A stretch of DNA of 64,000 nt. It comes from Candidatus Omnitrophota bacterium (GTDB lineage Bacteria > Omnitrophota > Gorgyraeia > Aquiviventales > JACQRC01). The position numbers were made by a program, and so were the translations under genes. Below, piece by piece: positions 1 through 64,000 of this stretch. Position 1 is the first letter of the stretch; each line of letters starts with the position of its first letter. The stretch covers positions 33 through 64,032 of the forward strand of contig JACQRC010000100.1 of assembly GCA_016206665.1 (NCBI GenBank). The letters are read 5' to 3'. The notes beneath the pieces were generated by a model, which did not search any database, was not told where the DNA came from, and saw nothing but the letters and a program-made list of their open reading frames with translations.

Positions 1-9
1 CAGCCTAAC

Positions 10-2532
10 ATGCAATCCAGGGGTTGTCGAATAGTGGTACGTCACCGCCTCGGTGCCCGACTCGTGCTGGCCCTCGGCCTGTGGCTATGGCTGGCCCCGC
101 CCGCCTTCGCCCGGACCGCCACGTGGGATGGGGGGGGCGGCGATAATCTCGATTCCACGGCGGCGAACTGGGATTCAGATACCTTGCCGGTCGCTGGCGA
201 TGATATCGTCTTCAACGGCACCAGTACCACAAATTGTAATTGGGGCAATCTCGGGCTCGGGTACAACTCCTTCTCCATGAATGCCGGCTATACCGGGACG
301 GTATCGGGCGGGGATGTTCTCGCCGACACGATCACCGTCTCCTCGGGCACCCTGACGCAGGCAGCGGGTGGTGTCGTGGGTGATTCGGGTGGTGGCAGCG
401 TGAACACGCTGACCATCAACAGCGGTGCGACGTTCACGGCAGGCGGTTCCTGGATCACCGATTCCAACTCGACGCTGACGTTAAACGGCGCGGTCACCTT
501 CAACGGCAATGGTAGTACCTTAAGCGGCCCGACCACGATCGGGGGGACCATGACAGTCGTCTCACCGCTCACCATCTCATTTGCGTCGCCTACTGCCTTC
601 ACGCTGAACTCGGGTGGGACCATCAACGGCGCCGGCACGGTCAGCTATTCCCGTATTGTTGCTCCCACGCTGAATGGCACGATCACCATGCAGTCCGGCT
701 CCACCTTTGGGACGTTCCGGTATACCGTCGGGACGGCGGCCGTGCCCACCCTCACCGTGCCGGCCACGACGTATACGAGTCACCTGGACCTGAGACCGGC
801 GAACGTCAATGCCACCTACACCATTGGAGCTGGGACGCTCTCGGTCGCGGGCAACTTCCGCATGGACCATTCCACTGCCGGCAAGACGACGACGGTGACC
901 AACGCGACGAACAACACCCCGATCACGGTCGGCGGCAACTGGGATGATGATGGCACCGCCGGCTCTGCCACCTACACCCCTGGCACCGAGACGGTGACCT
1001 TCGATGGCAGCGGTGCGACCGGCACCATCACCATTGACACGACGAACATCACCACCACCTGGTACAACGTCACCTTCAACGAAAGCGGCACCACCTTCAA
1101 CGTCACCGGCACCGCCACGGTCACCGGCGCCTTGACGGTGGGCAGCGGCACCACCCTCGACATCGATGGGGACATGACCATAACCGCGAGTGGTTCGTCC
1201 ATCGACAACAGCGGCACGATCGATGAGACCGAAGGCCAGCTCCTCCATCCCGCCACCTCGCTGAAGCTCACCGACCAAGACGGCAACGAAGTCGCCGACT
1301 ACGACTTCGGGGCCGAGTCAGTCTACGTGACGTTGGTGGACGAGGATGAGAATCTGAACGGCACGAGTGCGGATACCGCCAACGGGGTGACGGTCACCTG
1401 CGGCAGTGACAGCGAGGCGATGTCCGGGAGCTTCCTCTTGACCGAAACCGGCGCCAAGACCGAGACCTTCCGCAACACGACCGCGCTGCCCACCCGGCTG
1501 CTGACCACGAGCCAGAGTCCCACGACCAACAACAGCAAGCTCGAGTGCCGGCCCACCGATACCATCTCGGTGGCCTACACCGACCAGGAGGATAGTACCG
1601 ACAACACCGGCACCGATACGACCACCGTCAACCCCGCCGGCGTCATCACGATCGGCCAGACGCTGAACAAGACGAAAGCCACCCCGGGGGAGCCGGTCCT
1701 CGTCACCGTCACCCTCACCAATAACGGGGCGGATAGCTACACCTTCAATGTGGAAGACAGCCTGCCCGCCGGCTTCGCCTTCAAGGAGGGCTCCGCCGCG
1801 CTCGATGGCGCCGCCGTGAGTCCCAGCTCGACAGGGAATCCGCTGGTCTTCAGTTCCATCACCACCACCGCGAACCAGGTCCGGACCCTCAAATACCTCC
1901 TCACCATCGGCAGCGTGCCGCCGGGCCAGTACATCAACTCGCTCATCGCGCGGCAAAATCCGGTCATCTCCAACCTCTCGGCCGTGACGCTCACGGTCGT
2001 GCCGGATCCGCTCTTCACCCTCGCCACCCTCCTCGGCAAGGTCTTCGTGGATGCCAACGCCAATGGCCGGCAGGACCGCCACGAACCCGGCCTCGCCGAT
2101 ATCCGCCTCGCCACCGAAGAAGGCGTCACCGTCACGACCGACACGGCGGGTCGCTTCCATCTGCCGGATCTCTTGCCCGGCCGGCATCTGCTCAAGCTCG
2201 ATCAAACCACCCTGCCCCCTGGGGCGACCCTCACCACGGAACATACCCGGCTCATCACGGCGACGGATGGCTCCTTGAGTAAGGTCAACTTCGGCGTCCG
2301 CCTGCCGTCAACAACGAACAGCGTCCTAAGTCCTAAGTCCGAAGTCCTGAGTCGCTCACCCGCGGAAACCGACATCGGACATAGGACGTTCTACCGCCTT
2401 GCGCGAGTTGGCCGTGACGCAGCTGCCGGCGGTGGCGCAGCCGCGGTTGGCCGTGAGCGTCTCGCCGGCCACGGTGCAGCTCACCCGCGAGGGCCGGTTC
2501 GCGGAGCCGGTGACGTTTACCATCAGCTGTAA
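10..2532 (+). CDS. Large secreted surface/adhesin-like protein, paralog A (frame-1 part; authentic sequence probably ends near nt 2350, the rest looks like out-of-frame read-through)
   Basis: ORF track 840 aa. Signal-like N-terminus LVLALGLWLWLAPPAFA. T/S/N/G-rich repetitive N-terminal half typical of beta-helix adhesins. DUF11-like repeat (VTLTNNGADSYTFNVEDSLPAGFAF). SdrD-B/Cna-B-like module (GKVFVDANANGRQDRHEPGLADIRL...TDTAGRFHL). Collinear with paralog B (2773..5337) up to KVNFGVRL. After the heptamer tract at 2323..2353, frame 1 turns Ala/Gly/Arg-rich with no counterpart in paralog B. GTG at 34 is an alternative start. Confidence 0.8.
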   Translation: MQSRGCRIVVRHRLGARLVLALGLWLWLAPPAFARTATWDGGGGDNLDSTAANWDSDTLPVAGDDIVFNGTSTTNCNWGNLGLGYNSFSMNAGYTGTVSGGDVLADTITVSSGTLTQAAGGVVGDSGGGSVNTLTINSGATFTAGGSWITDSNSTLTLNGAVTFNGNGSTLSGPTTIGGTMTVVSPLTISFASPTAFTLNSGGTINGAGTVSYSRIVAPTLNGTITMQSGSTFGTFRYTVGTAAVPTLTVPATTYTSHLDLRPANVNATYTIGAGTLSVAGNFRMDHSTAGKTTTVTNATNNTPITVGGNWDDDGTAGSATYTPGTETVTFDGSGATGTITIDTTNITTTWYNVTFNESGTTFNVTGTATVTGALTVGSGTTLDIDGDMTITASGSSIDNSGTIDETEGQLLHPATSLKLTDQDGNEVADYDFGAESVYVTLVDEDENLNGTSADTANGVTVTCGSDSEAMSGSFLLTETGAKTETFRNTTALPTRLLTTSQSPTTNNSKLECRPTDTISVAYTDQEDSTDNTGTDTTTVNPAGVITIGQTLNKTKATPGEPVLVTVTLTNNGADSYTFNVEDSLPAGFAFKEGSAALDGAAVSPSSTGNPLVFSSITTTANQVRTLKYLLTIGSVPPGQYINSLIARQNPVISNLSAVTLTVVPDPLFTLATLLGKVFVDANANGRQDRHEPGLADIRLATEEGVTVTTDTAGRFHLPDLLPGRHLLKLDQTTLPPGATLTTEHTRLITATDGSLSKVNFGVRLPSTTNSVLSPKSEVLSRSPAETDIGHRTFYRLARVGRDAAAGGGAAAVGRERLAGHGAAHPRGPVRGAGDVYHQL
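2323..2353 (+). repeat. Imperfect heptanucleotide tandem repeat GTCCTAA GTCCTAA GTCCGAA GTCCTGA GTC inside paralog A
   Basis: Read directly from the sequence. 7-nt period, 4 units plus a partial unit. Locally AT-richer than the surrounding gene. Coincides with the reading-frame change of paralog A. Confidence 0.9.
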
Positions 2533-2776
2533 CTATCCGCAGTTCATTACCCAGTGGACCCTCGTCGTGGCGCAGGATGAGCATTGGCTGGTCAAGGTCT
2601 TTACCGGCACAGGCCCACCGCCGACCACCCTGACGTGGCACGGTGAACTCGACACCGGTACCCTCGAGCCCTCGTTGTACCTGTACCGTCTCTTTGTGTG
2701 GGATCAGAAGCAGCATGAGGATTTTACACCGTTGCAGAGTGTTGAGGTGAGAAACGGGGGGGCGGTCACGCCGTGA
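2351..2776 (+). CDS. C-terminal Ig-like domain segment of paralog A, encoded in the +1 frame relative to 10..2532
   Basis: Frame is open from 2351 (ORF track calls 2399..2776). Translation ...LRELAVTQLPAVAQPRLAVSV...LYLYRLFVWDQKQHEDFTPLQSVEV is collinear with the C-terminus of paralog B. Stop TGA 2774..2776 overlaps the paralog B start (GTGATGA). Confidence 0.65.
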   Translation, partial: VAHPRKPTSDIGRSTALRELAVTQLPAVAQPRLAVSVSPATVQLTREGRFAEPVTFTISCNYPQFITQWTLVVAQDEHWLVKVFTGTGPPPTTLTWHGELDTGTLEPSLYLYRLFVWDQKQHEDFTPLQSVEVRNGGAVTP

Positions 2777-5337
2777 TGAGACGCCGCCTCGTCCTAGCCC
2801 TTCTGGTCGGTCTGGCGTGGGCCCCGCCGGCCTTCGCCGCCACGCGGACCTGGGATGGCGGGGGAGGCGACGCCAACGCCTCGACCGCGGCGAACTGGAG
2901 CGCGGATACGGCGCCGGTGGCTGCGGATGACGTCGTCTTCGACGGCACCAGCACCAAGGACTGCACGTGGGACTTAGCCCTCTCGGTGGCTTCGGTGTCG
3001 TTGAATAGCGGCTACACGGGCACCGTGACAGAGACCGCCGCGCTCACGGCGACCAGCAGCATGACCATCTCCGCAGGCGCCTGGAACATCAATAGCGGCA
3101 TCACTCTGACCAGCTCCGGCGCCACCTTCACGTTGAACTCGGGCGGCACCCTCAGCGGCACGGGCACCATCAACCGGACCAACACCACCGCCCCGACCCT
3201 CAGCGGGACGATTAACATGCAGTCGGGGACGACCTTTGGGACCTTCCGGTATACCCTGACGAGTAACGCGACCATCCCCGCCGCGACCTACACCAGCGAC
3301 CTCTCGCTGCGCGGTGGCTCAGGGGCCGGCACCCGCACCTTCACGGTCGGCGCCGGCACCTTGACCGTGGCGGGGAACCTGGATCTCGACAAGGCCACGC
3401 TCGGCTCCACGATGCTGCTGACCAACGCCACCAACAACACCAACCTCACCATCGGCGGCAACTGGGATGACGCCGGCCAAGCCGGCCTCAGCACCTACAC
3501 CGCCGGCACCGAGACGGTGACGTATAATGGCAGCGGGGCTACCGGCACGGTGACCCTTGACATAGTCAATTTCGTCACCACTTGGAACAACGTGACGTTC
3601 AATGAGAGTGGCACCACCTTCAACATCACCGAGGCCGCGACGATCACCGGGGCCTTGACCGTGGGTAGTGGAACCACCTTGGACATCGGCGGCGAGCTGG
3701 TCATGACCGCCAGCGGCTCCTCGATTGACAACAGCGGCACGATCGATGAGACCGGCGTCGATCAGGACGGCGACCCGGTCAAGATCACGCATCCGGCCAC
3801 CTCCTGCAAGCTCACCGACAAGGACGGTAACGAAGTTGCCGGCTACGCCCTCAAGGACGATCTCCTCTACGTGACGTTGGTCGATGAGGATGAGAACCTC
3901 AATGGCACGGCGGCGGATACCGCCAACGGGGTCACGGTCTCGATCTCCGGCGGCGATAGCGAGACGATGAGCGGGACGTACATCCTCACCGAGACCGGAG
4001 CGAAGACCGAGACCTTCCGCAACACGACCGGCCTGCCCACCGCGCTCCTCCAAGCCGGCCAGACCGGCACCGCCAATAACGGCGTCTTGGAGCTCCTGGC
4101 CACGGATACCATCTCCGTGGCCTACACCGATGGGGAAGACAGCACCGACAACGCCGCCAGCGATACCGCCGCCACCCAGACCGTGGGCGCGAGCCTCCTC
4201 ACCATCGGCCAGAGCCTCAGCAGTACCCGCGTCAGCCCGGGTCAGCCCGTGGCGGTCACGGCGACGCTCACCAACAACCAAACGACCAACGCCCTCACCT
4301 TCCGGGTGGAAGATACCCTGCCGGTCGGCTTCGTCTTCCAAGCGGGCAGTGCGGCCCTCGATGGCGTGGCCATGACGCCGACCGTCGCCGACCAGACGCT
4401 GACCTTCTCCAATATCACCGTCAATGCCACCGCCTCCAGGACGCTCCGGCTGCTCCTGATTCCTGGCAGCCTCACGCCAGGGGAATACATCAATAGGATG
4501 CTCGCGCGCATTAACCCCGTGATCTCGAACGTCAGTCAAGTCACGATCACCGTGACCCCTGACCCGCTCTTCACGCTCTCCACGCTGCTCGGCAAGGTCT
4601 TCGTGGATGCCAACGGCAATGGAAGACAAGATCGGGACGAACCGGGCCTCGCCGATATCCGCCTGGCCACCGAAGAAGGCGTGACCGTGACCACGGATAC
4701 CGCCGGCCGCTTCCATCTGCCGGATCTGCTCCCGGGCCGGCATTTGCTCAAACTCGACCGCACCACCTTGCCCCCCGGAGCGTCCCTGACCACGGAACAT
4801 ACCCGGCTCATCACGGCGACCGATGGCTCGCTCAGCAAAGTCAACTTTGGGGTGCGGCTGGGGCGGGAGGCCAGGAGCCAGCAATCAGCAATCAGCAATC
4901 AGCAATCAGCAGCCATCAGCCTGCCGAAGGAGTTACCCGTCACAGATCTCTCCGTCACCCAGCTGCCGGCGGTGGCGCGGCCGATCTTGGCGATTCGGGT
5001 GGAGCCACCGATCCTACGCATCGAGCAGACCAGCCTGGCAGAGCCGGCCGTCTTTCGCATTGACTGCAACTATCCGTTCTTCGTGAAGGCGTGGATCATT
5101 GCGATTGCCACGGATGACGAGCAGCTGCTCCAGACGCTCACCGGGGCCGGGCCGCCGCCAGCCTCGGTGGAATGGGATGGCCGATTAGAGGTGGGGGAGC
5201 TGCTCGCGGGCCGCAGCTACCGCTATCGGCTCTTTGTTTGGAATGGAGAGGGGCGCCAGGATTTCACCTCCTTACAGCGGTTTACCGTCGAGCTCTATCA
5301 ACCTCCGGCCACAGCAGTTTCCAAAACTTTCCCTTGA
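2773..5337 (+). CDS. Large secreted surface/adhesin-like protein, paralog B (intact; DUF11-like repeat, SdrD-B-like module, C-terminal Ig-like domain)
   Basis: ORF track 854 aa. Start is GTG 2773 or ATG 2776. Signal-like LVLALLVGLAWAPPAFA followed by TRTWDGGGGD as in paralog A. VTATLTNNQTTNALTFRVEDTLPVGFVF (DUF11-like). GKVFVDANGNGRQDRDEPGLADIRL... (SdrD-B-like). C-terminal WDGRLEVGELLAGRSYRYRLFVWNGEG motif typical of FlgD-Ig-like domains. Confidence 0.85.
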   Translation: MMRRRLVLALLVGLAWAPPAFAATRTWDGGGGDANASTAANWSADTAPVAADDVVFDGTSTKDCTWDLALSVASVSLNSGYTGTVTETAALTATSSMTISAGAWNINSGITLTSSGATFTLNSGGTLSGTGTINRTNTTAPTLSGTINMQSGTTFGTFRYTLTSNATIPAATYTSDLSLRGGSGAGTRTFTVGAGTLTVAGNLDLDKATLGSTMLLTNATNNTNLTIGGNWDDAGQAGLSTYTAGTETVTYNGSGATGTVTLDIVNFVTTWNNVTFNESGTTFNITEAATITGALTVGSGTTLDIGGELVMTASGSSIDNSGTIDETGVDQDGDPVKITHPATSCKLTDKDGNEVAGYALKDDLLYVTLVDEDENLNGTAADTANGVTVSISGGDSETMSGTYILTETGAKTETFRNTTGLPTALLQAGQTGTANNGVLELLATDTISVAYTDGEDSTDNAASDTAATQTVGASLLTIGQSLSSTRVSPGQPVAVTATLTNNQTTNALTFRVEDTLPVGFVFQAGSAALDGVAMTPTVADQTLTFSNITVNATASRTLRLLLIPGSLTPGEYINRMLARINPVISNVSQVTITVTPDPLFTLSTLLGKVFVDANGNGRQDRDEPGLADIRLATEEGVTVTTDTAGRFHLPDLLPGRHLLKLDRTTLPPGASLTTEHTRLITATDGSLSKVNFGVRLGREARSQQSAISNQQSAAISLPKELPVTDLSVTQLPAVARPILAIRVEPPILRIEQTSLAEPAVFRIDCNYPFFVKAWIIAIATDDEQLLQTLTGAGPPPASVEWDGRLEVGELLAGRSYRYRLFVWNGEGRQDFTSLQRFTVELYQPPATAVSKTFP
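4879..4920 (+). repeat. Heptanucleotide tandem repeat (CAGCAAT)x4 followed by degenerate CAGCAGC CATCAGC inside paralog B
   Basis: Read directly: four perfect units at 4879..4906. Translated in frame as SQQSAISNQQSAAIS. Sits at the same linker position as the 2323..2353 tract of paralog A. Confidence 0.9.
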
Positions 5338-5363
5338 CAGGGAAAACTTCTTAAAAGTATGAT
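5334..5363 (+). promoter_or_regulatory. Sigma70-like promoter candidate TTGACA-N18-TATGAT upstream of the barrel gene
   Basis: TTGACA at 5334..5339 (contains the stop TGA of paralog B) and TATGAT at 5358..5363. Lies in an AT-rich 78-bp gap. RBS AGGAGAGG at 5398..5405, 10 nt before ATG 5416. Confidence 0.4.
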
Positions 5364-5415
5364 AAAATGACGTTTAGCATCAACCGCACAAGCGCTTAGG
5401 AGAGGTTGCTGGCGT

Positions 5416-8400
5416 ATGCTCACCCGACCAGGGTGGGGAATCGTAGGCATCTGGTGCGCAGCGCTCTTGACGGCTCCTGCGCCGAGTTGGGCCGAGGGCT
5501 TTCCGCAACTCAACATGAGCCAACCCGGCCCGCAGCAGACGATTCCTGTCTCCGGCAACCTCATCCGCGTTGAAGGCTACGTCCCCCCACGACATGAACT
5601 CCGCATCAACGACCGCACCGCGCCCGTCTCCCGCGAACGCAAATTTTCCACCGAGCTGATTCTGCCGCAGGGCGAGCACGCCATCGATGTGGAGGTGGTT
5701 GACCCTGCGGGCCAGGTCTACCGCGAGACCAAGCCGGTGACGGTGAACGACCATTATCTCTTCTTCGTGTCGCTGAGCGAAGCGGAGCTCGGCCATCTCG
5801 CGGCGAAGGGGCAGGTGGGGTCGCTCACCAATGAGGATCGGCAGCGGATGGAGCGGGAGATCTACTTCGACGGCCGCGTCGCCTACTACCTCAAGGCCAA
5901 GGTCAAGGGCAAGTACCTGGTGACCTCCAGCTACGACATCGATCGGGAGCGCAAGGAGCTGTTCCGCAACTTGGAGCCGGAAGATTTTTATCCCATCTAC
6001 GGCGACAACTCGACGATCAACTATGACGCGGCGAACACGCAGGACCGGCTGTACCTGCTCGTCGAATCCGGCAAGTCGTCCTTCTTGTGGGGCAATTATG
6101 GCACGGGCCTCACCGGCACCGAGTTTGCCCGGTACAACCGGACCTTAAGCGGCGGCAAGCTCCATTACGAATCGGTGGCGACCTCCCAGCGCGGCGATCC
6201 CAACACCCTGCTGATTCTCTTTTCCGCTGCGGCGCGGCAATTAGCGGCGCATGACGATCTGCGCGGCACCGGCGGCAGCCTCTACTACCTGAAGAACAAG
6301 GACGTCATCCAGGGCAGCGAGAAACTGTCGCTCGAAATCCGGGATGAGACGACCGGGACGACGATCAGCCGGCAGCCGTTGGCCGTCGGCGCCGATTACG
6401 AGATCGACTACGACCAGGGGCGCCTCCTGATGACGCGGCCGGTGCCTTCGGTGTCGCAGGGGACCGATTTCTCCATCATCTCGACGAATATTCTCAACGG
6501 GAATCCCGTCGTGTTAGTGGCGGAGTATGAGTACAAGCCCTCGGCCACGATGAAGGATGAGACGTTCGGGAGCCGCGTGGCCCGGCAGTTCGGTCCGGTC
6601 CGGCTGGGCGGGACGCTGCTGCGCGAGACGCAGCAGAGCGCCGACTACGAACTGCGCGGACTCGACGCGGCCATTGACCTGCCGGCCCAGACCCGGGTGA
6701 GCGGCGAGTATGCCCTCTCGCAGGTCTCCAGCGCCCGCCAGAACTTCTCCTCCGACGGGGGCATCACCTTCACGAGCATCACGCAGCCGGGCGCCGGCAC
6801 AAAAGGGGAGGCCTACAAGATCGAGGCGACCGCCCAACCATTCAAAGGCACGACCATGACAGGGTTCCACCGTCAGGTGGACCAGGACTTCTCCAACACC
6901 GGCTCCGCCTTTGAGGCCGGCACCATCAAGACCGGCGGCTCCGTGACCCAGCGGTTGGGCCCCAACACGACGGTCAGCGCCTCCCACGTCCTGCAGCGGC
7001 TCGTCAAGGACGGCAACCAGCAATCGTCGCAGAACGTCGGCTCGCAGCGCGAGCGGACGACGAGCGTCCAGGCGACGCATCAGGTCGGCAAGTTGGGGCT
7101 GACGGGGGAGTACCGCCATCTGGACAAGAATCAACCCCTGAACGCCGCGACCAAACAGCAACAGGATCTGGCCGCGGCCCGGGTGAGCTATCAGGTCACG
7201 CCGAAGTGGAACGTCTACGCGCAGGACCAGGTGACGTTGCGCGGCGACAACTCGAACCAGGGGCAGGTCGGCACGACCTTCGCGCTCGCCGACAAGACGA
7301 CGGTGAGTCTCTCGCAGGCGGTGGGGAATCAGGGCGACGCCACCCAGTTTGGCCTCGAGCGTCAGTTGGATCCTCATTCTTCGCTCTACACGCACTACAC
7401 CCTGACCCAGCAGCCGTCCGGCCTCAAGCAGGCCACGACCACCTTCGGCGGCCGCACCAAGATGAATGACCGGACCTCGTTGTATACCGAGCAGGAGTAC
7501 CGCACCTATCCGGGCACGACGCAGTCCGCGAATATTCTCGGCGCGGGCACGCAGGTGAACGACCGGCTCTACCTCGACGCCTCCGTCGAGCGCTCGCACA
7601 CCGACACCAACGTTCAGGACTCGACGAACAACGCCGTCAAGTTGGGGCTCAACTACATCGACATTGATTGGATCAAGGCCTCGACGAGCGGCGAGCTGCG
7701 GTTCACCGAAGCGCCCACCCATGAGCGGCAGGTGGTCACAAAGAACGTCGTCGAGCTGCATCCGTCCAAGGAGTGGTCGTTGTTGGGCCGGTATGAGTAC
7801 GCGCCGACCCGCAACACCGTCACCGACACGAATCTCGCCCGCTTCCAGGAGTTGCATCTGGGGGCGGCCTACCGGCCGACGCGGTGGGATTGGCTCAACT
7901 GGTTGGGCCGCTACGTCCGTCTGGAAGATAAAGCCCCCGCCTCTCAGGCCGACACGACCGGCTCGATCTCGCGGACGAGCCAGATTTACTCCACCGAGGC
8001 CGTCATCGATCTGCCGGGGAATTTTGAGCTGGCTGAAAAGTTTGCCCGTAGGGACCGGCAGGAGCAGCTCGCCGGCATCGCCGGGCAGACGAACACGCAG
8101 ACCTACCTCTGGGTCAATCGGCTGACCTATCATCTGACGGATCGCTGGAACCTCATCGGCGAGTACCGGCTGTTGCGGCAGCGGCAGGCCGACGACGCCA
8201 GGCAGGGCGTGTTGTTGGAGGTGGACCGCAACTTCTTCAACACCGTCCGGGTGGGCGCAGGCTATAACTTCACCAACTTCCGCGACGACTTGACCGGGGC
8301 GAACGACTTCGACGCGCACGGCTTGTTCGTACGGCTGACGGGGACACTGACCGACCAGAGTCTCGACGATGTCCAGCGGTTCCTGCAACGCCACTGGGAG

Positions 8401-8751
8401 CAGAAGATCAACGCCTACGCGGAGGCCCTGCTGCGCGCCCGTCTCCAGCTGCCCGGCGACACGACATTAGCCGAGATGAGCCGCGACCTCGACGTGGCCC
8501 GTCAGGCGATGGCGGCAGGCGAGTTTGAGACGGCGCTGCAGCGCTACCATCAGATTCTGGCCAAGCACACCGCGCTCCGGTTGCATGCGCGCACCCTCAT
8601 TGACCAGCACATGGCCCAGGAGGCGGCAGCGCACCAGGCGTTGCGGCAAGCCCGGCAGAGTTTGCGCGCCGGATATCTCGAAGAGGCGGCCGCCCAATTT
8701 CAGCAGGCGAAAGCCCAGGCGCAGGGGTTGAGGCAGGCCCCATTACAATGA
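5416..8751 (+). CDS. Very large predicted outer-membrane beta-barrel protein with N-terminal Ig-like segment and C-terminal helical tail
   Basis: ORF track 1111 aa. Signal-like N-terminus GIVGIWCAALLTAPAPSWA. About 850 aa of Y/T/S/Q/G/N/R-rich alternating-strand sequence ending in an OMP-type terminal strand (VRVGAGYNFTNF...HGLFVRLTGTL). Last ~150 aa are Ala/Gln/Arg/Leu-rich and helical. Confidence 0.6.
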   Translation: MLTRPGWGIVGIWCAALLTAPAPSWAEGFPQLNMSQPGPQQTIPVSGNLIRVEGYVPPRHELRINDRTAPVSRERKFSTELILPQGEHAIDVEVVDPAGQVYRETKPVTVNDHYLFFVSLSEAELGHLAAKGQVGSLTNEDRQRMEREIYFDGRVAYYLKAKVKGKYLVTSSYDIDRERKELFRNLEPEDFYPIYGDNSTINYDAANTQDRLYLLVESGKSSFLWGNYGTGLTGTEFARYNRTLSGGKLHYESVATSQRGDPNTLLILFSAAARQLAAHDDLRGTGGSLYYLKNKDVIQGSEKLSLEIRDETTGTTISRQPLAVGADYEIDYDQGRLLMTRPVPSVSQGTDFSIISTNILNGNPVVLVAEYEYKPSATMKDETFGSRVARQFGPVRLGGTLLRETQQSADYELRGLDAAIDLPAQTRVSGEYALSQVSSARQNFSSDGGITFTSITQPGAGTKGEAYKIEATAQPFKGTTMTGFHRQVDQDFSNTGSAFEAGTIKTGGSVTQRLGPNTTVSASHVLQRLVKDGNQQSSQNVGSQRERTTSVQATHQVGKLGLTGEYRHLDKNQPLNAATKQQQDLAAARVSYQVTPKWNVYAQDQVTLRGDNSNQGQVGTTFALADKTTVSLSQAVGNQGDATQFGLERQLDPHSSLYTHYTLTQQPSGLKQATTTFGGRTKMNDRTSLYTEQEYRTYPGTTQSANILGAGTQVNDRLYLDASVERSHTDTNVQDSTNNAVKLGLNYIDIDWIKASTSGELRFTEAPTHERQVVTKNVVELHPSKEWSLLGRYEYAPTRNTVTDTNLARFQELHLGAAYRPTRWDWLNWLGRYVRLEDKAPASQADTTGSISRTSQIYSTEAVIDLPGNFELAEKFARRDRQEQLAGIAGQTNTQTYLWVNRLTYHLTDRWNLIGEYRLLRQRQADDARQGVLLEVDRNFFNTVRVGAGYNFTNFRDDLTGANDFDAHGLFVRLTGTLTDQSLDDVQRFLQRHWEQKINAYAEALLRARLQLPGDTTLAEMSRDLDVARQAMAAGEFETALQRYHQILAKHTALRLHARTLIDQHMAQEAAAHQALRQARQSLRAGYLEEAAAQFQQAKAQAQGLRQAPLQ

Positions 8752-10019
8752 CAGCGAACGGACGGCTCATGATGATGGTGATCGCCGTGGCGGCCTCGCT
8801 GGCCCCTAACGGTACGCCGGCCTTCGCAGCCGAGAAGCAGTCGCCCACCATTCCCACCAAGGGGTACAAGTATAATCTCGAGGCGATCATCAAGCAGGCG
8901 GAGCAGGGGTTGAAGGAAGCCGAGCACCAACTCGAGGAGCAGCGGCGCGCGGCGGAGCGCGCAAAAGAAGCCGAGGCGCTCCACACCCAAGTGGATGAGG
9001 CGAATCAGTTGTTAGAGGCCGGTCAGTACGTGCAGGCCAAAGCGAGTTTTGAGCGCATCCTGGCCACGGCCAAGGATCCGGCTATGCGTCAGGCGATGCG
9101 CCCGCTGCGCGAGCGGGCCGAGGCCCTCGAGCGGCAGGCCCAGCAGGAGCAGCGAGCAGCAAGCAGCCAGCAGCAAGCAGCACGAGCGGCCGAGCAGCGA
9201 CGACAACAACAGCAGCAAGTAGCGAGCAGCAAGCAGCAAGTAGCAAAAGAAAAAGAACAACGGCGACGACAGGAACGCGAACGTCGTGCCCAGGCCCGCG
9301 CCGAACGGCAGCGTCAACGGGAGTTAGTCAAACGGCAACGAGCCGAGGAACTACAGCAGCAACGCACCCGTCGAGAGCAAACCCAAGCAGAGGCGCAAGC
9401 ACAGCGCGCGCAGCAACAGGCCGAACAAGCGGAACAGCGACGTCTTCGTGAAGCACGGCGTCGCCAGGCGGAGGACCAGGCCCGGCAAGCCCGCGCTCAG
9501 CGAGAGGCCGAGCTCGCCAAACAGCACGAGGAGCGCCGACAGGCCGAGCAACGGCATGTTCAGGAACGCGCCGAGCGGGCCCGTGCCGAGACGGCGCGGA
9601 AAGCTGAAGTCAGACGGCAGGCCGAGGAGCGCCAGGCCCAGGCCCGCGCTGAGCGGCAGCGTCAACAGGAATTAGTCAAACGGCAACGAGCCGAAACACT
9701 GCAGCAACAACGCGCCACCGAGGCCCGCCAGGCGGAACAGGCTCGGCGGGCCAGGCAGCGCCAACGGCAGCGCCCCAAACCCCAATCATCACTGAACAGC
9801 GAGCGGCAAGCAGCGAGCAGCAAGCAGACAGCAGCCAGCACCCAGCCGGCGACGCAGGTCAAGGCCCAACGCGCCGCCGCCATGGAGGCGGCCGCCAGAG
9901 GGGCCCGCCTCCGCGCGCAGGAACGCCAACGCGTGATGGAGCGGGCGATGGACCGCCTCCACCGAGCCGATCGCGCCTCGTCGGCCCGCAACACCACCGC
10001 TACCTCCCCCCAACCGTAA
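8748..10019 (+). CDS. Secreted Q/R/E/A-rich coiled-coil protein
   Basis: ORF track 423 aa. ATG 8748 overlaps the upstream stop (ATGA). Signal-like MMMVIAVAASLAPNGTPAFA. More than 300 aa of charged Gln/Arg/Glu/Ala low-complexity helix-type sequence with an internal duplication. Confidence 0.7.
   Translation: MTANGRLMMMVIAVAASLAPNGTPAFAAEKQSPTIPTKGYKYNLEAIIKQAEQGLKEAEHQLEEQRRAAERAKEAEALHTQVDEANQLLEAGQYVQAKASFERILATAKDPAMRQAMRPLRERAEALERQAQQEQRAASSQQQAARAAEQRRQQQQQVASSKQQVAKEKEQRRRQERERRAQARAERQRQRELVKRQRAEELQQQRTRREQTQAEAQAQRAQQQAEQAEQRRLREARRRQAEDQARQARAQREAELAKQHEERRQAEQRHVQERAERARAETARKAEVRRQAEERQAQARAERQRQQELVKRQRAETLQQQRATEARQAEQARRARQRQRQRPKPQSSLNSERQAASSKQTAASTQPATQVKAQRAAAMEAAARGARLRAQERQRVMERAMDRLHRADRASSARNTTATSPQP
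9148..9245 (+). repeat. Two tracts with 7-nt periodicity (AGCAGCN x5 at 9148..9182; AGCAGCA AGTAGCG AGCAGCA AGCAGCA AGTAGCA at 9211..9245)
   Basis: Read directly from the sequence. Encodes AASSQQQAA... and QQVASSKQQVAKEK. Confidence 0.8.
9291..9716 (+). repeat. Two ~78-bp direct repeats (9291..9368 and 9639..9716), 348 bp apart, inside the coiled-coil gene
   Basis: CAGGCCCGCGC(C/T)GA(A/G)CGGCAGCGTCAAC...TTAGTCAAACGGCAACGAGCCGA... occurs twice. Protein-level repeat AQARAERQRQ(R/Q)ELVKRQRAE(E/T)LQQQR. Confidence 0.85.
9797..9845 (+). repeat. Seven consecutive CAGNNAG-type heptamers (CAGCGAG CGGCAAG CAGCGAG CAGCAAG CAGACAG CAGCCAG CACCCAG)
   Basis: Read directly from the sequence. Encodes SERQAASSKQTAASTQ. 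Confidence 0.75.
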
Positions 10020-10033
10020 ATTCCACAGTCGGC

Positions 10034-10062
10034 TTGCAATGGACGGCGCCTTCCCTTATAAT
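10034..10062 (+). promoter_or_regulatory. Sigma70-like promoter candidate TTGCAA-N17-TATAAT upstream of ugd
   Basis: TTGCAA at 10034..10039, 17-nt spacer, TATAAT at 10057..10062. AGGAG at 10079..10083 precedes ATG 10089. Confidence 0.5.
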
Positions 10063-10088
10063 GTCCCCCTGTTCTCACAGGAGCGCGC

Positions 10089-11393
10089 ATGGACCTTTGT
10101 GTGATCGGGGCCGGACATGTCGGACTGGTGACCGGGGCCTGTTTCGCCGAATTAGGCCACCACGTCATCATCGTGGACAACGACGCGGCCAAGATTCGGC
10201 AGTTGAAGCGGGGTCGCCTGCCCTTCTTTGAGCCGGGGCTGGAGGAGCTGGTCCACCGGACCGTGGCGGAGCGGCGCCTGCGGTTCACCGCCACGCTGGC
10301 GGAAGGGGTGCGCGCCTCCCTCATCATCTTTATCGCCGTGGGGACGCCGCAGAAGCCCAGCGGGGAAGCCGACTTGACGCACGTTGAGCACGTCACGCGG
10401 GGGATCGCCGCTCATCTGACCGGCTACCGCCTCATCGTCGAGAAGTCCACGGTGCCCGTCGAGACGGGGCAGTGGATCCAGCACACGCTGCGGACCTACA
10501 CGCGGCGGAAGGTTCCCTTCGACGTCGCCTCCAACCCCGAATTTCTGCGGGAGGGGACCGCGATCCAAGACCTCCTGCATCCCGACCGGATCGTGCTCGG
10601 CGTCGAGACGGCGCGGGCCAAGGAGCTCCTGCTCCAGCTCTATAAACCGTTGAACGCCCCCCTCGTGGTCACCGACATCCGCTCCGCGGAATTGATCAAG
10701 CACGCCTCCAATTCCTTCCTCGCCACCAAGATCTCCTTCATCAACGCGATTGCGCGCCTCTGCGAGCTGGTCGGCGCCGACGTGGTGAAGGTGGCCGAGG
10801 GGATGGGCCTCGATCCGCGGATCGGCCCGGCGTTTCTTTCGGCCGGCCTGGGCTTCGGGGGCTTCTGCCTGCCCAAGGACATCGATGCCTTTGTCCATCT
10901 GGCCGACAAGGTGGGCTACGACTTCGCCCTGCTGAAGGCGGTCAAGCAGATCAATGACGAGGCGCGCGAGCACTTCGTCCGCAAGATCGAGCAGGCCCTC
11001 TGGGTGGTCAAGGACAAGACGATCGCCATCCTGGGGCTGTCCTTCAAACCGGATACCGACGACATGCGCTATGCCCCCGCGCTCGACGTTATCCGTGCAC
11101 TGCAGCATGACGGGGCACGCATCCGGGCCTTCGACCCGCAGGCCATGGCCCACGCCGACGGCCTGCTGCCGAAGGTGACGATGTGCCGCGACCCCTACGA
11201 CGCCGCCAAAGGGGCCGACTGCCTCGCCATCGTGACGGATTGGAACGAGTTCAAGGAGCTGGATTTCAAGCGGTTGAAGCGGTTGCTGCGGCAACCGCTC
11301 ATTGTCGACGGCCGCAACGTCTACGACGCGGCCGTCCTGCGTCGCCTGGGCTTCCGCTATATCAGCGTCGGCCGCCGCGACGTCAGCGCCTGA
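10089..11393 (+). CDS. ugd: UDP-glucose 6-dehydrogenase
   Basis: 434 aa. N-terminal MDLCVIGAGHVGLVTGACFAELGHHV Rossmann motif. Central GFGGFCLPKD catalytic-Cys motif. Typical UDP-glucose/GDP-mannose dehydrogenase family layout. Confidence 0.9.
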   Translation: MDLCVIGAGHVGLVTGACFAELGHHVIIVDNDAAKIRQLKRGRLPFFEPGLEELVHRTVAERRLRFTATLAEGVRASLIIFIAVGTPQKPSGEADLTHVEHVTRGIAAHLTGYRLIVEKSTVPVETGQWIQHTLRTYTRRKVPFDVASNPEFLREGTAIQDLLHPDRIVLGVETARAKELLLQLYKPLNAPLVVTDIRSAELIKHASNSFLATKISFINAIARLCELVGADVVKVAEGMGLDPRIGPAFLSAGLGFGGFCLPKDIDAFVHLADKVGYDFALLKAVKQINDEAREHFVRKIEQALWVVKDKTIAILGLSFKPDTDDMRYAPALDVIRALQHDGARIRAFDPQAMAHADGLLPKVTMCRDPYDAAKGADCLAIVTDWNEFKELDFKRLKRLLRQPLIVDGRNVYDAAVLRRLGFRYISVGRRDVSA

Positions 11394-11403
11394 CGGAACG
11401 TTC

Positions 11404-12720
11404 ATGGCCTCCACCTCCCTCACCCTCCTCCAACGCCGCCTGATGAGCCACCACGCCACGATTGGCATCGTCGGCTTGGGCTATGTGGGCCTACCGCTGG
11501 CGGTCGGCTTCGCGCGCGCCGGCTTTTCCGTCATCGGCATCGATGTGGATGCCAAGCGTGTGGCCGCGGTCAATCGGGGCGACTCCTACATCCTCGACAT
11601 TGCCGGAGCCGATCTGCGCCCGCTCGTGCGCGCAGGCTCGCTGCGCGCCACCGCCGAGGAGCGCGCGTTGGACCGCTGCGACGTGGTCATCATCTGCGTG
11701 CCCACGCCGTTGCGCAAGACCCGCGAGCCGGACATCTCCTTCATCGTCGACGCCGCCGACCGGATCGCGCGCCATCTGCACCGCGGAGAGCTGATCATCC
11801 TGGAGAGCACCACCTATCCCGGTACCACGGAGGAGTTGATTCTGCCCCGCCTGGACGGGCGCCGGTTCAAGGTGGGGCGGGACTTCTTCCTCGCCTTTTC
11901 GCCGGAGCGGGTGGACCCGGGCAACCGGCAGTTCACGACGACGAACATCCCGAAGGTGGTGGGGGGGCAGACGCCGCGCTGTTCGGCGCTCGCGAAGCGG
12001 CTCTATGAGCAGATCGTGCCGCGCGTCGTGACGGTGTCGTCGACCCGCGCCGCCGAGATGGTGAAGCTGCTCGAGAACACCTTCCGCAGCGTCAACATCG
12101 GCCTCGTCAACGAAATGGCCCTCATGTGCCACCGGTTGAATCTCAATGTCTGGGAGATTATCGACGCGGCCAAGACGAAGCCCTTCGGCTTCATGCCCTT
12201 CTACCCGGGGCCGGGGCTGGGCGGCCACTGCCTGCCGATCGATCCGATCTATCTATCGTGGAAGGCGCGGATGCACGGCTTCGAGGCGCGCTTCATCGAG
12301 CTGGCCGCGCAGGTCAACGAGTACATGCCGCACTACGTCGTGGAGCGGCTGGGCGCGGCGCTCAATGAGGCCGGCCAGGCCCTCAAGGGCTCGCGCGTGC
12401 TGTTGGTGGGCATGGCCTACAAGAAGAATGTGAACGATATCCGCGAATCGCCCGCGCTGGAGATTGCCAGACTGTTAGGCGAGCGGGGGGCGAGGGTGGC
12501 CTACCATGATCCGCATGTGCCGGGCCTGCGGCTCGACGCCGTCTCGCTGCGATCGCAACCGCTGACGCCGGCCCTGCTGAAGCGGCAGCAGGCCGTCGTC
12601 ATCGTGACCGATCATGACCGCGTCAACTATGCGCGCCTGTTGCAGCATGCCCGGCTGGTGCTCGACACGCGCAACCGTCTCCACGGCGTCCGGGGACGCG
12701 CCAAGGTGGTGACCCTATGA
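11404..12720 (+). CDS. Nucleotide-sugar dehydrogenase, UDP-N-acetyl-hexosamine 6-dehydrogenase-like (WbpO/TviB/WecC type)
   Basis: ORF track starts at 11302, but ATG 11404 lies after the ugd stop and gives ...IGIVGLGYVGLPLAVGFARAGFSVIGIDVD. GLGGHCLPIDP catalytic-Cys motif. Confidence 0.8.
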   Translation: MASTSLTLLQRRLMSHHATIGIVGLGYVGLPLAVGFARAGFSVIGIDVDAKRVAAVNRGDSYILDIAGADLRPLVRAGSLRATAEERALDRCDVVIICVPTPLRKTREPDISFIVDAADRIARHLHRGELIILESTTYPGTTEELILPRLDGRRFKVGRDFFLAFSPERVDPGNRQFTTTNIPKVVGGQTPRCSALAKRLYEQIVPRVVTVSSTRAAEMVKLLENTFRSVNIGLVNEMALMCHRLNLNVWEIIDAAKTKPFGFMPFYPGPGLGGHCLPIDPIYLSWKARMHGFEARFIELAAQVNEYMPHYVVERLGAALNEAGQALKGSRVLLVGMAYKKNVNDIRESPALEIARLLGERGARVAYHDPHVPGLRLDAVSLRSQPLTPALLKRQQAVVIVTDHDRVNYARLLQHARLVLDTRNRLHGVRGRAKVVTL

Positions 12721-13655
12721 GCCTCTACCTGGTGACCGGCGGGGCCGGCTTCATCGGTTCGCACGTCGTCGACCGCCTCGTGGCCGACGGCGAGCAGGTC
12801 CGCGTCTTGGATGACCTCTCGACGGGCACACTGGGCAACTTGGCCGGCGTGCGCGGCCGGATCGAGTTTGTGCAGGCCGACATCCGCGACCGCGCGGCGG
12901 TGGCTGCGGCGGTTCGCGGCGTGGACTACGTGATTCACGAGGCGGCGTGGCGCAGCGTGCCCAAGTCGATGAGCGATCCCTGGGGCTACACCGAGGTCAA
13001 CGTGTTAGGGACGGTCAATCTCTTGGAGGCGGCGGCCAAAGCCAAGGTGAAGCAGGTGGCCAGCGTCTCCTCCAGCTCGGTCTACGGGGAGACGACCGTC
13101 ATGCCCCTCCGGGAGGATCTGCCGGCCAGTCCGATCTCGCCGTACGCGGCCTCGAAGTTGGCGGCGGAATTGATGTGCGGGTTGTTCAGCCGGGGCTTTG
13201 GCCTGCCGGCGGTGTCGGTCCGGTACTTCAATGTCTTCGGCCCGCGGCAGAGCCTCGACAACGAATATGCCGTCGTGGTGCCCAAGTTCATCGTCTGTCT
13301 GCTGCGCGGCGAATCCCCGCCGGTCTACGGCGACGGCCAACAGTCCCGGGACTTCACCTACATCGACAACGTCGTGGAGGCGACCATCCTCGCGGCCCGG
13401 ACGCCGGGCATCGGCGGGGAGGTGCTCAACGTGGCCCTCGGTGAAGAGCATTCGGTGCTGGACCTGCTCCGGGAACTGAACGCCATCCTGGGCCTGTCCA
13501 TCCCTCCGTCCCTGCAGCCGCCGCGTCCCGGCGATGTGCGCCGCACGCTCGCCGATCCCGCCAAGGCGCAGCGTCTGCTGCGGTGGCGCGGCCGCGTCGC
13601 CTTCGCGGAAGGCCTGCGCCGCACCGCCGCGTGGTTCCAAACCCATTCCGTCTGA
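12717..13655 (+). CDS. NAD-dependent nucleotide-sugar epimerase (WbpP/TviC-like SDR)
   Basis: 312 aa. ATGA overlap with the upstream gene. [12 protein letters not shown] glycine motif. YAASKLAAE (YxxxK). Sits next to the HexNAc dehydrogenase-like gene, as in WbpO/WbpP and TviB/TviC pairs. Confidence 0.7.
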   Translation: MSLYLVTGGAGFIGSHVVDRLVADGEQVRVLDDLSTGTLGNLAGVRGRIEFVQADIRDRAAVAAAVRGVDYVIHEAAWRSVPKSMSDPWGYTEVNVLGTVNLLEAAAKAKVKQVASVSSSSVYGETTVMPLREDLPASPISPYAASKLAAELMCGLFSRGFGLPAVSVRYFNVFGPRQSLDNEYAVVVPKFIVCLLRGESPPVYGDGQQSRDFTYIDNVVEATILAARTPGIGGEVLNVALGEEHSVLDLLRELNAILGLSIPPSLQPPRPGDVRRTLADPAKAQRLLRWRGRVAFAEGLRRTAAWFQTHSV

Positions 13656-13664
13656 CGGCCGCCC

Positions 13665-14792
13665 ATGAGCGTACCCTTCTTCGACCTCCGCCGGCAGTAC
13701 CGCGTGCTGCGCCCGGCGATGGACGCAGCCCTGCGACGCGTCTGTGCCAGCGGCGCCTTCATCCTGGGCCCGGAGGGGCGGGCGCTGGAGTCTGAATTGG
13801 CGCGCCTCTGCTGGGTGCCGCACGCCGTGGGGACGGCTTCAGGCACGGACGCCCTTGAGCTGGCGTTGCAGGCGCTTGGCCTCGGGCCGGGCGATGAGGT
13901 CATCACGACTCCGCTGACCTTCATTGCGACCGCCCAGGCCATTTCGCATACGGGGGCACGGCCCGTCTTCGCCGATGTCGATCCTGTCACCGCGACCCTC
14001 GACCCCGCGCGAGTGGCGCGTGCGATGACGCGTCGCACACGGGCGATCCTGCCCGTCCATCTCTACGGCCAACCCTGTGACATGGCCCCGCTGTTGCGGT
14101 TGGCGAAGCGGCGGGGCTTGCACGTCGTCGAAGATTGTGCCCAGGCCATTGGGGCGACCTTTCAGGGGCGGCCGGTCGGTTCCTTCGGCGACGCGGGGGC
14201 CTTCAGCTTTTATCCGACGAAGAATCTGGGGGCGTACGGCGATGCCGGTGCGGTCGTGACACGCTCCCGGGGGCTTGCCGCGCGGCTGCGGATGCTGCGC
14301 CAGCATGGCAGCGCCGATCGGGTCCGCTATCCCATGCTCGGCCGGAACTCGCGCCTCGATGAGCTCCAGGCGGCGGTGCTGCGGGTCAAGCTGCGGCATC
14401 TGCGGGCGTGGAACGTGGCGCGTCGCCGGCATGCCGCCACCTATCGCCGGCTCTTCAGACGCGCGGGGATCGCGGGAGCAGTGGGGCTGCCCGCCGAGCG
14501 GGCCGGCAGGCAGCACGTCTACCATCACTTCGTGATTCGGGTGCGGCGACGGGATGCGCTGCAGCGATACCTGGAGGGGCGGGGGATCGGTTGCGGCATC
14601 TACTATGCGCCGCCGCTCCATCTTCAGCCGCTCTATCGGGTGCTGGGCTACCGGCGCGGCGAGTTCCCCGTTGCGGAACGATTCAGTCAGGAGATCCTCT
14701 CTCTGCCGATGTACCCTGAATTGACCGCGAGCCAGCTGAGCCGGGTGGTGGATGCGGTTCGTGCCTTCATGCAGCGGAGAAGTACCAGTTGA
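13665..14792 (+). CDS. DegT/DnrJ/EryC1/StrS-family PLP-dependent sugar aminotransferase
   Basis: 375 aa. Family-typical N-terminus VPFFDLRRQY...ILGPEGRALESELA, TASGTDALELAL, and FSFYPTKNLGAYGDAG with Lys. Confidence 0.85.
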   Translation: MSVPFFDLRRQYRVLRPAMDAALRRVCASGAFILGPEGRALESELARLCWVPHAVGTASGTDALELALQALGLGPGDEVITTPLTFIATAQAISHTGARPVFADVDPVTATLDPARVARAMTRRTRAILPVHLYGQPCDMAPLLRLAKRRGLHVVEDCAQAIGATFQGRPVGSFGDAGAFSFYPTKNLGAYGDAGAVVTRSRGLAARLRMLRQHGSADRVRYPMLGRNSRLDELQAAVLRVKLRHLRAWNVARRRHAATYRRLFRRAGIAGAVGLPAERAGRQHVYHHFVIRVRRRDALQRYLEGRGIGCGIYYAPPLHLQPLYRVLGYRRGEFPVAERFSQEILSLPMYPELTASQLSRVVDAVRAFMQRRSTS

Positions 14793-14818
14793 CGGTGTGG
14801 GCAGGGGTTATGTACAAT
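14789..14818 (+). promoter_or_regulatory. Sigma70-like promoter candidate TTGACG-N18-TACAAT
   Basis: TTGACG at 14789..14794 (contains the stop TGA of the upstream gene) and TACAAT at 14813..14818. Lies in a 66-bp AT-richer gap. RBS AAGGAG at 14838..14843. Confidence 0.45.
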
Positions 14819-14849
14819 AGGACGTTCCAAATTTTTTAAGGAGCCATTC

Positions 14850-14864
14850 GTTCAACAAATGAAC
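14850..14864. promoter_or_regulatory. Palindromic operator-like site GTTCA-ACAAA-TGAAC overlapping the uxs start codon
   Basis: Read directly. Same GTTCA-N5-TGAAC architecture as the sites at 42286..42300 and 42321..42335. ATG 14859 is embedded in the site. Confidence 0.5.
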
Positions 14865-15800
14865 ATGCGGGTGCTCATCACAGGGGGCGCAGGATTCATC
14901 GGCTCCCACCTGTGCGAACGATTCCTCGCCGAAGGCCACACCGTGCTGTGCCTGGATAACTTCCTGACCGGCTCTGATGCCAATATCGCCCACCTGAAGG
15001 GCCAGCCGCGCTTTCAGCTCATCTTGCATAACATCGCCCAGCCCCTCGAGGTCGGCGGGAGCCTGGCCTACGTGCTCCACTTCGCCTCACCCGCCAGTCC
15101 CGTTGATTACCTGAAATTCCCTATTCAAACGTTGAAGGTCGGCTCCCTCGGCACGCTGAATGCCTTGGGCATTGCCAAGGCGAAGCGGGCCAAATTTTTG
15201 CTCGCCTCCACCTCGGAAGTGTATGGCGACCCCCAAGTCCATCCTCAGCCGGAGAGTTATTGGGGGCACGTCAACCCGGTCGGACCGCGCGGCGTCTATG
15301 ACGAGGCCAAGCGCTTCGCCGAGGCGTTGACGATGGCGTATCACCGCGAGCACGGCCTCGATACGCGGATCGCGCGCATCTTCAACACCTACGGACCGCG
15401 GATGCGCTTGAATGATGGTCGGGCCGTTCCCACCTTCATTGCCCAGGCGCTGCGCGGCGAGCCGCTCACCGTCTTTGGGGACGGCCGGCAGACCCGCAGC
15501 TTCTGCTACATCGACGACCTCGTTGAGGGCCTCCGGCGCGTGATGGATGCCGCCGTCCATGAGCCGATCAACGTCGGCAATCCCGACGAGCGGTCGATTC
15601 TGGAGATCGCCCAGCAGGTGCTGGCTTCCTGCAACGGCACGCAGAGCCGCGTGGAGTTCCGCCCGTTGCCGGAGGATGATCCCAAGCAGCGCCGGCCCGA
15701 TATCTCGAAGATCACCCGCCTGACGGGCTGGCAGCCGCGGGTCAGCCTCGATGAGGGATTGCCGGCGACGGTCGCCTGGTTCCGAGAGCATTGGAACTGA
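14859..15800 (+). CDS. uxs: UDP-glucuronate decarboxylase (UDP-xylose synthase)
   Basis: 313 aa. [64 protein letters not shown]...[12 protein letters not shown] is the characteristic UXS block. Confidence 0.88.
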
Positions 15801-17728
15801 TGGCCACCCCTGTCGAAGCGCCGCCTGAGCCACCGATGACGAGCGGTCCGAGCACCCGCCCCAGGCGGTCAGCTGCTCGGGGTTGGCTGATGGTCCTCGC
15901 CAGCACGCTGCTCACCCTGCTGTTATTAGAGGGGGCGATGCGGCTCTGGCGGCCCCAAAGTGAGTATGCCATCACGTGGGCCCCCTGGGGTTTCATCCAT
16001 CAACCCAACGCGACCATCACCTATTACACCGAAAAGCCCCGCCCCGGCAGGAAAGACGACAGCGGCATCCCGCCGCATCCCGTCAAAATCCATTACAACG
16101 CTCATGGATTTCGTGAGTTCGACTACCCCTACGCGAAACCGCCAGGCACCTTCCGTATCCTCTTTCTGGGGGATTCCTGGGCGGAGGACATGGGCAGTTA
16201 CTTCGAGAATCTCCATACGAAACACTTGGAGCGGAAACTGAATGCCCTCGGGCTGCCCCAGAAGTTTGAGGTGATCAACGCCGGCCATTACGCTTATGAC
16301 AATGCGCAGGAGCTGATGCTCTACCTCAACGAAGGCATCAAGTTCCAGCCCGATCTGGTGACGGTGCTGTATGTGGGCGATACGGCCAAACCCGAGCTGG
16401 CGACCGTGGAGCAGGGCGAGCTGCGGCTGCACGACCAACGGTATACGCCAATACAGAAGTTCTACCGGGCCATCGTGACGTGGACTCGTTCCCACTCGCA
16501 CCTGGGCAGCTTTCTCCTGAATGAGCTCTACCGCGTCAAGCACATTCAGCAGTGGCTGGTGGCGCATAAATGGAAGGAAGCCCCGGTGCCGGTGCCGTCG
16601 GTGCACGTCGCAGTCGCCGCCGAGATGCCGCCCCAAGCGGCGCTCATCCCTGCGCCTGCCACACCGCCCAAGACAGCGGCGCCCGCCCCGGTAGTGCCAG
16701 CGCAACCCACAGCACCGTCGCGTGACCCGCTCGTTGGTGTACCGACAGGCGTCAATCTCCTGCTCAACAGCTCCTTCGGAAGCTGGTCGCTGGGCGATGA
16801 GGATGACCCCGACTACTGGGTGGCTGGCTTTACCACGCCAGGATTCTCAGTCAAACGTGCCGTGACCGATGCCCGTCACGGGCGCTCTGCTTGTCGTCTG
16901 ATCAATCAGACTCCCGACGGGTGCCGTCTCAGCCAGGACCCGGTGATGATGGTGGATCCGGCGGGGCAGCGGCTTCGCTGGACTCAACTGCGCGGGAAAA
17001 CCGTGACGGCCGGGTGCTGGGTCAAGACCTCGACCCCTGAGGCCGTTTGGCTCTTTCTTCATGATGGGATCAGCGGCGCCGAATCGCCGCGCCATTCCGG
17101 CAGCGGAGCGTGGGAGTTCCTCACCACGACCCTCAATGTGCCTGGTGCGGCGTCGTCACTCGATTACCGCGTCATGGTGGGCAAAGGTGCTACGGTGGAT
17201 GTGGACGCCGCGACGCTCGCGCTGGGCCGGCGACCCGCGCAGCCGTTCCTGCCGGAGGGGGAGGAAGCCGACCAGATCGCAGCCCACCGGACGAAGATCC
17301 GCGAGCAGCTCGCTGCAGCCCAGGGCACCCTGGTGCCGCCGTCGCAGCTGCCGGAAGAGCTGATCGAAGAACAGGATGCCGAGTTCGCGCTGGTTGACCA
17401 GTTGATCTGGAAGAAATTCCGGGACACGGCCAAGGCGCAGGGGGGGCAATTCATCTTCCTGTCCGTAAGCCCGCTGACGCCATCCGAGCGCCTGTTCTTG
17501 AAGGAAGCCGGGATTCCTTGGCTGAGCTTCAAGCTGCCCTTCAACCCGAATGAACGACGGCAGAAAGACCTGCTCGCCGGCCGGTATGATCCCAGCCAGG
17601 ACTCCCACCGGTTCGGCTACCAGGCCAATGCGGAGGTGGCCGAGCAGATGCTGCAGTACCTGAAGGCGCGCCAGTTCATCCCCATGCCACAGCCACAGCA
17701 TGAAGGCGCTGGTTCTCGCCGCCGGTGA
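15800..17728 (+). CDS. Membrane-anchored SGNH/GDSL-like hydrolase or acyltransferase with inserted Pro/Ala linker and CBM4/9-like carbohydrate-binding-type domain
   Basis: ORF track starts at TTG 15791. ATG 15800 overlaps the upstream stop (TGATG). One N-terminal TM helix (WLMVLASTLLTLLLLEGA). FRILFLGDSWAED (GDS block). P/A-rich linker. NLLLNSSFGSW...GKTVTAGCWVKT...ATVDVDAATLALG resembles CBM_4_9. C-terminal QDSHRFGY (Asp/His block). Confidence 0.45.
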   Translation: MATPVEAPPEPPMTSGPSTRPRRSAARGWLMVLASTLLTLLLLEGAMRLWRPQSEYAITWAPWGFIHQPNATITYYTEKPRPGRKDDSGIPPHPVKIHYNAHGFREFDYPYAKPPGTFRILFLGDSWAEDMGSYFENLHTKHLERKLNALGLPQKFEVINAGHYAYDNAQELMLYLNEGIKFQPDLVTVLYVGDTAKPELATVEQGELRLHDQRYTPIQKFYRAIVTWTRSHSHLGSFLLNELYRVKHIQQWLVAHKWKEAPVPVPSVHVAVAAEMPPQAALIPAPATPPKTAAPAPVVPAQPTAPSRDPLVGVPTGVNLLLNSSFGSWSLGDEDDPDYWVAGFTTPGFSVKRAVTDARHGRSACRLINQTPDGCRLSQDPVMMVDPAGQRLRWTQLRGKTVTAGCWVKTSTPEAVWLFLHDGISGAESPRHSGSGAWEFLTTTLNVPGAASSLDYRVMVGKGATVDVDAATLALGRRPAQPFLPEGEEADQIAAHRTKIREQLAAAQGTLVPPSQLPEELIEEQDAEFALVDQLIWKKFRDTAKAQGGQFIFLSVSPLTPSERLFLKEAGIPWLSFKLPFNPNERRQKDLLAGRYDPSQDSHRFGYQANAEVAEQMLQYLKARQFIPMPQPQHEGAGSRRR

Positions 17729-18419
17729 AGGGCGCCGGCTGGGCGCCTTGACGGCCGACCGGCCGAAGCCGATGCTCCCGATCGGAGGCGTTCCGGTCCT
17801 GGAGCGGACCCTGCGGTGGCTGGCGCTGCACGGCATCCGGCAGATTGCCATCAATCTGCACCATCAGCCGCACACCATCCGCGCCCATGTGGGCGACGGC
17901 CGGCCGTTCGGTGTCCAGGCGACCTACTCGCTGGAACCCCGGCTGCTGGGCACGGCGGGTGCCGTCCGGCCCCTCGCCCGATGGCTGGATGAGCCGTTTC
18001 TGGTCGTGTATGGCGATAACCTGTTCGAGATCGACCTGACCGCCTTCATCGCCTCACACCGACGGCACGGCGGCGACGGCACCATCGCCCTGCATCATCG
18101 CGAGGACCCCACCGCCAGCGGGATCGCCGCCCTCGATGGCGAGGGACGCCTCACGCGGTTTGTGGAAAAACCGTCGCCCGACCAGGTCTTCAGCCATTGG
18201 GTGAGCGCCGGCCTCATGGTCTGGGAACCGCGGGTGGTGGCCGACATTCCTACCACCATTCCCTGCGACTGGGGGCGGGATCTGCTACCCCAGTGGGCCA
18301 CGGCCAAACGGATCTATGGGTACCAGCTGCCACCCACCGACCGCATCTGGTGGATGGATACGCCGGAGGATTACGCGCGCGCCCAGGCGGCCTTCGCCGC
18401 CACGGCACACACCAGCTAA
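17700..18419 (+). CDS. hddC: Sugar-1-phosphate nucleotidylyltransferase, D-glycero-alpha-D-manno-heptose-1-phosphate guanylyltransferase-like
   Basis: 239 aa. MKALVLAAGEGRRLG...DRPKPMLPIGG signature of NTP-transferase family. Sits adjacent to gmhA and near the hddA-like kinase. Confidence 0.6.
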   Translation: MKALVLAAGEGRRLGALTADRPKPMLPIGGVPVLERTLRWLALHGIRQIAINLHHQPHTIRAHVGDGRPFGVQATYSLEPRLLGTAGAVRPLARWLDEPFLVVYGDNLFEIDLTAFIASHRRHGGDGTIALHHREDPTASGIAALDGEGRLTRFVEKPSPDQVFSHWVSAGLMVWEPRVVADIPTTIPCDWGRDLLPQWATAKRIYGYQLPPTDRIWWMDTPEDYARAQAAFAATAHTS

Positions 18420-18432
18420 CGAGGAGCCGCTC

Positions 18433-19086
18433 ATGCCCACCGCCACCCGACGCCAGCCAACGCCGCGACCAGCATCCGACGCCGAGCTGATCGACAGCTA
18501 CATCGACGCCATGGGCACCCTCATGAAGGGCGTGCCCCGCGCCACCATCCAACGGGCAGTAGATCTCCTGTTTGACGCCTGGCAGCGGCACGCGGCCATC
18601 TACGTGGCAGGCAACGGCGGTTCGGCCTCGACCGCGTCGCACTTCGCGAGCGATCTCGCCAAATTCACCATCGCGGAAGGCCGGCCGCGCTTCAAGGTGG
18701 TCAGCCTCACCGACAACGTGCCGCTGGTGAGCGCCTGGACGAACGACTCCGGCTTCGGCTCGATCTTCGCCGAACAGATGGAGCCGTGGTTCCAAGCCGG
18801 CGACGGGCTGGTGGCCTTTTCAGTGCATGGCGGTTCCGGCAGCGGGGAGGCGGGCCCCTGGTCGCAGAACCTGACGCGCGCCGTAACACTCGCAAAACAG
18901 CGGCGCGGCTTTGTCATCGGCTTTTCCGGGTTCGACGGCGGGATGCTCAAGGCCGAGGCCGATGCCTGCATGGTGGTTCCCGCATCGCAGGAGCCGATGG
19001 CTACCCCCTTGGTCGAATCGCTCCATGTGGCCTTGCATCATCTGGTCTGCGTGGCGCTCAAAGTCCGCATCGCCGGCCGCGCGTAA
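18433..19086 (+). CDS. gmhA: Sedoheptulose-7-phosphate isomerase (SIS domain)
   Basis: ORF track starts at 18316. ATG 18433 is preceded by GAGGAG (18421..18426). IYVAGNGGSASTASHFASDL is the GmhA/SIS motif. Confidence 0.8.
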   Translation: MPTATRRQPTPRPASDAELIDSYIDAMGTLMKGVPRATIQRAVDLLFDAWQRHAAIYVAGNGGSASTASHFASDLAKFTIAEGRPRFKVVSLTDNVPLVSAWTNDSGFGSIFAEQMEPWFQAGDGLVAFSVHGGSGSGEAGPWSQNLTRAVTLAKQRRGFVIGFSGFDGGMLKAEADACMVVPASQEPMATPLVESLHVALHHLVCVALKVRIAGRA

Positions 19087-19108
19087 GACGCACCGAACGG
19101 CACGTCGC

Positions 19109-20977
19109 ATGCCCAAGCCGCTCCACATCCTCGGCGTCAACAACGGCCACAACGCCTCGGCCTGCCTCATCCGCGACGGCGAGCTCCTCGCCGCCTGCGA
19201 GCAGGAGCGGATGAATCGGGAGAAATACACCGCGGCCTTCCCGCAGGAGGCGATCGACGCGTGCTTGCGCGAGGGGGGCATCGACTGGCGGGGCGTCGAT
19301 ATCGTGGCCTTCCCGTGGGTGCGGCGGGACTTCCTGGCGAAGCGGGTCTTCTACCACACGATCCGGTACTATCCGCGGACCTGCCGCTGGTTCGCCGTCG
19401 TGAGCGAAAACGTCCTGCCCAACTATTTCGCCGCGACGTGGCGGATGCGGCGCGCCGGGTTCCGCGGGCAGTTCCGCATGGTCAATCACCATGACGCGCA
19501 TGCCGCCAGCGCTTTTTTTGTTTCGCCGTTCGAGCGCTCCGCCGTCCTCTCCGTCGACGGGGCCGGCGAATACAACTGCTCGGTCTTCTATCACGGGCAG
19601 GGCCACCGTCTGACGCGGCTGCAGGCGATCGACCTGCCGCATTCGGTGGGCGGCCTCTACGAGGTCATCTCCGTCTACCTCGGCTTTGATCTGCTCGAGG
19701 GGCCGGGCAAGGTCATGGGCCTGGCGGCCTTCGGGCAGCCCACCTATGCGGAGGTCTTCAGGCAATTTGTGACATGCCTGCCCGAGGGACGTTACGCCAT
19801 CGATTGCGACACGCTCAATTTGATCGGCGTTAGCGGCGAGCACTTCACCCCGAAGCTGCGCTCGCTGCTGGGCCCGCCGCGACGGGAGGGGGAACCCCTG
19901 ACCCAGCGGCACAAGGACATCGCAGCGAGCCTGCAGGAGATCGCCGAGGAATTGATGCTGCACATGGCGAGGCATCTGCATGCCACGACCGGTGAGCGGC
20001 GGCTGTGCCTCGCCGGGGGCGTGGCGCTCAACAGCGTCGCCAATGACCGCCTCCTCCGGGAAACGCCCTTTCAAGAGGTCTACATTCAGGCGGGCACGCA
20101 CGACGCGGGGACGGCGTTGGGGGCGGCCTATGCGGTCTACCATCAACAGTTGGGCTACCCGCGCCGGTTCGTGATGACCCACGCCTATTGGGGCCCGCGC
20201 TACTCGGCGCAGGAGATCGAGACGTGCCTCCGGGATCGTCCCGTCCGGTGGGAGCGGCTGTCACCGGCCGCAGTGCCGCAGCGCGTGGCGGAGGCGCTGG
20301 CGACCGGCAAGGTCGTGGGGTGGTTCCAGGACCGAATGGAGTTCGGTCCGCGGGCCCTGGGCAATCGCTCGATCCTCGCGGACCCTCGGCGGGCGACCGT
20401 GAAGGAGGAGTTGAACGCGAAGGTGAAATACCGCGAGGAGTTCCGTCCTTTTGCGCCCGCCGTCACGCGCGAAGCCTGCGCGGACTATTTTTCACCCGCT
20501 TACGACTCGCCCTTTATGCTGCTCGTTGCCGATACGCGCTCCGACAAACAGCAGATGGTGCCGGCGATCGTCCATGTCGACGGCACCGCGCGGTTGCAGA
20601 CGGTCGACCGAGAGACCAACCAGCGATTCTGGGAGCTGATCAAGGCCTTCGAGCAGCGGACGGGCGTGCCGGTCCTGCTGAACACGTCCTTCAACGTGCA
20701 CGAACCGATCGTCTGCTCGCCGGAGGATGCGGTGCGCACTTTTGAGGAATCCCGGATCGACCTGCTGGTCCTCGGCGACTATCTGGTGGAGCGCAACGGC
20801 CATGCCGTCGAGCCGTCGCGGTTGGCATCGAGCCGCCGGACGGTCCGGCGGGGCCTGCTCGAGCGCGCCCTGCGGTCCGGCTACTTCCGCGTCGTCGCCC
20901 CGGCGCTGTATTACACCCTCTTTCTCATCCTGGCGCTGGGGTATCACGCCTACCGGCGGGTGCGCCGGCTCGCATGA
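19109..20977 (+). CDS. NodU/CmcH-family O-carbamoyltransferase with C-terminal hydrophobic helix
   Basis: ORF track starts at 18911. ATG 19109 gives MPKPLHILGVNNGHNASACLIRDGELLAACEQERMNREK, typical of the carbamoyltransferase N domain. C domain has ...VDGTARLQTV...PVLLNTSFN. C-terminal YYTLFLILALGYHAY. Confidence 0.85.
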   Translation: MPKPLHILGVNNGHNASACLIRDGELLAACEQERMNREKYTAAFPQEAIDACLREGGIDWRGVDIVAFPWVRRDFLAKRVFYHTIRYYPRTCRWFAVVSENVLPNYFAATWRMRRAGFRGQFRMVNHHDAHAASAFFVSPFERSAVLSVDGAGEYNCSVFYHGQGHRLTRLQAIDLPHSVGGLYEVISVYLGFDLLEGPGKVMGLAAFGQPTYAEVFRQFVTCLPEGRYAIDCDTLNLIGVSGEHFTPKLRSLLGPPRREGEPLTQRHKDIAASLQEIAEELMLHMARHLHATTGERRLCLAGGVALNSVANDRLLRETPFQEVYIQAGTHDAGTALGAAYAVYHQQLGYPRRFVMTHAYWGPRYSAQEIETCLRDRPVRWERLSPAAVPQRVAEALATGKVVGWFQDRMEFGPRALGNRSILADPRRATVKEELNAKVKYREEFRPFAPAVTREACADYFSPAYDSPFMLLVADTRSDKQQMVPAIVHVDGTARLQTVDRETNQRFWELIKAFEQRTGVPVLLNTSFNVHEPIVCSPEDAVRTFEESRIDLLVLGDYLVERNGHAVEPSRLASSRRTVRRGLLERALRSGYFRVVAPALYYTLFLILALGYHAYRRVRRLA

Positions 20978-21963
20978 TCATCACGCGCACCCCGTTTCGC
21001 GTGCCGCTGGGCGGCGGGGGCACCGATTTGCCGGCCTACTCCTCGCGGCATGGCGGCTTCGTCCTGGGGGCTGCGATCGACAAATACATGTACATCACCC
21101 TGAGCCGCCGGCCCATCGACGACCGGTTGTGGATCAGCTACTCCAAGGTCGAGGTCGTGGATGCCATCGGGCAGATCCATCATGAGCTGGTGCGCGAGGC
21201 CCTGCAGCTCGTGGGTATTGCGCGGGGGATCGAGATCCATTCCATCTCGGAGGTCGTCGGCGGCACCGGGATGGGCTCATCGGCCTGCTTTACGGTGGGG
21301 CTCCTCAACGCGCTCCACGCGCTGAGCCGCAAGCCGGCCACCGTCAAGGACCTCGCCGAGGAGGCGTACCACATCGAGGTGGAACGGCTCGGCCACCCGA
21401 GTGGGAAACAGGACCAGTATCTCGTGGCCCACGGTGGCTTGACGTGCCTCCATATCGATGTCAACGGCCAGGTGCGGGTGGAACCGCTGTTGTTGTCCAC
21501 CCAGACGCTGGAGGCGCTGCAGGAGCGGCTGCTCATGTTCTACACCGGCATCGAGCGGGCCTCGGCGCAGATCTTGAGCGACCAGTCCGCCGGAGCCAGC
21601 CGCGGCGACGGCGAGGTCGTTGAGCAGATGCACGAGATCAAACGCATCGGCCTGGCCAGCAAGGAGGCGTTGGAGCGCGGCGAGGTGGACCGGTTCGGCG
21701 CGCTGTTAGATGAGCATTGGCAGGCCAAGCGCCGCATCTCCGCCAGGATGAGCAACGGCTGGATCGACGAATGTTACACGGAGGCCAGGCGCCTCGGCGT
21801 GACGGGCGGCAAGATCATCGGCGCCGGCGGGGGAGGCTTTTTCCTGTTCTACTGTCCGGGGGACAAGCAGCCGTTGCGCGAACGCTTGACCCAGATGGGA
21901 TTGCGCGAGATGCCGTTCCGGTTCGATTTTTCCGGCACCCAAGTGGTGGCCAATTTCTCATGA
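20974..21963 (+). CDS. hddA: GHMP-family kinase, D-glycero-alpha-D-manno-heptose-7-phosphate kinase-like
   Basis: 329 aa. ATGA overlap with the upstream gene. MIITRTPFRVPLGGGGTDLPAY... and GTGMGSSACFTVGLLNAL (GHMP motif II). Confidence 0.7.
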   Translation: MIITRTPFRVPLGGGGTDLPAYSSRHGGFVLGAAIDKYMYITLSRRPIDDRLWISYSKVEVVDAIGQIHHELVREALQLVGIARGIEIHSISEVVGGTGMGSSACFTVGLLNALHALSRKPATVKDLAEEAYHIEVERLGHPSGKQDQYLVAHGGLTCLHIDVNGQVRVEPLLLSTQTLEALQERLLMFYTGIERASAQILSDQSAGASRGDGEVVEQMHEIKRIGLASKEALERGEVDRFGALLDEHWQAKRRISARMSNGWIDECYTEARRLGVTGGKIIGAGGGGFFLFYCPGDKQPLRERLTQMGLREMPFRFDFSGTQVVANFS

Positions 21964-23294
21964 GCCTCGGGCAGCGCCTGCAGCGATGGTTGGATCTGAC
22001 GCTGGCGGTGCTCGTCCTGGTCATGCTGAGTGCGTGGCTGGTGGTGTGGTGCGCGTTACGCCAGCTGCGGTCACGCCGGCGCCGGACGCACGATCGGCCG
22101 CCGCGCATGGTGCAGATGGTGAGCGGCTCGATCGAGGGCGAGCAGCGCCGCAACGCCTTCGGGCGGCTGACCGACACCGATTATGGCTGGTTCGAGCACG
22201 TCTTTCATGTCTACTTCTACGCGCCGACGGCCGCACGGCAATCGGCGGGCCCGCGGCACAGCCTCATCAATTGGCGATTGTCGCCACTCGAGGGGTTGCG
22301 CGCCGCCGGGTGGAAACGGCTGCACCTGGCGCTCCACGAAGTGGCTTTTCTGGGTTGGCTCGGGCGATTCATCTCTCGCGAAGGCATTGCGGTGATCGAT
22401 GCAGCCGATCCCTATGTGACCGGCGTGAACGCCTGGTTGGGGAGCGTGGTGACTGGCGTGCCCTATACGGTCGAAATCCACCGTGACTATGATCTGGATT
22501 ACCGGCTGTTAGGGCGGCCCCATTTCGCGTACTTTCCTTCGTGGCAGGCGGAGCGGCGGGTGGGAGGATGGGTACTGCGGCACGCGCACCGCGTGATCGC
22601 CGACCACGACTGTTACGCGCGCTATGCGCTGGCGAACGGCGCCCGGCCTGAGCGGATCGTGAAGGTGCGGGCCACGAGCAATCTGGGCCGGCCGGGGTAT
22701 GCCCTGGCGGAGCAACCGCGCCCGCAGGCGCGCACCCGCTATGAGGCGGATGGGCGGCGCCTGCTCGTCTATGTCGGCCGGCTCGACCCGGATAAATTCG
22801 TCGAGGATCTCGTGCCGTGCCTCGAGCGTGTCGTGGCGCGGCGTCGTGACGTGCGTCTGCTGCTGGCCGGGGACGGCAGTCTCCGCGCCTCCCTGCTGCA
22901 GGCGGCGCGCGAGCGAGGATTGAGCGACTACATCCGTTGGTTGGGATCCTTGTCGCTCCCGGACGTCCTCGATCTCTTCTCGGCAGCCGATGTGGTGGTG
23001 GGTACGCATTTGGGGGCGACCTACCTGGAGGCGGCGCTCTGCGGCGCGCCCCTCGTGGCCTACGACATCGACCGCCATCCGGAGTTCATTCACGACGGTG
23101 AGACGGGGATGTTAGCGCCTTTTCGTGATGCGCAGCGCTTGTCCGAAGCGGTCCTGCGCGTGCTCGACGATGCCGCCCTGGCCGACCGACTGCGCCGAGG
23201 CGCCAAACGGCGCGTCCTCGAGCAGCACCGCCCCGAGCATTACATGGAGGATATGCGCCGCTGTTTTCAGGAGCTGCTGGGGGTGGTGGCATGA
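21960..23294 (+). CDS. Glycosyltransferase family 4 (GT-B, Glycos_transf_1 domain) with N-terminal TM helix
   Basis: ORF track starts at 21717. ATG 21960 overlaps the upstream stop (ATGA). LLVYVGRLDPDKF...RLLLAGDGSLR...EAALCGAPLVAYDIDRHPEFIHDGETG (E-x7-E-type GT1 motif). Confidence 0.8.
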   Translation: MSLGQRLQRWLDLTLAVLVLVMLSAWLVVWCALRQLRSRRRRTHDRPPRMVQMVSGSIEGEQRRNAFGRLTDTDYGWFEHVFHVYFYAPTAARQSAGPRHSLINWRLSPLEGLRAAGWKRLHLALHEVAFLGWLGRFISREGIAVIDAADPYVTGVNAWLGSVVTGVPYTVEIHRDYDLDYRLLGRPHFAYFPSWQAERRVGGWVLRHAHRVIADHDCYARYALANGARPERIVKVRATSNLGRPGYALAEQPRPQARTRYEADGRRLLVYVGRLDPDKFVEDLVPCLERVVARRRDVRLLLAGDGSLRASLLQAARERGLSDYIRWLGSLSLPDVLDLFSAADVVVGTHLGATYLEAALCGAPLVAYDIDRHPEFIHDGETGMLAPFRDAQRLSEAVLRVLDDAALADRLRRGAKRRVLEQHRPEHYMEDMRRCFQELLGVVA

Positions 23295-24952
23295 AGCGGC
23301 TCTGGGTGCTGGCGGCGATCGTGGTGGTCGGTGCGATCCCGCGGTTCTACCAGTGGCGCCAGGTGGGGCTCTTGACGCATGACGACGCCGCGGTCATGAA
23401 TGTCACCGGCACGGCGCTGGCGGCCGCCAACGTCGTGGGGCGCCACGCCGGTGACTTGCTGAGCCATCGCTGGACGCTGGCGGACGTGGAAGCCGCCGTG
23501 CACGCCGAGTTTGGTCCCGCCGATCTCCTTCAACGAGGAAAGCCGGGCCTGTTTCCCTTCTTGCTGCTCGGGGCGGGACTGACCGGTGTGTCGGATATGA
23601 CGCCCGCGCTGTGGATGGCCTGCTGTAGTCTGGCGGCGGCGCTGGCGGTGTATCTGCTGGGCCGCGAGGCGTGGGGGTCTGCCGTGGGCGGCGTGGCGGG
23701 CCTGCTCTTCGTCCTGTCGGGTCAGGTCTTGGTCTTTTCGCGCAACTACAAGATGGAAATCGCCCCCATGTGGCTGTGGTTGACATTAGGCACGTGGGCG
23801 TACCTGCGGGCGCGCCGCAGCGAGCGCCTGAGGTGGGTGGTGTTGAGTGGGCTGTTGGTGGGCTATGCCTTTACTTGCCATTACAGCATTCTGCTGTGGG
23901 TCGCCCTGTTTCCGCTCTTTGAACTGGCGTGGCCAGCCGATCCGGCGTGGCCGATCCATCGTCGGCTGAGGCGTGTCCTCGTCTGGGCTGGCGTGGCGGT
24001 CGTACCGGCCGTGCTGTTCCAACTCGCGACACTCGCCATCCGGCAGGTGTGGTTGCCGTTCATCACCTATTGGGGATCCGTGGGGTATCAGTTGAGTCAG
24101 CAGCAGCATCAGTCGCTGCCGGCCGATCCCTGGTACTACCTCTATTTTCTGTGGCGGCTGGACGGGCCGGCGAGCTTCCTCTGGCTGACGTTCGGCGCGG
24201 CAACGCTGACCTGGGCATGGCTCAGGCAGCGCGCGTTCGCCGCGGCACTACTCCTGACCCTGTGTACCGTGCCCCTGCTGGTCTTAAGCCTCTCAACGGC
24301 ATCGATCTTTACCGTGCCTCGCACCCTCGCGCCAGCGCTGCCCTTCCTGGCCGTGATGGCGGCGGTGGGGCTGGTGCGCTCCTCCGAGATCGTGGGACGC
24401 AGACTGCCGCAGCCGAGGCTGGCCTTGGCGCTGGCCGTCGGCATGACCGCCGCCGTGAACCTCCACCAGATTCTGCCGTTGACGCAGTGGCGCGCCGGCT
24501 ACCGCGACGCGGTCCGCTTCATCGCGAGCCGCACGGACTCCGGAGTGGCCGATCTAACGGACGCGCCGATCTGGCAATTCTATCTCCGTCGCACCGCCTT
24601 CGCGACCTCCGACCGGCAGGCCCTGGAGCAGCTCTACCGCTCCGGGCAGATCCGGTATCTGGCCGTGAGCCCCACAGCCACCATCCTGGCTACCTATCCC
24701 TCCAGTCTACCGGGGTCGATTCTGCATGAGTTTCAGGCCGTCGCGACGATGGTGGTGGACGTGCCGACCGTCGCCGAGTTTGAGCAGCCGGTAGTCGGGG
24801 AGCTGGACTATCTGGCTGAGGTGGGTCATCTGACGCGGCATCAGGTCCTGGAGATTCAGCGCCAGCCGGAACTGCGGCGGATCCGGCTCTATGATCTGGC
24901 CCAGCTCTTCGGGCCGCTTCAGACGGCGGCAGCAGCCGAGCGCAGCCCATGA
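23291..24952 (+). CDS. Polytopic GT-C-type glycosyltransferase (ArnT/PMT_2-like)
   Basis: 553 aa. ATGA overlap with the upstream gene. More than 10 predicted TM helices. First-loop acidic motif LLTHDDAAV. Soluble C-terminal domain. Followed by a polyprenyl-phosphate GT2-type gene. Confidence 0.6.
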   Translation: MKRLWVLAAIVVVGAIPRFYQWRQVGLLTHDDAAVMNVTGTALAAANVVGRHAGDLLSHRWTLADVEAAVHAEFGPADLLQRGKPGLFPFLLLGAGLTGVSDMTPALWMACCSLAAALAVYLLGREAWGSAVGGVAGLLFVLSGQVLVFSRNYKMEIAPMWLWLTLGTWAYLRARRSERLRWVVLSGLLVGYAFTCHYSILLWVALFPLFELAWPADPAWPIHRRLRRVLVWAGVAVVPAVLFQLATLAIRQVWLPFITYWGSVGYQLSQQQHQSLPADPWYYLYFLWRLDGPASFLWLTFGAATLTWAWLRQRAFAAALLLTLCTVPLLVLSLSTASIFTVPRTLAPALPFLAVMAAVGLVRSSEIVGRRLPQPRLALALAVGMTAAVNLHQILPLTQWRAGYRDAVRFIASRTDSGVADLTDAPIWQFYLRRTAFATSDRQALEQLYRSGQIRYLAVSPTATILATYPSSLPGSILHEFQAVATMVVDVPTVAEFEQPVVGELDYLAEVGHLTRHQVLEIQRQPELRRIRLYDLAQLFGPLQTAAAAERSP

Positions 24953-25653
24953 GCCTCCCGAGCCCTGCGCGGCGCCCGACGCTGACCGTGGCGATGTGCG
25001 TCTACAATGAGCGTCCGACCGCGCTCGACGTGTTCCGCAGGGTGCAGGCCGCGCCCCCCATCGACAAGGAGATCATCATCGTCGACAACTGCTCGACCGA
25101 CGGCACGCGGGAGCTGCTCCAGCAGCTGGACGGGCAGGCGACGGTGGTGCTGCACCCAAAGAATTTGGGCAAAGGGGCCTCGGTGCGGACCGCCATTGCG
25201 CGGGCGACCGGCGAGTACTTCATCATCCAGGATGCGGACACCGAGTATGACCCCGCCGAGTACCCCAAGCTGCTCGCCCGGGCCAGGGCCACCGGCGCGG
25301 ACGCGGTCTACGGCTCCCGGACGCTCACCGGACGCACGACCAAATATCTGCGGTTTTACTTCGGCGTGCAGCTGCTCACGTGGTTGACGAATCTGCTGTA
25401 CGGCGTGCATCTGACCGATGTGGCCACGGGTTTGAAGATGGTCAAGACCGACGTGATCCAGCAACTGCCCCTGCGGACCTCCGGCTTCGACTTCGACTTC
25501 GAGCTGACGAACCTGTTGTGCAAACGCGGCTGCCGTGTGGAGGAGGTGTCGATCGCGTACCACCCGCGCACCTTCGCCGAGGGCAAGAAGGTCCGCGCCT
25601 GGGACGGCGTGCGCGGGTTGTGGGTGATTCTCAAGAATCGTTTTGCGGATTGA
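24949..25653 (+). CDS. GT2 glycosyltransferase, polyprenyl-phosphate sugar synthase-like (Dpm1/ArnC/GtrB type)
   Basis: 234 aa. LTVAMCVYNE...IIIVDNCSTDGT...IIQDADTEYDP (DxD). Confidence 0.75.
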   Translation: MSLPSPARRPTLTVAMCVYNERPTALDVFRRVQAAPPIDKEIIIVDNCSTDGTRELLQQLDGQATVVLHPKNLGKGASVRTAIARATGEYFIIQDADTEYDPAEYPKLLARARATGADAVYGSRTLTGRTTKYLRFYFGVQLLTWLTNLLYGVHLTDVATGLKMVKTDVIQQLPLRTSGFDFDFELTNLLCKRGCRVEEVSIAYHPRTFAEGKKVRAWDGVRGLWVILKNRFAD

Positions 25654-25664
25654 GGAGCTGACGC

Positions 25665-26456
25665 ATGAAGACGGTCATTCTGTGCGGGGGGCTGGGGACG
25701 CGGTTGCGGGAGGAGACGGAGTTCCGGCCGAAGACGATGGTGCAAATCGGGGGCCATCCCATCCTCTGGCACATCATGCAGCTCTACGCCCACCACGGGT
25801 TCAACGAGTTCGTGCTCTGCCTGGGCCACCGGGGCGACGACATCAAGCAATATTTCCTGAACTACCCGTTCTACCACAGCGACTTCACCATCGAGGTGGG
25901 ACGGCCCGGGCGCGCCGTCGAGTTCCACGGCGGCCATCACGCGACGGGCTGGCGGGTGACGTGCGTCGATACCGGGCTGCAGACGCAGACAGGGGCGCGC
26001 CTGAAGCGGGTCGCCGGCTACGTGCCGGACGATACCTTTCTCTTCACGTACGGGGACGGGGTCGCGAATGTCGATCTCAAGCGGCTGATGGCGTTCCACC
26101 GCTCCCACGGCAAGATCGCGACGGTCACCGGCGTGCACCCCCCTTCGCGCTTCGGTGAGTTGCTGGTGCAAGGCGAGCGGGTGCAGGAGTTCAGCGAGAA
26201 ACCGCTCATCTCTGAGGGCCGCATCAACGGCGGCTTCTTTGTGCTGCAGCGCCGCATCTTTGACTATCTCTCGGATGAGGAGCTGCTCATCTTTGAGCGC
26301 GGGCCGCTCGAGCGGCTCGCCAAAGACGGGCAGCTGATGATGTATGCCCATGATGGCTTCTGGCAGTGCCTGGATACGCCGCGGGATCTGCAGCTGCTCA
26401 CCGAGCTGTGGGCGCAGGGGCGTCCCCCGTGGAAGGTGTGGGACAGCCGGTCATGA
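25665..26456 (+). CDS. rfbF: Glucose-1-phosphate cytidylyltransferase
   Basis: 263 aa. MKTVILCGGLGTRLREETEFRPKTMVQIGGHPILWHIMQLYAHHGFNEFVLCLGHRGDDIKQYF is near-diagnostic for RfbF/DdhA. Confidence 0.88.
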   Translation: MKTVILCGGLGTRLREETEFRPKTMVQIGGHPILWHIMQLYAHHGFNEFVLCLGHRGDDIKQYFLNYPFYHSDFTIEVGRPGRAVEFHGGHHATGWRVTCVDTGLQTQTGARLKRVAGYVPDDTFLFTYGDGVANVDLKRLMAFHRSHGKIATVTGVHPPSRFGELLVQGERVQEFSEKPLISEGRINGGFFVLQRRIFDYLSDEELLIFERGPLERLAKDGQLMMYAHDGFWQCLDTPRDLQLLTELWAQGRPPWKVWDSRS

Positions 26457-27424
26457 CCCTCGCAGGAGCGCGCGTCCTCGTCACGGGTGCCGCAGGGTTT
26501 CTGGCCTCGCACGTGGTGCGCCGCCTGCTCGCCTCCGGCGCTGAGGTGCATGGATGGGTGCGGCCGACGACGGACGCGTGGCGGCTCGCCGAGATGCGGT
26601 CCCGCCTGACGTTGCATCAGGTCGACCTGCGGGAGGCCGACCAGGTGCGGCAGGCCGTCGACCGCATTCGTCCATCGGTGTGCTTTCATTTGGCGGCGTA
26701 CGGCCTGAGCGCACGTCAGCATGATTGGGACGAGGCGGTGCGGACGAATGTGCTGGGTACCACGCACCTGCTGCAGGCGCTGGGAGCCGGCGGATGTCAG
26801 CGGCTGGTCTACACGACCACCTGTCACGAATATGCCTCGAAGGCGGAGGCCCTCAACGAGGAGGACCCGGTGGCGCCCCTCGAGCTCTACGGCAGCACCA
26901 AGGCGGCCGCCACCGCCGTGGTGCGGGCGTGGGCCTCAGGCGTCGGGCTGCCCACGGTGGTGCTGCGGTTGTTCGGGGTCTACGGCCCCTACGATGGGAC
27001 GAATAAGTTGATCCCCAACACGATCACCGCGCTGCTGAGCCGCCAGGTGGCGGCGGTCTCTCCGTGCGAGGTGGTGCGCGACTACACCTACGTCGATGAT
27101 ATCGTCGAGGGCATCCTGCGTTCCGCGGAGGCGTCCCTGAGCGGTGTCGTGACCATCAATCTGGGGTCCGGCCAGCCCGTCTCCCTGCGGCAGCTGGTGG
27201 AAGCGATCGCCGCACAGCTCGGCGGGCGTGTGGAGTTCGGCGCCATCCCGCCGCGCGCCGGCGAGGCGCAGAGCCTCTGGGCGGATGTCCGTCGGGCGGA
27301 AACGCTCCTGCACTGGCGCGCCACGGTCTCCTGGGAAGACGGGTTGCGCCGGACGATTGCCTGGTTTCGCACCCATGCGCGACACGAGCCGCTCTCCTCT
27401 TCGGCAGGGACGGCGCATGGCTGA
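26453..27424 (+). CDS. NAD(P)-dependent SDR epimerase/reductase (possibly CDP-4-keto-sugar reductase/epimerase)
   Basis: ORF track starts at 26366. ATG 26453 overlaps the upstream stop (ATGA). VLVTGAAGFLASHV. YGSTKAAA (YxxxK). Lies between rfbF and rfbG. Confidence 0.6.
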   Translation: MTLAGARVLVTGAAGFLASHVVRRLLASGAEVHGWVRPTTDAWRLAEMRSRLTLHQVDLREADQVRQAVDRIRPSVCFHLAAYGLSARQHDWDEAVRTNVLGTTHLLQALGAGGCQRLVYTTTCHEYASKAEALNEEDPVAPLELYGSTKAAATAVVRAWASGVGLPTVVLRLFGVYGPYDGTNKLIPNTITALLSRQVAAVSPCEVVRDYTYVDDIVEGILRSAEASLSGVVTINLGSGQPVSLRQLVEAIAAQLGGRVEFGAIPPRAGEAQSLWADVRRAETLLHWRATVSWEDGLRRTIAWFRTHARHEPLSSSAGTAHG

Positions 27425-28757
27425 GGAGCCCGTCGTGATCGTGGGGGCGGGGTTGGCGGGTCTCAGCGCCGCCTACCATCTGCGCCAGTACGGCATGGCC
27501 AGTCTGCTCTATGACAAGGAGGATCGTGCGGGGGGGCACACGCGCTCACACGCGCACGAGGGATTCATCTTCGATGAGGGGCCGCATGTCTCCTTCACCA
27601 AGGACGCGTATGTCCAGGAGCTCTTTGCCAAGAGTGCCGGCACCTATCATGAATTTTTATCGACCCAGCTCAACTACTACCACGGCGCCTGGCTCAAGCA
27701 CCCCGCCCTCTGCCATCTGCATGGGTTGCCCGTCGAGACGGTCGAGCGCTGTCTCGTCGATTTCTTCGAGGCCCAGCGCCGGTCGCATCCTGCGCCTACC
27801 GACTATGACCAATGGCTGCGGCAGCATTGCGGCAGTTACTTCACGGAGCAGTTTGCCGCGCGCTACACGCGCAAGTACTGGACGGTCGAGCCGGCGGAGC
27901 TGACCACGGACTGGGTGGGCGCACGCGTCTACGCGCCGCGGATCGAGGAGGTGGTGCGGGGCGCGCTCCAGCCGCAGGCGCAAGCACTCCACTACATTCA
28001 GCGCTGCCGCTATCCGGCCGCCGGCGGCTATGAAGCGTACACGCGCCTCCTTCAGGAGGGCGCCGAGGTGCGGACAGGCTGCGCCCTGGCCGAGCTGGAT
28101 GTCCGTCGTCACCGGGCCCTCTTCGCGAATGGCCAAGCCATCACCTATGGCAGCCTGGTCGCCACCCTGCCCCTGCCAGTGCTGGTGCAGATGATGACCG
28201 ACGCGCCCAGGGACGTCCGCGCGGCGGCCGACCGTCTGCGGTGGACGTCGGTCGCCCTGGTCAACGTGGGCGTGCGCCGGGCGGAGCTGTCCGGCGCCCA
28301 CTGGCTCTACTTCTACGATGAAGACCTCATTTTTTCGCGGGTCTCCTTTCCGCATCGGCTCTCACCGCAGAATGCACCACCGGGCTGTGGGAGCCTGCAG
28401 GCCGAAATCTATTACTCGCGATCCCGGCCGCTGCCCACCCGGCAGGTGCTCGAGCGCACCCTGGAGGATCTGCGGCGCGTGGGCCTGCTGCGCGCTGACG
28501 ACGAGCTCGTCGTGACCGCCACGCAGGAGATTGCTTTTGCCAATGTCATCTTTGATCACGCGCGCGAGGAGGCGGTCCGCTGTGTGCATCGGTTCTTGCG
28601 CGCGCATGGCATCCTGCCCTGCGGGCGGTATGGCGAATGGGGATATTTGTGGAGTGACCAGGCGGTCTTGAGCGGCCGGCGCATCGCCGAAGAGCTGGCC
28701 GGCAGCGCTGTGAGCTCCACCGTCGTCTCCGGCGGCAGCCGGAATCGGGAGGCATAG
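27417..28757 (+). CDS. FAD-dependent oxidoreductase of the amine-oxidase / UDP-galactopyranose-mutase-like superfamily
   Basis: ORF track starts at 27228. ATG 27417 gives MAEEPVVIVGAGLAGLSAAYHL...DRAGGH (dinucleotide-binding fold). FAARYTRKYWTVEPAELT resembles the mutase-family block. Confidence 0.55.
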   Translation: MAEEPVVIVGAGLAGLSAAYHLRQYGMASLLYDKEDRAGGHTRSHAHEGFIFDEGPHVSFTKDAYVQELFAKSAGTYHEFLSTQLNYYHGAWLKHPALCHLHGLPVETVERCLVDFFEAQRRSHPAPTDYDQWLRQHCGSYFTEQFAARYTRKYWTVEPAELTTDWVGARVYAPRIEEVVRGALQPQAQALHYIQRCRYPAAGGYEAYTRLLQEGAEVRTGCALAELDVRRHRALFANGQAITYGSLVATLPLPVLVQMMTDAPRDVRAAADRLRWTSVALVNVGVRRAELSGAHWLYFYDEDLIFSRVSFPHRLSPQNAPPGCGSLQAEIYYSRSRPLPTRQVLERTLEDLRRVGLLRADDELVVTATQEIAFANVIFDHAREEAVRCVHRFLRAHGILPCGRYGEWGYLWSDQAVLSGRRIAEELAGSAVSSTVVSGGSRNREA

Positions 28758-29792
28758 ATGGCCAAGACCTTTTGGGAGGACCGAGCCGTCTTCGTGACCG
28801 GCTGCACGGGGCTGCTCGGGTCGTGGATGACGAAGGCTCTCGTCGGCTCGGGAGCGCGCGTCGTGGGATTGGTCCGCGACCAAGTGCCGGACAGCCTGTT
28901 GGTGCAAGAGGGCCTCGAGGCGCAGATCACCGTTGTCCGTGGCTCGGTCGAGGAGTACGCGCTGCTGGAGCGGATCCTCAACGAATACGAGGTGGAGACC
29001 GTCTTCCATCTGGCGGCCCAGACGATCGTGACCATCGCCAACCGCAATCCGCTCTCGACCTTTGAATCCAACATCCGCGGGACCTGGAACGTCCTGGAGG
29101 CCTGCCGCCGCGTGCCGGCGGTGCGGCAGGTGCTCGTGGCCTCCAGCGACAAGGCCTACGGCACGCAGCCGCATCTGCCCTATGACGAGACGATGCCGCT
29201 CCAGGGCCGCCACTTCTATGACGTGTCGAAGAGCTGCGCCGATTTGCTGTCGGCCTCCTACTTCGAGATGGCGCAGCTGCCGGTCTGCATTATGCGCTGC
29301 GGCAATTTCTACGGCGGCGGCGATCTCAACTTCAACCGCATTGTCCCGCAGACGATCCGCGCAGCGCTGCGCAATGCCGCCCCGGTCATCCGCTCCGACG
29401 GCAGCTACGTGCGGGACTGGATTTACATCGAGGATGCCGTGGCTGCGTATGTGCTGCTGGCCGAGCGGATGGCGGAGCAACCGAAGCTCCTGGGGGAGGC
29501 GTTCAATTTTTCCAACGAGATGCAGATGACCGTCCTGCGCATCACCGAGGAGCTGTTGCGTGTCATGAGCCGCACCGATTTGCGGCCGCGCATCCTCAAT
29601 GAGCCGCTCAAGGAGATCCGCCACCAGTTCCTGAACGCCGGCAAGGCGCACCGGCTCCTCGGCTGGCAGCCGCGGTTCAGTCTGGAGGAGGGGCTGCAGC
29701 GGACGGTGGCGTGGTACCAGCGCTACTTCGCGCGCCATCAGGAGCTGTTGTCGGTGGAGCCGACAGGCACGGTCGAGGCGACCGAAGTCTAA
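28758..29792 (+). CDS. rfbG: CDP-glucose 4,6-dehydratase
   Basis: 344 aa. [21 protein letters not shown]-terminus. SSDKAYG and [11 protein letters not shown] (YxxxK) are typical of RfbG/DdhB. Confidence 0.8.
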
Positions 29793-29800
29793 GGAATCGC

Positions 29801-31153
29801 ATGCCCAAGAGTGTCGCACCGCAACCAGCAATCGGGGGGACGGCCAACGCCGAGACGGCCCGATTGCGCACGCAGATCCTGAAACTCGTTGACGAGTTTT
29901 ACCAGGCCGCTCATCGGCCAGCGGCCGCCTTTGTCCCCGGTGCGTCGAAGGTGCCATACGCCGGGCGCGTCTTCGATGCCCAGGAGATGCTCAAGCTGGT
30001 GGACGCGGCCCTGGACTTCTGGCTGACGGCAGGGCCGTATCACGCGGCGTTCGTTACGCGGATGCAGCGGTTTTTCGGCTCTCAGGGTTTCCTGCCGGTC
30101 AACTCCGGTTCCTCCGCGAATCTCTTGATGGTGGCCTCCGTGATGTCCGCGTCGTGGAAGCGGCATCTGCGTGCCGGCGATGAGGTCATCACGCCGGCCG
30201 TGACCTTTCCGACGACGGTCGCCCCCCTCGTGCAGCATGGCTTGATCCCTGTCTTCGTCGATGTGGATCTGGGCACCTATAACGCAGACCTCGACGAGGT
30301 CGAGGCCGCCATCTCCCCGAAGACCCGCGCGCTCTTTTTGCCGCACACGCTCGGCAATCCCTTGCCGATGGCTCGCGTGATGGCGCTCGTGGAGCGGCAT
30401 CACTTGATCCTGCTCGAGGACACCTGCGACGCCCTGGGTTCACGCTACGCGGGGCGCCTCGTCGGCACCTTCGGCACGATGGGGTCGCTGAGCTTCTACC
30501 CCGCGCATCACATGACGACGGGGGAGGGCGGCGGCGTCATCATCAACGACCCCACGATCAGCAAGGTGGCCCAGTCGGTGTGCGACTGGGGGCGTGACTG
30601 CTGGTGCCAGCCGGGCGTGAGCAACACCTGCGGCATGCGGTTCGGCTGGCAGCAGGGGAGTCTGCCCCAGGGCTATGACCACAAGTACATCTTCTCCAAC
30701 ATCGGCTACAACCTGAAGATGACTGAGCTGCAAGCCGCCATCGGCCTGGCCCAGGCGGAGAAGCTGCCGCAATTCGTGGCCGAGCGGCGGCGACGGTTCC
30801 AGCGCTATTATGATGCGTTTCAGCCCTATGCAGACCGCGTCATCCTGCCGCGCTGGGAGCCGGAGGCGGAGCCGGCCTGGTTCGGCTTTCCGCTCACCGT
30901 CCGGAAGGGTCTGTCGCGCGCGGAGCTGGTGGCGTGGCTCGAGGAGGTCCGGATCGAAACCCGGATGCTTTTCGGCGGCAACCTCCTCCGGCAGCCCGCT
31001 TATCAGCAGATCCCGCATCGCCGGGCGAGTGCGCTTAAGCGCTCGGACACGATCATGAACGACACCTTCTTCATCGGCGTCTATCCGGGCTTGACGGATT
31101 CCATGCAGGCCTTTGTCATCGAGCGCGTGTCGGAGTTTTTCCGCCGGCACTAA
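29801..31153 (+). CDS. rfbH: CDP-6-deoxy-L-threo-D-glycero-4-hexulose-3-dehydrase (E1; RfbH/DdhC/AscC type)
   Basis: ORF track starts at 29711 and ATG 29801 lies after the rfbG stop. DegT fold with His at the usual Lys position (SFYPAHHMTTGEGG). Cysteine pattern C-X57-C-X1-C-X7-C (DTC...DCWCQPGVSNTC), counted by hand, matches from memory the Fe-S motif reported for E1 dehydrase. Confidence 0.8.
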   Translation: MPKSVAPQPAIGGTANAETARLRTQILKLVDEFYQAAHRPAAAFVPGASKVPYAGRVFDAQEMLKLVDAALDFWLTAGPYHAAFVTRMQRFFGSQGFLPVNSGSSANLLMVASVMSASWKRHLRAGDEVITPAVTFPTTVAPLVQHGLIPVFVDVDLGTYNADLDEVEAAISPKTRALFLPHTLGNPLPMARVMALVERHHLILLEDTCDALGSRYAGRLVGTFGTMGSLSFYPAHHMTTGEGGGVIINDPTISKVAQSVCDWGRDCWCQPGVSNTCGMRFGWQQGSLPQGYDHKYIFSNIGYNLKMTELQAAIGLAQAEKLPQFVAERRRRFQRYYDAFQPYADRVILPRWEPEAEPAWFGFPLTVRKGLSRAELVAWLEEVRIETRMLFGGNLLRQPAYQQIPHRRASALKRSDTIMNDTFFIGVYPGLTDSMQAFVIERVSEFFRRH

Positions 31154-31160
31154 ACGGACC

Positions 31161-32183
31161 ATGCCTACCTGTTCCATTCTGCTGCCAACCTATCAGGCGG
31201 GCGCCTTCATCGGGCGCGCCATCGAGGGCGTCCTCGCCCAGCAGGAGACCGACTGGGAACTGCTCATCGGTGACAACGCGTCCCAGGATGAAACGGCACG
31301 CGTCGTGAGCCGGTTCCAGGACCCGCGCGTGCGCTACCTGCGCCGGCCCCACAACGTCGGCTACGTCCGCAATGTCCGACAGATGCTCGCCGAGGAGGCG
31401 CGGGGAGAGTACGCCGTCATCCTGTGCGCCGATGATTGGTGGGAAGCGGCGTATCTCCACACGGCCCTCGCCGTCTGCGCGCAGGATCCGACGGTGGGCT
31501 GGGTGCATACGGCCTTTCGTTTTCAGGATGACGCGGCGCAGACGGCACGCGCCCACGTCATGACCGACTGTCCCCGTGTGATGGAGGGGCGGGCGTTCCA
31601 CGAGCGCTTCTTCTTCGGGGGCGGCATGCTGGTCGCCCTCTCCTCGGTCCTGTTCCGGCGCGACTGGGCGCTGCAAGCGGAGGCCTTCCAGCAGGAGGTC
31701 TTTCACACCGACACGGCCCTGTGGCTGAAGCTGGCCTGCCTGGGCCGCGTCGGCTATTGCCCGGCACCGCTGGTGACCTACCGCTGGCGTTCCGACAATC
31801 TCTCGAATACCACGGCCCGCGCCCGGCGGCTCGAGGAATGGATCGATGCGTTGACCGGCGTCCTCGCCTTCGCGAGACGACAGGGTCTCGCGTCGAACCC
31901 GGCGTGGGAGCGGGCGGTGATGGCGCGGACGCTGACGTGGTGTCTGAAGGACGCGCCCAACGTGAAGATCGCCTCCGGCTCGAACCGTGAGGTCGCCCGC
32001 GTGGTGCGGAAGGTCTATCGCACCGCCCCGAGGGTTTTCCTGCACCCCGGCGTCCTGACGCGCGTGGCCCTGGCCTTCAGCGCGCCGCCGGGACCGCTGG
32101 CGATGCTGCGACGGTGGCGGAACTACGGGCGTCCCTCGGACAGCTTTCAACTGCCCCTGGACCACCTGGCCTCGACGACATGA
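31161..32183 (+). CDS. GT2 glycosyltransferase
   Basis: ORF track starts at 31113. ATG 31161 gives MPTCSILLPTYQAGAFIGRAIEGVLAQQ...LLIGDNASQDET...CADDWW. Confidence 0.8.
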   Translation: MPTCSILLPTYQAGAFIGRAIEGVLAQQETDWELLIGDNASQDETARVVSRFQDPRVRYLRRPHNVGYVRNVRQMLAEEARGEYAVILCADDWWEAAYLHTALAVCAQDPTVGWVHTAFRFQDDAAQTARAHVMTDCPRVMEGRAFHERFFFGGGMLVALSSVLFRRDWALQAEAFQQEVFHTDTALWLKLACLGRVGYCPAPLVTYRWRSDNLSNTTARARRLEEWIDALTGVLAFARRQGLASNPAWERAVMARTLTWCLKDAPNVKIASGSNREVARVVRKVYRTAPRVFLHPGVLTRVALAFSAPPGPLAMLRRWRNYGRPSDSFQLPLDHLASTT

Positions 32184-35100
32184 CACCAGCAGCCGGGCTC
32201 TCCACACCGAGGCACGACACCGCGACCATCCGTCAGTCCTTCCGCGATTATCAGGCCCTGGTGATCGGCCAGGGCGGCGCGGTCCTCCTGGCAACCGTGA
32301 ACAGCGTGGTCATGACCCGCTGGCTGGGATCCTCGGGCTATGGCCGGCTCGCCCTCTTCGTCATGGTCACGCAGGTCATCTTCACGACCCTCGCCGGGTG
32401 GTTGACCGCGGCCATCGTGCGGTATGGCTGCGAGGAACTGGTCCAGCAACGCTCCCTGCGCCGCACCGTCGGTGCCAGGCTGTTCATTCTGGGTCCGTTG
32501 CTGTGCCTGTTAGCGGCGGCGAGCTGGCTGTGGCGGGTGCCGTTGAGCCAGTACCTCGGTGTGCCGTCCTGGGCGGTGCTGTGGGTGGACATCGCCGTCG
32601 CCGGTTCCATCGCATCGGTCACGGTGCAGTCGCTGCTGCAAGCGAGCAGCGCCATGAAGGGTTATGCGTGGCTGTTACTGATCGAACGAGCCGGCGTGCT
32701 GGCCGGGTTGCTGTCGCTCCAAGCGGTCCGTGGCGTGGAGCCGGTCCTCGGCTGCATGATGTTAGTGGCCGTCATGCCGTGGCTCTCGACGCTCGCGGGG
32801 CTGCGGTTCCTGGCCTGGCGCGCCTGGTGGCCGCCGGTGGCGGATCTGTCCTGGGTGCGCCGGCACCTGCGTTTTTCCCTGCCCCTGATCCTCGCGGCGA
32901 CGGCGGCGACCGTGGCGACGTGGGCCGATGTGGCGTTGACGAATCACTTCGTGTCGACCCTGGAATTGGGCGCCTACGCGCTGGCGCGTCAGATGGCCAT
33001 GCTGCTCAAGCAGGGGGTCGTGCTGGCCGGATTCCTGGTCTCACCCATCCTCTTTCAGTGGCACGTCTCCGGCGAGCCTGCGCGCATCGACCGATACGTC
33101 CAGCGGCTCCTGCCGCTCGCGGCGCTGCTCTGGTGCAGCGTCGTCGCCATCCTGCTTCCCCTCGTGTGGTGGGTGCTCCCGCATATCTGGGGAGCCGAGT
33201 TTGCGCGCGCCGACTGGCCGTGGCTGCTCCTCGCCGTCGAGTTGGGACTGAGTGCCTGGTACTATCTTGGCGTGCCGGTCCTGACCGCGCATGAGGCCTC
33301 GGGCCGGATCACCCTCATCAACACACTGACCGCCATCCTGGTCCCGGCGCTCGGCTGGTGGCTCATTCCCCGTCACGGGATCGTGGGCAGCGCCTGGGCG
33401 GTCGTGTGCACCTCCTGGGCCGGGCAGGTGTTGGTGCTCTACTCTTTACGCCGCCTGAGCCATCTGCGCTGGGCGGCGTGCGCCGGCGCGATGCTCCCGC
33501 TGCTCCTCAGCGCCGGGCTCTGCTGGTGGGCGGGGCCGTGGACGGCCGTGCTGGGCACGGCGGTGCTGCTGCTCATCCTCGGCCGGTGGCTGTGGCGGCG
33601 GCGCGCATTTCTCGACGACGACGACCTCACGTTACTGCGTACCATCGAGCTGCCGGCCTGGAGTCAGTGGGCGCTGGACGGCGTGCGTTGGGTACTGAGC
33701 CAGGCCGTGCGCCCGCCCACCGTGGCCACGGCGTCGCAGCGCTCCACCACCCCGACGGTGAGTGTCATCATTCCCACCTTCAACCGGGCGGAGTTGGTCG
33801 TGCGGGCCGTCGAGAGCGTCTTGGCGCAGACCTGGCCGGAGTATGAAGTCATCGTGGTGGACGACGGCTCCACCGATGATACCGCCGACCGACTGCGCCC
33901 CTACGCAGGCCGCATGACGCTCCTGCGGCAACCGCATGCCGAGCGCGCCACGGCGCGCAACCGCGGTATTGCGGCCTCGCGCGGGGCCTTCATCGCCTTC
34001 CTCGATTCCGATGACCGCTGGTTGCCGGCCAAGCTGGCGGACGATCTCGCCGTCTTCGCCAGGTCGCCGGAGGCGGGACTCGTCTATTGCGGGGCGGCGC
34101 TCATCGACGCCGCGGAACGGCCGCTCAAGCGGCTGCGCACGCCGTGGAGGGAGGGGCAGGTCGTTGAGCCGCTCGTGTGGCAGACCAACTTCATTCCGAA
34201 CTCCTCGGTCACGGTGCGCCGCGCGTGCCTCGAGGCGGTCGGTGGGTTTCGTGAAGATCCGCAGCTCTCCGGCTCCGAGGATTGGGAGTTGTGGTTCCGC
34301 CTGGCGGCACGATTTCCTGTCGCTGCCGTGCGGCGGCACAACATTCAGCTGCGCGTGCATCAGCAGAATACCCTCCATAACGCCGCGCAGATGGAGCGCT
34401 CGATGTGGTGGGCGTGGACGCTCATCCAGCGACATCCCGCGCTGGCCCAGCAGTCACCGGCGCGGATCCGCCGCGCGGAAGCGGTCGTCGCCAGGCACAT
34501 CGCCGTGGGCTACTATGGGAGCCGGCAGATGGCGGCGGCGCGGACGTGGCTCCACCGGTCACGACGGCTGGACGGCGCTCAGGTGGCGACGTGGCGCTGG
34601 CTGACCACCTATTTCAAATCCTGGCTCCCGCGGCGCAGAGCCGCGGCGCCGGAGCCATCGCTGGCGGCCGACCTGCGCCGACGCATCGGCGCCATCGTGG
34701 AGCAGGCGGTGGCAGAGCTGCCGGACTTAGAGGTGTGGAAGAATCAGTTTCGTTTCCGCGCGAGAGAGTTTGAGCTCCTGGCGCGTCAGGCCCCGATGCC
34801 GCGCAGCCGGCGCGTGCTGGAGGTTGGCTGCGGCAACGGGCTCTCGGCCACGCTCCTGGCCCAGTCCGCCGATCTCGTCATCGCGACGGATCTGCCACAG
34901 GGCAATCCGCACACCGCCTCGCAGGGCATCGGATCGCCCCAACGGCTCTTCGACACACTCGGGGTCACCAACTGCCACCCCCTCGCCTGTCCCGGTGAGG
35001 CGCTGCCCTTTGCCGATGGCAGTTTCGATCTCGTCTTTTCTAGTCATACCCTGGAGCATATTCCCCAGCCGGCGTCCGCCCTGCAAGAGATGCATCGGGT

Positions 35101-35581
35101 CCTGGCGCCCGGCGGCTGGCTCTACCTGGTGCTGCCGACGACCGTGGAACGGATGACCTTTCTGCCGTCTTTTTATCAGCAACTCTGGGGTCGGGCGTGG
35201 GCTCGTGCGTGGCGACACCACGCGCCTGCGGATGCGGCCCCACCGGCGTCGTCAGGATCGAACGGTCGCATCACCTGGTGGGAATTATTGTGGCAGCGGC
35301 ATCCTCACTTTCCCTGGCCCGAGCCGCACGGTGCCTACCGTCACTTTCTCGCGGAGGTGGTGGCCTACCATCCCTGGCGATGGCGGCGGCTCGTGGAGCG
35401 CAACGGCTTCCAGATCCGTCAGCAATTTACAACGATACTGTTTCCCTACCATTTGGCGGGTCTGCTGACGGATCCGTTTCCCTGGTTTCTGCGCTGGTCG
35501 GACTGGGTGCGGCCCCTGCACGGGTGGCCCGTGCTGCGGTCGCTGGGGCATAACGTGTGCCTGGTGGCGCAGAAGGAGTGA
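32180..35581 (+). CDS. Tri-domain fusion: Wzx/MOP-type oligosaccharide flippase + GT2 glycosyltransferase + class I SAM methyltransferase
   Basis: ORF track starts at 32114. ATG 32180 overlaps the upstream stop (ATGA). About 500 aa polytopic with ...VVMTRWLGSSGYGRLALFV... typical of polysaccharide flippases. TVSVIIPTFNRAELV...VIVVDDGSTDDT...FLDSDDRW (GT2). RVLEVGCGNGL...FADGSFDLVFSSHTLEHI...LAPGGWLYL (methyltransferase motifs I-III). Confidence 0.75.
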   Translation: MTPAAGLSTPRHDTATIRQSFRDYQALVIGQGGAVLLATVNSVVMTRWLGSSGYGRLALFVMVTQVIFTTLAGWLTAAIVRYGCEELVQQRSLRRTVGARLFILGPLLCLLAAASWLWRVPLSQYLGVPSWAVLWVDIAVAGSIASVTVQSLLQASSAMKGYAWLLLIERAGVLAGLLSLQAVRGVEPVLGCMMLVAVMPWLSTLAGLRFLAWRAWWPPVADLSWVRRHLRFSLPLILAATAATVATWADVALTNHFVSTLELGAYALARQMAMLLKQGVVLAGFLVSPILFQWHVSGEPARIDRYVQRLLPLAALLWCSVVAILLPLVWWVLPHIWGAEFARADWPWLLLAVELGLSAWYYLGVPVLTAHEASGRITLINTLTAILVPALGWWLIPRHGIVGSAWAVVCTSWAGQVLVLYSLRRLSHLRWAACAGAMLPLLLSAGLCWWAGPWTAVLGTAVLLLILGRWLWRRRAFLDDDDLTLLRTIELPAWSQWALDGVRWVLSQAVRPPTVATASQRSTTPTVSVIIPTFNRAELVVRAVESVLAQTWPEYEVIVVDDGSTDDTADRLRPYAGRMTLLRQPHAERATARNRGIAASRGAFIAFLDSDDRWLPAKLADDLAVFARSPEAGLVYCGAALIDAAERPLKRLRTPWREGQVVEPLVWQTNFIPNSSVTVRRACLEAVGGFREDPQLSGSEDWELWFRLAARFPVAAVRRHNIQLRVHQQNTLHNAAQMERSMWWAWTLIQRHPALAQQSPARIRRAEAVVARHIAVGYYGSRQMAAARTWLHRSRRLDGAQVATWRWLTTYFKSWLPRRRAAAPEPSLAADLRRRIGAIVEQAVAELPDLEVWKNQFRFRAREFELLARQAPMPRSRRVLEVGCGNGLSATLLAQSADLVIATDLPQGNPHTASQGIGSPQRLFDTLGVTNCHPLACPGEALPFADGSFDLVFSSHTLEHIPQPASALQEMHRVLAPGGWLYLVLPTTVERMTFLPSFYQQLWGRAWARAWRHHAPADAAPPASSGSNGRITWWELLWQRHPHFPWPEPHGAYRHFLAEVVAYHPWRWRRLVERNGFQIRQQFTTILFPYHLAGLLTDPFPWFLRWSDWVRPLHGWPVLRSLGHNVCLVAQKE

Positions 35582-35585
35582 GGGT

Positions 35586-37925
35586 GTGAAGCTCTCGGTC
35601 GTCATTCCAGCCCACAACGAAGAGGAGAATCTGCCGCGGGTCATCCCGTCACTCCTGGCCATCCTGCAGCGGGAGGGGATCGAGCGGGAGATCATCCTCG
35701 TCGACGACAACAGCCGCGACGGCACCGCCGCGCTGATCGACGACTACGCACGTGCCCACCCGGAGATTCGAGCCGTGCACCGCCGAGGCCAGCCGGGCTT
35801 CGGCCGGGCGATCCGCGACGGCCTGGCCCAGGCGACCGGCGAGGCGGTGGCCATCGTGATGGGCGATCACTCGGACGACCCCGAGGATGTCGTGCGCATG
35901 TACCGCCGGCTCGCCGAGGGCTGCGATGCCGTCTTTGGTTCCCGCTTCATTCCGGGAGCATCCGTCAGGGATTACCCGCGGTTCAAATGGGTCGTCAACC
36001 GCCTGGCGAACCGGTTTTTGCAGCTGCTCTTCTGGTCGTCCTGCAACGACCTCACGAACGCGTTCAAGCTCTACCGTCGACAGGTCCTCCAGACGATCGG
36101 TCCCCTGCAGACGGAGCATTTCAACATCACCGCGGAGCTGCCGCTCAAAACGCTGCGGGCAGGCTGCCGGGTGGCCGTGGTGCCGGTCCGGTGGTACGGC
36201 CGGCGCAGCGGGGTTTCGAAGTTGAGCATCGCCCGCATGGGCCGGCATTATCTGCAGACGGCGCTGGACATTTGGGTGCGGTACCACCCGCGCGGGATCC
36301 CGTCTTGGATTTGGGGCGCTCTGGCCGGCCTCGTGCCGCTCGTCGTGTACTGGGCCTTTCCGAATCACAATTTTTCGAGCATCGATCCCATCAATTATGC
36401 GGATGCGATCCAGCGCGGTGGATGGCCGGTCCTGCTGAACCCGCACCATCTGCTGTATCACGTCGTGGGACGCGCCTGCTGGCTCGCCGCCCGGGGGCTC
36501 GGCCTGGCCGTGTCGCCGATGCACTTGATGCAGTGGTGCAATGGCGTGTGGGGGGCCGCGGGGGTCGTGCTCTGCTGGTCGATTCTCCGTGCCCTGAGCG
36601 GCTCGCGTCTCTCATCGGCAGGTGCCACGGTCTTCGCGTGGCTGCTCGCGAGCGCTTACGGGTACTGGTTCTTCTCGATCGAAAATGAGGTCTACATTCC
36701 GCCCGCCGTCCTCGCCTTGGCGACGTTTCGGCTGCTGATCGGCTTGACGCACGCTGGACACGCGGCCCAACAGATCCGTTGGGCGGTGGTCGTGGGCGTG
36801 CTGACGGCCCTCATGACCGGCTTCTACCAGACCTACGGTCTGTGGAGTGCGGTCGTGATCCTCTGGGCCCTCCGCACGCTCCCGCGCGGGTCGAGGCTGC
36901 GGTGGCTCTGCTGGTACGCAGTCACCGTGGCACTCGGTGTGGCCATCGCCTACGGGGTCGCGGCATGGTTGACGCTGCCACCGGCCGAGCGGTCATGGGG
37001 GGCCGCCCTGCGCTGGCCCCTCGGCTATCTGCAATCCGGACGGTGGGGAGCGGTTGATTTTCAAGCGATGCGCCTCTGGCCCTACGGCTTTGCGCGCGTG
37101 GTCCTGGCCGGGCGACCGATGCGAGACTGGCTGCTGAGCCCGCACTGGTCGCCGTCGGGCACGATCCTTCTCGGCAGCTGGGTGCTCGTCGGCGTGCTGG
37201 CGACCATCGTGGTCGTGCGAGGCCTTCGGAACGTGCGCGGCCTGCGGCAGGAACAGGCCGTGTGGGCGGGGTTGTTGACCCTGTGGGCGGCGCTGTTTGC
37301 CGTGGTCGCACTCTGGATCGAGCCGATTGACTGGCAATTTTGGGTGCCGGTCCTGATTCCGATAGCACTGCTGGTGGCCCTGGCGTGGTCCGCCGGACCG
37401 GTCTCGCGTCCTGGGTGGGAGCGTGTCGTGCCGGCAGGACTCGTGGCGAGCCTGGTGTGTGTCAACTTCCTGACCGCTGTCCATCCCGACACCGATCGCA
37501 CGCGCAACACCTGGTATCGGCTGGCGACCCAGCTCCACCAGCAGCGCCTCACGCAGCGGGATCTGCTCCTGATGTATGAGGAGGTGCCGGTCATGTACCA
37601 CTATTATTACGGCGTTCCCGCGCGCTCGGGCTCCCTGGGGCAGTACGTGACGCGCACGCCCGAGGAGCGCGCCAGGGCCTTTGGAACCTTGCGCGGTCTC
37701 ATCCATCAGACCCTCGAAAGCGGGGGCCGGGTCTTCATCGCCGAAACCGAGCTGCACCCGAATCCGCGGCGCCGCCTGCCATTCCGGTTCATGAGTCCGG
37801 GGGACTACACGGCTTTCTATCAATCGTATGAGCAGCAGATCACACCGGTCTTCTCCTTTTTCTTCGAGGGGGGAGAGCGCCGCATGTATCAACTCGTCAG
37901 CGACCTCAACCGCAAGGGAGGCTAA
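35586..37925 (+). CDS. Fusion of Dpm1-like GT2 (polyprenyl-phosphate sugar synthase type) with a ~540-aa polytopic GT-C-like membrane domain
   Basis: 779 aa. GTG start after AAGGAG. KLSVVIPAHNEEENL...LVDDNSRDGT...VMGDHSDDP. Then more than 10 TM helices and a soluble C-terminal segment. Confidence 0.65.
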   Translation: MKLSVVIPAHNEEENLPRVIPSLLAILQREGIEREIILVDDNSRDGTAALIDDYARAHPEIRAVHRRGQPGFGRAIRDGLAQATGEAVAIVMGDHSDDPEDVVRMYRRLAEGCDAVFGSRFIPGASVRDYPRFKWVVNRLANRFLQLLFWSSCNDLTNAFKLYRRQVLQTIGPLQTEHFNITAELPLKTLRAGCRVAVVPVRWYGRRSGVSKLSIARMGRHYLQTALDIWVRYHPRGIPSWIWGALAGLVPLVVYWAFPNHNFSSIDPINYADAIQRGGWPVLLNPHHLLYHVVGRACWLAARGLGLAVSPMHLMQWCNGVWGAAGVVLCWSILRALSGSRLSSAGATVFAWLLASAYGYWFFSIENEVYIPPAVLALATFRLLIGLTHAGHAAQQIRWAVVVGVLTALMTGFYQTYGLWSAVVILWALRTLPRGSRLRWLCWYAVTVALGVAIAYGVAAWLTLPPAERSWGAALRWPLGYLQSGRWGAVDFQAMRLWPYGFARVVLAGRPMRDWLLSPHWSPSGTILLGSWVLVGVLATIVVVRGLRNVRGLRQEQAVWAGLLTLWAALFAVVALWIEPIDWQFWVPVLIPIALLVALAWSAGPVSRPGWERVVPAGLVASLVCVNFLTAVHPDTDRTRNTWYRLATQLHQQRLTQRDLLLMYEEVPVMYHYYYGVPARSGSLGQYVTRTPEERARAFGTLRGLIHQTLESGGRVFIAETELHPNPRRRLPFRFMSPGDYTAFYQSYEQQITPVFSFFFEGGERRMYQLVSDLNRKGG

Positions 37926-38644
37926 TGTCACTCGTCACGTGGGAAACCTACTGGGATGGGCAGCATGGGCAGCAGTCCTCGGCCGTGGGCCGGTGGCTCT
38001 TCCGGTTGCGCGAGCAGCGCGTGGGGGTGGCGTACGCGCGGGTAGCGATGCGCTACGCGCCGCAGCGAGGACGGGTGCTGGAGGCCGGGTGCGGGTCGGC
38101 CGTCGGCTCGCTGTGGCTCGCGAAGCTGCGCCACGACGAAATCGTGGCGCTCGATATCTTCCTGCGGGCATTGGAGGTGGTGCGGGATCGCGCCCAGGTC
38201 CATCAGGTGAAGGTGGGGCTCGTGCGGGGTGACCTCCGGGGGTTGCCCTTTCCGGACAAGACCTTTGATCTATGCTGGAACAGCGGGACGCTCGAGCATT
38301 TCTATCACGACGACGTCATTGCCCTCATCCGGGAGATGCGCCGGGTCTCGAAGGTCGCCCTCGGCATCGTGCCGGCCCAGCATCCGATCTGGTCCTGGCC
38401 GCTCAAGATTGCGCGCTGGATGGGGCCCAAGGTCGAGTCGCTCGTCCTCGAAGGCGGGTACTACCGTCTCTATCGTGAACGGGAATTCCGCGTCCTCTTC
38501 GAGGAGGCGGGATTCGACCGGGTGGAGTCGATGACGATGTGGAGCGCTGGGTTTCCCTTTGTAGTCGCGGCAGGCTTCGAGGTTGCGCCCCGGCCGCAGG
38601 CACCGGCGACGCGTCACGTCGCAGGAACGGCCGCGCGCGGATGA
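37925..38644 (+). CDS. Class I SAM-dependent methyltransferase
   Basis: 239 aa. ATG overlaps the upstream TAA. RVLEAGCGSAVGSLWL...LPFPDKTFDLCWNSGTLEHF. Confidence 0.75.
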   Translation: MSLVTWETYWDGQHGQQSSAVGRWLFRLREQRVGVAYARVAMRYAPQRGRVLEAGCGSAVGSLWLAKLRHDEIVALDIFLRALEVVRDRAQVHQVKVGLVRGDLRGLPFPDKTFDLCWNSGTLEHFYHDDVIALIREMRRVSKVALGIVPAQHPIWSWPLKIARWMGPKVESLVLEGGYYRLYREREFRVLFEEAGFDRVESMTMWSAGFPFVVAAGFEVAPRPQAPATRHVAGTAARG

Positions 38645-39573
38645 GCCTGGCCGTGTTGTGCGAGGTGTGCCGGGGCCAGGAGTGGGGCACGGCCTTTCGG
38701 TTGCCCACGCTCACGGTGTGGCGGTGCCGCCGCTGCGCCTTGCTGCGGGCGGGCGATGTCACGCCAGAACTCGGCAGCGATGGAGCAGCGACCCAGCACT
38801 TCACCGCCTATGATTTGGAGACGTATCGGGCCTACTATCAGCCCTTCAGGGAGCAGGCCTTTCGGCGGTTGCTCTCCGAGATTCAGGCCCTGCAGCCGTC
38901 GGGACGGCTGCTGGACGTCGGCTGCGGCTATGGTTGGCTGCTGCGGGTGGCTCGGGAGGCGGGCTACGACGTGCTCGGCGTGGAGCCGTCGGCGGAGGTG
39001 GCGCGGAGCGCCCGGCAGGAGACCGGATTGCCGGTGGTGGAGGGTGCTCTGGCGGTGCTCGGCGACGGAGAGCGCTTCGAGGTCATCACTCTCTGCAATG
39101 TGCTCGAGCACTTGCCGCAGCCGCGCGAGTCGCTGCGCCAGTTAACGCGCTTGCTGCGACCGGATGGGGTACTCGCCATCTGCGTACCTAATATTCAGGG
39201 GCTGCTGCATCGGTGCGTCACCTGGGGGTACCGCGCCACGGGCGGACGCTGGACCGCTCCGCTGGAGATGTTGTATCAAACCGACAATGCCTGCCGCCAT
39301 CTCTACCACTTTTCCCCGGACACCCTCACCGCGCTGGTTCGGGAGGCGGGGCTGTCGGTGCGTCGCTGCCGCACTCAAAAGATCATTGACGTGGATCGAT
39401 TGGAGCTGCGGACACGGCTCAGCCCCTCGGCGGAGCGTCTGCGGTGGGCCGCCACACCACCGGTCAAGCTGCTCCTCAAGGGCCTGCTCGGGATGGGTGT
39501 GTGGTGCGGTCTCGGCGACGAGCTCGTCGTGGTGGCCCAGCGGCCGCAGGAGCCGGTGGAGATCCTCGCATGA
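38641..39573 (+). CDS. Class I SAM-dependent methyltransferase with N-terminal CxxC...CxxC zinc-ribbon
   Basis: ORF track starts at 38539. ATG 38641 overlaps the upstream stop (ATGA). CEVC...CRRC. LLDVGCGYGWLL...FEVITLCNVLEHLPQP...LRPDGVLAICVPN. Confidence 0.75.
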   Translation: MSLAVLCEVCRGQEWGTAFRLPTLTVWRCRRCALLRAGDVTPELGSDGAATQHFTAYDLETYRAYYQPFREQAFRRLLSEIQALQPSGRLLDVGCGYGWLLRVAREAGYDVLGVEPSAEVARSARQETGLPVVEGALAVLGDGERFEVITLCNVLEHLPQPRESLRQLTRLLRPDGVLAICVPNIQGLLHRCVTWGYRATGGRWTAPLEMLYQTDNACRHLYHFSPDTLTALVREAGLSVRRCRTQKIIDVDRLELRTRLSPSAERLRWAATPPVKLLLKGLLGMGVWCGLGDELVVVAQRPQEPVEILA

Positions 39574-40970
39574 ACCGTCAGACGATGATTGCGGGAGTGA
39601 TGGGCGGCATCCTGCTCGGTGTCCTGGCGGCGTGCTCACCGATGAGTGTCGCGGCCATCGTCGTCAGCCTCGGCATCGCCTGGCTCCTGCGCCGCGCACT
39701 TGCCGAGGAAGGTCCCTGGATCGCGAGGCTGTTTCTATGGGGGATGGGCACGAGGCTGGCGGTGACCGCGGCGCTGCACGCGTGGCATGCGTGGGCCTTT
39801 CCCCGGGCTCAGGTGGCGCTCAGCTGGGACAGTGGGGGGTATCTACTGATGGCGCAGCGGCTGGCCCTGGTGTTGGCCAACAAGTTTCCCTCACTGGAGA
39901 CGCTGGTGCTGATGACGACCCCGCCGACCCTGATGAATGAATGGTACGGATATGCGGGGAACGTGGTCTGGCTCGGGTTCGCCTATTACCTGCTGGGATT
40001 TGCTCCCATCGTCGGCACCGTGGTGAGCAGCTTCCTCTATATGGGGGCGGTGGTGCTCATCTACCAGACGGCCCTCGAACTCTTCAACCGGCCCGCGGCA
40101 CGATGCGCCGCCTGGCTGGCCACCTTCCTGCCGACGACCTTCTATTGGTCCATCAATCACGGCAAGGAGCCGTTGGGCACCCTGGGGCTGGCCATCATCG
40201 TGTGGGCGGCCCTGCGGTGGCAGCAGCGCCGTCGGCACGGGTACCTGGCGGCGTTGGCGGCGGGAGCCTGGATCTTCTGGACGGTGAAACCGCGCATGAT
40301 GCCGCTGGTGATCCTCGGCGGAGTGCTGGCGGCTGTGTGGGCCGTCTATCGACGCGGGGGACGCCTCCGCGGCGCCGTGGTGGTGATCATCGGCGCGCTG
40401 CTGTGCGTCGAGGCCGCCAGCTGGACCGGTCTGGTCGCGCGCCGGGGGCCGGTCACCCGCGTCTACTACGAGTGGGTCAGACGCTGCATGGGCCAGAATC
40501 GAGTCTTGCAATACGGCGATTCGGTGTACCGTATTTATCCTCAGGGGATGCTGCGCTCGGACGGCAACCTCCATCCGGCCAACTTCAGCCACGGCCAATT
40601 TGCGCTGGGCGTGGCGCGGGGTCTGTCGCGCTTCCTATTCACCCTGGTGCCGCCGTGGGCCGTGCAGAAGCCCGGCTGGCTGGCCCTGATCCCACAAGTC
40701 GTGTTCGGCTATCTGATCCTCCCATGGATGGTGCCGGGATTTGCCTCGGCCCTGCGGAAAGATAGCCGGCTCGCCTGCTTCGGCTGTCTGATGCTCATCC
40801 TCCTGACCATCAATCTGGCTGCCACGGAAGCCAACGTCGGCACCGCCCTGCGCCACCGGGATATGCTGATGCCTTTCTATCTCCTCTATGCCGTGGGCGG
40901 CCTGGTCACCGTCTTGTCGGCACTGGCCGGTCAGCGGCGGGACTCCGCCGCTGCGGCGATGGCGGGTTGA
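39570..40970 (+). CDS. Polytopic integral membrane protein (possible GT-C glycosyltransferase or glycan polymerase/ligase)
   Basis: ORF track starts at 39444. ATG 39570 overlaps the upstream stop (ATGA). About 466 aa with more than 10 hydrophobic helices. No soluble-enzyme motifs recognised. Confidence 0.45.
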   Translation: MNRQTMIAGVMGGILLGVLAACSPMSVAAIVVSLGIAWLLRRALAEEGPWIARLFLWGMGTRLAVTAALHAWHAWAFPRAQVALSWDSGGYLLMAQRLALVLANKFPSLETLVLMTTPPTLMNEWYGYAGNVVWLGFAYYLLGFAPIVGTVVSSFLYMGAVVLIYQTALELFNRPAARCAAWLATFLPTTFYWSINHGKEPLGTLGLAIIVWAALRWQQRRRHGYLAALAAGAWIFWTVKPRMMPLVILGGVLAAVWAVYRRGGRLRGAVVVIIGALLCVEAASWTGLVARRGPVTRVYYEWVRRCMGQNRVLQYGDSVYRIYPQGMLRSDGNLHPANFSHGQFALGVARGLSRFLFTLVPPWAVQKPGWLALIPQVVFGYLILPWMVPGFASALRKDSRLACFGCLMLILLTINLAATEANVGTALRHRDMLMPFYLLYAVGGLVTVLSALAGQRRDSAAAAMAG

Positions 40971-40980
40971 GGACCGGAGC

Positions 40981-42273
40981 ATGACGATACGCGGCCTCTG
41001 CTTCTACATCAACCTGCTCGGGCTTGCCACCGCGGCTGCCGTCATCAGTCCGCTCTACAGACACACCTCGCTGCAACCGGTGGCGTTGGGGTACAGCCTG
41101 CCTCTGCTCGTGGGATTGGGCCTCGTCACGTTGGTGGGATTGATCGTCTTCATCGCCATCCTGACGCAGGGGCCGGTCTTCAACCGCCGTCTCTGCGTGG
41201 GGATGGTCGCGGCGGCCGGGCTGCTCGAAGCCGGCGCGCGGCTCCTACCGGGCGGTCCGTCGGCTATTGAGGACACCGGCCGCTGGCCCAAACCGTATGT
41301 GATGTTCGGCGGCAAGCCCCACACGGCCCAGTTCAACGGGCAGGGATTTCGCATCGCGGGACCTGTGCCGCAGGAAAAGGCCCCCGGCGAACTGCGCGTG
41401 ATGGTCATCGGCGCCTCGGCGGTGCTCTACGGCTCAACCGTTGCGCAGACCATCCCCGGCGTCCTCGAGCAATTGTGGCATGAGGCCGGAGCGCGCCAGG
41501 CGCGGGTCTATAATGTGGGCGTGGTCAGTTATGTCTCCGGCCAGGAGCTGGCGTTACTGCTCCACACGATCGTCGATTACCACCCTGATCTGGTCATCGT
41601 CTATGACGGCGGCAACGACCTGTATCTGCCCATGGTCGCTGATCCCCGGCCGGGGTACCCCTTCAATTATCTGATGACGGAGGCCGGGCTCGCGCAGGTG
41701 GCAGGGCGCACCTCCGGGGTACAGGCGTGGACCTCGTTGTGGTACCGGAGCCGCTTCCTCCAGCGGCTCCTGGGCCATCAGATCGCAGACAGTGTGGCAT
41801 CGCTGGGCCGCCTGCGGCGGGAATCCGGGTATCAAACGCCGGCGTGGGAAGAGGCGATCGTCGTGGCCTACCTGACCAACGTGGAGAAGATGTGCCGCCT
41901 CGCGCGGGCCTACGACTTCAAGCTGGCGGTCTTCCTGCAGCCGATGCTCTACACCAAAACGCCGGTGGGGAAGGAGCAACAGATCGCGTTGGGTGCCGCC
42001 TCCGTTTCACAGTACATGCAGCGGCAGTATGACCGCGCGCGCGCCGGCTTGCAAGACCTCAACGCTGGCTTTGCGGCGGAGGGTCGGTGCCACTGCGTGG
42101 ATCTGAGCCAGGCCCTGACGGCCTACGACCGTCCCACCTTCCATGATGTCATCCACACCGATGATGCCGGCAACGCCTTCATGGCCCGACAGATCGCCGC
42201 GGCGCTGGCGCAGCGCGGCTGGCTTGGGACCCGGTCTCAGGCTGCGCTTGACAACACCAGACAGGTAAGATAA
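40981..42273 (+). CDS. Membrane-anchored SGNH/GDSL-like hydrolase
   Basis: ORF track starts at 40888. ATG 40981 gives two N-terminal TM helices. LRVMVIGASAV (block I-like). DLVIVYDGGNDLY (GxND block). FHDVIHTDDAGN (DxxH block). Confidence 0.5.
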   Translation: MTIRGLCFYINLLGLATAAAVISPLYRHTSLQPVALGYSLPLLVGLGLVTLVGLIVFIAILTQGPVFNRRLCVGMVAAAGLLEAGARLLPGGPSAIEDTGRWPKPYVMFGGKPHTAQFNGQGFRIAGPVPQEKAPGELRVMVIGASAVLYGSTVAQTIPGVLEQLWHEAGARQARVYNVGVVSYVSGQELALLLHTIVDYHPDLVIVYDGGNDLYLPMVADPRPGYPFNYLMTEAGLAQVAGRTSGVQAWTSLWYRSRFLQRLLGHQIADSVASLGRLRRESGYQTPAWEEAIVVAYLTNVEKMCRLARAYDFKLAVFLQPMLYTKTPVGKEQQIALGAASVSQYMQRQYDRARAGLQDLNAGFAAEGRCHCVDLSQALTAYDRPTFHDVIHTDDAGNAFMARQIAAALAQRGWLGTRSQAALDNTRQVR

Positions 42274-42276
42274 GGT
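42248..42276 (+). promoter_or_regulatory. Sigma70-like promoter candidate TTGACA-N17-TAAGGT upstream of the regulator gene
   Basis: Perfect -35 TTGACA at 42248..42253 (inside the 3' end of the upstream CDS). TAAGGT at 42271..42276, whose TAA is the upstream stop codon. Confidence 0.4.
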
Positions 42277-42283
42277 AAACCCA

Positions 42284-42302
42284 ATGTTCATCATATGAAC
42301 AT
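42284..42302. promoter_or_regulatory. Palindromic operator-like site ATGTTCAT-CAT-ATGAACAT (core GTTCA-N5-TGAAC)
   Basis: Read directly. 8-bp perfect inverted arms. Lies immediately downstream of the candidate -10. Confidence 0.55.
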
Positions 42303-42320
42303 AAGGAATAAGGATAGCAC

Positions 42321-42335
42321 GTTCATTTAATGAAC
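42321..42335. promoter_or_regulatory. Palindromic operator-like site GTTCAT-TTA-ATGAAC overlapping the regulator start codon
   Basis: Read directly. 6-bp perfect inverted arms. ATG 42330 is embedded in the site. Confidence 0.55.
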
Positions 42336-42962
42336 TCTTCCGCCTACAAAGAGTTACAGCTGCTGAATGAAATCGCCACCGAGCCCTCGGTGACGCAGCG
42401 CAGCCTCGCCAAGAAACTCGAAATGGCCCTTGGACTGACCAATCTGATGATCCGGCGGTTCATCAATAAGGGCCATGTGAAGGTCGTCAACATCCAGAAG
42501 AACCGCATCCGCTACCTCCTCACCCCGCAAGGCATCGCCGAGAAGACCCGCCTCACCTACGAATACCTCCAATACTCCCTCCACCTCTACCGCCGCGTAC
42601 GGGAGGTGGTGCGCGCCAGCCTCGCGCGGGTGGCCCAGGCCGGCGGCCGCACTATCCTGCTCTACGGGGTGGGCGAGATTGCCGAGATCGCCTACCTGGC
42701 CCTGAAGGAGCAAGGACTGACGCTGGTCGGTGCCATCGATGATCGCGACGGTGTCGCCGGGTTTGTGGGTCTGCCCGTCTTGCGCTCCGATCAGATTCCG
42801 ACGTTGTCGTTCGACTGCGTCATCGTCAGTTCGCTTGCGCATTGGGAGGATGGCCTCCAGCGCCTGCAGGCGCTGGGTGTGCCGGACCAGAAGATCATCA
42901 TTATCGAGCAGGCCGGTCCGGCCGTCCGGGCCGTGCAGCCGGAACCGGAGGTGGTGGGGTGA
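42330..42962 (+). CDS. Winged-helix (MarR-type, EPS-associated-like) transcriptional regulator fused to a Rossmann-like C-terminal domain
   Basis: 210 aa. N-terminal ELQLLNEIATEPSVTQRSLAKKLEMALGLTNLMIRRFINKGHVKVVNIQKNRIRYLLTPQGIAEKTRLT resembles MarR-family EPS-locus regulators. C-terminal ILLYGVGEIAEIAYLAL...LVGAIDD has a GxGxxA nucleotide-binding-type motif. Confidence 0.65.
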   Translation: MNSSAYKELQLLNEIATEPSVTQRSLAKKLEMALGLTNLMIRRFINKGHVKVVNIQKNRIRYLLTPQGIAEKTRLTYEYLQYSLHLYRRVREVVRASLARVAQAGGRTILLYGVGEIAEIAYLALKEQGLTLVGAIDDRDGVAGFVGLPVLRSDQIPTLSFDCVIVSSLAHWEDGLQRLQALGVPDQKIIIIEQAGPAVRAVQPEPEVVG

Positions 42963-43525
42963 ACCGCGCCGTGTTTCTGGACCGAGACGGCGTCATCAAC
43001 CGCGCGATCATGCGCGAGGGCCGGCCGTATCCGCCGGCGTCGCTGGAGGAATTCGAGCTGCTGCCGGGGGTGGGGGAGGCGATCGCCGCCCTGCGCGCCG
43101 CCGGCTACCGCGTCATCGTGGTCACGAACCAGCCCGATGTGGCCGCAGGCCTGCGGACGCGCGAAGCGGTGGAGGCGATCCACCGCCATCTGCGCGGCAC
43201 GCTGGCCATTGATGATCTCCGGGTCTGCTATCACGTGGATGCGGACGAGTGCGCGTGCCGCAAGCCGAAGGCCGGGCTGTTGCTGGAGGCAGCACGGCAA
43301 TGGTCGCTCGATCTGCGCCAGTCGGTCATGGTCGGCGACCGGTGGCGCGATATCGCCGCAGGCCAGGCGGCAGGCTGCCGGACCATCCTGATTGCGGCGG
43401 CGTATCGGGAGCGGCAGGCGGAGTCGCCGGATGCGGTTGTCAACAGCCTCGCGGAAGCGGCACAGCTCATCCTCTCATCGTGGCACGGCCACGAACTCAC
43501 GCGGAGCGGCGCATGGACAGCCTGA
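42959..43525 (+). CDS. gmhB: D-glycero-D-manno-heptose-1,7-bisphosphate 7-phosphatase (HAD-IIIA)
   Basis: ORF track starts at 42842. GTG 42959 overlaps the upstream stop (GTGA). AVFLDRDGVIN (DxDG motif I). VVTNQPDVA (motif II). CYH...C.CRKPK zinc/loop motif. MVGDRWRD (motif IV). Confidence 0.8.
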   Translation: MNRAVFLDRDGVINRAIMREGRPYPPASLEEFELLPGVGEAIAALRAAGYRVIVVTNQPDVAAGLRTREAVEAIHRHLRGTLAIDDLRVCYHVDADECACRKPKAGLLLEAARQWSLDLRQSVMVGDRWRDIAAGQAAGCRTILIAAAYRERQAESPDAVVNSLAEAAQLILSSWHGHELTRSGAWTA

Positions 43526-44262
43526 AGACCCTGCGGGTCAAGATCTTCGCGGACGGGGCGGAACTCTCCGGCATCGCCGAGCTGGCGCAACGGCCGTACA
43601 TCCGCGGCTTCACCACCAATCCTACGCTCATGCGCAAGGCCGGGGTGACCGACTACCGCGCCTTCGCCCGCAAGGTGCTGCAGCTCGTCGGCGGCCGGCC
43701 GGTCTCCTTCGAAGTCTTCTCGGATGAGTTCGCGGAGATGGAGCGTCAGGCGAACGAAATCGCCTCGTGGGGTGAGAACGTCTACGTCAAGATTCCTGTC
43801 ACCAACACCCTAGGCGACTTTGCGGGGCCGCTCATTCGGCGATTATCATCATCCAGGGTGCAGGTCAATGTGACGGCGCTCACGACGGTCGAGCAGGTCG
43901 CCGAGGTCGCCGGCTGCCTGTCACCGGAGACCAAGAGCTGCGTCTCGGTCTTCGCCGGTCGCGTCGCCGACACCGGACGGGATCCGGTGCCCCTCATGGC
44001 AGAGGCGGTTGCGGCGCTGCGCTCCTGCCCGGCGGCGGAGCTGATCTGGGCGAGCCCGCGGGAACTGCTGAACCTGATCCAGGCCGACACGGTGGGTTGT
44101 CACATCATCACGATGACGAACGAGCTCCTGGCGAAGCTGCCGCTCTTGGGCAAGGACCTCGTCGCCTTTTCGCTCGAGACGGTGCAGATGTTCCGGCAGG
44201 ACGCGCTCAAGGCGGGCTTCACGATTCCGCTGCCGACCGCCAAGGAGGAAGCCACGACGTGA
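43513..44262 (+). CDS. Transaldolase-family protein (short type 3B transaldolase / fructose-6-phosphate aldolase-like)
   Basis: ORF track starts at 43249. ATG 43513 gives MDSLKTLRVKIFADGAELSGI...IRGFTTNPTLMRKAG...NVYVKIPVT (Schiff-base Lys block). Confidence 0.75.
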   Translation: MDSLKTLRVKIFADGAELSGIAELAQRPYIRGFTTNPTLMRKAGVTDYRAFARKVLQLVGGRPVSFEVFSDEFAEMERQANEIASWGENVYVKIPVTNTLGDFAGPLIRRLSSSRVQVNVTALTTVEQVAEVAGCLSPETKSCVSVFAGRVADTGRDPVPLMAEAVAALRSCPAAELIWASPRELLNLIQADTVGCHIITMTNELLAKLPLLGKDLVAFSLETVQMFRQDALKAGFTIPLPTAKEEATT

Positions 44263-45257
44263 CACGGGTGCTGGTGACCGGCGGGGCCGGCTACGTCGGG
44301 TGCGTGCTCGTGCCGAAATTGCTGGAGGCGGGCCATGAGGTGGTGGTCTACGACCTCATGCTGTTTGGGTCCGGCGGCTTGCCGGCGCATCCGCGGCTGA
44401 CGGTGATCGCCGGTGACATCCGTGACGCGGCGCGTTTCGCACAGGCGCTGCGCGGGGCGCACAGCGTCATCCACATGGCCTGCCTGTCGAATGATCCCAG
44501 TTTCGAGTTGGACCCGGCGCTCTCCCGTTCGATCAACTATGACTGTTTCGAGCCGCTGGTGGCGGCGTGTCGGGATGCCGGTGTGCGGCGGTTCATCTAC
44601 GCCTCGACGAGCTCGGTCTACGGGGTGAGCGAGGCGCCGGAGGTGACCGAGGAGTTTCCGCTCGTGCCGCTGACCGACTACAACAAGTACAAGGGGCTGT
44701 GCGAACCGATTCTGCTGCGGTACCAGTCGCCGACCTTCACGACGGTCATCATTCGCCCGGCGACGGTGTGCGGTTACTCTCCAAGAATGCGCTTCGATTT
44801 GACGGTGAACATTCTCACCAACCTGGCGGTGCGCAAGCGCTCCATCACCGTCTTCGGCGGGACGCAGAAGCGGCCGAACATCCATGTGGAGGATCTGGCG
44901 GAGCTCTACGTGCAGCTGCTCGAGTTGCCCGACCGCCTGGTCTCCGGCGAGATCTTCAACGCCGCCTATCAGAATTACACCATCGCCGAGCTGGCACAGA
45001 TGGTGCGCGGTGTCGTGGAACGGGAGCTGCCGGAGACGGCGCCCATCGAAATTACCACGAGCCCCAGCAATGACCTGCGCTCCTACCATGTCTCGTCGAA
45101 AAAGATCGCGGAGCGGCTGGGGTATGTGCCGCGGCGGTCAGTGGAGGAAGCGATTCGTGATCTGTGCGGCGCCTTCCGCGCAGGGAAGCTGCCGAACAGT
45201 CTGGAGGATGACCGGTACGTGAACGTGCGCGTCGTCAAGAAAGTGGGACTCCGATGA
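44259..45257 (+). CDS. NAD-dependent nucleotide-sugar epimerase/dehydratase (SDR)
   Basis: ORF track starts at 44097. GTG 44259 overlaps the upstream stop (GTGA), with AAGGAGGA 10 nt upstream. VLVTGGAGYVGCVL. STSSVYG. YNKYKGLCE (YxxxK). Confidence 0.75.
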   Translation: MTRVLVTGGAGYVGCVLVPKLLEAGHEVVVYDLMLFGSGGLPAHPRLTVIAGDIRDAARFAQALRGAHSVIHMACLSNDPSFELDPALSRSINYDCFEPLVAACRDAGVRRFIYASTSSVYGVSEAPEVTEEFPLVPLTDYNKYKGLCEPILLRYQSPTFTTVIIRPATVCGYSPRMRFDLTVNILTNLAVRKRSITVFGGTQKRPNIHVEDLAELYVQLLELPDRLVSGEIFNAAYQNYTIAELAQMVRGVVERELPETAPIEITTSPSNDLRSYHVSSKKIAERLGYVPRRSVEEAIRDLCGAFRAGKLPNSLEDDRYVNVRVVKKVGLR

Positions 45258-46258
45258 GCGACCGCTTGGCGGTGGTGACGGGCGGCGCAGGCTTTATCGG
45301 CAGCCACATGGTGGACCTGCTCTTGGCCGAAGGCTACCGCGTGCATGTCATTGACAATCTCGCCAGCGGCCGCCGCGACAATCTCGCCCATCACGCGTCG
45401 CATCCGCGGCTGCGCGTGGAGGTGAAGGATCTGCGCGACGTCTCTGCAGAAGATGCGCTCTTCCGCGGGGCGGAGCACCTGTTCCATTTCGCCGGGCTGG
45501 GCGACATCGTGCCATCGATCAACCGGCCCATCGACTATCTCTCGACGAACGTGCTGGGCACCATTCACGCGCTCGAAGCGGCCAGGCTCGCGCGCGTGCG
45601 CAAGTTTGTGTACGCGGCCTCCTCCTCCTGTTACGGCCTGGCGACCGAGTTGCCGACGACAGAATCAGCTCCCATCAGCCCGCAGTACCCGTACGCGTTG
45701 AGCAAGTACGTCGCGGAAGAGGCCGTGCTGCACTGGGGCCGGGTCTACCGGCTGCCCGCCGTCTCCATCCGGATCTTCAATGCCTACGGCCCGCGGTCGC
45801 GCACGACCGGCGCCTACGGCGCCGTCTTCGGCGTCTTTCTGAAGCAGAAGCTCGCCGGCAAACCCTTCACGGTGGTTGGCGACGGGACCCAGCGACGCGA
45901 TTTCGTCTATGTGACGGATGTCACGCGAGCGTTTCTCTTGGCGGCCGAAGCCGAGCGCTCTGGCGCAGTGTACAACCTCGGCGGCGGCAACCCGCAGTCC
46001 GTGAACCGGCTCGTGGAGTTGCTGGGCGGGCCGGTCGTTTTCGTGCCGAAGCGGCCCGGCGAGCCGGATTGTACGTGGGCTGACATCACCAAGATCCGGC
46101 GGGAGTTGGGCTGGAGCCCGCGCGTGTCATTCGAGGAGGGTGTGGCGGCGATGCTGCAACAGATCGACTACTGGCGCGACGCGCCGCTCTGGGACCCCGC
46201 CTCCATTGAGGCGGCGACAAAGGACTGGTTCACCACGCTGGCCGGAGCGAACAGCTGA
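45254..46258 (+). CDS. NAD-dependent nucleotide-sugar epimerase/dehydratase (GalE-like SDR)
   Basis: 334 aa. ATGA overlap with the upstream gene. [30 protein letters not shown] (YxxxK). Confidence 0.75.
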   Translation: MSDRLAVVTGGAGFIGSHMVDLLLAEGYRVHVIDNLASGRRDNLAHHASHPRLRVEVKDLRDVSAEDALFRGAEHLFHFAGLGDIVPSINRPIDYLSTNVLGTIHALEAARLARVRKFVYAASSSCYGLATELPTTESAPISPQYPYALSKYVAEEAVLHWGRVYRLPAVSIRIFNAYGPRSRTTGAYGAVFGVFLKQKLAGKPFTVVGDGTQRRDFVYVTDVTRAFLLAAEAERSGAVYNLGGGNPQSVNRLVELLGGPVVFVPKRPGEPDCTWADITKIRRELGWSPRVSFEEGVAAMLQQIDYWRDAPLWDPASIEAATKDWFTTLAGANS

Positions 46259-47805
46259 TGCCGGAAACCACCGAGCACGACTACCGCCGGAAGATCAAGA
46301 CCCGCGAGGAGCTGCGCGCGCTCATCGGCGGGCGGCCGCGGCAGCGCTCCGTCATCATGTGCCACGGCGCCTTCGACCTGGTGCATCCCGGCCACATCCG
46401 CCATCTCATGTACGCCAAGAGCAAGGCCGAGATCCTCGTCGCAAGTCTTACCAGCGATGCCCACATTGCCAAGGCGAACTTCCGGCCCTTCGTGCCGCAG
46501 GAATTGCGGGCCATGAATCTGGCGGCGCTCGAGGTAGTCGACTACGTCATCATCGATGCCAGCCCCACGCCGATTGAGAATATCCGCTTCCTCCAGCCCG
46601 AGTACTTCGCGAAGGGGTATGAGTACCACAAAGACGGCCTGCACCCCAAGACGCGCGAAGAGCTCTCGGCCCTGGAGAGCTACGGAGGCGAGCTGCTCTT
46701 CACCCCGGGCGATGTGATCTACTCCTCCTCCGCCGTCATCGAGCACGCGCCGCCGAAATTAGCGGGGGAGAAGCTGGTGACGCTGATGGAATCCGAAGGC
46801 GTCACCTTTGAGGCGCTGCGCGCGGCCATCGAGGCCTGCCGGGGGATCCGCGTTCATGTGTTGGGCGATACCATCGTGGATTCCCACACCCACTGCTCGC
46901 TCTTGGGGGGGATTACCAAGACCCCCACCTTCAGTCTCAAGCATGACCGGCAGGTGAGCTTCGCCGGGGGGGCTGCGGTCGTCGCAAAGCACGTGCGCGA
47001 GGCGGGGGGCGAAGTGCGGCTCACGACGGTGTTAGGACAGGATGCGTGGCGCGACTTCGTGCTGCAGGATCTTTCCGCATCTGGGGTTGCCTGCGAGCCG
47101 GTCATCGACCACACCCGGCCCACCACGCACAAGAATGTCTTCATCACCGGCGGCTACCGGATGCTCAAGGTCGATACCGTGGACAACCATCCCATCTCCG
47201 AGAAAGTGTTGGAGCGGTTGACCGACTCGCTCAAGGCCCACCGGGCCGATGCCGTCATCTGCAGCGACTTCCGCCACGGCATCTTCGGTCCGGAGACGAT
47301 CCCGCCGCTCTTGGCGGCGCTGCCGGAGGGCGCGTTTCGGGCGGCCGACAGTCAGGTCGCGAGCCGCTGGGGCAACATTCTCGACTTTCAGGACTTCGAT
47401 CTCATTACGCCGAACGAGCGCGAGGTGCGCTTCGCCCTCGGCGACCAGGACTCGGTCGTGCGGCCGCTGGCCCTGGAGCTGTACCAGCGCGCCCGCTGCA
47501 AGACGCTGATCATGAAACTGGGCGACCGGGGCCTCATCACCTATCGCGCGCCCAGCCCGGATGTCCGCTCCTTTTTCACCATCGACAGCTTCGCCTCGAC
47601 GGTGGTCGATTCGGTGGGGGCGGGCGACGCGCTCTTGGCGTACGCAACGCTGGCCATGGCGGCAACCGGCTCCAACGTCATCGCCTCGATCCTCGGTTCG
47701 ATGGCGGCGGCCATCGCCTGCGAGCAGGAGGGCAACCAGCCGGTCAAGCCCGAGGCCGTCATCAAGAAGCTGTCGTCGATCGAGCAATCGATGGAGTTTG
47801 TCTGA
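46258..47805 (+). CDS. Bifunctional cytidylyltransferase-like nucleotidyltransferase (N-terminal) + PfkB/ribokinase-family sugar kinase (C-terminal); HldE-like but with reversed domain order
   Basis: 515 aa. CHGAFDLVHPGHIRHLMYAK (HxGH motif of the cytidylyltransferase superfamily) in the first ~150 aa. C-terminal GAGDALLAYATLAMAATG (PfkB signature 2). Confidence 0.7.
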   Translation: MPETTEHDYRRKIKTREELRALIGGRPRQRSVIMCHGAFDLVHPGHIRHLMYAKSKAEILVASLTSDAHIAKANFRPFVPQELRAMNLAALEVVDYVIIDASPTPIENIRFLQPEYFAKGYEYHKDGLHPKTREELSALESYGGELLFTPGDVIYSSSAVIEHAPPKLAGEKLVTLMESEGVTFEALRAAIEACRGIRVHVLGDTIVDSHTHCSLLGGITKTPTFSLKHDRQVSFAGGAAVVAKHVREAGGEVRLTTVLGQDAWRDFVLQDLSASGVACEPVIDHTRPTTHKNVFITGGYRMLKVDTVDNHPISEKVLERLTDSLKAHRADAVICSDFRHGIFGPETIPPLLAALPEGAFRAADSQVASRWGNILDFQDFDLITPNEREVRFALGDQDSVVRPLALELYQRARCKTLIMKLGDRGLITYRAPSPDVRSFFTIDSFASTVVDSVGAGDALLAYATLAMAATGSNVIASILGSMAAAIACEQEGNQPVKPEAVIKKLSSIEQSMEFV

Positions 47806-48728
47806 TGCGCATCGTGATCGTCGGGCTGGGCATCCAGGGACGCAAGCGCGCCGCCGTCGCCGGGTCGGAGGTGGTGGCTACGGTGGACCCCGCCGTACCG
47901 GAAGCGGCGTACCGCACCATCGAGCAGGTGCCGGTGTCGGACTACGATGCCGCCCTCGTCTGTGTGCCGGATGCGGCGAAACCCGCCCTCGTGCGGTATC
48001 TGCTGACCCAGCGCAAGCACGTCCTCGTGGAGAAGCCGCTGCTCGCGTCCGACGCGGAGCTGGCGGAATTCGAGACATTAGCGCGCGCCGGTCGCGTGGC
48101 CTGCTACACCGCCTACAATCATCGCTTCGAACCGCACCTGGTGCGGATGAAGGCGCTCCTCGACGCAGACACGCTGGGACCGATTTACCTCGTCCGCGGC
48201 TTCTACGGCAACGGCACGGCGCGCGATGTAAAGCTTTCGGCCTGGCGCGACCAGGGGCTGGGGGTGCTGCCGGATTTGGGTTCGCACCTGCTGGATTTGT
48301 TCCACTGGTACTGGGCTCCGGTGACGCGGACCTTCGAGCCGTGGAGCTGCAACCGCGAAGAGAATCGCGCCCCCGACCATATCCTCTTCGGCGCGTCCGG
48401 CCAACCGGCGGTCGTCCTTGAGGCGACCCTGCTGTCGTGGCGGAACACCTTTCAGTGGGATGTCATCGGCGAGCGCGGCAGCGCCCACGTGCAGGGATTG
48501 TGCAAGTGGGGTCCGAGCACCTTCACGCTGCGCACGCGGGTCCTGCCGAGCGGCCGTCCGGAGGAGCAGGTCGAGACCCTGACCCGGCCGGACCCGACCT
48601 GGGCGCTCGAGTATGATCATTTCAAGCAGCTGTGCCGCACCGGAGGCACGAATCTGGATAACGACCGATGGGTGAGCCGCATCTTCAGCGACCTGGAGCA
48701 GCCACTGACAGCTAAGGCCACAGTATGA
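47805..48728 (+). CDS. Gfo/Idh/MocA-family NAD(P)-dependent oxidoreductase (WbpB-like)
   Basis: ORF track starts at 47046. ATG 47805 overlaps the upstream stop (TGATG). MRIVIVGLGIQGRKR...VLVEKPL. Confidence 0.75.
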   Translation: MRIVIVGLGIQGRKRAAVAGSEVVATVDPAVPEAAYRTIEQVPVSDYDAALVCVPDAAKPALVRYLLTQRKHVLVEKPLLASDAELAEFETLARAGRVACYTAYNHRFEPHLVRMKALLDADTLGPIYLVRGFYGNGTARDVKLSAWRDQGLGVLPDLGSHLLDLFHWYWAPVTRTFEPWSCNREENRAPDHILFGASGQPAVVLEATLLSWRNTFQWDVIGERGSAHVQGLCKWGPSTFTLRTRVLPSGRPEEQVETLTRPDPTWALEYDHFKQLCRTGGTNLDNDRWVSRIFSDLEQPLTAKATV

Positions 48729-49978
48729 TTGGGATCGCGGGCTTATCACATCTGGGCATCGTGACCAGCGCGGCGACCGCGGCGCAGGGGTTCGACGTGG
48801 TCGCGTATGACGCGGATGCCGAGCGTTGCGCATCGCTGGCCCGGGGCCGGCTGCCTGTCGTCGAACCGGGCTTGGCGGAGTTGCTTGCCGCGCATCGCGC
48901 GCGGATCCGGTTCACGAACGAGGCTGCGGCACTGCGGGGCTGCGAGCTCATCATCTGCGCATCCGACGTGCCGACGGATGAGCAAGACCGCAGCGATCCG
49001 ACGGTCATTAACGATTTACTCGAGACGGTCGTCCACCACGCCGCACCGGGGAGCGCGCTGGTCGTGTTGAGCCAGGTGCCTCCGGGATTCACCCGCACGC
49101 TCGCGAACGGGGCCGCGTCGGCGCTGGCCGTCTTCTACCAGGTGGAAACCCTGATCTTCGGCGCCGCCGTGGAACGGGCCCTGCATCCGGAGAGGTTCAT
49201 CGTCGGCTGCGACGATCCGTCAGCGGCTCTGCCGGCGCCCTACGCCGCGTGGCTTTCGGCCTTCGGCTGTCCGGTGCTGCGGATGCGCTATGAAAGCGCG
49301 GAGTTATCGAAGATTGCGATCAACATGCTGTTGGCTTCCTCAGTGGCCACCGCCAAGACCTTGGCGGCACTCTGCGAGGATATCGGCGCAGACTGGTCGG
49401 AGATCGTGCCGGCGCTCACCTCGGACCGCCGGATCGGGCCCCATGCCTACGTGCGGCCCGGGCTGGGAATTGGCGGGGGCAACATCCCCCGGGACCTCGC
49501 TACCGTGCGCGCCCTGGCGGACCAGCATGGAACGCCTGATCGTGACTGGGTCTTGCGCACGTTGCATCGTGAAGTGCTGTCGCACCGGCCCGACCCGGTG
49601 ATTGCGCTCTGGGGGCTGGCCTATAAGCCAGGGACAAACTCGACCACACATTCACCGGCGATGGATCTGCTCGAGGTCCTCGGCTCGCCCACGGCCCAGA
49701 TTACCGTCCAGGTCTATGACCCGCAGGTCCGTTGCAATGGCCGGCACCCGCGACAGCTGCAGGCCGCCTCAGCGCTGGATGCCTGCCGTGGCGCCGACGC
49801 TTTGGCGATCATGACACCGTGGCCGGAATTCGCTGCCGTGAGTCTGGCGCAGGTACGTGAGATGCTGCGCGGCTCGGTCATCGTGGATCCTTACGGCGTC
49901 ACGAATGGACGGGAGTGCGAGGCGCTGGGTCTGCGTCACTTGCGATTGGGCGCTCCAACGCTGGCAGGAACGTGCTGA
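48725..49978 (+). CDS. UDP-glucose/GDP-mannose dehydrogenase-family nucleotide-sugar dehydrogenase (divergent)
   Basis: 417 aa. ATGA overlap with the upstream gene. MIGIAGLSHLGIVTSAATAAQGFDVVAYD...LPVVEPGLAELL. Central GLGIGGGNIPRD in place of the usual GFGGxCLPKD. Confidence 0.65.
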   Translation: MIGIAGLSHLGIVTSAATAAQGFDVVAYDADAERCASLARGRLPVVEPGLAELLAAHRARIRFTNEAAALRGCELIICASDVPTDEQDRSDPTVINDLLETVVHHAAPGSALVVLSQVPPGFTRTLANGAASALAVFYQVETLIFGAAVERALHPERFIVGCDDPSAALPAPYAAWLSAFGCPVLRMRYESAELSKIAINMLLASSVATAKTLAALCEDIGADWSEIVPALTSDRRIGPHAYVRPGLGIGGGNIPRDLATVRALADQHGTPDRDWVLRTLHREVLSHRPDPVIALWGLAYKPGTNSTTHSPAMDLLEVLGSPTAQITVQVYDPQVRCNGRHPRQLQAASALDACRGADALAIMTPWPEFAAVSLAQVREMLRGSVIVDPYGVTNGRECEALGLRHLRLGAPTLAGTC

Positions 49979-49980
49979 CG

Positions 49981-50898
49981 ATGGTCACGCACCGCTGGCA
50001 GACGCCGCAGAGACCCTCGCGCGTGGTCATTCTCGGCGGGTCAGGTTTCGTGGGACGCAGCGTAAAAGAACACCTTGAAAGCCAGGGCTTCAAGGTGGCC
50101 GCCGTCTCATCGTCAGACCTGGACTTATGTCAGCCCGGCGCTGTCGAGAAGCTCAGCGAGTTGATTCAGCCCGATGACGCGTTGGTCTTCGCCGCCGCCA
50201 TCACGCCGGACAAGGGCAAGGATTTTGAGACGTACCGTAAAAATTTGCTGATGGGGGAGCATGTCTGCCAGTTCTTTTTCAAGGGGGGCCGTTGCAGGCA
50301 GGTGATCTACATCAGCTCTGATGCCATGTATGGTGAGCGCGTTGAGAACCCTGTACGCGAATCCTCGCAGGGGCAATCCCCAAATTGGCATGGGCTGATG
50401 CATCGGCATCGAGAACAGTGGCTGCAGCAGATCGTGCCTCCTGCGGTCGTTCTGACCATGCTGCGTCCCTGCGCGCTCTATGGACCAGGCGACACACATA
50501 ATTCGTACGGGCCGAATCGTTTTCTTCAAAGTGCCGTCCATGAGCGCAAGATTACGCTATTCGGTGAAGGCGAGGAGCTGCGGGACCATGTCTATATCGG
50601 CGACCTGTGCCGGCTGATTGAGCTCTCCTTGCTTCATCGCAGTGACGGCAAACTCAATGTGGCCACGGGCCATGCCGTTTCGTTTGCCGATGTGGCAAAG
50701 CGAGCGGCAGCGCTGTGCCCGGAGCCGGTACGGATCGATCCATCCCCACGGCACACACCGGTGACCCACCGTCACTTCGACATCACGGAGCTGGTCCGGG
50801 CCTTTCCGACCTTCCGCATGACGCCATTAGAGGAAGGTCTGGCGGTCACGTACCGCGCGCTCCTATGCCGCGAGCCAGCCACAGCGGTGAAGACATGA
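49981..50898 (+). CDS. NAD-dependent epimerase/dehydratase-family protein (SDR)
   Basis: ORF track starts at 49915. ATG 49981 lies just after the upstream stop. VVILGGSGFVGRSV. Confidence 0.65.
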   Translation: MVTHRWQTPQRPSRVVILGGSGFVGRSVKEHLESQGFKVAAVSSSDLDLCQPGAVEKLSELIQPDDALVFAAAITPDKGKDFETYRKNLLMGEHVCQFFFKGGRCRQVIYISSDAMYGERVENPVRESSQGQSPNWHGLMHRHREQWLQQIVPPAVVLTMLRPCALYGPGDTHNSYGPNRFLQSAVHERKITLFGEGEELRDHVYIGDLCRLIELSLLHRSDGKLNVATGHAVSFADVAKRAAALCPEPVRIDPSPRHTPVTHRHFDITELVRAFPTFRMTPLEEGLAVTYRALLCREPATAVKT

Positions 50899-52076
50899 GC
50901 CCCAAGCCCCTGTCCGGCGCACCGGCGTCTACCGGAGTGCCGGCGTCCTTGACGACGTTCTGGGATGCAGCGCCCGCAGTCAAGGTTCCCTATACGGCGC
51001 TGGGACAACAGGCCGCGGCGCTCAAGCAGGACCTGCTGGCGGCCTGCCAGTCGATACTGGAGAGCGGCCAGTACGTGATGGGGCCGGAGCTCGCCGCCTT
51101 CGAGCGAGAATTTGCGGAGTACTGCGGCACACGATTTGCCGTCGGCGTGGCCAACGGCACCGACGCGCTCATCCTCGTGCTGCGCCGCCTGGCATTGCAG
51201 GCCGGCGATGAGGTCATCACCGCGCCCAACTCCTTCATCGCCTCGGCCTCATCGATTGCGCTCGCCGGCGGCCGGCCGGTCTTTGCCGATATCGGCGTAG
51301 ATTTGAACCTGGATCCCGCGCAGGTCGAGGCGGCCATCACGCCGAGGACGAAGGCGATCGTGCCTGTGCACTTGACCGGGCGGCCGGCGCGGATGGATGA
51401 GATCCTGGCCATCGCGAAGCGGTACCGGCTCTATGTGCTGGAGGACGCGGCGCAGGCGGTGGGGGCAAAGCTGCACGATCGGCGGGCAGGCAGTTGGGGC
51501 GATGCGGCGTGCTTTAGCCTGCATCCGCTCAAGAATTTGCATGCCTTTGGCGACGGCGGTGTTGTCACCACCAATGATGAGCCGCTCTATCGCTGGCTGC
51601 TGCAGGCGCGCAACCACGGGCTGAAAAATCGGGACGAGTGCGCCTTCTGGAGCGTCAATTCCCGGCTCGATGAGATCCAGGCGGCGATGCTGCGCGTCCA
51701 ACTGCGCCATCTGGATCAGTGGACGGCCGAGCGGCGTCGTCTGGCTGCCCGCTACGCTGTCCTGCTCAAGCCGCATGTGGAGGTGCCGGAGGAACGACCC
51801 GGGGAGCACCACGTCTTTCAGACCTACATGATTCAGGCCGACCGACGCGATGCGCTCCTGCGCCATCTCAATGACCACGATATCGAGGCGCGCGTGCATT
51901 ATCCCGTGCCCCTGCACCGCCAGCCGGTCACACGCGACTTGGGGTATGGCACTGATGCGCTACCAATCGCGACGCGGGCAGCGGGACGCATTCTGAGCCT
52001 TCCGCTGTATCCGGGCCTCACCGAGGCGCAACAGCAGCGTGTGGCGCAGTTGATTGCGGAATTCTACCGGCGATGA
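50895..52076 (+). CDS. DegT/DnrJ/EryC1/StrS-family sugar aminotransferase
   Basis: ORF track starts at 50715. ATG 50895 overlaps the upstream stop (ATGA). GQYVMGPELAAFEREFAEYCG. GTDALILVL. FSLHPLKNLHAFGDGG (Lys). Confidence 0.85.
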   Translation: MSPKPLSGAPASTGVPASLTTFWDAAPAVKVPYTALGQQAAALKQDLLAACQSILESGQYVMGPELAAFEREFAEYCGTRFAVGVANGTDALILVLRRLALQAGDEVITAPNSFIASASSIALAGGRPVFADIGVDLNLDPAQVEAAITPRTKAIVPVHLTGRPARMDEILAIAKRYRLYVLEDAAQAVGAKLHDRRAGSWGDAACFSLHPLKNLHAFGDGGVVTTNDEPLYRWLLQARNHGLKNRDECAFWSVNSRLDEIQAAMLRVQLRHLDQWTAERRRLAARYAVLLKPHVEVPEERPGEHHVFQTYMIQADRRDALLRHLNDHDIEARVHYPVPLHRQPVTRDLGYGTDALPIATRAAGRILSLPLYPGLTEAQQQRVAQLIAEFYRR

Positions 52077-53224
52077 GAGTGCCCTACGCGTACCTCGACC
52101 AGCAATTTGCCGATGCGGAGGCCTACTTCAAAGACCTGCGCCGGCTCGTCGCCAGCGGCGAGTTCACGCTCGGGCCCTTTGTGGAAGAGTTCGAGCATAA
52201 GTTCGCCGCGTATCTCGGTGTCAAGCATGCCATCGGCACCAACACCGGCACCGACGCGCTGATGCTGGCACTCAAGGCGGTGGGCGTGCAGCCGGACGAT
52301 GAGGTGATCACCGTCCCCAACACCTTTATCGCCACCGTGGGCGCCGTCATCGCGGCAGGCGCGCGGCCGGTCTTTGTCGATAGCGATGACCGGTACCAGA
52401 TCGACGTGACGAAGATCGCCGCGGCGATCACGCCGCGCACCCGCGCCATCGTGCCGGTCCATTGGGGCGGCTGCCCGGCGGACATCGAAGCGGTGCTGGC
52501 CATCGCCAACGAGCGCGGCCTCGCCGTCGTCGAAGACGCCTGCCCGGCCGTGGGCGCGCGGGTGCGCGGGCGCAGCGTCGGCACCTTTGGGCGGGTGAAT
52601 GCCTTCAGCTTGCATCCGCTCAAGCCGCTCAATGTCTGGGGTGACGGTGGCGTGGCGGTGACCGACGACGATAAAGCGGCCGCCTGGCTGCGGCTCTACC
52701 GTAACCACGGGCTGCGCGACCGGGACCACGTCGAGCTCTGGGGCGTCAACACCCGGCTGCAGCCGGTGCAGGCGGTGGTGGCCAGCCGCCTCATGGGCCA
52801 GATTCCGGAGATTGTCGCCACGCGCATCAGAAACGCCCACCGGCTCGACGCGGGTCTGGCCGATCTGGCCGGTTCGGTGCGCGTGCCGCGCCGCCCCGAG
52901 GGCTACCGTGAGGTGTATCAGCTCTATCTCATCAGCGTGGAGCGCCGGGATGCGCTGCTCGCCTTCCTGACGAAGCAGGGCATCGAGGCGAAGGTGCACT
53001 ATCCTGTGCCGCTGCATCTGCAGGAGGCCGCCGCCACCCTCGGCTACCGGCGCGGCGATTTTCCGGTCTGCGAGCGGCAGGCGGACGAGGTCCTGACCCT
53101 ACCGGCGCACCAGCACCTCACGGCCCGGCAGATCGACTACATCATTGAGGCCATCCACGCTTTCTACCGGCGGCCGGTGCACACGCGCCGGCCGGCTTCC
53201 GCCGGCGCAGGGATGGCGTCATGA
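52073..53224 (+). CDS. DegT/DnrJ/EryC1/StrS-family sugar aminotransferase
   Basis: 383 aa. ATGA overlap with the upstream gene. GEFTLGPFVEEFEHKFAAYLG. GTDALMLAL. FSLHPLKPLNVWGDGG (Lys). Confidence 0.85.
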   Translation: MRVPYAYLDQQFADAEAYFKDLRRLVASGEFTLGPFVEEFEHKFAAYLGVKHAIGTNTGTDALMLALKAVGVQPDDEVITVPNTFIATVGAVIAAGARPVFVDSDDRYQIDVTKIAAAITPRTRAIVPVHWGGCPADIEAVLAIANERGLAVVEDACPAVGARVRGRSVGTFGRVNAFSLHPLKPLNVWGDGGVAVTDDDKAAAWLRLYRNHGLRDRDHVELWGVNTRLQPVQAVVASRLMGQIPEIVATRIRNAHRLDAGLADLAGSVRVPRRPEGYREVYQLYLISVERRDALLAFLTKQGIEAKVHYPVPLHLQEAAATLGYRRGDFPVCERQADEVLTLPAHQHLTARQIDYIIEAIHAFYRRPVHTRRPASAGAGMAS

Positions 53225-54180
53225 GCCACGAAGGCGCGTTGTCCGCTGAGGTGCGACGACGGCTGTATTATCGGCTGCGCCTGCTGCGGCAGGTGGAGGA
53301 ACGGATTGTTGCGGACTACCATCATAAAGAGATGCGTTCGCCGCCGCACCTCTACATCGGCCACGAGGCCGTGGCCGTCGGGGTCTGTACGGCCCTGCGA
53401 GCCGATGATCTGGTATTTCCGTATTATCGTTCCCACGGATGGTACCTGGCGAAGGGTGGGGAGCTGAAGGCACTCATGGCAGAACTCTTTGGCCGCGAGA
53501 CGGGATGTAGTAAAGGATGGGGCGGGTCGATGCACGTGATCGACCTCAAGGCCGGTGTCATGGGCACCTCCGCCATCGTCGGGGGGACGATCTCCCATGC
53601 CCTCGGAGCGGCGCTCGCCCTCCGGATGCAAGGCAAGACCTCCGTCGTCGCCGTCAGCTTCGGCGATGGCGCCACGGAAGAGGGCGTGTTTCACGAGGCG
53701 CTGAACTTTGCTACCTTGCGTCGGCTGCCCATCTTATTTGTCTGCGAGAATAATCTCTACTCGACCAACACCCATATCCGAGATCGACAGGCACAGCTCG
53801 ATATTTATCGCCGCGCGGAAGGGTATGGGTTACCCGGCCATCTCGTTGATGGTAATGACGTCGTGGCGGTGTATGGCGAGGCGGCCCAGGCGATTGCGCG
53901 AGCCCGGAGCGGTGGCGGGCCGACGTTGCTGGAATGCCGCACCTACCGTGTGCTGGAGCACTGCGGCGTTAACGCAGACGACGACCTCGGCTATCGAACA
54001 GCCAATGAGGTCGCGCAGTGGCGGGCGAGGGATCCATTAACACAGGCTCGGCATCTCGTCGCGGGGAACGAGGCAGAGCGCATCGTCGAGGAGATTCGTG
54101 TCAGCGTTGACGAGGCCTTCGCCGACGCCCGGTCTTCGCCATTTCCCGCCTCGCTGGTTCCTGAGGGGGCGCGGCCATGA
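53221..54180 (+). CDS. Thiamine-diphosphate-dependent dehydrogenase E1 component, alpha subunit-like
   Basis: 319 aa. ATGA overlap with the upstream gene. YRLRLLRQVEERI...YIGHEAVAVG...YRSHG. ThDP motif GDGATEEGVFHEALNFATLRRLPILFVCENN. Confidence 0.8.
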   Translation: MSHEGALSAEVRRRLYYRLRLLRQVEERIVADYHHKEMRSPPHLYIGHEAVAVGVCTALRADDLVFPYYRSHGWYLAKGGELKALMAELFGRETGCSKGWGGSMHVIDLKAGVMGTSAIVGGTISHALGAALALRMQGKTSVVAVSFGDGATEEGVFHEALNFATLRRLPILFVCENNLYSTNTHIRDRQAQLDIYRRAEGYGLPGHLVDGNDVVAVYGEAAQAIARARSGGGPTLLECRTYRVLEHCGVNADDDLGYRTANEVAQWRARDPLTQARHLVAGNEAERIVEEIRVSVDEAFADARSSPFPASLVPEGARP

Positions 54181-55202
54181 AATTCCGTGAAGCGATTCGC
54201 GCGGCCACGCTGCAGGCCATGGAGCTCGACCCCGCCGTCTTTCTGATCGGTGTCGGAATTACCGACCCGCGGGCGGTGTGGGGCACGCTCTCCGGCGCGT
54301 TGCAGCAGTTCGGCCCTGGGCGGGTCATCGAGGGTCCGCTGGCCGAGGAGGCGCTGACCGGCATCTGCGTCGGTGCCGCCACCATGGGCCTGCGGCCGCT
54401 GCTCATCCATCACCGCGTGGACTTCGTCATGCTCTCGATGAATCAACTGGTCAACCACGCCGCCAAATGGCGGCAGATGTTTGGCATGCAGCAGACGGTG
54501 CCGATGGTCGTGCGCGCAGTGGTCGGGCGCGGCTGGGGTAACGGACCGCAGCACACGCAAAGCCATCACGCCCTCTTCGCTCATATTCCCGGCCTGAAGG
54601 TGCTCGTGCCTGCCAACCCGTACGACGCCAAGGGGCTGCTCCTCGCGGCATTGCGTGACGAGGATCCGGTCATCTACATTGAGCACCGCTGGCTCCACGA
54701 AGACGACGCGCCGGTGCCCGAGGCGTACTATCTGACCCCCATCGGCAAGGCCGCCGTCGTGCGTCCGGGCACCGATGTGACGATCGTCGCAGTTGGGCCG
54801 ATGGTCCCAGAGTCCTTGAAGGCGGCTGCGGCACTCGAGCCGACGGGTCTCTCCGCTGAAGTGATTGATGTGAGGACCCTACGGCCCTTGGATCTCGAGG
54901 CGGTGCTGCAGTCGGTGACGAAAACCGGGCGACTGGTCGTGGCCGATTCCGACTGGGGACCGTGCGGGATCGCAGGGGAGATCATCGCGCGCGTGGCTGA
55001 AGCGGCGCACGACGCGCTCAAAGCCAGGCCGGTCCGGATCACCTGGCCGGACAGCGCAGTGCCCAGCAGCCAGGCGATTGAGGCCCGGTTCTATCCCGGG
55101 GCGGCCGAGATCCAAGCGGCGATTCTGCAGACGGTCGCCCGGCAGCGTGACACCGAGCTGCTGGCGCCCAGCACGGTCAAGAAGTTCGACGGTCCGTTCT
55201 AA
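54177..55202 (+). CDS. Thiamine-diphosphate-dependent dehydrogenase E1 component, beta subunit-like (transketolase-like Pyr + C-terminal domains)
   Basis: 341 aa. ATGA overlap with the upstream gene. FREAIRAATLQAMELDPAVFLIGVG...VIEGPLAEEALTGICVGAA...EVIDVRTLRPLD. Confidence 0.8.
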   Translation: MKFREAIRAATLQAMELDPAVFLIGVGITDPRAVWGTLSGALQQFGPGRVIEGPLAEEALTGICVGAATMGLRPLLIHHRVDFVMLSMNQLVNHAAKWRQMFGMQQTVPMVVRAVVGRGWGNGPQHTQSHHALFAHIPGLKVLVPANPYDAKGLLLAALRDEDPVIYIEHRWLHEDDAPVPEAYYLTPIGKAAVVRPGTDVTIVAVGPMVPESLKAAAALEPTGLSAEVIDVRTLRPLDLEAVLQSVTKTGRLVVADSDWGPCGIAGEIIARVAEAAHDALKARPVRITWPDSAVPSSQAIEARFYPGAAEIQAAILQTVARQRDTELLAPSTVKKFDGPF

Positions 55203-55220
55203 GGAGACGCGGTTCCAGCG

Positions 55221-55934
55221 ATGCCCATGCTGCGCGAGCTGACTCACCGGGCGTCCGCGCGACGCCGGTCCCGCTACGTGGATTTCGTCAGCGCGGTCCA
55301 CACGCGCACCCGGCGCGACTACCTGCGGGAACGGGTAATCGGCGTGGACAAGGCCGCCTGCGCGACCATTGCCAAGCAGTTCGGCCGGGATTACTGGGAC
55401 GGTGAGCGCCAGTACGGCTACGGAGGCTACACCTATGACGGCCGCTGGCGTCCGGTCGCCGAGCAGATGGCTGCGTATTACCGGCTCAAGCCCGGCGACC
55501 GGATCCTCGATGTGGGCTGCGGCAAGGGATATCTGCTCTACGAGTTCACCCAGGTGCTGCCGGGGGCGCGCGTCGCGGGCCTGGATATCTCGGCCTACGC
55601 GATCGCGCACGCCAAGCCGGAGATCAAGCCGTTCCTGCGGCGGGGCCAGGCGGTCAAGCTGCCATATCCGGACCGCAGCTTCGACTTGGTCATGTCGATC
55701 AACGTGCTGCACAACCTCCACAACTATGAGTTGCGGCGCGCGCTGCAGGAGGTCGAACGGGTGGGCAAACGCCACACATGCGTCGTGGTGGATTCCTACC
55801 GGAATGAGCGGGAGAAAGTGAACCTGCTGTACTGGCAGTTGACCTGTGAGACATTCTACACGCCCAAGGAGTGGGAGTGGTTCTTCAAAGAGAGCGGCTA
55901 CACGGGCGATTACGGATTTGTCTTCTATGAATAG
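55221..55934 (+). CDS. Class I SAM-dependent methyltransferase
   Basis: 237 aa. DRILDVGCGKGYLL...LPYPDRSFDLVMSINVLHNL. Confidence 0.75.
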   Translation: MPMLRELTHRASARRRSRYVDFVSAVHTRTRRDYLRERVIGVDKAACATIAKQFGRDYWDGERQYGYGGYTYDGRWRPVAEQMAAYYRLKPGDRILDVGCGKGYLLYEFTQVLPGARVAGLDISAYAIAHAKPEIKPFLRRGQAVKLPYPDRSFDLVMSINVLHNLHNYELRRALQEVERVGKRHTCVVVDSYRNEREKVNLLYWQLTCETFYTPKEWEWFFKESGYTGDYGFVFYE

Positions 55935-55958
55935 CCTGCAGCGCGCGCGGAGACGACC

Positions 55959-56852
55959 ATGCACGTTGTGGTGACCGGAGCCGGCGGATTCATCGGGTCG
56001 CACCTGGTCCAGGCCCTGGCTGGTGAGGGTCATGAGGTGACGGCCGTGTACCGGCGGAGCCGGCCCGAATCCTGGCAGACCTTGCGGGCTGTGCGCTGGG
56101 TGCAGGCGGACCTGGCCCACGGTGCGGCGGAACTGCCCGCCGCGGAGGCCGTGGTGCACGCGGCGGCCCTGCACTACCAGTCGCAGCCGCGGCCGACGCC
56201 GGCGGACCTCGTGAGAGCCAACGTCCTGTCGACACTCCACCTCGCGGAATGGGCCAGGCGCTGTGCCGTGCGCTGCTTTATTCATCTGTCGACGGTGACG
56301 GTACACGGCACCGTGCAGGAGCCGCTCCTGACGGAGACCACCCCAGTGGTCGAGCCGGACCTGTACGGGGCGACGAAGTTTGCCGGGGAGCGGATATTAC
56401 AGGCCTACGGAGAGGCCTTTCCGGTGACCGTCTTGCGGCTGCCGGGGGTGGTGGGGTCCGGCACCGATGGACCGTGGCTCGGCCGCGTCCTGCGGCTGGC
56501 CCTGGCGCACGAGCCGATTGCCATCTACAACGGCGAGGTGTGGTTCAACAACGTGACCGATGTCACAGAGCTGGAGCACTTGGTGCTGCGGCTGTTGGAA
56601 CGTCCGCCGTCGGGTTACCGGGCCTTGCCGGTGGGAGCGGCCGAGCCGATGCGGTTGCGTGAGGTCGTCGAGTTGGTGGTGTCGGCGACCCGCTCACGTT
56701 CTGCCATCGTGGAAGCGCCAACGACCCGACGGTCATTTACCATTGATATCGATCCGCTGGTGTGCGCGACGGAATTTCAACCCTCCACGACCCGGGCGCT
56801 GGTCGAGCGGTACGTGAGGTCCAACTTGGGGCTTGCGGCACATGTGGCGTAA
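55959..56852 (+). CDS. NAD-dependent epimerase/dehydratase-family protein (SDR)
   Basis: 297 aa. MHVVVTGAGGFIGSHL. YGATKFAGE (YxxxK). Confidence 0.7.
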   Translation: MHVVVTGAGGFIGSHLVQALAGEGHEVTAVYRRSRPESWQTLRAVRWVQADLAHGAAELPAAEAVVHAAALHYQSQPRPTPADLVRANVLSTLHLAEWARRCAVRCFIHLSTVTVHGTVQEPLLTETTPVVEPDLYGATKFAGERILQAYGEAFPVTVLRLPGVVGSGTDGPWLGRVLRLALAHEPIAIYNGEVWFNNVTDVTELEHLVLRLLERPPSGYRALPVGAAEPMRLREVVELVVSATRSRSAIVEAPTTRRSFTIDIDPLVCATEFQPSTTRALVERYVRSNLGLAAHVA

Positions 56853-58017
56853 GCTGCGCACGGTGCTGGAGTCGGTGGTGGCCCTGGTGCCCCTGATGAT
56901 CGTGCGGGCGCTGCGGCCGCTCATGCTCATCCGCTTCGGACCGCTGCGCAGCGAACGGCTCGGCCATTTCGCGGCGAACACCGAACTGTATCTCTGCGAA
57001 CGGGAGGCGGGCCTGCATGGCCGGCGAACCTTGGACATCTTTTATCACACGCCGCCCATCTGCAATCGGCAGTTGGCGCGCATGTGGGAACGACGGCTGC
57101 GCGTCTGGAAGGCTGCGCGGTGGCTGGACCGGCTCAATCGGCGGCTGCCGGGCGGAGGCGCACACGTCATCCCGATGCCATCCGACATAGACATCCGGGG
57201 ACTGTTGCCGAAGATGCCGGCGCATCTGACATTTACACCGGAGGAGGAGGACCAGGCCCGCAAGGGGTTGCGCGCACTGAGCATTCCGGAGGGCGTACCG
57301 CTCGTGTGTCTCCACTCGCGTGATGCCGCCTACCTCGCGCAGGCCCTGCCGGGGAGCGACTGGGGGTATCACGACTTCAGGAATTCGTCCATCGCCAACT
57401 TTGTCCCTGCGGCCGAGGAGCTGGCGCGACGCGGCTACGTGGTCGTCCGCACCGGGGCCGCGGTGGAGCAGCCGATACCCTCGAATCATGCGCGGATTGT
57501 GGACTATGCCGTCTGCGGCCGGACGGCGCTGCTGGATGTCTATCTGGCCGCAGCGTGCCGGTTTTACCTGGGGGACACCTGCGGCTTCGATGCGCTGCCG
57601 CGCGTCTTCCGGAAGCCGCTGGCGGTCGTGAACGTGGTTCAACTGAGCAGCGCGCGGACTGAACAGGCGATCATCATTCTAAAGCAGTTCTGGTCGCGCG
57701 AGCTGCACCGGGCGCTGACCCTCGAGGAGATCTTCGCATCGCGCGCGGCCTGGTATGCGCGCCGCGAGCAGTTCGCGCAGGCCGGCATCGAGCTGATCGA
57801 GAATTCCGGCGAGGAGATCGCCGCCCTCGCCATCGAGATGGACGAGCGGCTGAACGGCACGTGGCAGGCGACGGCAGAGGATGCGCAGCTGCAGGCACGA
57901 TTTCAGGCGATCTTCGCGCCGCACATGACGGACGGCCTGCAGGCGCCGCGGCTCGGCGCGGCCTTTCTGCGGCAGCACCAGGCGTTGTTAGGCGACAGGG
58001 TGGCATGCGCATCATGA
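56842..58017 (+). CDS. Uncharacterised protein; possibly a glycosyltransferase-like family seen in sugar-modification loci
   Basis: ORF track starts at TTG 56833, with ATG at 56842. N-terminal LIRFGPLRSERLGHFAANTELYLCERE resembles, from memory only, proteins annotated as a TIGR04372-type putative glycosyltransferase. No catalytic motif verified. Confidence 0.35.
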   Translation: MWRKLRTVLESVVALVPLMIVRALRPLMLIRFGPLRSERLGHFAANTELYLCEREAGLHGRRTLDIFYHTPPICNRQLARMWERRLRVWKAARWLDRLNRRLPGGGAHVIPMPSDIDIRGLLPKMPAHLTFTPEEEDQARKGLRALSIPEGVPLVCLHSRDAAYLAQALPGSDWGYHDFRNSSIANFVPAAEELARRGYVVVRTGAAVEQPIPSNHARIVDYAVCGRTALLDVYLAAACRFYLGDTCGFDALPRVFRKPLAVVNVVQLSSARTEQAIIILKQFWSRELHRALTLEEIFASRAAWYARREQFAQAGIELIENSGEEIAALAIEMDERLNGTWQATAEDAQLQARFQAIFAPHMTDGLQAPRLGAAFLRQHQALLGDRVACAS

Positions 58018-59807
58018 GCCTGATTCGTGAGCTGTTCAAGAAATTCCCGGCTCTGCTGATCGGCAATATCGCCTTATTGGTCATCGAAAGCGCCCTCGCC
58101 ATCCTGGCGCTGTTCAGCATCGCGCCGGCGATCGATCTGTTCCTGGCGCCGAATCTCCAACAGGCCAGCCCCATCACGCGACACCTCGCTTCATGGATGC
58201 AGGCAGCGGGGTTGCCGGTGACACTGGCGAGTTGCCTGTTAGTGGCATTCGGACTGTTTGCGCTGAAGAACGGGCTGACCATCTTCATCCGGTACCGGCT
58301 GCTGCAGACGAAATACGCCGTGCTGCGGGAGCTGATGCTCGGGAGTTTCGAGGATTTCTTCAATGCGCGCTGGCTCTTCTTCAGCGGCCAAAGCCAGGGC
58401 ACGCTGCTCAACACCTTTCTGCGCGAGATGATGATGGTGGGGGATGCGTTTGGGGCGCTGGCCTGGCTGAGCGCGGCGGCCTTCCAGCTTGCTGGCACGT
58501 TGGTGGTACCGTGCGTGGTCTCGTGGCGGGTCACGGCGTGGAGCCTGGGTGCCGCGGTCCTCTTCGCCCTGCCCGGCTGGTGGTTGAGCCGTCTCAGTTA
58601 CCGATTGGGGCAGCAGAATGTCACGACCGCCAACCGCATCGGCGTCGTCATCCAGGAAAGTCTGGGCGCGGCCAAGGTCATCCTCGGCTTCGGGAATCCG
58701 GAGACGCAGCGCCGGCACCTGGGCCAGGCCTTTGACGCCCACCGTCGGGTGACGGTGCCGTCGCAGCTGATGAATGTGGCGACACCGCTCTTGTATGAGC
58801 CGTTTGGGCTGCTCGTGATCGTCATCGCGCTGGGCGTGGCACGACACTACGCGGTGCCCCTCGCGGACACCGCGGTGCTGCTGTGGGCGCTGCGCTCGTG
58901 CGTGCCATTGCTCGGGGCGATCACCATGCAGCGCAACGCCCTCGCGAACTTCGTGCCCAGTTACGAGCAGGTCCAGCGGTTGCGCGCGCAGGCGCAATCG
59001 TGGCGGCAGCCAACGGGGACACGGCCGTTTACCGGACTCCAGCGCGGGATGACCCTGGAGCGGCTGACCTTCACCTATCCGGGCCGCGAGGCGGCGCTGG
59101 TCGACGTGACCCTGCGGATCCCGCGTGGCCGGGTGGTGGCTATCGTGGGTGAGTCGGGCAGCGGTAAGTCGACCTTGCTGGATCTACTCCTCGGGCTGCA
59201 TGAACCGGCGGCAGGGCAGATCCTGGTGGATGATAGGCCGTTCGGCGAGCTCGACCTGCTGACCTTTCGCCGACGCGTCGGCTACGTGCCGCAGGACACG
59301 GTCTTGTTCAACCTCTCGGTGCGCGACAACCTGCGATGGGCTCATGCGGAGGCCACCAATGGGGAGATCGAGGAAGCCTGCCGGCGCGCGCATGCCGACG
59401 AATTCATCACGCGGTTGCCGCAGGGCTACGACACGCTGGTGGGTGACCGGGGGGTGCGCCTCTCGGGCGGGCAGTGTCAGCGGCTCGCGCTCGCGCGCGC
59501 CCTGGTGCGCCGGCCCGACCTGCTCATCCTCGATGAGGCGACGAGCGCGCTCGATACCCGCTCGGAACGCTTGATTCAGGAAGCCCTCGAAGCGTTAGGC
59601 GGCCAGACCACGGTGGTCGTGGTCGCGCATCGGCTGTCAACCATCGTCAACGCCGATCACATTTATGTCCTGGATCGCGGGCGTCTCGCTGAGGACGGCA
59701 CCTATGCCGAGCTCATGGGGCGCGATGGATTGTTCAAACTGATGGTGCAGCGCCAGGCGCTGGAGGCGGCGTCGCCGGAAGAGCCGGCGCTGTCGCGCGC
59801 GCCGTAA
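58014..59807 (+). CDS. ABC exporter, fused permease + ATPase (MsbA/PglK-type)
   Basis: ORF track starts at 57861. In-frame ATGs at 58005 and 58014, the latter overlapping the upstream stop (ATGA). Six N-terminal TM helices. Walker A GESGSGKST. Signature LSGGQCQRLALARAL. Walker B LLILDEATSALD. Confidence 0.85.
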   Translation: MSLIRELFKKFPALLIGNIALLVIESALAILALFSIAPAIDLFLAPNLQQASPITRHLASWMQAAGLPVTLASCLLVAFGLFALKNGLTIFIRYRLLQTKYAVLRELMLGSFEDFFNARWLFFSGQSQGTLLNTFLREMMMVGDAFGALAWLSAAAFQLAGTLVVPCVVSWRVTAWSLGAAVLFALPGWWLSRLSYRLGQQNVTTANRIGVVIQESLGAAKVILGFGNPETQRRHLGQAFDAHRRVTVPSQLMNVATPLLYEPFGLLVIVIALGVARHYAVPLADTAVLLWALRSCVPLLGAITMQRNALANFVPSYEQVQRLRAQAQSWRQPTGTRPFTGLQRGMTLERLTFTYPGREAALVDVTLRIPRGRVVAIVGESGSGKSTLLDLLLGLHEPAAGQILVDDRPFGELDLLTFRRRVGYVPQDTVLFNLSVRDNLRWAHAEATNGEIEEACRRAHADEFITRLPQGYDTLVGDRGVRLSGGQCQRLALARALVRRPDLLILDEATSALDTRSERLIQEALEALGGQTTVVVVAHRLSTIVNADHIYVLDRGRLAEDGTYAELMGRDGLFKLMVQRQALEAASPEEPALSRAP

Positions 59808-59837
59808 CGCGTGCTGAACCGATAAGGAGGGGGGATC

Positions 59838-60893
59838 GTGAACCGCTACACGTTCCTGGACGGCAAGAGCGTGCTGATCACCGGTGGCACGGGCTCCTTT
59901 GGCCAGAAGTTCACGGAGCTGCTGCTGCATGAGAGCCGGGTCAAGACGTTGCGCATCTACTCGCGCGACGAGCTCAAGCAGCACGAGATGAACCGGCGGC
60001 TCACCGATGAGCGGCTCCGTTTCCTCATCGGGGATGTCCGGGACAAGGAGCGGCTGAGCCGGGCCATGCGCGGCGTGGATTACGTCATCCATGCGGCGGC
60101 GCTCAAGCAGGTGCCGACCTGCGAGTACAACCCTTTCGAAGCCGTCAAGACCAACATCCTCGGCGCGGAGAACCTCATTGACGTGGCCATCGACTGCGGG
60201 GTGTCGCGGGTGATGGCCTTAAGCTCTGACAAGGCGGTCAACCCGGTCAACCTCTACGGGGCGACCAAACTCTGCGCGGAAAAGCTCTTCGTGCAGGGCA
60301 ACGCCTACGTTGGCTCCGGCGGCACGCGCTTCAGCTGCGCGCGCTACGGCAATGTCGTCGGCTCGCGAGGGAGCGTCATCCCCACCTTTTTGCACCAGCG
60401 GACGACCGGCACGGTGACGGTCACCGACCAGCGGATGACGCGATTCTGGATCACGCTGGAGGAGGGGGCTCGTTTCGTGCTCCGGTGCCTGGAGACGATG
60501 CACGGCGGCGAGATCTTCGTGCCCAAGATTCCGCGCATGAGCATCATGGATTTGGTGCAGGCCGTGGCCCCCGCGTGCGAGGTCAAGGTCACCGGTATCC
60601 GTCCGGGTGAAAAGCTGCACGAGCTCTTGATCTCGACGGATGAGGGGCGGCACACCCTCGAATTCGAAGACCACTTCGTCATCCAGCCGCTCCATCCGTG
60701 GTGGAAAGTGGAGAACTGGTCGGACGGGGTGCCCTTGGCGGACGGCTTCACATATGCCAGCAATACCTTTCCGGACCAGCTCAGCGTCGATGCGCTGCGG
60801 ACGATGGTGGCGGAGCAGGAGATCGAGCTGGAGCAGCGCGGCGGCGGGCCTGCCGCCGGCGTTGAGCGTGAGTCGGTGGAAGAGGAGGCGTAA
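59838..60893 (+). CDS. pseB: UDP-N-acetylglucosamine 4,6-dehydratase (inverting), PseB/FlaA1-like
   Basis: 351 aa. GTG start after AAGGAGGGG. SVLITGGTGSFGQKF...RIYSRDELKQHEM...FLIGDVRDKERL...HAAALKQVPTCEYNPFEAVKTNILGAENL...LSSDKAVNPVNLYGATKLCAEK. Confidence 0.8.
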   Translation: MNRYTFLDGKSVLITGGTGSFGQKFTELLLHESRVKTLRIYSRDELKQHEMNRRLTDERLRFLIGDVRDKERLSRAMRGVDYVIHAAALKQVPTCEYNPFEAVKTNILGAENLIDVAIDCGVSRVMALSSDKAVNPVNLYGATKLCAEKLFVQGNAYVGSGGTRFSCARYGNVVGSRGSVIPTFLHQRTTGTVTVTDQRMTRFWITLEEGARFVLRCLETMHGGEIFVPKIPRMSIMDLVQAVAPACEVKVTGIRPGEKLHELLISTDEGRHTLEFEDHFVIQPLHPWWKVENWSDGVPLADGFTYASNTFPDQLSVDALRTMVAEQEIELEQRGGGPAAGVERESVEEEA

Positions 60894-60899
60894 GGTTTC

Positions 60900-62114
60900 G
60901 TGGTGAGGGTTCAAACCGCACCGAAATCCGAGTTGGCGCTGCACGGGGGAGTACCGGTCCGCCGGACCCTGCTGCCGTACGCCCGACACACCGTGACAGA
61001 GGCTGACATCGAAGCGGTGGCGGCGGTACTGCGCTCCAGCCGATTGACGACCGGGCCGAAGGTCGCCGAGTTCGAGGAGGCGGTCTCATCCTACGTGAGG
61101 GCGCGTGAGGCCGTGGCCTTCAGTTCGGGGACGGCCGCGCTGCATGCGGCTGCGTTTGCCGCCGGGCTGGGGCCGGGCGACGAAGCGGTGACGACGCCGC
61201 TGACCTTCTGTGCCACGGCGAACGCGGCGCTGTATCAGGGCGCGCGGCCCGCCTTTGCCGATGTGCGCGACGACACGTTGAATCTCGACCCTGCCGCGGT
61301 GGAAGCGAGGCTCACTCCGCGCACGAAGGCGGTCCTGCCGGTGGATTATGCGGGCCATCCGGCTGATCTGGAGGCATTGCTGGCTCTGGCGGCGCGGCAG
61401 GGGCTCACCGTTATCGAGGACGCCTGTCATGCGCTGGGAGCGGCCGACCGCGGGCGCAAGGTTGGCGGGATCAGCCACATGACGGTCTTCAGTTTTCATC
61501 CGATCAAGGCGATCACCACCGGCGAGGGGGGGATGGTGACGACGAATGAGGCCGCATTGGCCAAGCGGCTGCGGTTGTTCCGCAATCATGGCATCGACAG
61601 CGACCCCAATGCGCGCCAGGCGTCGGGAGCCTGGTTCTACGAGATGACGGCGCTCGGCTTCAACTACCGGTTGACCGACCTGGGCTGTGCGCTGGGTCTC
61701 TCGCAGTTGTCGCGGCTTGATGCGGCACTGGCTCATCGGCGCGCGATTGCCCTGCGATACCTGCAGGCCTTCGCGGCGCATCCGGAGCTCGTCCTGCCAG
61801 CCGTGCGTCCGGAGAGCGAGAGCGCGTGGCATCTGTTTCCCGTGCGGCTGGTGCTGGAACGGTTGAGCGCCGATCGGGCCGAGATCATCAGAGCGCTTCA
61901 CGCCGAAGGCATCGGCGTCAATGTGCACTATCTGCCGGTCTATCGGCATCCGTATTATGTGGAACGATTCGGCGACCAGGCCGGGACCTGCCCGGTGGCC
62001 GAGGCTGCCTACGAGCGGCTGATCAGCCTGCCGCTTTTCGCCGGGATGACAGACCAGGACGTGGAGGATGTGATTCGCGCCGTGACCAAGGTGTGCGCCG
62101 CCTATGCCCGCTAA
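60900..62114 (+). CDS. pseC: UDP-4-amino-4,6-dideoxy-hexosamine transaminase, PseC-like (DegT family)
   Basis: 404 aa. GTG start. LLPYARHTVTEADIEAVAAVLRSSRLTTGPKVAEFEEAV... FSFHPIKAITTGEGG (Lys). Lies immediately downstream of the pseB-like gene. Confidence 0.7.
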   Translation: MVRVQTAPKSELALHGGVPVRRTLLPYARHTVTEADIEAVAAVLRSSRLTTGPKVAEFEEAVSSYVRAREAVAFSSGTAALHAAAFAAGLGPGDEAVTTPLTFCATANAALYQGARPAFADVRDDTLNLDPAAVEARLTPRTKAVLPVDYAGHPADLEALLALAARQGLTVIEDACHALGAADRGRKVGGISHMTVFSFHPIKAITTGEGGMVTTNEAALAKRLRLFRNHGIDSDPNARQASGAWFYEMTALGFNYRLTDLGCALGLSQLSRLDAALAHRRAIALRYLQAFAAHPELVLPAVRPESESAWHLFPVRLVLERLSADRAEIIRALHAEGIGVNVHYLPVYRHPYYVERFGDQAGTCPVAEAAYERLISLPLFAGMTDQDVEDVIRAVTKVCAAYAR

Positions 62115-63117
62115 GATCGCGACAGCCCTGCGCACCGCGGTCATCGGGTGCGGCTCGATCGGGTTGCGCCACCTGCGCAATTTGCATCGGCTGGGCTGGG
62201 ATGATCTGGTTGTCTGGGATCCGCAGGCCGACCGGCGTGCGGAGGCCCGGCGGGCGTGTGGTGCGCGTCCCGCCGTTTCATTGGCTGACGCCGTAGGTGG
62301 CGGCGCTCAGGTCGCGTTCGTCACGACGCCGACGGCACTGCATCTTCCGGCGGCGCTTGAGGCGGCGCGGGCCGGGTGCCATCTCTTTATCGAGAAGCCG
62401 TTGTCGCACACCGCCGAAGGGCTGGAGGAGCTGGTGGAGAAGGTGCGCCGCCACCAGCTCATCACGCTCGTCGGCTGCAACATGCGGTTCCACCACGGGC
62501 CGGCGACGATCAAACGATTGCTGGACGAGGGTGCGGTGGGCCGCGTCATCTCCGCCAGCTTCGATGCGGGGCAGTATCTGCCGGATTGGCATCCGGAGCA
62601 GGATTATCGCCAACAGTACAGCGCGCGGCGGGCGTTGGGGGGCGGGGTGGTCCTCGACGGCATTCATGAACTCGATCTGGCGCGGTGGTTCTTCGGCGAG
62701 GTGGCCGAGGCCTTCGCCTACGGAGGACACCGCAGCTCGCTCGAGATTGATGTCGAGGACACGGCGGATATCCTGTTGAAATTTCAGCGCGGCGCCTCGG
62801 CGACGGTGCATCTTGATTATGTCCAACGGGTGTATGGGCGGCGGTGCAAGGTGATCGGCGAGCAGGGCACGATCCTGTGGGATATGACCGAGGGGTCGGT
62901 TCGGCTTTATACAGCCTCCACGCGTGGTTGGCAGGAATTTCCTCCGCCAGCCGGCTATACGGTGAATGACATGTATGTGGCCGAGTTGCAGCATTTCCTG
63001 CGGTGTCTTGAAGGCACGGAGCAGCCAATGCAGGATCTTCACGAAGCGCGGCAGGCGCTGCACCTGGCGCTCGCCGTACAATCCTCTCTCGATACCGGCT
63101 CGGCCGTGCGCCCATGA
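62104..63117 (+). CDS. Gfo/Idh/MocA-family oxidoreductase
   Basis: 337 aa. LRTAVIGCGSIGLRHLRNL...LFIEKPLS. Confidence 0.75.
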   Translation: MPAKIATALRTAVIGCGSIGLRHLRNLHRLGWDDLVVWDPQADRRAEARRACGARPAVSLADAVGGGAQVAFVTTPTALHLPAALEAARAGCHLFIEKPLSHTAEGLEELVEKVRRHQLITLVGCNMRFHHGPATIKRLLDEGAVGRVISASFDAGQYLPDWHPEQDYRQQYSARRALGGGVVLDGIHELDLARWFFGEVAEAFAYGGHRSSLEIDVEDTADILLKFQRGASATVHLDYVQRVYGRRCKVIGEQGTILWDMTEGSVRLYTASTRGWQEFPPPAGYTVNDMYVAELQHFLRCLEGTEQPMQDLHEARQALHLALAVQSSLDTGSAVRP

Positions 63118-64000
63118 AGGCCCAGGCCGCGACCAGGAAAGTGGTGGCAATTTTGCAGGCCCGTGTCGGGTCCACACGGCTGCCGGGCAAGGTGCTGGCC
63201 GATATTTGCGGACAGCCGATGTTGTGGCACCAGATGCAGCGCATCAAGCTCGCGCGGCGTATCGATGAGCTGGTCTTGGCGACCACGGCGCAGCCCGAGG
63301 ACCAGCCACTGGCAGCCCTGGCAAAGACGGCCGGTATTCCCGTCTTCCTCGGCTCGAGTGAGGACGTCCTCGACCGGTATTACCAGGCCGCCACCAAACA
63401 CGCAGCGGAGTTAATCGTCCGCCTGACGGGTGACTGCCCGCTGATTGATCCCACCGTGATTGATACGGTCGTCGAATATGCGCAAACCCATGCGGTGGAT
63501 TACGTCGGCACCGGTTGGGATTTCCCCGATGGCCTTGACGTGGAAGTCTTCACCATGGAAGCGTTGGAGCGGGCCTGGAGGGAGGCGGCGAAACCCTCGG
63601 AGCGCGAGCACGTGGCCCTCTACATGAACAGCACGGGACGGTTTCGGACGCACCGGCTCAGCGCCGGACGAGATCTGGCTGCGCACCGCTGGGTCGTGGA
63701 CGAGCCGGACGATCTGGAGGCGATACGCCGCATCTATGAAGCCCTGTATCCTGCCCAGGGCCACCGGTTCACCACGGAGGATATCCTGCGGCTGTTGGCG
63801 GCAGACCCCTCCATCCAGGCGCTCAACGGCCATATCGCACGCAACGACGGTTTATTGCAGTCCTGGAAGCGCGAGCGACCGTCCGGCTTGCCGCGGCGGC
63901 ATCCGTTGGCGCGCTCCGAGGAACTCTGGCAGCGTGCGGCCCGCATCATTCCTGCCGGCACACAGACCATGAGCAAGGGGCCGACACAATATGTGGGTGG
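63114..64000 (+). CDS. SpsF/FlmC-type cytidylyltransferase-fold protein continuing in frame into what looks like the N-terminus of a class-III (glutamate-1-semialdehyde aminomutase-like) aminotransferase; 3' end outside the window
   Basis: Not in the ORF track because no stop is reached. ATG 63114 overlaps the upstream stop (ATGA). My translation: MKAQAATRKVVAILQARVGSTRLPGKVLADICGQPMLWHQMQRI...IVRLTGDCPLIDPTVID (SpsF motifs). The frame stays open through ...SEELWQRAARIIPAGTQTMSKGPTQYVG at the window edge. Confidence 0.7.
   Translation, partial: MKAQAATRKVVAILQARVGSTRLPGKVLADICGQPMLWHQMQRIKLARRIDELVLATTAQPEDQPLAALAKTAGIPVFLGSSEDVLDRYYQAATKHAAELIVRLTGDCPLIDPTVIDTVVEYAQTHAVDYVGTGWDFPDGLDVEVFTMEALERAWREAAKPSEREHVALYMNSTGRFRTHRLSAGRDLAAHRWVVDEPDDLEAIRRIYEALYPAQGHRFTTEDILRLLAADPSIQALNGHIARNDGLLQSWKRERPSGLPRRHPLARSEELWQRAARIIPAGTQTMSKGPTQYVG

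What the first reader, a model, noticed from the sequence alone, without database searches (positions are those of the whole stretch)
14789..14864. The same palindrome sits on the RBS/start codon of the uxs-led 27-kb operon, 27 kb upstream of the regulator gene
Seen: GTTCA-ACAAA-TGAAC at 14850..14864 overlaps ATG 14859 of uxs. It is preceded by TTGACG-N18-TACAAT (14789..14818) and AAGGAG (14838..14843). In both operons the first codons are ATG AAC because the half-site TGAAC includes the start codon. I did not see the motif in the other two gaps (5338..5415 and 10020..10088), but I could not scan the coding sequence exhaustively by eye. Inference: one regulator coordinates the two largest transcription units of the glycan locus. 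A site at the start codon suggests roadblock or occlusion rather than -35/-10 competition.
Basis: partly seen in the sequence, partly recalled or inferred. Interest (0 to 1): 0.55.

Follow-up and report, generated by a model that had tools for sequence, protein, structure and literature searches.

The report
Repressor operator heading a glycan operon
A 15-bp palindrome just before the first gene of a 27-kb sugar-polymer operon is a third copy of the binding site that an uncharacterised winged-helix regulator family carries at its own promoter in many bacterial phyla, so the regulator probably gates this operon too; this is ordinary gene-regulation logic, but for a regulator nobody has studied.

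Summary
GTTCAACAAATGAAC lies at 14850-14864, behind TTGACG-N18-TACAAT and AAGGAG. The core GTTCA-N5-TGAAC occurs only three times in 64 kb (0.02 expected), and the other two copies lie at the promoter of the regulator gene at 42330.

In 80 genomic loci encoding homologues of that regulator (six or more phyla), every locus with upstream sequence (77 of 77) has this palindrome at the promoter of the regulator's operon. No copy lies anywhere except at a promoter. 80 control UXS loci have none. It is therefore very probably the operator of this winged-helix + Rossmann-like regulator family, which has no solved structure and no literature.

The uxs copy sits about +27 to +41 from the predicted start of transcription. 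The family norm is overlap with the -10/+1 region, so a roadblock or promoter-escape block is the likeliest action. This is inferred, not shown.

Two corrections:
- UXS homologues begin MR[VIL]L, so the true start may be ATG 14865. The palindrome would then abut the start codon rather than contain it.
- The site is absent at UXS in all related loci recovered, including the true DegT|UXS junction. Control of uxs is therefore lineage-specific. Other genomes place the operator on other sugar-nucleotide operons.

The parts
14789..14818 (+). Predicted sigma-70-type promoter P3 (TTGACG-N18-TACAAT); the -35 hexamer overlaps the DegT stop codon
   Evidence: It is one of only three matches of at least 10/12 in 64 kb, and all three lie in intergenic gaps.
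14838..14843 (+). Shine-Dalgarno-like AAGGAG, 15 nt before ATG 14859 and 21 nt before ATG 14865
   Evidence: Spacing at the two palindrome-free promoters is only 5-10 nt.
14850..14864 (.). Operator copy w1, GTTCA-ACAAA-TGAAC, about +27 to +41 from the predicted transcription start
   Evidence: The core is identical to the family operator. Its flank and spacer score is at about the 95th percentile of random window 23-mers, though at the 13th percentile of family sites.
14859..15800 (+). uxs (UDP-glucuronate decarboxylase-like SDR); alternative, probably conserved, start at ATG 14865
   Evidence: (E 3e-111 to human UXS1).
14859..42273 (+). uxs-led run of about 21 co-directional glycan-synthesis genes. 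It has no gap larger than 11 bp between maximal ORFs and no further strong promoter match.
42248..42276 (+). Weaker promoter P4 of the regulator operon (TTGACA-N17-TAAGGT, 9 of 12 matches)
   Evidence: It is below the threshold of the scan tool.
42286..42300 (.). Operator copy w2, GTTCA-TCATA-TGAAC, 9 nt after the -10 (about +3 to +17)
   Evidence: It is conserved in the 93%-identical relative L171.
42321..42335 (.). Operator copy w3, GTTCA-TTTAA-TGAAC, containing the regulator's ATG 42330
   Evidence: The start is supported by the homologue alignment.
42330..42962 (+). Regulator gene: winged helix-turn-helix, a long helix, and a Rossmann-like C2185-like_N domain (GxGExxE motif)
42959..43525 (+). 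GmhB-like HAD phosphatase gene, coupled to the regulator through a GTGA overlap; first enzyme gene of the regulator-led operon
   Evidence: Its homologue in L008 has its own promoter and operator.

Best explanation
The palindrome at 14850-14864 is a DNA operator for the winged-helix regulator encoded at 42330-42962. That protein belongs to a widespread, unstudied two-domain family: a MarR-like wHTH plus a Rossmann-like C2185-like_N domain. Presumably as a dimer, it binds GTTCA-N5-TGAAC at its own promoter and autoregulates. In this genome a third copy sits in the 5' leader of the uxs-led 27-kb operon, between the SD-like AAGGAG and the start codon, about +27 to +41 from the predicted transcription start. 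Bound there, the protein would most likely repress by blocking promoter escape or elongation (a roadblock). Because no terminator separates uxs from the upstream operon, it would also stop read-through from that operon. The Rossmann-like domain is the likely ligand sensor (nucleotide or nucleotide-sugar) that releases the block.

Shown: the motif, its statistics, its family-wide association with the regulator's promoter, and the promoter-like elements.

Inferred: binding, dimer state, repression, the roadblock mechanism and the ligand.
For: 1. Three exact copies in 64 kb against 0.02 expected, with no near-copies. The chance of one landing in this 66-bp gap is about 2.5e-5 (0.02 x 80/64000).
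2. In 80 loci encoding regulator homologues (43-61% identical; Omnitrophota, Nitrospirota, Methylomirabilota, Acidobacteriota, Planctomycetota and others) there are 85 exact copies in 1.18 Mb against 0.6 expected.
3. Of the 77 loci with upstream sequence, 65 have an exact copy within 300 bp upstream of the regulator. Eight have a 1-mismatch copy at the same place, four have exact copies at the head of the operon containing the regulator, and none lacks it.
4. The arms are invariant while the 5-nt spacer varies freely. The recognition helix and wing are also near-invariant (ALGLTN..R, NRIRYL.TP.G).
5. The operator sits 15-16 nt after a TTGAC(A) -35 in 41 cases, or abuts the -10. That is the standard repressor position.
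6. The eight copies not directly upstream of the regulator all sit at promoters of sugar-nucleotide operons: a GmhB-like phosphatase in L008, a CMP-sugar cytidylyltransferase in L011, RmlC in L040 and others. A uxs target fits that theme.
7. The negative control of 80 UXS loci (482 kb) has no copy.
8. The promoter P3 is credible, and there is no terminator in the gap.
9. The AF2 model (pLDDT 90) shows a MarR-like wHTH plus a Rossmann-like domain.
Against: 1. There are no binding or expression data.
2. The site is not conserved at the UXS start in any related locus recovered (L161, L163, L165-L170, L172-L174; UXS 73-80% identical). In L173/L174 the same DegT|UXS junction is a 26-bp gap with neither promoter nor palindrome.
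3. Its position, 31 nt after the -10 with no promoter-proximal partner site, is atypical for the family. Roadblocks are usually weaker than promoter occlusion.
4. Its spacer and flanks score only at the 13th percentile of family sites.
5. The transcription start is predicted, not mapped.
Confidence: 0.62

Rival explanations
1. RNA-level element. In the mRNA the palindrome forms a 5-bp hairpin between the SD-like AAGGAG and the start codon. It either sequesters AUG 14859, or shortens the 21-nt SD-to-AUG 14865 distance to about 6 nt and so tunes translation initiation.
For: The hairpin appears in the predicted minimum-energy and centroid folds. SD-to-ATG spacing is unusually long (14-15 nt) at exactly the two starts carrying the palindrome, against 5-10 nt at the other two promoters. 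UXS homologues start at the codon directly after the hairpin.
Against: The fold is no more stable than shuffles (z = -0.39), and 5 bp with a 5-nt loop is marginal. In most family loci the palindrome overlaps the -10 or starts 15-16 nt after the -35, so it is not transcribed as a whole. Selection therefore acts on DNA. At the regulator gene no start codon follows the hairpin.
Confidence: 0.1
2. A chance or decaying copy. The sequence matches the operator core but has no regulatory role at uxs.
For: It is not conserved at UXS in any relative recovered. Its position is atypical for the family. Its spacer and flanks are of low quality compared with family sites.
Against: The expected number is 0.02 per window. 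The site falls in one of very few intergenic gaps, right behind one of only three strong promoter matches. In 1.18 Mb of related loci no exact copy lies outside a promoter region.
Confidence: 0.08
3. The site is bound by the regulator but acts differently. It could work through cooperative or looping interactions, through anti-repression, or as an activator element, for example by stabilising the transcript or remodelling the leader.
For: The sign of regulation is untested. The C-terminal domain could mediate higher-order assembly. Paired sites about 22 bp apart are common in the family.
Against: A site downstream of the transcription start is a repressor position by general knowledge. The nearest partner sites are 27 kb away. 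Family sites overlap the -10/+1 region.
Confidence: 0.12
4. The palindrome is recognised by another DNA-binding protein that merely co-occurs with these loci.
For: No binding data exist. Related loci encode other small wHTH proteins (LexA_DNA_bind) next to UXS.
Against: The only gene invariably next to the palindrome in 77 of 77 loci is this regulator. The window has no LexA-like gene at the junction. Loci with the LexA-like gene lack the palindrome there.
Confidence: 0.05

Closest known systems
MarR-family autorepressors (e.g. MarR, MepR, HcaR)
   Same: Both have a winged-helix DNA-reading head; structural hits are MepR 3eco/4lln and HcaR 4rgu, and sequence hits are MarR and FabT. Both use a short palindromic operator at the regulator's own promoter, overlapping the -10/+1 region. 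In both, additional target operons carry the same site.
   Different: The window protein is below the Pfam MarR and MarR_2 cut-offs. It has an extra ~110-aa Rossmann-like C-terminal domain in place of the MarR C-terminal dimerisation helices. The uxs copy lies well downstream of the promoter.
TIGR04176, MarR family EPS-associated transcriptional regulator
   Same: It is the best NCBIfam match to residues 8-95 (E 5e-20). Both occur in polysaccharide loci.
   Different: The score of 71.5 is below the cut-off of 88. The model is a single ~105-aa domain, whereas this protein has 210 aa and a second domain. No operator or experimental study was found for either.
Rex redox repressor (wHTH + Rossmann NADH sensor)
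   Same: The overall design is the same: an N-terminal winged helix, a C-terminal Rossmann-type domain with a glycine-rich loop (GxGExxE), a palindromic operator, and presumed release by a ligand.
   Different: No Rex chain appears among the 50 fold matches listed or the 15 sequence matches. The best C-domain match is the uncharacterised 2g6t (C2185-like_N). From my own knowledge, the Rex operator is TTGTGAA-N4-TTCACAA, with the arms in the opposite arrangement.
Roadblock repression by operators in the transcribed leader (e.g. CcpA cre sites, CodY, PurR at purB, LacI O1), from general knowledge
   Same: The operator is placed downstream of the transcription start. It would also stop polymerases arriving from an upstream operon.
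   Different: Here the position rests on a predicted promoter only, and no blocking has been shown. For this family it is the exception rather than the rule.

Membership tests
Operator set of the locus's wHTH regulator family (defined here) | Exact GTTCA-N5-TGAAC core with invariant arms | tested here: met
   The family core comes from 85 sites in 80 loci.
Operator set of the locus's wHTH regulator family (defined here) | Flanks T/C at -1 and A/G at +15 | tested here: met
   w1 has C at -1 (12 of 85 family sites) and A at +15 (39 of 85). The flank and spacer score is low for the family (13th percentile) but at about the 95th percentile of random sequence.
Operator set of the locus's wHTH regulator family (defined here) | Located at or directly behind a TTGAC(A)-type promoter of a sugar-nucleotide or glycan operon | tested here: met
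   TTGACG-N18-TACAAT lies 31 nt upstream. This is farther than the family mode of overlap with the -10.
Operator set of the locus's wHTH regulator family (defined here) | Conserved at the orthologous junction in related genomes | tested here: not met
   There is no palindrome at the UXS start in L161, L163, L165-L170 or L172-L174. No closer relatives with DNA were found.
Operator set of the locus's wHTH regulator family (defined here) | Physically bound by the regulator | not testable with these tools
   Needs EMSA, footprinting or ChIP.
MarR family (Pfam PF01047 / PF12802) | Score above the Pfam gathering threshold | tested here: not met
   MarR scores 16.8 against 24.6, and MarR_2 scores 20.1 against 27. 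HTH_24 passes at 26.4 against 21.9. 24-25 of 26 homologues match MarR models at E up to 0.1.
MarR family (Pfam PF01047 / PF12802) | Winged-helix fold resembling solved MarR proteins | tested here: met
   Foldseek hits to MepR, HcaR and 3k0l have rmsd 2.1-2.4 over about 80 residues.
TIGR04176 MarR_EPS (equivalog) | Score of at least 88 bits over the ~105-aa single-domain model | tested here: not met
   The score is 71.5 bits over residues 8-95 only, and the protein has a second domain.
Rex family | Sequence or fold similarity to Rex | tested here: not met
   No Rex chain appears among the 50 fold matches listed (only the top 50 of 1812 are shown) or the 15 sequence matches. One of 26 homologues has a CoA_binding hit, at E 0.02.
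Roadblock-type repression | Operator inside the transcribed region, downstream of the RNA polymerase footprint | tested here: inconclusive
   The site lies about +27 to +41 from a predicted, not mapped, transcription start.
UDP-glucuronate decarboxylase (UXS) for the first gene | Full-length high-scoring similarity to characterised UXS | tested here: met
   E 3e-111 to human UXS1 (4gll, 2b69) over residues 3-310. No NCBIfam equivalog passes its cut-off.

The most novel reading that the evidence does not exclude
This regulator family is a previously unrecognised, phylum-spanning class of nucleotide- or nucleotide-sugar-sensing repressors: a MarR-like head fused to a C2185-like Rossmann domain, with the universal operator GTTCA-N5-TGAAC. 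In this organism the regulator closes a feedback loop. A precursor made by its own operon (the heptose-type or related pathway beginning with the GmhB-like phosphatase) would release a roadblock at the head of a 27-kb glycan assembly operon, so that assembly genes are transcribed only when precursors are available.
Probability: 0.2. Interest if true: 0.6.

Novelty: new member of a known kind. Interest (0 to 1): 0.42.

Why it matters
Omnitrophota, Nitrospira, Methylomirabilota and their relatives are mostly uncultivated, and almost nothing is known about how they control their very large surface-glycan loci.

This work gives a concrete, testable regulator-operator pair. The protein family has a near-invariant recognition helix. 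Its 15-bp operator is found at the promoter in 77 of 77 informative loci, and its regulon is made of sugar-nucleotide operons. Anyone with the purified protein could test binding and screen ligands directly. The motif could also be used to predict regulons in hundreds of metagenome-assembled genomes.

The uxs site itself shows that regulon membership is fluid: the same operator is recruited to different operons in different lineages. As a mechanism it remains standard repressor-operator logic.

Tried and rejected
1. Metagenome scan for UXS relatives. 80 loci (60-68% identical, 482 kb) held no palindrome at all. They serve as a negative control but are too distant to count as orthologous junctions.
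2. Closest UXS homologues from the protein search, 73-80% identical. None has the site at UXS. Two contigs (P0145, P0121) returned no DNA.
3. Search with the C-terminal 149 aa of the upstream DegT, to catch short contigs spanning the junction. The best hit was only 59% identical, so no closer relative exists in the collection.
4. The 93%-identical regulator contig L171 is only 1.2 kb. It confirms w2 and w3 but carries no uxs.
5. RNA hairpin. It is predicted but no better than shuffles.
6. Duplicated promoter cassette. The uxs and regulator leaders share nothing beyond the palindrome and a few flanking bases, so this was rejected.
7. Alternative promoter placing w1 over a -10, or a leaderless uxs transcript. 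No acceptable -35/-10 pair was found by inspection or by the scan.
8. Rex membership. Rejected.
9. Literature searches for TIGR04176, 'MarR family EPS-associated', PF22674/C2185-like and the motif itself. Nothing relevant was found.
10. The 2-mismatch half-site at 11400, next to the likely start of the second ugd gene. It is at chance level.

Full report
**Observation**

The sequence reads exactly as described. TTGACG is at 14789-14794, and its TGA is the stop codon of the upstream DegT-type aminotransferase. An 18-nt spacer follows, then TACAAT at 14813-14818, AAGGAG at 14838-14843 and GTTCAACAAATGAAC at 14850-14864. In-frame ATGs lie at 14859 and 14865.

The core GTTCA-N5-TGAAC occurs three times in the 64-kb window, at 14850, 42286 and 42321. 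Shuffles predict 0.02, and 0 of 100 shuffles reach three. There is no copy with one mismatch. Copies with two mismatches are at chance level (17 against 14.7), and none lies in the gaps 5338-5415 or 10020-10088.

**Is the gap a promoter?**

The consensus scan finds TTGACG-N18-TACAAT, a 10 of 12 match, where 0.1 is expected per 600 bp. It finds no terminator-like site in 14500-15100. A whole-window scan with the same rule finds only three matches of at least 10/12. All are on the + strand, and each lies in an intergenic gap (5334, 10034, 14789). In a 65.7% G+C sequence that is almost entirely coding, this coincidence makes the three promoters credible.

The regulator's gap has TTGACA-N17-TAAGGT, a 9 of 12 match, which is below the scan tool's threshold. 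From 14859 to 42273 the maximal + strand ORFs tile with no gap above 11 bp. Maximal ORFs overestimate gene length, so true gaps may be somewhat larger.

The run encodes:
- UXS, two nucleotidyltransferases, a SIS isomerase, a GHMP kinase and a carbamoyltransferase;
- GT1/GT4-type, GT2 and PMT_2-type glycosyltransferases;
- sugar epimerases/dehydratases, an aminotransferase, methyltransferases, a flippase-type domain and a GDSL esterase.

The first gene is a UDP-glucuronate decarboxylase homologue, with E 3e-111 to human UXS1.

**What the palindrome is**

The gene at 42330-42962 encodes a 210-aa protein. Its N-terminus is a winged helix-turn-helix:
- HTH_24 is above the Pfam cut-off, while MarR and MarR_2 are below it.
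- The best NCBIfam match is TIGR04176, 'MarR family EPS-associated regulator', at 71.5 bits against a cut-off of 88.

Its C-terminus is a second domain of about 110 aa with an invariant GxGExxE loop. The precomputed Pfam annotation of homologues calls it C2185-like_N. An AlphaFold2 model (pLDDT 90) shows a wHTH, a long helix and a Rossmann-like alpha/beta domain. The best PDB fold match is the uncharacterised 2g6t, with MarR proteins matching the head. No Rex or other characterised two-domain regulator appears. I found no literature on the family, the domain or the motif.

I fetched 80 genomic loci encoding homologues that are 43-61% identical. They come from Omnitrophota, Nitrospirota, Methylomirabilota/Rokubacteria, Acidobacteriota, Planctomycetota, Nitrospinota and others. 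The scan found 384 relatives among the species-representative genomes. These loci hold 85 exact GTTCA-N5-TGAAC copies in 1.18 Mb, against 0.6 expected from composition.

Of the 77 loci that include upstream sequence:
- 65 have an exact copy within 300 bp upstream of the regulator gene;
- 8 have a one-mismatch copy (mostly GTTCGAATGTTGAAC) at the same place;
- 4 have exact copies at the head of the operon that contains the regulator;
- none lacks the element.

The arms are invariant while the 5-nt spacer varies freely. The flanks prefer T/C at -1 and A/G at +15. The recognition helix and wing of the protein are nearly invariant over the same set. This is the classic signature of an autoregulated transcription factor and its operator.

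The negative control is 80 UXS-containing metagenome loci (482 kb). They contain no copy.

**Position rule in the family**

The palindrome most often starts 15-16 nt after a TTGAC(A) -35 hexamer (41 cases), so it overlaps the -10. In Omnitrophota it usually abuts the -10, 20-23 nt after the -35. Second copies follow about 22 bp later. That is a repressor arrangement.

In the window, w2 starts 9 nt after the -10 (about +3 to +17), and w3 covers the regulator's ATG (about +38 to +52). The uxs copy, w1, starts 31 nt after TACAAT (about +27 to +41) and has no promoter-proximal partner. By position, w1 is therefore an outlier. It cannot compete with RNA polymerase for the -35/-10, but it can obstruct promoter escape or elongation.

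No terminator is predicted between the upstream operon (promoter at 10034) and uxs. A block at this position would therefore also stop read-through transcription, which a -10-overlapping operator could not do. This last point is my inference.

**Targets elsewhere**

The eight exact copies in the 80 loci that are not directly upstream of the regulator all sit behind TTGACA promoters, heading these genes:
- a GmhB-like HAD phosphatase (L008/L163, where the operator abuts the -10 and the ATG follows the palindrome);
- a CMP-sugar cytidylyltransferase plus SDR (L011);
- RmlC plus an epimerase (L040, two copies);
- a methyltransferase (L017), a NusG-like paralogue (L039) and an unknown gene (L024), each followed by the regulator.

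The regulon is therefore made of sugar-nucleotide and glycan genes. Second operator-bearing promoters exist in at least two other genomes. In the window, the homologue of the L008 phosphatase (42959-43525) is translationally coupled to the regulator. The same gene is thus controlled either by co-transcription or by its own operator.

**Conservation at the uxs junction**

This is where the finding is weakest. The closest UXS homologues with DNA are 73-80% identical.
- In L161, L163 and L166, which lie on the same contigs as regulator homologues, UXS overlaps the preceding gene and has no palindrome. The palindromes there are at the regulator and phosphatase promoters.
- In L165, L172 and the P0121 contig, a small LexA_DNA_bind gene precedes UXS, and the same is probably true of L170. 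L167-L169 have a 285-bp gap before UXS. No palindrome is present in any of them.
- L173 and L174 have the very same DegT|UXS junction as the window, but it is a 26-bp gap with neither promoter nor palindrome. There the regulator gene follows UXS directly, behind TTGACA-N17-TAAAGT-N10-GTTCAAGGATTGAAC-N7-GTTCACACCATGAAC.

No closer relative could be found. The 93%-identical regulator contig is only 1.2 kb and merely confirms w2 and w3. Operator control of uxs is therefore specific to this lineage, or too recent to test by conservation.

**Start codon**

About 45 of the 50 closest UXS homologues begin M-[RKHN]-x-L-[VIL]-TGG, and human UXS1 aligns from residue 3. This corresponds to ATG 14865, the codon right after the palindrome. 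ATG 14859 is in frame and closer to AAGGAG (15 nt against 21 nt), so either start may be used. The parallel with the regulator gene is real: AAGGAT, 5 nt, palindrome, with the ATG inside the right arm, and this start is supported by the homologue alignment. L001 has the same layout. For uxs, however, it is not secure.

The SD-to-ATG distance is 14-15 nt at both palindrome-bearing starts, against 5-10 nt at the other two promoters. This prompted an RNA-hairpin alternative. The hairpin is predicted, but the leader folds no better than shuffles (z = -0.39). Most family sites are not fully transcribed, so the selected object is DNA.

**Other rivals**

- Chance is unlikely. About 2.5e-5 copies are expected in this gap, and in 1.18 Mb of related loci no exact copy lies outside a promoter.
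- A duplicated promoter cassette is excluded. The two leaders share only the palindrome.
- A different binding protein is unlikely, because the regulator is the only constant neighbour of the motif.

**Verdict**

The element at 14850-14864 is very probably a genuine operator of the locus's own wHTH/Rossmann-like regulator. It links the uxs-led assembly operon to the regulator-led precursor operon. Repression by a block downstream of the promoter is the most likely action (confidence about 0.6 for the whole statement, higher for 'is an operator'). It is a new member of a familiar kind of system. The more interesting result is the family-wide operator of an unstudied regulator class, rather than the uxs copy itself.

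Noticed in passing
window 42959-43525: A GmhB-like HAD phosphatase gene (VNRAVFLDRDGVIN...) starts at GTG 42959 and overlaps the regulator's stop codon (GTGA). The apparent 286-bp gap after the regulator is therefore coding, and the transaldolase-like gene probably starts near ATG 43516.
   Followed up: partly
window 5334-5363, 10034-10062, 14789-14818: These are the only three sigma-70-like promoter matches of at least 10/12 in 64 kb. Each lies in an intergenic gap on the + strand. They suggest at least four or five transcription units, of which only two carry the palindrome.
   Followed up: yes
window 14838-14861 and 42310-42332 versus 5397-5418 and 10058-10091: The SD-like motif is 14-15 nt from the ATG at the two palindrome-bearing starts, but only 5-10 nt at the two palindrome-free promoters. 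The left arm of the operator is wedged between the SD and the ATG.
   Followed up: partly
L165 9705-10004; L172 654-968; P0121 contig (no DNA); probably L170 2390-2760: In several related Omnitrophota-like loci a small LexA_DNA_bind-domain gene sits directly upstream of UXS. It may be a different regulator occupying the same junction.
   Followed up: no
L173 3550-3671 (also L174 1250-1374): In a relative with 79%-identical UXS, the regulator gene follows UXS directly. It lies behind TTGACA-N17-TAAAGT and two operators 22 bp apart. The DegT|UXS junction there is a 26-bp gap without promoter or operator.
   Followed up: yes
L001 9950-10012: TTGACA-N17-TATTGT overlaps the palindrome, and the regulator's ATG lies in the right arm about 7 nt after the -10. 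This suggests a leaderless regulator mRNA in the closest genome-level relative (61% identical).
   Followed up: no
L163 4924-6867: A UDP-glucose dehydrogenase gene there appears to carry an intein (Intein_splicing and LAGLIDADG_3 hits).
   Followed up: no
L039 4619-5195: A NusG-like paralogue is the first gene of the operator-controlled operon, ahead of the regulator. This may link the regulator to an RfaH-type antitermination factor for long glycan operons.
   Followed up: no
window 11400-11414: GTTCATGGCCTCCAC has a perfect left arm only. It overlaps ATG 11404, the likely true start of the second UDP-glucose dehydrogenase gene, 10 nt after the first one's stop. Statistically it is at chance level.
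   Followed up: partly
window 32114-35581: A single 1155-aa ORF combines a Polysacc_synt flippase-type domain, a GT2 domain and a methyltransferase domain. It is either an unusual fusion or several genes merged by the maximal-ORF call.
   Followed up: no

Follow-up and report, generated by a model that had tools for sequence, protein, structure and literature searches.

Our analysis of a 64-kb stretch of DNA (the window) points to a probable, genuine fusion, specific to one lineage, in which adjacent genes for a Wzx-type flippase, a GT2 glycosyltransferase and a SAM-dependent methyltransferase have come to encode one inner-membrane polypeptide (Table 1). From the N terminus, the predicted layout is a 14-TM MOP module, a helical tail, a flexible linker of ~17 aa, a GT-A glycosyltransferase, a second linker of ~15 aa and a methyltransferase. 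The fusion is unusual but understandable, and it has been seen so far in one metagenome-assembled genome (MAG) only. Because it is a single-genome case of a common event, the fusion of adjacent operon genes, its general significance is limited until it is verified and found elsewhere.

The coding frame and its three modules

The sequence-only reading had proposed one uninterrupted frame combining these three kinds of domain, and our analysis bears this out: the frame runs for 1133 codons without a stop, and three Pfam families (PF01943, PF00535 and PF08241) match it above their curated cut-offs. The motifs quoted in that reading all lie where it had placed them, with VVMTRWLGSSGYGRLALFV at aa 43, TVSVIIPTFNR at aa 526 (nt 33755), DDGSTDDT at aa 561, DSDD at aa 609, RVLEVGCGNGL at aa 878 (nt 34811) and LAPGGWLYLVLP at aa 975. 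The stop of the GT2 gene just upstream and the ATG of the fused ORF share a 4-nt overlap (ATGA), and an alternative upstream start is a GTG at 32114. GC3 in this frame is 0.68–0.95 over the full length, both junctions included; because it stays uniformly high through either junction without a change of frame, a hidden, compensated frameshift was ruled out. A chance open frame in DNA of 67% GC was likewise ruled out by the domain matches and the codon periodicity. The ORF is thus a real coding frame.

Table 1. Fused ORF, its modules and neighbouring genes in the 64-kb window
Feature	Position	Strand	Details
Fused ORF	32180..35581	+	1133 aa from ATG; NCBI MBI4356148.1
Wzx/MOP-type flippase module	32180..33604	+	aa 1–475; about 14 TM helices; predicted N-in/C-in
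Conserved cytoplasmic helical tail of flippase module	33617..33700	+	aa 480–507; LRTIELPAWSQWALDGVRWVL
Linker 1	33701..33751	+	aa 508–524; pLDDT <50
GT2 / GT-A glycosyltransferase module	33752..34639	+	aa 525–820; DDGSTDDT, DSDD and SGSEDWELW intact
Linker 2	34640..34684	+	aa 821–835; pLDDT <50 over aa 818–829
Class I SAM-dependent methyltransferase module	34685..35581	+	aa 836–1133
Upstream GT2 gene	31113..32183	+	translationally coupled to fused ORF
RfbH-type CDP-6-deoxy-hexulose 3-dehydrase	29711..31153	+	NF011936, 604 bits (cut-off 423); likely start near 29801
CDP-glucose 4,6-dehydratase-like gene	28758..29792	+	syntenic with relatives
Glucose-1-phosphate cytidylyltransferase	25665..26456	+	TIGR02623, 344 bits (cut-off 300)
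GT2 gene	24949..25653		polyprenyl-phosphate-sugar-synthase-like
PMT_2 gene, GT-C-like	23291..24952		
PMT_2 gene, GT-C-like	39444..40970		
Two-part gene	35586..37925		N-terminus polyprenyl-phosphate-sugar-synthase-like GT2; faint GtrII match in C-terminal part
ABC protein, HepA/MsbA/PglK-like half transporter	57861..59807		about 22 kb downstream; sole ABC in ORFs scanned

The sequence-only reading had staked itself on an N-terminal region that a profile search would recognise as MOP/Wzx-like, and Polysacc_synt (PF01943) aligns with aa 26–291 at 47.6–48.8 bits (cut-off 28.2), spanning positions 7–270 of its 274. Fourteen hydrophobic segments are predicted in the module and its AlphaFold2 (AF2) models hold 14 long helices. 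An N-in orientation puts 22 lysines and arginines inside and 7 outside, and RRRAF directly follows TM14. The module is therefore predicted to agree with the criterion of 12–14 TM helices and two cytoplasmic termini. Against E. coli WzxE, hhalign gave a probability of 80% (E 1.4e-5) over TM1–3 only. The top ~30 Foldseek matches in the PDB are all MurJ, WzxE or MATE proteins at TM-scores of 0.35–0.46; the AF2 model behind them is of low confidence (4 sequences, pLDDT 53, pTM 0.54), so these fold matches serve only as weak support. By sequence, the module found no match in the PDB. It is very divergent, its database matches being P0012/P0163 and two weak ones (P0161 and P0162) that carry PF01943/PF13440. 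We infer that the N-terminal module acts as a flippase.

In the glycosyltransferase module, Glycos_transf_2 (PF00535) matches aa 528–651 at 102.8 bits (2.5e-29), the residues of DDGSTDDT, DSDD and SEDWE are invariant in our alignment of the module (A2), and the structure model reaches a pLDDT of 75–94. Foldseek pairs it with SpsA, 6p61, WrtF, TarP and AvpGT at target-normalised TM-scores of 0.7–0.9 (E about 1e-11 to 1e-12 for SpsA, 6p61, WrtF and AvpGT), a likeness to soluble GT-A enzymes that decorate acceptors. The module thus has the PF00535 match, the DxD motif and the conserved acidic residues of GT2 enzymes, and a GT-A fold. It also matches the WcaA, EpsD, TuaG and PglI families of NCBIfam, below equivalog cut-offs, and the PDB chain 9jma_A, listed in the PDB sequence table as GalNAc(5)-diNAcBac-PP-undecaprenol beta-1,3-glucosyltransferase.

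By profile and GxGxG motif, the last module is a class I SAM-dependent methyltransferase. Methyltransf_11 (PF08241) matches aa 880–983 at 73.8–76.5 bits, and the SAM-binding motif LEVGCGNG (aa 879–886) is kept in the standalone relatives P0014 and P0132, which also share the module's C-terminal extension. Identity to P0014, a methyltransferase of 326 aa, is 56–61%. Every NCBIfam equivalog scored far below its cut-off for this module.

Unfused relatives and known systems

The closest relatives, from groundwater metagenomes and at 56–62% identity, carry the modules as three separate genes in like order. In an exhaustive HMMER search, the best relative of each module was a separate protein ending at the module boundaries: P0012 (query 117–509) for the flippase, P0028 (query 524–821) for the GT2 and P0014 (query 836–1132) for the methyltransferase. 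At four loci (L001, L085, L086 and L087), a standalone Wzx of 504 aa ends in a stop and is followed, after a 62-nt gap, by the GT2 gene; locus L002 holds the end of wzx with its stop, then the GT2 and methyltransferase genes, which overlap by 4 nt (ATGA). The collinear series of dehydratase, RfbH, GT2 (the upstream gene, whose orthologue also precedes wzx in relatives), Wzx, GT2 and methyltransferase shows 78, 75, 59, 60, 62 and 56% identity to the relatives, respectively. Since these hold three separate adjacent genes, the ORF in the window appears, on sequence comparison, to be a lineage-specific double fusion and not a conserved architecture.

The fused protein is a singleton, the one member of its cluster and found on one MAG contig. 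We found no second fusion in indexed searches with the full-length protein or the flippase module and none among the 80 metagenomic loci listed with related GT2s; of 1.84 billion representatives, the best 150 included no further protein carrying a Wzx-like module. The matches listed in a metagenome scan with the GT2 alignment were all at 46% identity or less. A scan of GTDB genomes, in which the source MAG is not among the representatives, gave no fusion and one irrelevant weak match, and our literature search found nothing on Wzx fused to enzymes. All the relatives found are unfused, and selection has therefore not conserved this architecture across lineages.

Among the closest known systems are the Wzx (RfbX/WzxE) flippases of O-units and ECA lipid III. 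The fused protein shares with them PF01943, a polytopic helical bundle, termini predicted inside, a place next to glycosyltransferase genes in a glycan cluster and a weak, in-register similarity to E. coli WzxE. It differs in its predicted helix number (about 14, as in MurJ; E. coli WzxE is shorter, at 416 aa), in its high divergence, with a single cluster of close relatives in the databases that we searched, and in the roughly 650 aa of cytoplasmic enzymes added at the C terminus. The unfused trio (P0163/P0012, the GT2 of L002 and P0014) has the same modules, order and upstream genes (dehydratase, RfbH and GT2) at 56–78% identity, but as three genes with stops, a 62–73-nt spacer and an ATGA overlap. 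Several multi-domain proteins of polysaccharide loci (P0021, P0056, P0107 and ORFs of loci L019 and L059) pair a GT2 with a class I methyltransferase, yet none of them has a polytopic flippase module. With the GT2s of the PglI/WcaA type, which attach a late or branching sugar to an Und-PP-oligosaccharide that has yet to be flipped, the resemblance is at family level only, and those enzymes are free-standing. A passage of PMC6180346 that cites Gee et al. 2012 describes a mycobacterial MurJ (MviN) in which a linker joins TM14 to a C-terminal cytoplasmic pseudokinase domain that modulates, or couples to, flipping. That protein, too, is a MOP flippase extended beyond TM14 into the cytoplasm; its appended domain, however, is regulatory and non-catalytic and its substrate is lipid II, whereas the fused protein carries two biosynthetic enzymes.

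What tethered enzymes could do

How Wzx flippases export finished repeat units only is debated, with substrate-triggered flipping set against gatekeeping, and to our knowledge their physical association with glycosyltransferases is largely unknown. Judging from sequence and structure models, the most likely role of the fusion would be to keep enzymes of late tailoring, for one glycosyl transfer and one methylation, attached to the flippase by which their lipid-linked glycan is exported. Because both termini of the MOP module are predicted to be cytoplasmic, both enzymes would sit at the cytoplasmic face beside the flippase. All three activities would act on one polyprenyl-diphosphate-linked glycan unit, as presumably in the relatives: the GT2 would add a late sugar, the methyltransferase would methylate the unit and the Wzx module would then flip it. 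Fusion would fix a 1:1:1 stoichiometry and hold the tailoring enzymes at the export site; this tethering would bias export towards fully decorated units and add to the known Wzx preference for complete ones. The order wzx, GT2, methyltransferase kept in relatives supports a functional link among the three. Together, the fused protein and the unfused trio offer a testable pair for asking whether the proximity of tailoring enzymes to a flippase matters, and the fusion nominates partners for interaction studies.

A stricter idea, a stronger form of the chain-completion checkpoint raised in the sequence-only reading, is that this checkpoint is obligate, with flipping only after the tethered GT2 and methyltransferase have acted and the methyl group serving as an export signal, by analogy with the WbdD/Wzt system. 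The idea requires both enzyme modules to be cytoplasmic, and the predicted topology places them there, beside the flippase. The gene trio kept in relatives also favours it, as does the conserved cytoplasmic tail of the Wzx module, which could be a docking or regulatory element. The accompanying statement, which knew of no such signal for Wzx-type flippases, was incomplete, since gatekeeping is documented: PMC11784914 describes Wzx flippases as gatekeepers with a preference for complete O-units, and units without the terminal dideoxyhexose are flipped poorly (PMC6436433). On the other side, separate proteins suffice in the relatives, the two linkers are predicted to be flexible, and the AF2 model of the fused protein shows no confident inter-domain packing and no interface (pTM 0.40).

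The analogy itself has limits. WbdD, a kinase/methyltransferase terminator, works with Wzm/Wzt to tie the methylation of a lipid-linked glycan to export. That system, however, exports through an ABC transporter that bears a carbohydrate-binding module, and its WbdD, unlike the enzymes of the fused protein, is separate from the transporter. Neither a Wzm/Wzt with such a module nor a WbdD-like kinase or coiled coil turned up in the ORFs scanned, so the likeness to ABC-dependent terminal methylation does not amount to membership. We doubt that the checkpoint is obligate; a weaker form of it would be plausible.

The fusion might also be a 'Rosetta stone', in that Wzx flippases would be physically complexed with those cytoplasmic tailoring enzymes that act last and that, in unfused relatives, the tail would dock the GT2 and the methyltransferase. 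The tail is modelled as two helices (aa 480–489 and 494–507) and is identical to P0012 at 17 of 21 residues (overall identity 59%). Its consensus in the Wzx of relatives, LRTIELPAW.QW.L..VRWVL, is strongly conserved, and their standalone proteins stop 8 codons past it. We consider this proposition unlikely; if true, direct hand-off would join recognition in the flippase cavity in gating complete, methylated units.

Junctions and gene neighbourhood

A technical rival to the fusion is an artefact of MAG assembly or consensus: there would truly be three genes, whose stops and frame offsets vanished because of errors or because the consensus was collapsed or chimeric. A singleton protein on a metagenome-assembled contig, relatives that are all unfused and a junction 2 only a net 4 nt (+4) off L002 would fit such an origin. 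However, two independent junctions would both have to turn in-frame and stop-free. At junction 1, where linker 1 stands in for the relatives' stop codon, 62–73-nt spacer and GT2 start codon, the DNA alignment has about 46 nt fewer than L085, stop and spacer included, and not one base. The linker 1 codons (aa 509–526) have a GC3 of 18/18 (binomial p about 6e-4), whereas the spacer in relatives, at 0.60–0.63 GC, is without codon periodicity. Linker 2 stands in for the ATGA stop/start overlap. Where L002 carries the ATGs of its GT2 and methyltransferase genes, the fused ORF has ACG and CTG, so neither putative ancestral start codon is kept. Elsewhere in the window, genes have full-length domain matches with no sign of widespread frameshifts, and the contig is collinear with relatives on both sides, so that no chimeric join is present. 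A simple sequencing error seems an unlikely source of the fusion, and we hold an assembly or consensus artefact in general to be distinctly improbable.

No Shine–Dalgarno (SD) sequence was found before the GT2 module, although GGAG-type ones precede many other genes in the window; this, too, speaks against a simple error. Inside the methyltransferase module, a GTG at aa 844 has a GGAG 6 nt upstream of it, and some amount of separate methyltransferase could be made from there. Such an internal start does not undo the fusion, because there is no stop in frame.

The fused gene sits in a sugar-coat (glycan) gene cluster. The nearby GT-C-like proteins (the two PMT_2 genes and the faint GtrII match) could suggest a polyprenyl-monophosphate-sugar branch on a GtrA/B/C-like or ArnC/ArnT-like model, in which the GT2 would make a polyprenyl-P-sugar, the MOP module would flip it and these proteins would use it in the periplasm; this is very improbable, since the fused GT2 matches the WcaA/EpsD/TuaG/PglI families and soluble SpsA, WrtF and TarP, family and fold matches that disfavour a Gtr-like reading of the module, the synthase-like GT2s lie elsewhere in the window (in 24949..25653 and at the N-terminus of 35586..37925, which match the AglJ, ArnC and dolichyl-P hexose transferase families), and the polyprenyl-P-sugar flippases that we know of are small GtrA or SMR-type proteins, not PF01943.

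Among the larger ORFs of the 64-kb window, the ones scanned, Wzy, Wzz and an initiating phosphoglycosyltransferase had no family match, which counts against the main reading; such genes may sit beyond the window, be encoded by its smaller ORFs or have diverged too far. No Rfam family reached its gathering threshold in a scan of the same DNA. Immediately upstream of the locus of the fused ORF lie CDP-dideoxyhexose genes, and the glucose-1-phosphate cytidylyltransferase is the entry to that pathway.

Domain content of the fused protein

The ORF at window 32180..35581 (+) runs for 1133 codons without interruption, as the sequence-only reading had described, and every motif quoted there is found in its place. 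Its longest form opens at 32114 with GTG. At 32180, an ATG that forms an ATGA overlap with the stop of the upstream GT2 gene aligns with the N terminus of the nearest homologue. Third-position GC stays at 0.68–0.95 in this frame throughout, both junction regions included (Wzx/GT2, junction 1; GT2/methyltransferase, junction 2), which rules out a compensated frameshift as well as a chance open frame in 67% GC sequence. Three Pfam domains pass their curated cut-offs: Polysacc_synt (PF01943, aa 26–291, 47.6 bits versus a cut-off of 28.2), Glycos_transf_2 (PF00535, aa 528–651, 102.8 bits) and Methyltransf_11 (PF08241, aa 880–983, 73.8 bits). An identical protein is recorded once, as NCBI MBI4356148.1 ('MAG: glycosyltransferase [Candidatus Omnitrophica/Omnitrophota bacterium]'), encoded by a contig of 64,080 bp.

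The PF01943 match upholds the earlier claim that the N-terminal domain is Wzx-like. This module is very divergent: the indexed database gives only one close relative cluster and two weak matches, both annotated PF01943/PF13440 ('O-antigen/teichoic acid export membrane protein'), and no match was found among NCBIfam families or, by sequence, in the PDB. TM1–3 of E. coli WzxE align in register with a four-sequence profile of the module (hhalign probability 80%, E 1.4e-5). The fold lends weak support, with MOP transporters only (MurJ, WzxE, MATE) as the first ~30 PDB matches of an AF2 model, at TM-scores of 0.35–0.46 from a low-confidence prediction (pLDDT 53, pTM 0.54). At the profile level we accept the module as a member of the MOP/Wzx family and a putative flippase.

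Unfused relatives and the origin of the fusion

When 1.84 billion representatives were searched exhaustively with HMMER, each module's best relative turned out to be a protein of its own, with ends at the module boundaries. The relatives' loci are collinear with the window. Four loci, L001 and three from assemblies of groundwater metagenome data (L085, L086, L087), encode a full-length Wzx of 504 aa that terminates '...VRWVLGRPLHSLP*', and a 62-nt spacer (63% GC) separates its stop from the ATG of a GT2 that opens 'MDQPAVSVVIPTYNR'. In a second, distinct relative, L002, wzx terminates '...VRWVLTRPAQILP*', the GT2 starts ~73 nt past that stop in a different frame, and the methyltransferase start overlaps the GT2 stop (ATGA). 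The three modules keep the order and identities of a conserved unfused trio to which they are orthologous. Separate genes in collinear relatives identify the window ORF, by sequence comparison, as a double fusion of three adjacent operon genes and not a conserved architecture.

Coordinates and identities of the fused ORF's parts, its relatives and a neighbouring gene set
Feature	Position	Identity	Remark
CDP-3,6-dideoxyhexose gene set	window 25665..31153 (+)		directly upstream of GT2 and fused ORF; syntenic with groundwater relatives
Helical tail	aa 480-507; window 33617..33700 (+)		after TM14, end of Wzx module
Linker 1	aa 508-524		low model confidence
GT-A domain	aa 525 to about 820		folded confidently, pLDDT 75-94
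Linker 2	aa 818-835		low model confidence
Methyltransferase	aa 836-1133		class I, SAM-dependent
P0012 (Wzx relative)	query 117-509	59%	402 aa (fragment)
P0028 (GT2 relative)	query 524-821	49%	309 aa
P0014 (methyltransferase relative)	query 836-1132	61%	326 aa
CDP-sugar dehydratase		78%	relatives' loci vs window
RfbH-type dehydrase		75%	relatives' loci vs window
Upstream GT2		59%	relatives' loci vs window
Wzx		60%	relatives' loci vs window
GT2 module		58-62%	relatives' loci vs window
Methyltransferase module		56%	relatives' loci vs window

That the fused ORF is instead an artefact seems unlikely. Both junctions are in frame, so an artefact would need two independent events, and alignment with L085 shows two gaps in the window at junction 1, ~46 nt in total, that remove the stop codon along with most of the spacer, a loss which no single-base error explains. 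The 18 codons that stand in place of stop and spacer all carry G or C at the third position (18/18; position-wise counts 11/15/18; binomial p about 6e-4 against a background of 0.66), a periodicity absent from the corresponding non-coding stretch in relatives. Where L002 has the ATG of its GT2 and methyltransferase, the window has ACG and CTG, respectively, and no Shine-Dalgarno motif was found before the GT2 module, the GGAG-type motif being common to many window genes. A chimeric join is excluded by collinearity with relatives on either side, and domain matches in the remaining window genes are full-length, which indicates that indels are not widespread in the contig. Junction frames, sequence loss, linker composition, replaced starts, collinearity and intact neighbours together argue for a real, not very recent fusion.

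Adjacent operon genes commonly fuse during evolution, and polysaccharide loci of this type often encode multi-domain GT/MT proteins; at least two of the 80 metagenomic loci listed with related GT2 genes hold GT2 and methyltransferase in one ORF. What is unusual is that a flippase is part of the fusion. No polytopic domain fused to GT2 appears among the matches listed for those 80 loci, and no second protein with a Wzx-like module among the best 150 matches of the exhaustive search; nor did we find Wzx fused to biosynthetic enzymes described in the literature.

Topology and proposed coupling of tailoring to export

From aa 27 to aa 472, hydropathy reveals 14 hydrophobic segments, and both AlphaFold runs (n=2) build 14 long helices across this region. 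Loops on the N-terminus side hold 22 K+R versus 7 opposite, and RRRAF follows TM14; by the positive-inside rule, the membrane module is predicted to begin and end in the cytoplasm, which would place all 650 C-terminal residues there as well. The GT2 and methyltransferase would then lie in the cytoplasm on flexible linkers, and AlphaFold gives no confident inter-domain packing (pTM 0.40). The helical tail is markedly better conserved than the module as a whole (17/21 residues identical to P0012 versus 59%). Its pattern is LRTIELPAW.QW.L..VRWVL; the counterpart in L085 lies at 5800..5875, and the portion present in L002 (3..60) matches too. This conserved cytoplasmic tail is a candidate site at which partner enzymes could dock.

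Judging by its NCBIfam neighbours (EpsD, TuaG, WcaA, PglI) and structural neighbours (SpsA, WrtF, TarP, AvpGT), the GT2 module appears to group with decorating enzymes whose acceptors are oligosaccharides or polymers; it shows no resemblance to polyprenyl-phosphate sugar synthases. We infer that all three modules act on one polyprenyl-diphosphate-linked unit: the GT2 module would put on a late sugar and the methyltransferase module would methylate the lipid-linked unit, which would then be flipped by the MOP module, with the fusion providing equal stoichiometry and holding both tailoring enzymes at the export site. This proposal agrees with the preference of Wzx flippases for complete units, for which a gatekeeper role has been postulated (PMC11784914), and with the poor flipping by some Wzx of units without the terminal dideoxyhexose (PMC6436433). 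The sequence-only reading had proposed a chain-completion checkpoint; an obligate one, with the methyl group as export signal, could exist by analogy but is the less likely reading; relatives work with separate proteins, and the defining WbdD/Wzt (ABC-dependent) parts were not found among the scanned ORFs of the window. Mycobacterial MurJ, a MOP flippase with a cytoplasmic pseudokinase domain past TM14 (PMC6180346), offers a structural precedent. Pending read-level confirmation, the fusion is of value mainly as a Rosetta stone, hinting at joint action of the flippase with late tailoring enzymes.

The surrounding glycan-biosynthesis island

The fused ORF sits in a very large + strand island, roughly 10–62 kb, containing UDP-glucose dehydrogenases, many epimerases/dehydratases, several DegT-type enzymes, a carbamoyltransferase, a GT1, GT-C-like membrane proteins and polyprenyl-phosphate-sugar-synthase-like GT2s, with two more, free-standing methyltransferases just downstream of the fused ORF. 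The CDP-3,6-dideoxyhexose set, which encloses an FAD amine-oxidase-like gene (27228..28757), consists of a glucose-1-P cytidylyltransferase (344 bits versus an NCBIfam cut-off of 300), RfbH (604 versus 423) and a CDP-glucose 4,6-dehydratase-like gene. Wzy, Wzz and an initiating phosphoglycosyltransferase were not recognised among the scanned, larger ORFs of the 64-kb window.

The next gene after the fused ORF, 35586..37925 (+), is itself fusion-like: an N-terminal GT2 resembling polyprenyl-phosphate sugar synthases (AglJ, ArnC, dolichyl-P hexose transferase families) precedes a C-terminal domain (~550 aa, at least 7 TM segments) that matches GtrII (PF14264) faintly, and the product may combine a synthase with a periplasmic transferase of GT-C type. 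Two polytopic PMT_2 (GT-C-like) proteins (23291..24952 and 39444..40970, +) and a small polyprenyl-P-hexose/GalNAc-synthase-like GT2 (24949..25653, +) point to a branch of the island devoted to periplasmic glycosylation. A possible second export route for lipid-linked glycans lies ~22 kb downstream of the fused ORF, where a HepA/MsbA/PglK-like ABC half transporter precedes a PseB/PglF-type dehydratase (PF02719) and a DegT aminotransferase (57861..62114, +).

Between DegT-type genes and a methyltransferase, an E1_dh (TPP) and transketolase-like pair (53221..55202, +) may serve sugar biosynthesis through a thiamine-dependent step, either branched-chain or two-carbon transfer, and a NodU/CmcH-type carbamoyltransferase (18911..20977, +) implies an O-carbamoylated sugar. 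An AT-skew spike (0.378) at 8–10 kb is due to a Gln/Arg/Glu/Ala-rich low-complexity ORF (8750..10018, +; ~422 aa) whose N terminus carries a signal-like hydrophobic segment; three large ORFs (10..8751) precede it, two of them with weak DUF11/SdrD B-like matches.

Follow-up and report, generated by a model that had tools for sequence, protein, structure and literature searches.

What might a pyruvate dehydrogenase-type E1 alpha/beta pair be doing in a sugar operon with neither of its usual partner subunits beside it? The question is raised by a 64,000-nucleotide stretch of DNA from a Candidatus Omnitrophota bacterium (hereafter, the window), in which a first, sequence-only reading had found such a pair among sugar aminotransferase genes and had proposed that, on the pattern of AviB1/B2, it may load a two-carbon unit from pyruvate onto a keto nucleotide sugar.

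Anatomy of the E1 pair

Both genes of the pair are intact and, like all the genes described here, lie on the plus strand. E1 alpha (53221-54180; 319 aa), a ThDP-binding subunit of the E2-independent lineage described below, matched PF00676 (E1_dh, 3.4e-72), and E1 beta (54177-55202; 341 aa) matched PF02779 (9.6e-28) and PF02780 (1.8e-33), with E-values far beyond chance in both cases. The domain set of a 2-oxoacid dehydrogenase E1 (E1_dh with GDG...NN, and a Transket_pyr/Transketolase_C beta subunit) is complete. The ThDP/Mg binding motif of E1 alpha, GDG-X26-NN, is intact at residues 148-178 (53662-53754; read from the sequence as GDGATEEGVFHEALNFATLRRLPILFVCENN), catalytic H247 is kept, and E1 beta, when aligned to PDB 1w85_B, retains catalytic E57 and H126, corresponding to E59 and H128 of the G. 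stearothermophilus enzyme. The translational coupling that had been reported could also be read directly, as one ATGA (53221-53224) combines the stop codon of the preceding DegT gene with the start codon of E1 alpha, and a second (54177-54180) combines the E1 alpha stop with the E1 beta start.

The best-scoring named models for the pair were PDH E1 alpha and PDH E1 beta, and its top PDB matches were PDH and BCKDH E1, as expected of a conventional E1 (from a pyruvate, acetoin, or branched-chain 2-oxoacid dehydrogenase) whose E2 and E3 genes lie elsewhere in the genome. However, neither subunit reached the cut-off of the curated NCBIfam equivalog models of the PDH E1 subunits: E1 alpha scored 293.6 bits against TIGR03182 (PDH E1 alpha; cut-off 393.85), E1 beta scored 275.7 bits against PRK09212/NF006667 (cut-off 321), and the scores for TIGR03181 (230.7 bits; cut-off 411.35) and NF008854 (278.2 bits; cut-off 454) were likewise too low. 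Within the 64 kb, a Pfam scan of about 60 large ORFs returned no match to 2-oxoacid_dh, Biotin_lipoyl, or Pyr_redox_dim, and tblastn searches with genuine E2 and E3 proteins of related loci as queries found nothing at E<=1e-3, in agreement with the first impression that E2 and E3 are missing from the window.

Two other ThDP architectures were considered and rejected. A YerE-type single chain (TPP_enzyme_N, M, C) does not fit the split E1 architecture, in which TPP_enzyme_C gave only a weak match (28.2 bits) inside the E1_dh domain. A split transketolase was rejected on the Transketolase_N (PF00456) score of the first subunit, which fell below threshold (21.9 bits vs a cut-off of 22), while E1_dh scored 243 bits; DXP_synthase_N also matched E1 alpha weakly.

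Two lineages of E1 pairs

We then compared the pair with 88 related E1 loci. An E2 gene adjoins the E1 pair in 34 of these, none of which has sugar genes, and every locus with sugar genes, as well as the window, was without E2 (Fisher p = 7e-20). In a neighbor-joining tree of the concatenated alpha and beta subunits, the E2-linked and sugar-linked groups split at 100/100 bootstrap, and the window pair fell outside the clade of all 34 E2-linked pairs (100/100). The window pair is a member of an E2-free lineage separate from the complex-type E1. AcoA/AcoB (acetoin dehydrogenase E1, Ao:DCPIP oxidoreductase) and the PDH and BCKDH E1 share its fold, its ThDP motif, and its catalytic Glu and His, but in the loci examined these pairs always adjoin E2, and sometimes E3, and their E1 beta has no C-terminal tail of the kind described below; an acetoin operon (L033) is among the nearest E2-linked relatives.

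The E2-free group that contains the window pair also takes in three Streptomyces deoxysugar loci (L062, L070, and L076). These were assigned by gene content alone, on which basis L070 and L076 were taken as Plm8/9-like; L076 is considered paulomycin-like because it contains a chorismate enzyme, an EryCIII-type glycosyltransferase, a dTDP-sugar 3,5-epimerase, EF-G, and an MFS transporter, and L062 carries an NDP-hexose 2,3-dehydratase. The window pair is 44-47% identical to the Streptomyces pairs, which is no higher than its identity to acetoin- or PDH-type E1 (42-48%). Closer homologues (60-75% identity) in L001, L003, L085, and L086 directly follow two consecutive DegT genes, as in the window, and L086 is a bare four-gene unit of DegT-DegT and the E1 pair. 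A related cluster (L088) contains an L-2-hydroxyglutarate oxidase gene, and a fusion of NUDIX to E1 alpha (P0105) points to a nucleotide-linked substrate. In public annotation, PGAP gives such homologues on plasmids the name "transketolase C-terminal domain-containing protein" and uses "alpha-ketoacid dehydrogenase subunit beta" for most other matches.

Lineage markers and the E1 beta tail

The lineage markers used here were derived in this analysis rather than taken from a published definition. In the window they are P41, R189, E246, G249, and D253 of E1 alpha, and H78, R80, R118, W120, G121, and R171 of E1 beta. E2-linked pairs mostly have F, A, and K at the sites of the lineage's R80, R118, and R171, respectively, and mostly N at the site of its E1 alpha E153. 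The three Streptomyces loci have E1 beta markers identical to those of the window, except for Y in place of the final F in L062, and match it at most E1 alpha markers, with L070 and L076 differing at 153, 190, and 246.

E1 beta also carries a C-terminal extension of about 20-21 aa (55140-55199) ending in FDGPF (55185-55199). An F-x-G-P-F/Y extension is common to most members of the E2-free lineage, and a GP[FY] end was found in the window and 36 related loci but in no E2-linked E1 beta; the median tail was 27.5 aa in sugar-linked vs 2 aa in E2-linked loci. Among the 34 tail-bearing loci, 31 have a nucleotide-sugar setting and none has an adjoining E2. One tail-bearing pair (L089) has no visible sugar genes around it and adjoins genes for an ACP and a condensation-domain protein, and the markers therefore indicate E2 independence, not sugar use as such. 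In G. stearothermophilus E1, the conserved C-terminus of E1 beta presumably forms the site for the E2 subunit-binding domain, and the window E1 beta runs 21 aa past the conserved end of the E2-linked type. This extension, the 100/100 separation from all 34 E2-linked pairs, the sub-cut-off PDH scores, the coupling of the genes inside a sugar operon, and the recurrence of the same E2-free arrangement in dozens of loci together make an ordinary dehydrogenase E1 extremely improbable.

A coupled operon for a probable heptose- or octose-type sugar

The E1 pair sits in an operon of about 15 translationally coupled genes, which combines heptose- or octose-type activation, a Cj1427-like oxidase, a GFO/UGDH pair, and two aminotransferases, and parts of which recur across many phyla. 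Its upstream part includes a GmhB-like HAD-IIIA phosphatase (42959-43525, with an uncertain start at 42842 or 42959; Pfam HAD; PRK08942 at 6.3e-39, below cut-off) and a small transaldolase of the TAL/FSA family (43513-44262; TIGR02134 at 328.1 bits, above its cut-off of 281.95), which is also present in the cassettes of L001, L012, L015, L023, and L085. These are followed by a GalE/RmlB-like epimerase or dehydratase (SDR_b, 45254-46258), which reaches up to 75% identity in related loci of other phyla, and by an HldE-like bifunctional protein (46258-47805) with an N-terminal nucleotidyltransferase (PF01467) and a C-terminal PfkB kinase (PF00294), an order that we take to be the reverse of that in E. 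coli HldE; both TIGR02198 and TIGR02199 scored below cut-off. An Fcl/RmlD/HldD-like SDR gene (SDR_c, 49981-50898) lies further downstream.

The keto group of the acceptor could come from either of two genes. The first is SDR_a (44259-45257), a candidate NDP-heptose C4-dehydrogenase whose best PDB match was 6vo6 (1.6e-38, 136 bits), presumably C. jejuni Cj1427. Cj1427 is a GDP-heptose C4-dehydrogenase that yields a 4-keto-heptose without deoxygenation (PMC10680097), and a product of this type would be a suitable acceptor for the E1 pair, although the nucleotide carrier in the window is likely different (HldE-type). In 27 of the 34 tail-bearing loci, an SDR gene is found no more than 10 kb from the E1 pair. 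The second is a GFO/IDH/MocA oxidoreductase (GFO1, 47805-48728; PF01408 and PF22725), which follows the HldE-like gene across a TGATG junction and presumably has a WbpB- or LmbZ-like role. It precedes a UGDH-family nucleotide-sugar dehydrogenase (48725-49978) supported by Pfam and by TIGR03026 (199.9 bits, above its cut-off of 189.8). LmbP belongs to the lincosamide GDP-octose pathway. Its fellow enzymes LmbR, N, K, O, M, L, Z, and S are of the types found in the window cassette, with a transaldolase, kinase, phosphatase, nucleotidyltransferase, SDR epimerase, UGDH-like dehydrogenase, GFO-like oxidoreductase, and DegT aminotransferase common to both (PMC12945683). A SIS isomerase, too, was seen in L001 and elsewhere in the window. 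Lincosamide biosynthesis is, however, without an E1 pair, and the parallel is one of enzyme families only. The probable acceptor is a nucleotide sugar derived from a heptose or octose and not a 6-deoxyhexose.

Two DegT genes stand upstream of the pair. DegT 1 (50895-52076, with the start chosen at an ATGA junction) matched PF01041 at 4.1e-110 in a run that used the longer ORF 50715-52076, and its PDB matches were 7b0d, QdtB, 3uwc, DesV, and WbpE. DegT 2 (52073-53224), the gene coupled to E1 alpha, matched PF01041 at 9.4e-106 and had 3uwc as its top PDB match (7e-117), followed by 7b0d (scyllo-inositol transaminase) and the 3-aminotransferases DesV, QdtB, and WbpE. The methyltransferase and SDR described as the next genes were also recovered: a class I SAM methyltransferase (55221-55934; Methyltransf_11/25/31) has a GGAG ribosome-binding site and begins 18 nt downstream of E1 beta, and its homologues (43-68% identity) occur within 10 kb of E1 in 14 of 34 tail-bearing but 0 of 34 E2-linked loci. 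SDR_d (55959-56852; PF01370 at 6.3e-36) is an extended SDR with uninformative PDB matches and a candidate ketoreductase for the branch or the ring, and a TIGR04372-family glycosyltransferase (56842-58017; 201.7 bits vs a cut-off of 45) follows it. Genes that could make the acceptor (SDR_a and GFO1) and genes that could tailor the product (both DegT genes, the methyltransferase, and SDR_d) thus share the operon of the E1 pair.

This gene content bears on two other explanations. In one, the hydroxyethyl unit would be added to the terminal aldehyde of an NDP-heptose or NDP-octose at which the UGDH-like dehydrogenase stops, giving a product two carbons longer that ends in CH(OH)-CO-CH3 and that DegT could convert to an amino-dideoxy nonose or decose. 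Such chain extension would account for a UGDH-family enzyme and two aminotransferases in one coupled operon and for DegT-DegT-E1 being the tightest module, and both ketones and aldehydes can serve as acceptors for E1-fold carboligases, as with Ao:DCPIP oxidoreductase (PMC12247030). We regard it as unlikely, though, as every member for which genetic or biochemical data exist attacks a ring ketone, at C3 or C4 (PMC12247030), UGDH/GFO genes occur with the pair in just 7 of the 34 tail-bearing loci compared to 27 for SDR, and no precedent was found. In the other, the pair would be an accessory 2-oxoacid decarboxylase that clears the 2-oxo acid which the two aminotransferases, or ping-pong dehydrogenases, release as a co-product, or that supplies an acyl group for N-acylation of an amino sugar; the tight coupling to two DegT genes agrees with this, as does the fact that no N-acyltransferase was visible among the profile matches of the operon genes. 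Yet hydroxyethyl-ThDP can pass on an acyl group only with the help of an oxidant such as lipoamide, and none is present; 18 of the 34 tail-bearing loci have no DegT neighbor; and the substrates of the Streptomyces members are non-amino deoxysugars (PMC4802897), all of which leaves an accessory role very unlikely. Nothing supports the "unusually acylated" sugar that the sequence-only reading had offered as an alternative to a branched one.

Known C2-branching relatives and a proposed mechanism

The "alpha-KADH2" E1-fold C2-branching enzymes AviB1/AviB2 (avilamycin), Pau11/Pau12 = Plm8/Plm9 (paulomycin), AlmDI/DII (aldgamycin), and KbDH-alpha/beta (kibdelomycin) are, like the window pair, split E1 alpha/beta proteins that act without E2/E3 in a nucleotide-sugar pathway. 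The lineage markers and F-x-G-P-F/Y tail are common to the window and the Streptomyces paulomycin-like and deoxysugar loci. AviB1/B2, Plm8/9, and KbDH-alpha/beta use pyruvate to put an acetyl branch on keto sugars, with Plm8/9 placing a pyruvate-derived C2 chain on paulomycose (PMC4802897, PMC4753412). KbDH-alpha/beta couples pyruvate to ketones in vitro (PMC12247030), which makes the precedent stronger than the sequence-only reading had put it. The resulting branch ketones are reduced, methylated, or transaminated, fates that match the reductase, methyltransferase, and aminotransferase genes adjoining the window pair (PMC12247030). The known pairs come from actinomycete antibiotic clusters and act on dTDP-deoxyhexoses, whereas the window pair belongs to an Omnitrophota operon that has heptose- or octose-type activation genes and presumably serves a cell-envelope glycan. 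Against an E1 pair in this role, branched LPS sugars have been credited to YerE-type enzymes, not E1 pairs (PMC4753412, PMC12247030). YerE/YerF (yersiniose) and ErwE (erwiniose) share the surface-polysaccharide setting and the same proposed chemistry, in which a ThDP acyl anion meets a keto nucleotide sugar before ketoreduction (PMC9306805, PMC4753412), but YerE is a single-chain flavoprotein of the decarboxylase/acetolactate-synthase superfamily without the E1 alpha/beta fold, so the likeness is one of analogy, not homology.

Because published relatives form acetyl branches on keto sugars with pyruvate as the donor, the sugar-branching reading is supported, and the tree, markers, tail, sugar-locus context, and sub-cut-off PDH scores all favor it. 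From sequence, we therefore judge it reasonably probable that the window pair is a stand-alone carboligase, which would join a C2 unit of pyruvate to a nucleotide-activated keto sugar from the same operon. A different ThDP chemistry, namely transketolase-like dihydroxyethyl transfer from hydroxypyruvate or a ketose phosphate, or acetoin-dehydrogenase-like C2 cleavage from a methyl-ketone side chain, appears quite unlikely. The weak Transketolase_N and DXP_synthase_N matches, the acetoin operon among the nearest E2-linked relatives, the transaldolase in the operon, and the split transketolases proposed for hydroxyacetyl branching in miharamycin (PMC12247030) speak for it; against it, the transketolase match is below cut-off, pyruvate is the only donor of characterised lineage members (PMC12247030), and C2 cleavage needs an electron or aldehyde acceptor, of which none is evident in the operon.

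For the sugar-branching reading, we infer the acceptor sugar, donor, position of attack, order of steps, and choice of branching over chain extension as follows. The HldE-like enzyme, together with the GmhB-like phosphatase, would activate the acceptor, probably of heptose or octose type and possibly made from an octulose phosphate that the transaldolase supplies; oxidation at C4 (SDR_a) or C3 (GFO1) would then provide its keto group. The pair, as a ThDP enzyme with the E1 (alpha-keto acid dehydrogenase 2) fold and an alpha2beta2-type assembly, acting without E2/E3, would most likely decarboxylate pyruvate to hydroxyethyl-ThDP and add this C2 unit to the sugar carbonyl, which would yield a tertiary alcohol bearing a C-acetyl branch. 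The two neighboring DegT enzymes may transaminate the branch ketone, to a 1-aminoethyl group like that in the amycolose of kibdelomycin, and/or provide a ring amine. Reduction by SDR_d and methylation would also tailor the acetyl branch and ring, and the finished sugar would reach a cell-envelope glycan through the TIGR04372 glycosyltransferase.

Possible implications for envelope glycans

What is new here is the context, a coupled operon of about 15 genes around the E1 pair with parts recurring across many phyla. A bolder and rather doubtful proposal is that the pair provides the key C-C bond-forming step of an undescribed, widespread pathway, and that the F-x-G-P-F tail and new arginines of E1 beta repurpose the lipoyl/E2 interface for a nucleotide sugar. 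If true, the cassette of this pathway would comprise the transaldolase, reversed-order HldE, GmhB-like phosphatase, Cj1427-like oxidase, GFO/UGDH, two DegT, E1 pair, and methyltransferase; its product would be a C2-branched or C2-extended amino heptose or octose of 9 to 10 carbons, made without a NeuB-type synthase; and it would serve the envelopes of many mostly uncultured phyla.

A complete E1 pair within a nucleotide-sugar operon

In this contig of a Candidatus Omnitrophota MAG, E1 alpha (53221–54180) is an intact ORF of 319 aa with a PF00676 match (3.4e-72) in the Pfam scan, and E1 beta (54177–55202) is an intact ORF of 341 aa matching PF02779 and PF02780. The sequence-only reading had described a ThDP motif in the alpha subunit and ATGA coupling of both subunits to the preceding DegT gene and to each other; the motif was recovered as GDG-X26-NN at residues 148–178, and the ATGA overlap was read at both junctions. 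The catalytic residues E57 and H126 of E1 beta are retained (aligned to E59 and H128 of the G. stearothermophilus E1 beta structure), and the active-site histidine of E1 alpha, H247, is invariant. Judged by its residues, the pair is complete and catalytically competent. As that reading also held, a SAM methyltransferase (55221–55934) and an SDR (SDR_d, 55959–56852) lie downstream. Two DegT aminotransferases (DegT1, 50895–52076; DegT2, 52073–53224) lie upstream. Neither E2 nor E3 was detected in the window by Pfam (~60 large ORFs) or by tblastn queries with authentic E2 and E3 sequences.

Inspection of start codons places the pair in a single translationally coupled operon of about 15 genes, running from ~42.9 kb to ~58.0 kb (42959–58017), with ATGA, GTGA or TGATG junctions at 44259, 45254, 46258, 47805, 48725, 50895, 52073, 53221, and 54177. 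In order, its genes encode a GmhB-like phosphatase, a small transaldolase (TIGR02134 above cut-off), two SDRs (SDR_a, 44259–45257; SDR_b, 45254–46258), an HldE-like nucleotidyltransferase-kinase (46258–47805), a GFO/IDH/MocA oxidoreductase (47805–48728), a UGDH-family dehydrogenase (TIGR03026 above cut-off), a third SDR (SDR_c, 49981–50898), DegT1, DegT2, E1 alpha, E1 beta, the methyltransferase, SDR_d, and a TIGR04372 glycosyltransferase. These families parallel those of the lincosamide GDP-octose pathway as tabulated in a review (transaldolase, kinase, phosphatase, NTase, SDR, UGDH-like, GFO-like, and DegT), and several of the genes are 60–75% identical to counterparts in loci from other phyla. 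From its gene content, we judge that this is probably a conserved, uncharacterised operon for a heptose- or octose-type amino sugar.

Comparison with the PDB gave 6vo6, which we take to be the GDP-heptose C4-dehydrogenase Cj1427, as the top match of SDR_a; for the methyltransferase and SDR_d it gave nothing informative. DegT1 and DegT2 are both similar to 3-aminotransferases (e.g., QdtB, DesV, and WbpE), and the top match of DegT2 was 3uwc, presumably a Coxiella protein, on which a literature search found nothing. The possibility that one of the DegT paralogues is a PMP-dependent 3-dehydrase of the E1/ColD type was also weighed and rejected, because aminotransferases give both proteins much better scores than RfbH, ColD, or the E1 dehydrase do.

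E1 pairs fall into E2-linked and E2-free lineages

More than 100 metagenomic proteins are 60–75% identical to the window E1 alpha, and on long contigs of these close homologues the pair again directly follows a DegT-DegT pair. In three loci (L001, L003, and L085) this unit is embedded in much of the window's cassette, and in another (L086) the bare DegT-DegT-E1 alpha-E1 beta unit is surrounded by transposases. A scan of genome contigs with E1 alpha yielded 80 further loci at 41–54% identity; none of them is a close relative in culture that carries the whole cassette. Every locus was scored for homologues of the window genes and for E2 and E3, using Pfam-confirmed queries from an acetoin operon (L033) and a second locus (L043). 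In 34 loci E2 adjoins the E1 pair and sugar genes are absent, and in all loci with sugar genes E2 is absent by the same scoring, a clean dichotomy.

In neighbor-joining trees of 78–85 sequences, all E2-linked E1 alpha sequences form a single clade, the sugar-linked ones, including the window's, fall outside it, and the split has 100/100 bootstrap support with concatenated alpha and beta subunits. In E1 alpha, P41, R189, E246, and D253 are near-invariant in the E2-free lineage and absent from E2-linked pairs, G249 is a one-residue insertion marking the lineage, and E153 is replaced by N in E2-linked pairs. The E1 beta markers are H78, R80 (F in E2-linked pairs), R118, W120, G121, and R171 (K in E2-linked pairs), of which R118, W120, and G121 lie 5–8 residues N-terminal of the catalytic H126.

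Most E2-free members, including the window, Streptomyces, and Azospirillum pairs, also carry a 20–34 aa C-terminal extension of E1 beta. Carriers of the pair that can be cultivated include Azospirillum thermophilum CFH 70021 (L087) and Colwellia sp. RE-S-Sl-9 (L053). In the window this tail (55140–55199) ends in FDGPF; the ending F-x-G-P-F/Y is invariant in the window, L001, L003, L005, L012, L053, L062, L070, L076, L085–L087, and L089, occurs in none of the 34 E2-linked E1 beta sequences, and is not described in the literature we found on such enzymes. In the G. stearothermophilus E1-PSBD structures, E2 binds at a site made up of the C-termini of E1 beta, and an extension there would be consistent with life without E2. 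Among non-redundant tail-bearing loci, 31/34 have sugar genes within 10 kb of the E1 pair, namely an SDR (27/34), an HldE-like gene (19/34), a DegT (16/34), or a methyltransferase (14/34); homologues of all four are absent from the E2-linked loci by the same scoring.

That the pair is instead a housekeeping pyruvate or acetoin dehydrogenase E1 is very unlikely, the least probable of the readings we considered: it scores under the curated cut-offs, is phylogenetically separate from E2-linked pairs, bears the tail, is translationally coupled within a sugar operon, and recurs in the same arrangement without E2 in dozens of loci.

Two loci show the fold in other settings. On a Streptomyces griseofuscus plasmid (pSGRIFU1; L089, 10980–16510), a pair that has every marker of the lineage and a tail ending in GPY lies alongside a condensation-domain protein, an ACP, and type II PKS genes, and no sugar genes are visible. 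Because this pair adjoins a condensation-domain protein and an ACP, we read the markers as a sign of E2 independence and not of sugar use as such, and the lineage may also supply C2 units to non-sugar pathways. Separately, an Atrimonadaceae chromosome (L075, 9989–12010) encodes a single-chain fused E1 alpha-beta protein of 673 aa next to a mannitol dehydrogenase, a Zn-ADH, a xylose-isomerase-like TIM barrel, and an MFS transporter, with no E2 within 10 kb. Here too the fold may work independently of E2, in the catabolism of sugar alcohols.

Relation to known C2-branching enzymes

In antibiotic clusters, E1 alpha/beta pairs are known to equip keto sugars with a C2 branch that comes from pyruvate (PMC4753412, PMC4802897, PMC12247030). 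Genetic evidence supports this for AviB1/B2; Pau11/12 (= Plm8/9) are such a pair (PMC4753412, PMC4802897), further cases are the enzymes of aldgamycin and kosinostatin, and KbDH-alpha/beta of the kibdelomycin pathway join pyruvate in vitro to ketones, sugar analogues among them (PMC12247030). C3 or C4 receives the acetyl branch, which is later reduced, methylated, oxidised, or transaminated (PMC12247030). According to the reviewed literature, ThDP carboligases forming tertiary alcohols are without an experimentally solved structure. Three Streptomyces loci fall in our E2-free group: L070 and L076, which encode a chorismate-utilising enzyme, an EryCIII-type glycosyltransferase, the E1 pair, a dTDP-sugar 3,5-epimerase, EF-G, and an MFS exporter, look like paulomycin clusters by gene content (cf. 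the Plm gene list, PMC4802897), and L062 encodes an NDP-hexose 2,3-dehydratase, a GFO reductase, and a glycosyltransferase.

In Gram-negative LPS, in contrast, branched sugars have been assigned to YerE-type enzymes, which differ in fold from the E1 pair (PMC4753412, PMC9306805, PMC12247030), and a search for O-antigen clusters combined with PDH E1 found nothing specific. The kind of enzyme is already known and the setting is new in emphasis; the window pair is therefore best described as a known kind outside its usual setting. Coxiella burnetii CBU_0686 as well as CBU_0692 and CBU_0693 are horizontally acquired "pyruvate dehydrogenases" that have been read as fatty-acid metabolism genes (PMC5423948). 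Their gene numbers put them close to CBU_0678–0683, which are LPS genes, and their products may be carboligases of the same kind; of two further Coxiella papers, one lacks the relevant enzyme terms (PMC5843353) and the other both these and the gene numbers (PMC3539893).

A proposed route to a C2-branched sugar

The E1 pair belongs to an E2-free lineage and lies within an operon of nucleotide-sugar enzymes, and both observations support the earlier proposal that it transfers a C2 unit from pyruvate to a keto nucleotide sugar. In the route we propose, the HldE-like enzyme and the phosphatase would build an NDP-heptose, or the transaldolase would supply an octulose phosphate, like LmbR in lincosamide biosynthesis (PMC12945683), leading to an NDP-octose. 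SDR_a, as a putative counterpart of Cj1427 (PMC10680097), or the GFO oxidoreductase would create a ketone, to whose carbonyl the E1 pair would add hydroxyethyl-ThDP derived from pyruvate. One DegT would then aminate the ring and the other possibly the branch ketone, and SDR_d and the methyltransferase would complete the sugar.

Several relatives bear on the form of the substrate. NUDIX hydrolase genes stand beside the E1 pair in L003 (6410–6853), L087 (9484–10074), and L088 (11375–11854), and one metagenomic protein (P0105), 65% identical to the window E1 alpha, is a natural NUDIX-E1 alpha fusion, which together suggest that the substrate is nucleotide-linked or that nucleotides are swapped at some step. 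L088, the Solidesulfovibrio magneticus RS-1 plasmid pDMC1, also has an L-2-hydroxyglutarate oxidase gene (23325–24527) in its E1-pair glycan cluster, which would recycle 2-hydroxyglutarate from Cj1427-/WbpB-type dehydrogenases regenerating NAD+ with 2-oxoglutarate. Because of the fusion, the NUDIX genes, and this oxidase gene, we favor a nucleotide-linked route of the Cj1427/WbpB type. A DXS-like condensation at the sugar-phosphate stage was rejected, since the resulting 1-deoxyketose could not be isomerised and activated, and since the NUDIX-E1 alpha fusion exists.

Extension of the chain by C2 at a terminal aldehyde, in place of ring branching, is the most interesting alternative, albeit an unlikely one. 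Transketolase-like or lyase chemistry, for which there is little support, seems more doubtful still, and a role as accessory decarboxylase or acyl donor, similarly with little in its favor, is highly improbable.

Other glycan features of the window

Around the operon predicted to make the branched sugar, a second, separate heptose-type set (17700–21963) comprises an NTP_transferase, a SIS isomerase, a 688-aa carbamoyltransferase, and a GHMP kinase, and so suggests that the same glycan contains a heptose bearing a carbamoyl group. A single 1155-aa ORF (32114–35581) combines Polysacc_synt (Wzx-like flippase), GT2 glycosyltransferase, and SAM methyltransferase regions. Three very large ORFs (10–8751; 840, 854, and 1111 aa), whose sole Pfam match is one SdrD_B-like domain, may encode surface proteins carrying the glycan. 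Downstream of the operon, an ABC exporter is followed by PseB and PseC (59838–62114), both above equivalog cut-offs; no PseF, PseG, PseH, or PseI is visible between these and the window end (64000), and the pseudaminic-acid pathway may continue past the contig, or PseB and PseC may feed another sugar.

Implications

When E1-like pairs lie outside a 2-oxoacid dehydrogenase complex, annotation routinely calls them pyruvate or acetoin dehydrogenase and assigns them to central metabolism. The two kinds can be told apart simply, by the lack of an adjacent E2, the marker residues, and the F-x-G-P-F/Y tail of E1 beta. Among the plasmid hits (H1–H25), putatively E2-free homologues are named "transketolase C-terminal domain-containing protein" by the NCBI pipeline and most other hits "alpha-ketoacid dehydrogenase subunit beta", and the annotation name may itself be a cue separating the lineages. 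Overall, our comparisons indicate that this putative carboligase kind extends beyond actinomycete antibiotic clusters and appears to be common at loci for cell-envelope glycans in Omnitrophota, Acidobacteria, Verrucomicrobia, Cyanobacteria, Alphaproteobacteria, and other groups, and point to new candidate ThDP carboligases making tertiary alcohols. C2-branched or C2-extended higher sugars are therefore predicted in many surface glycans of unsolved structure.
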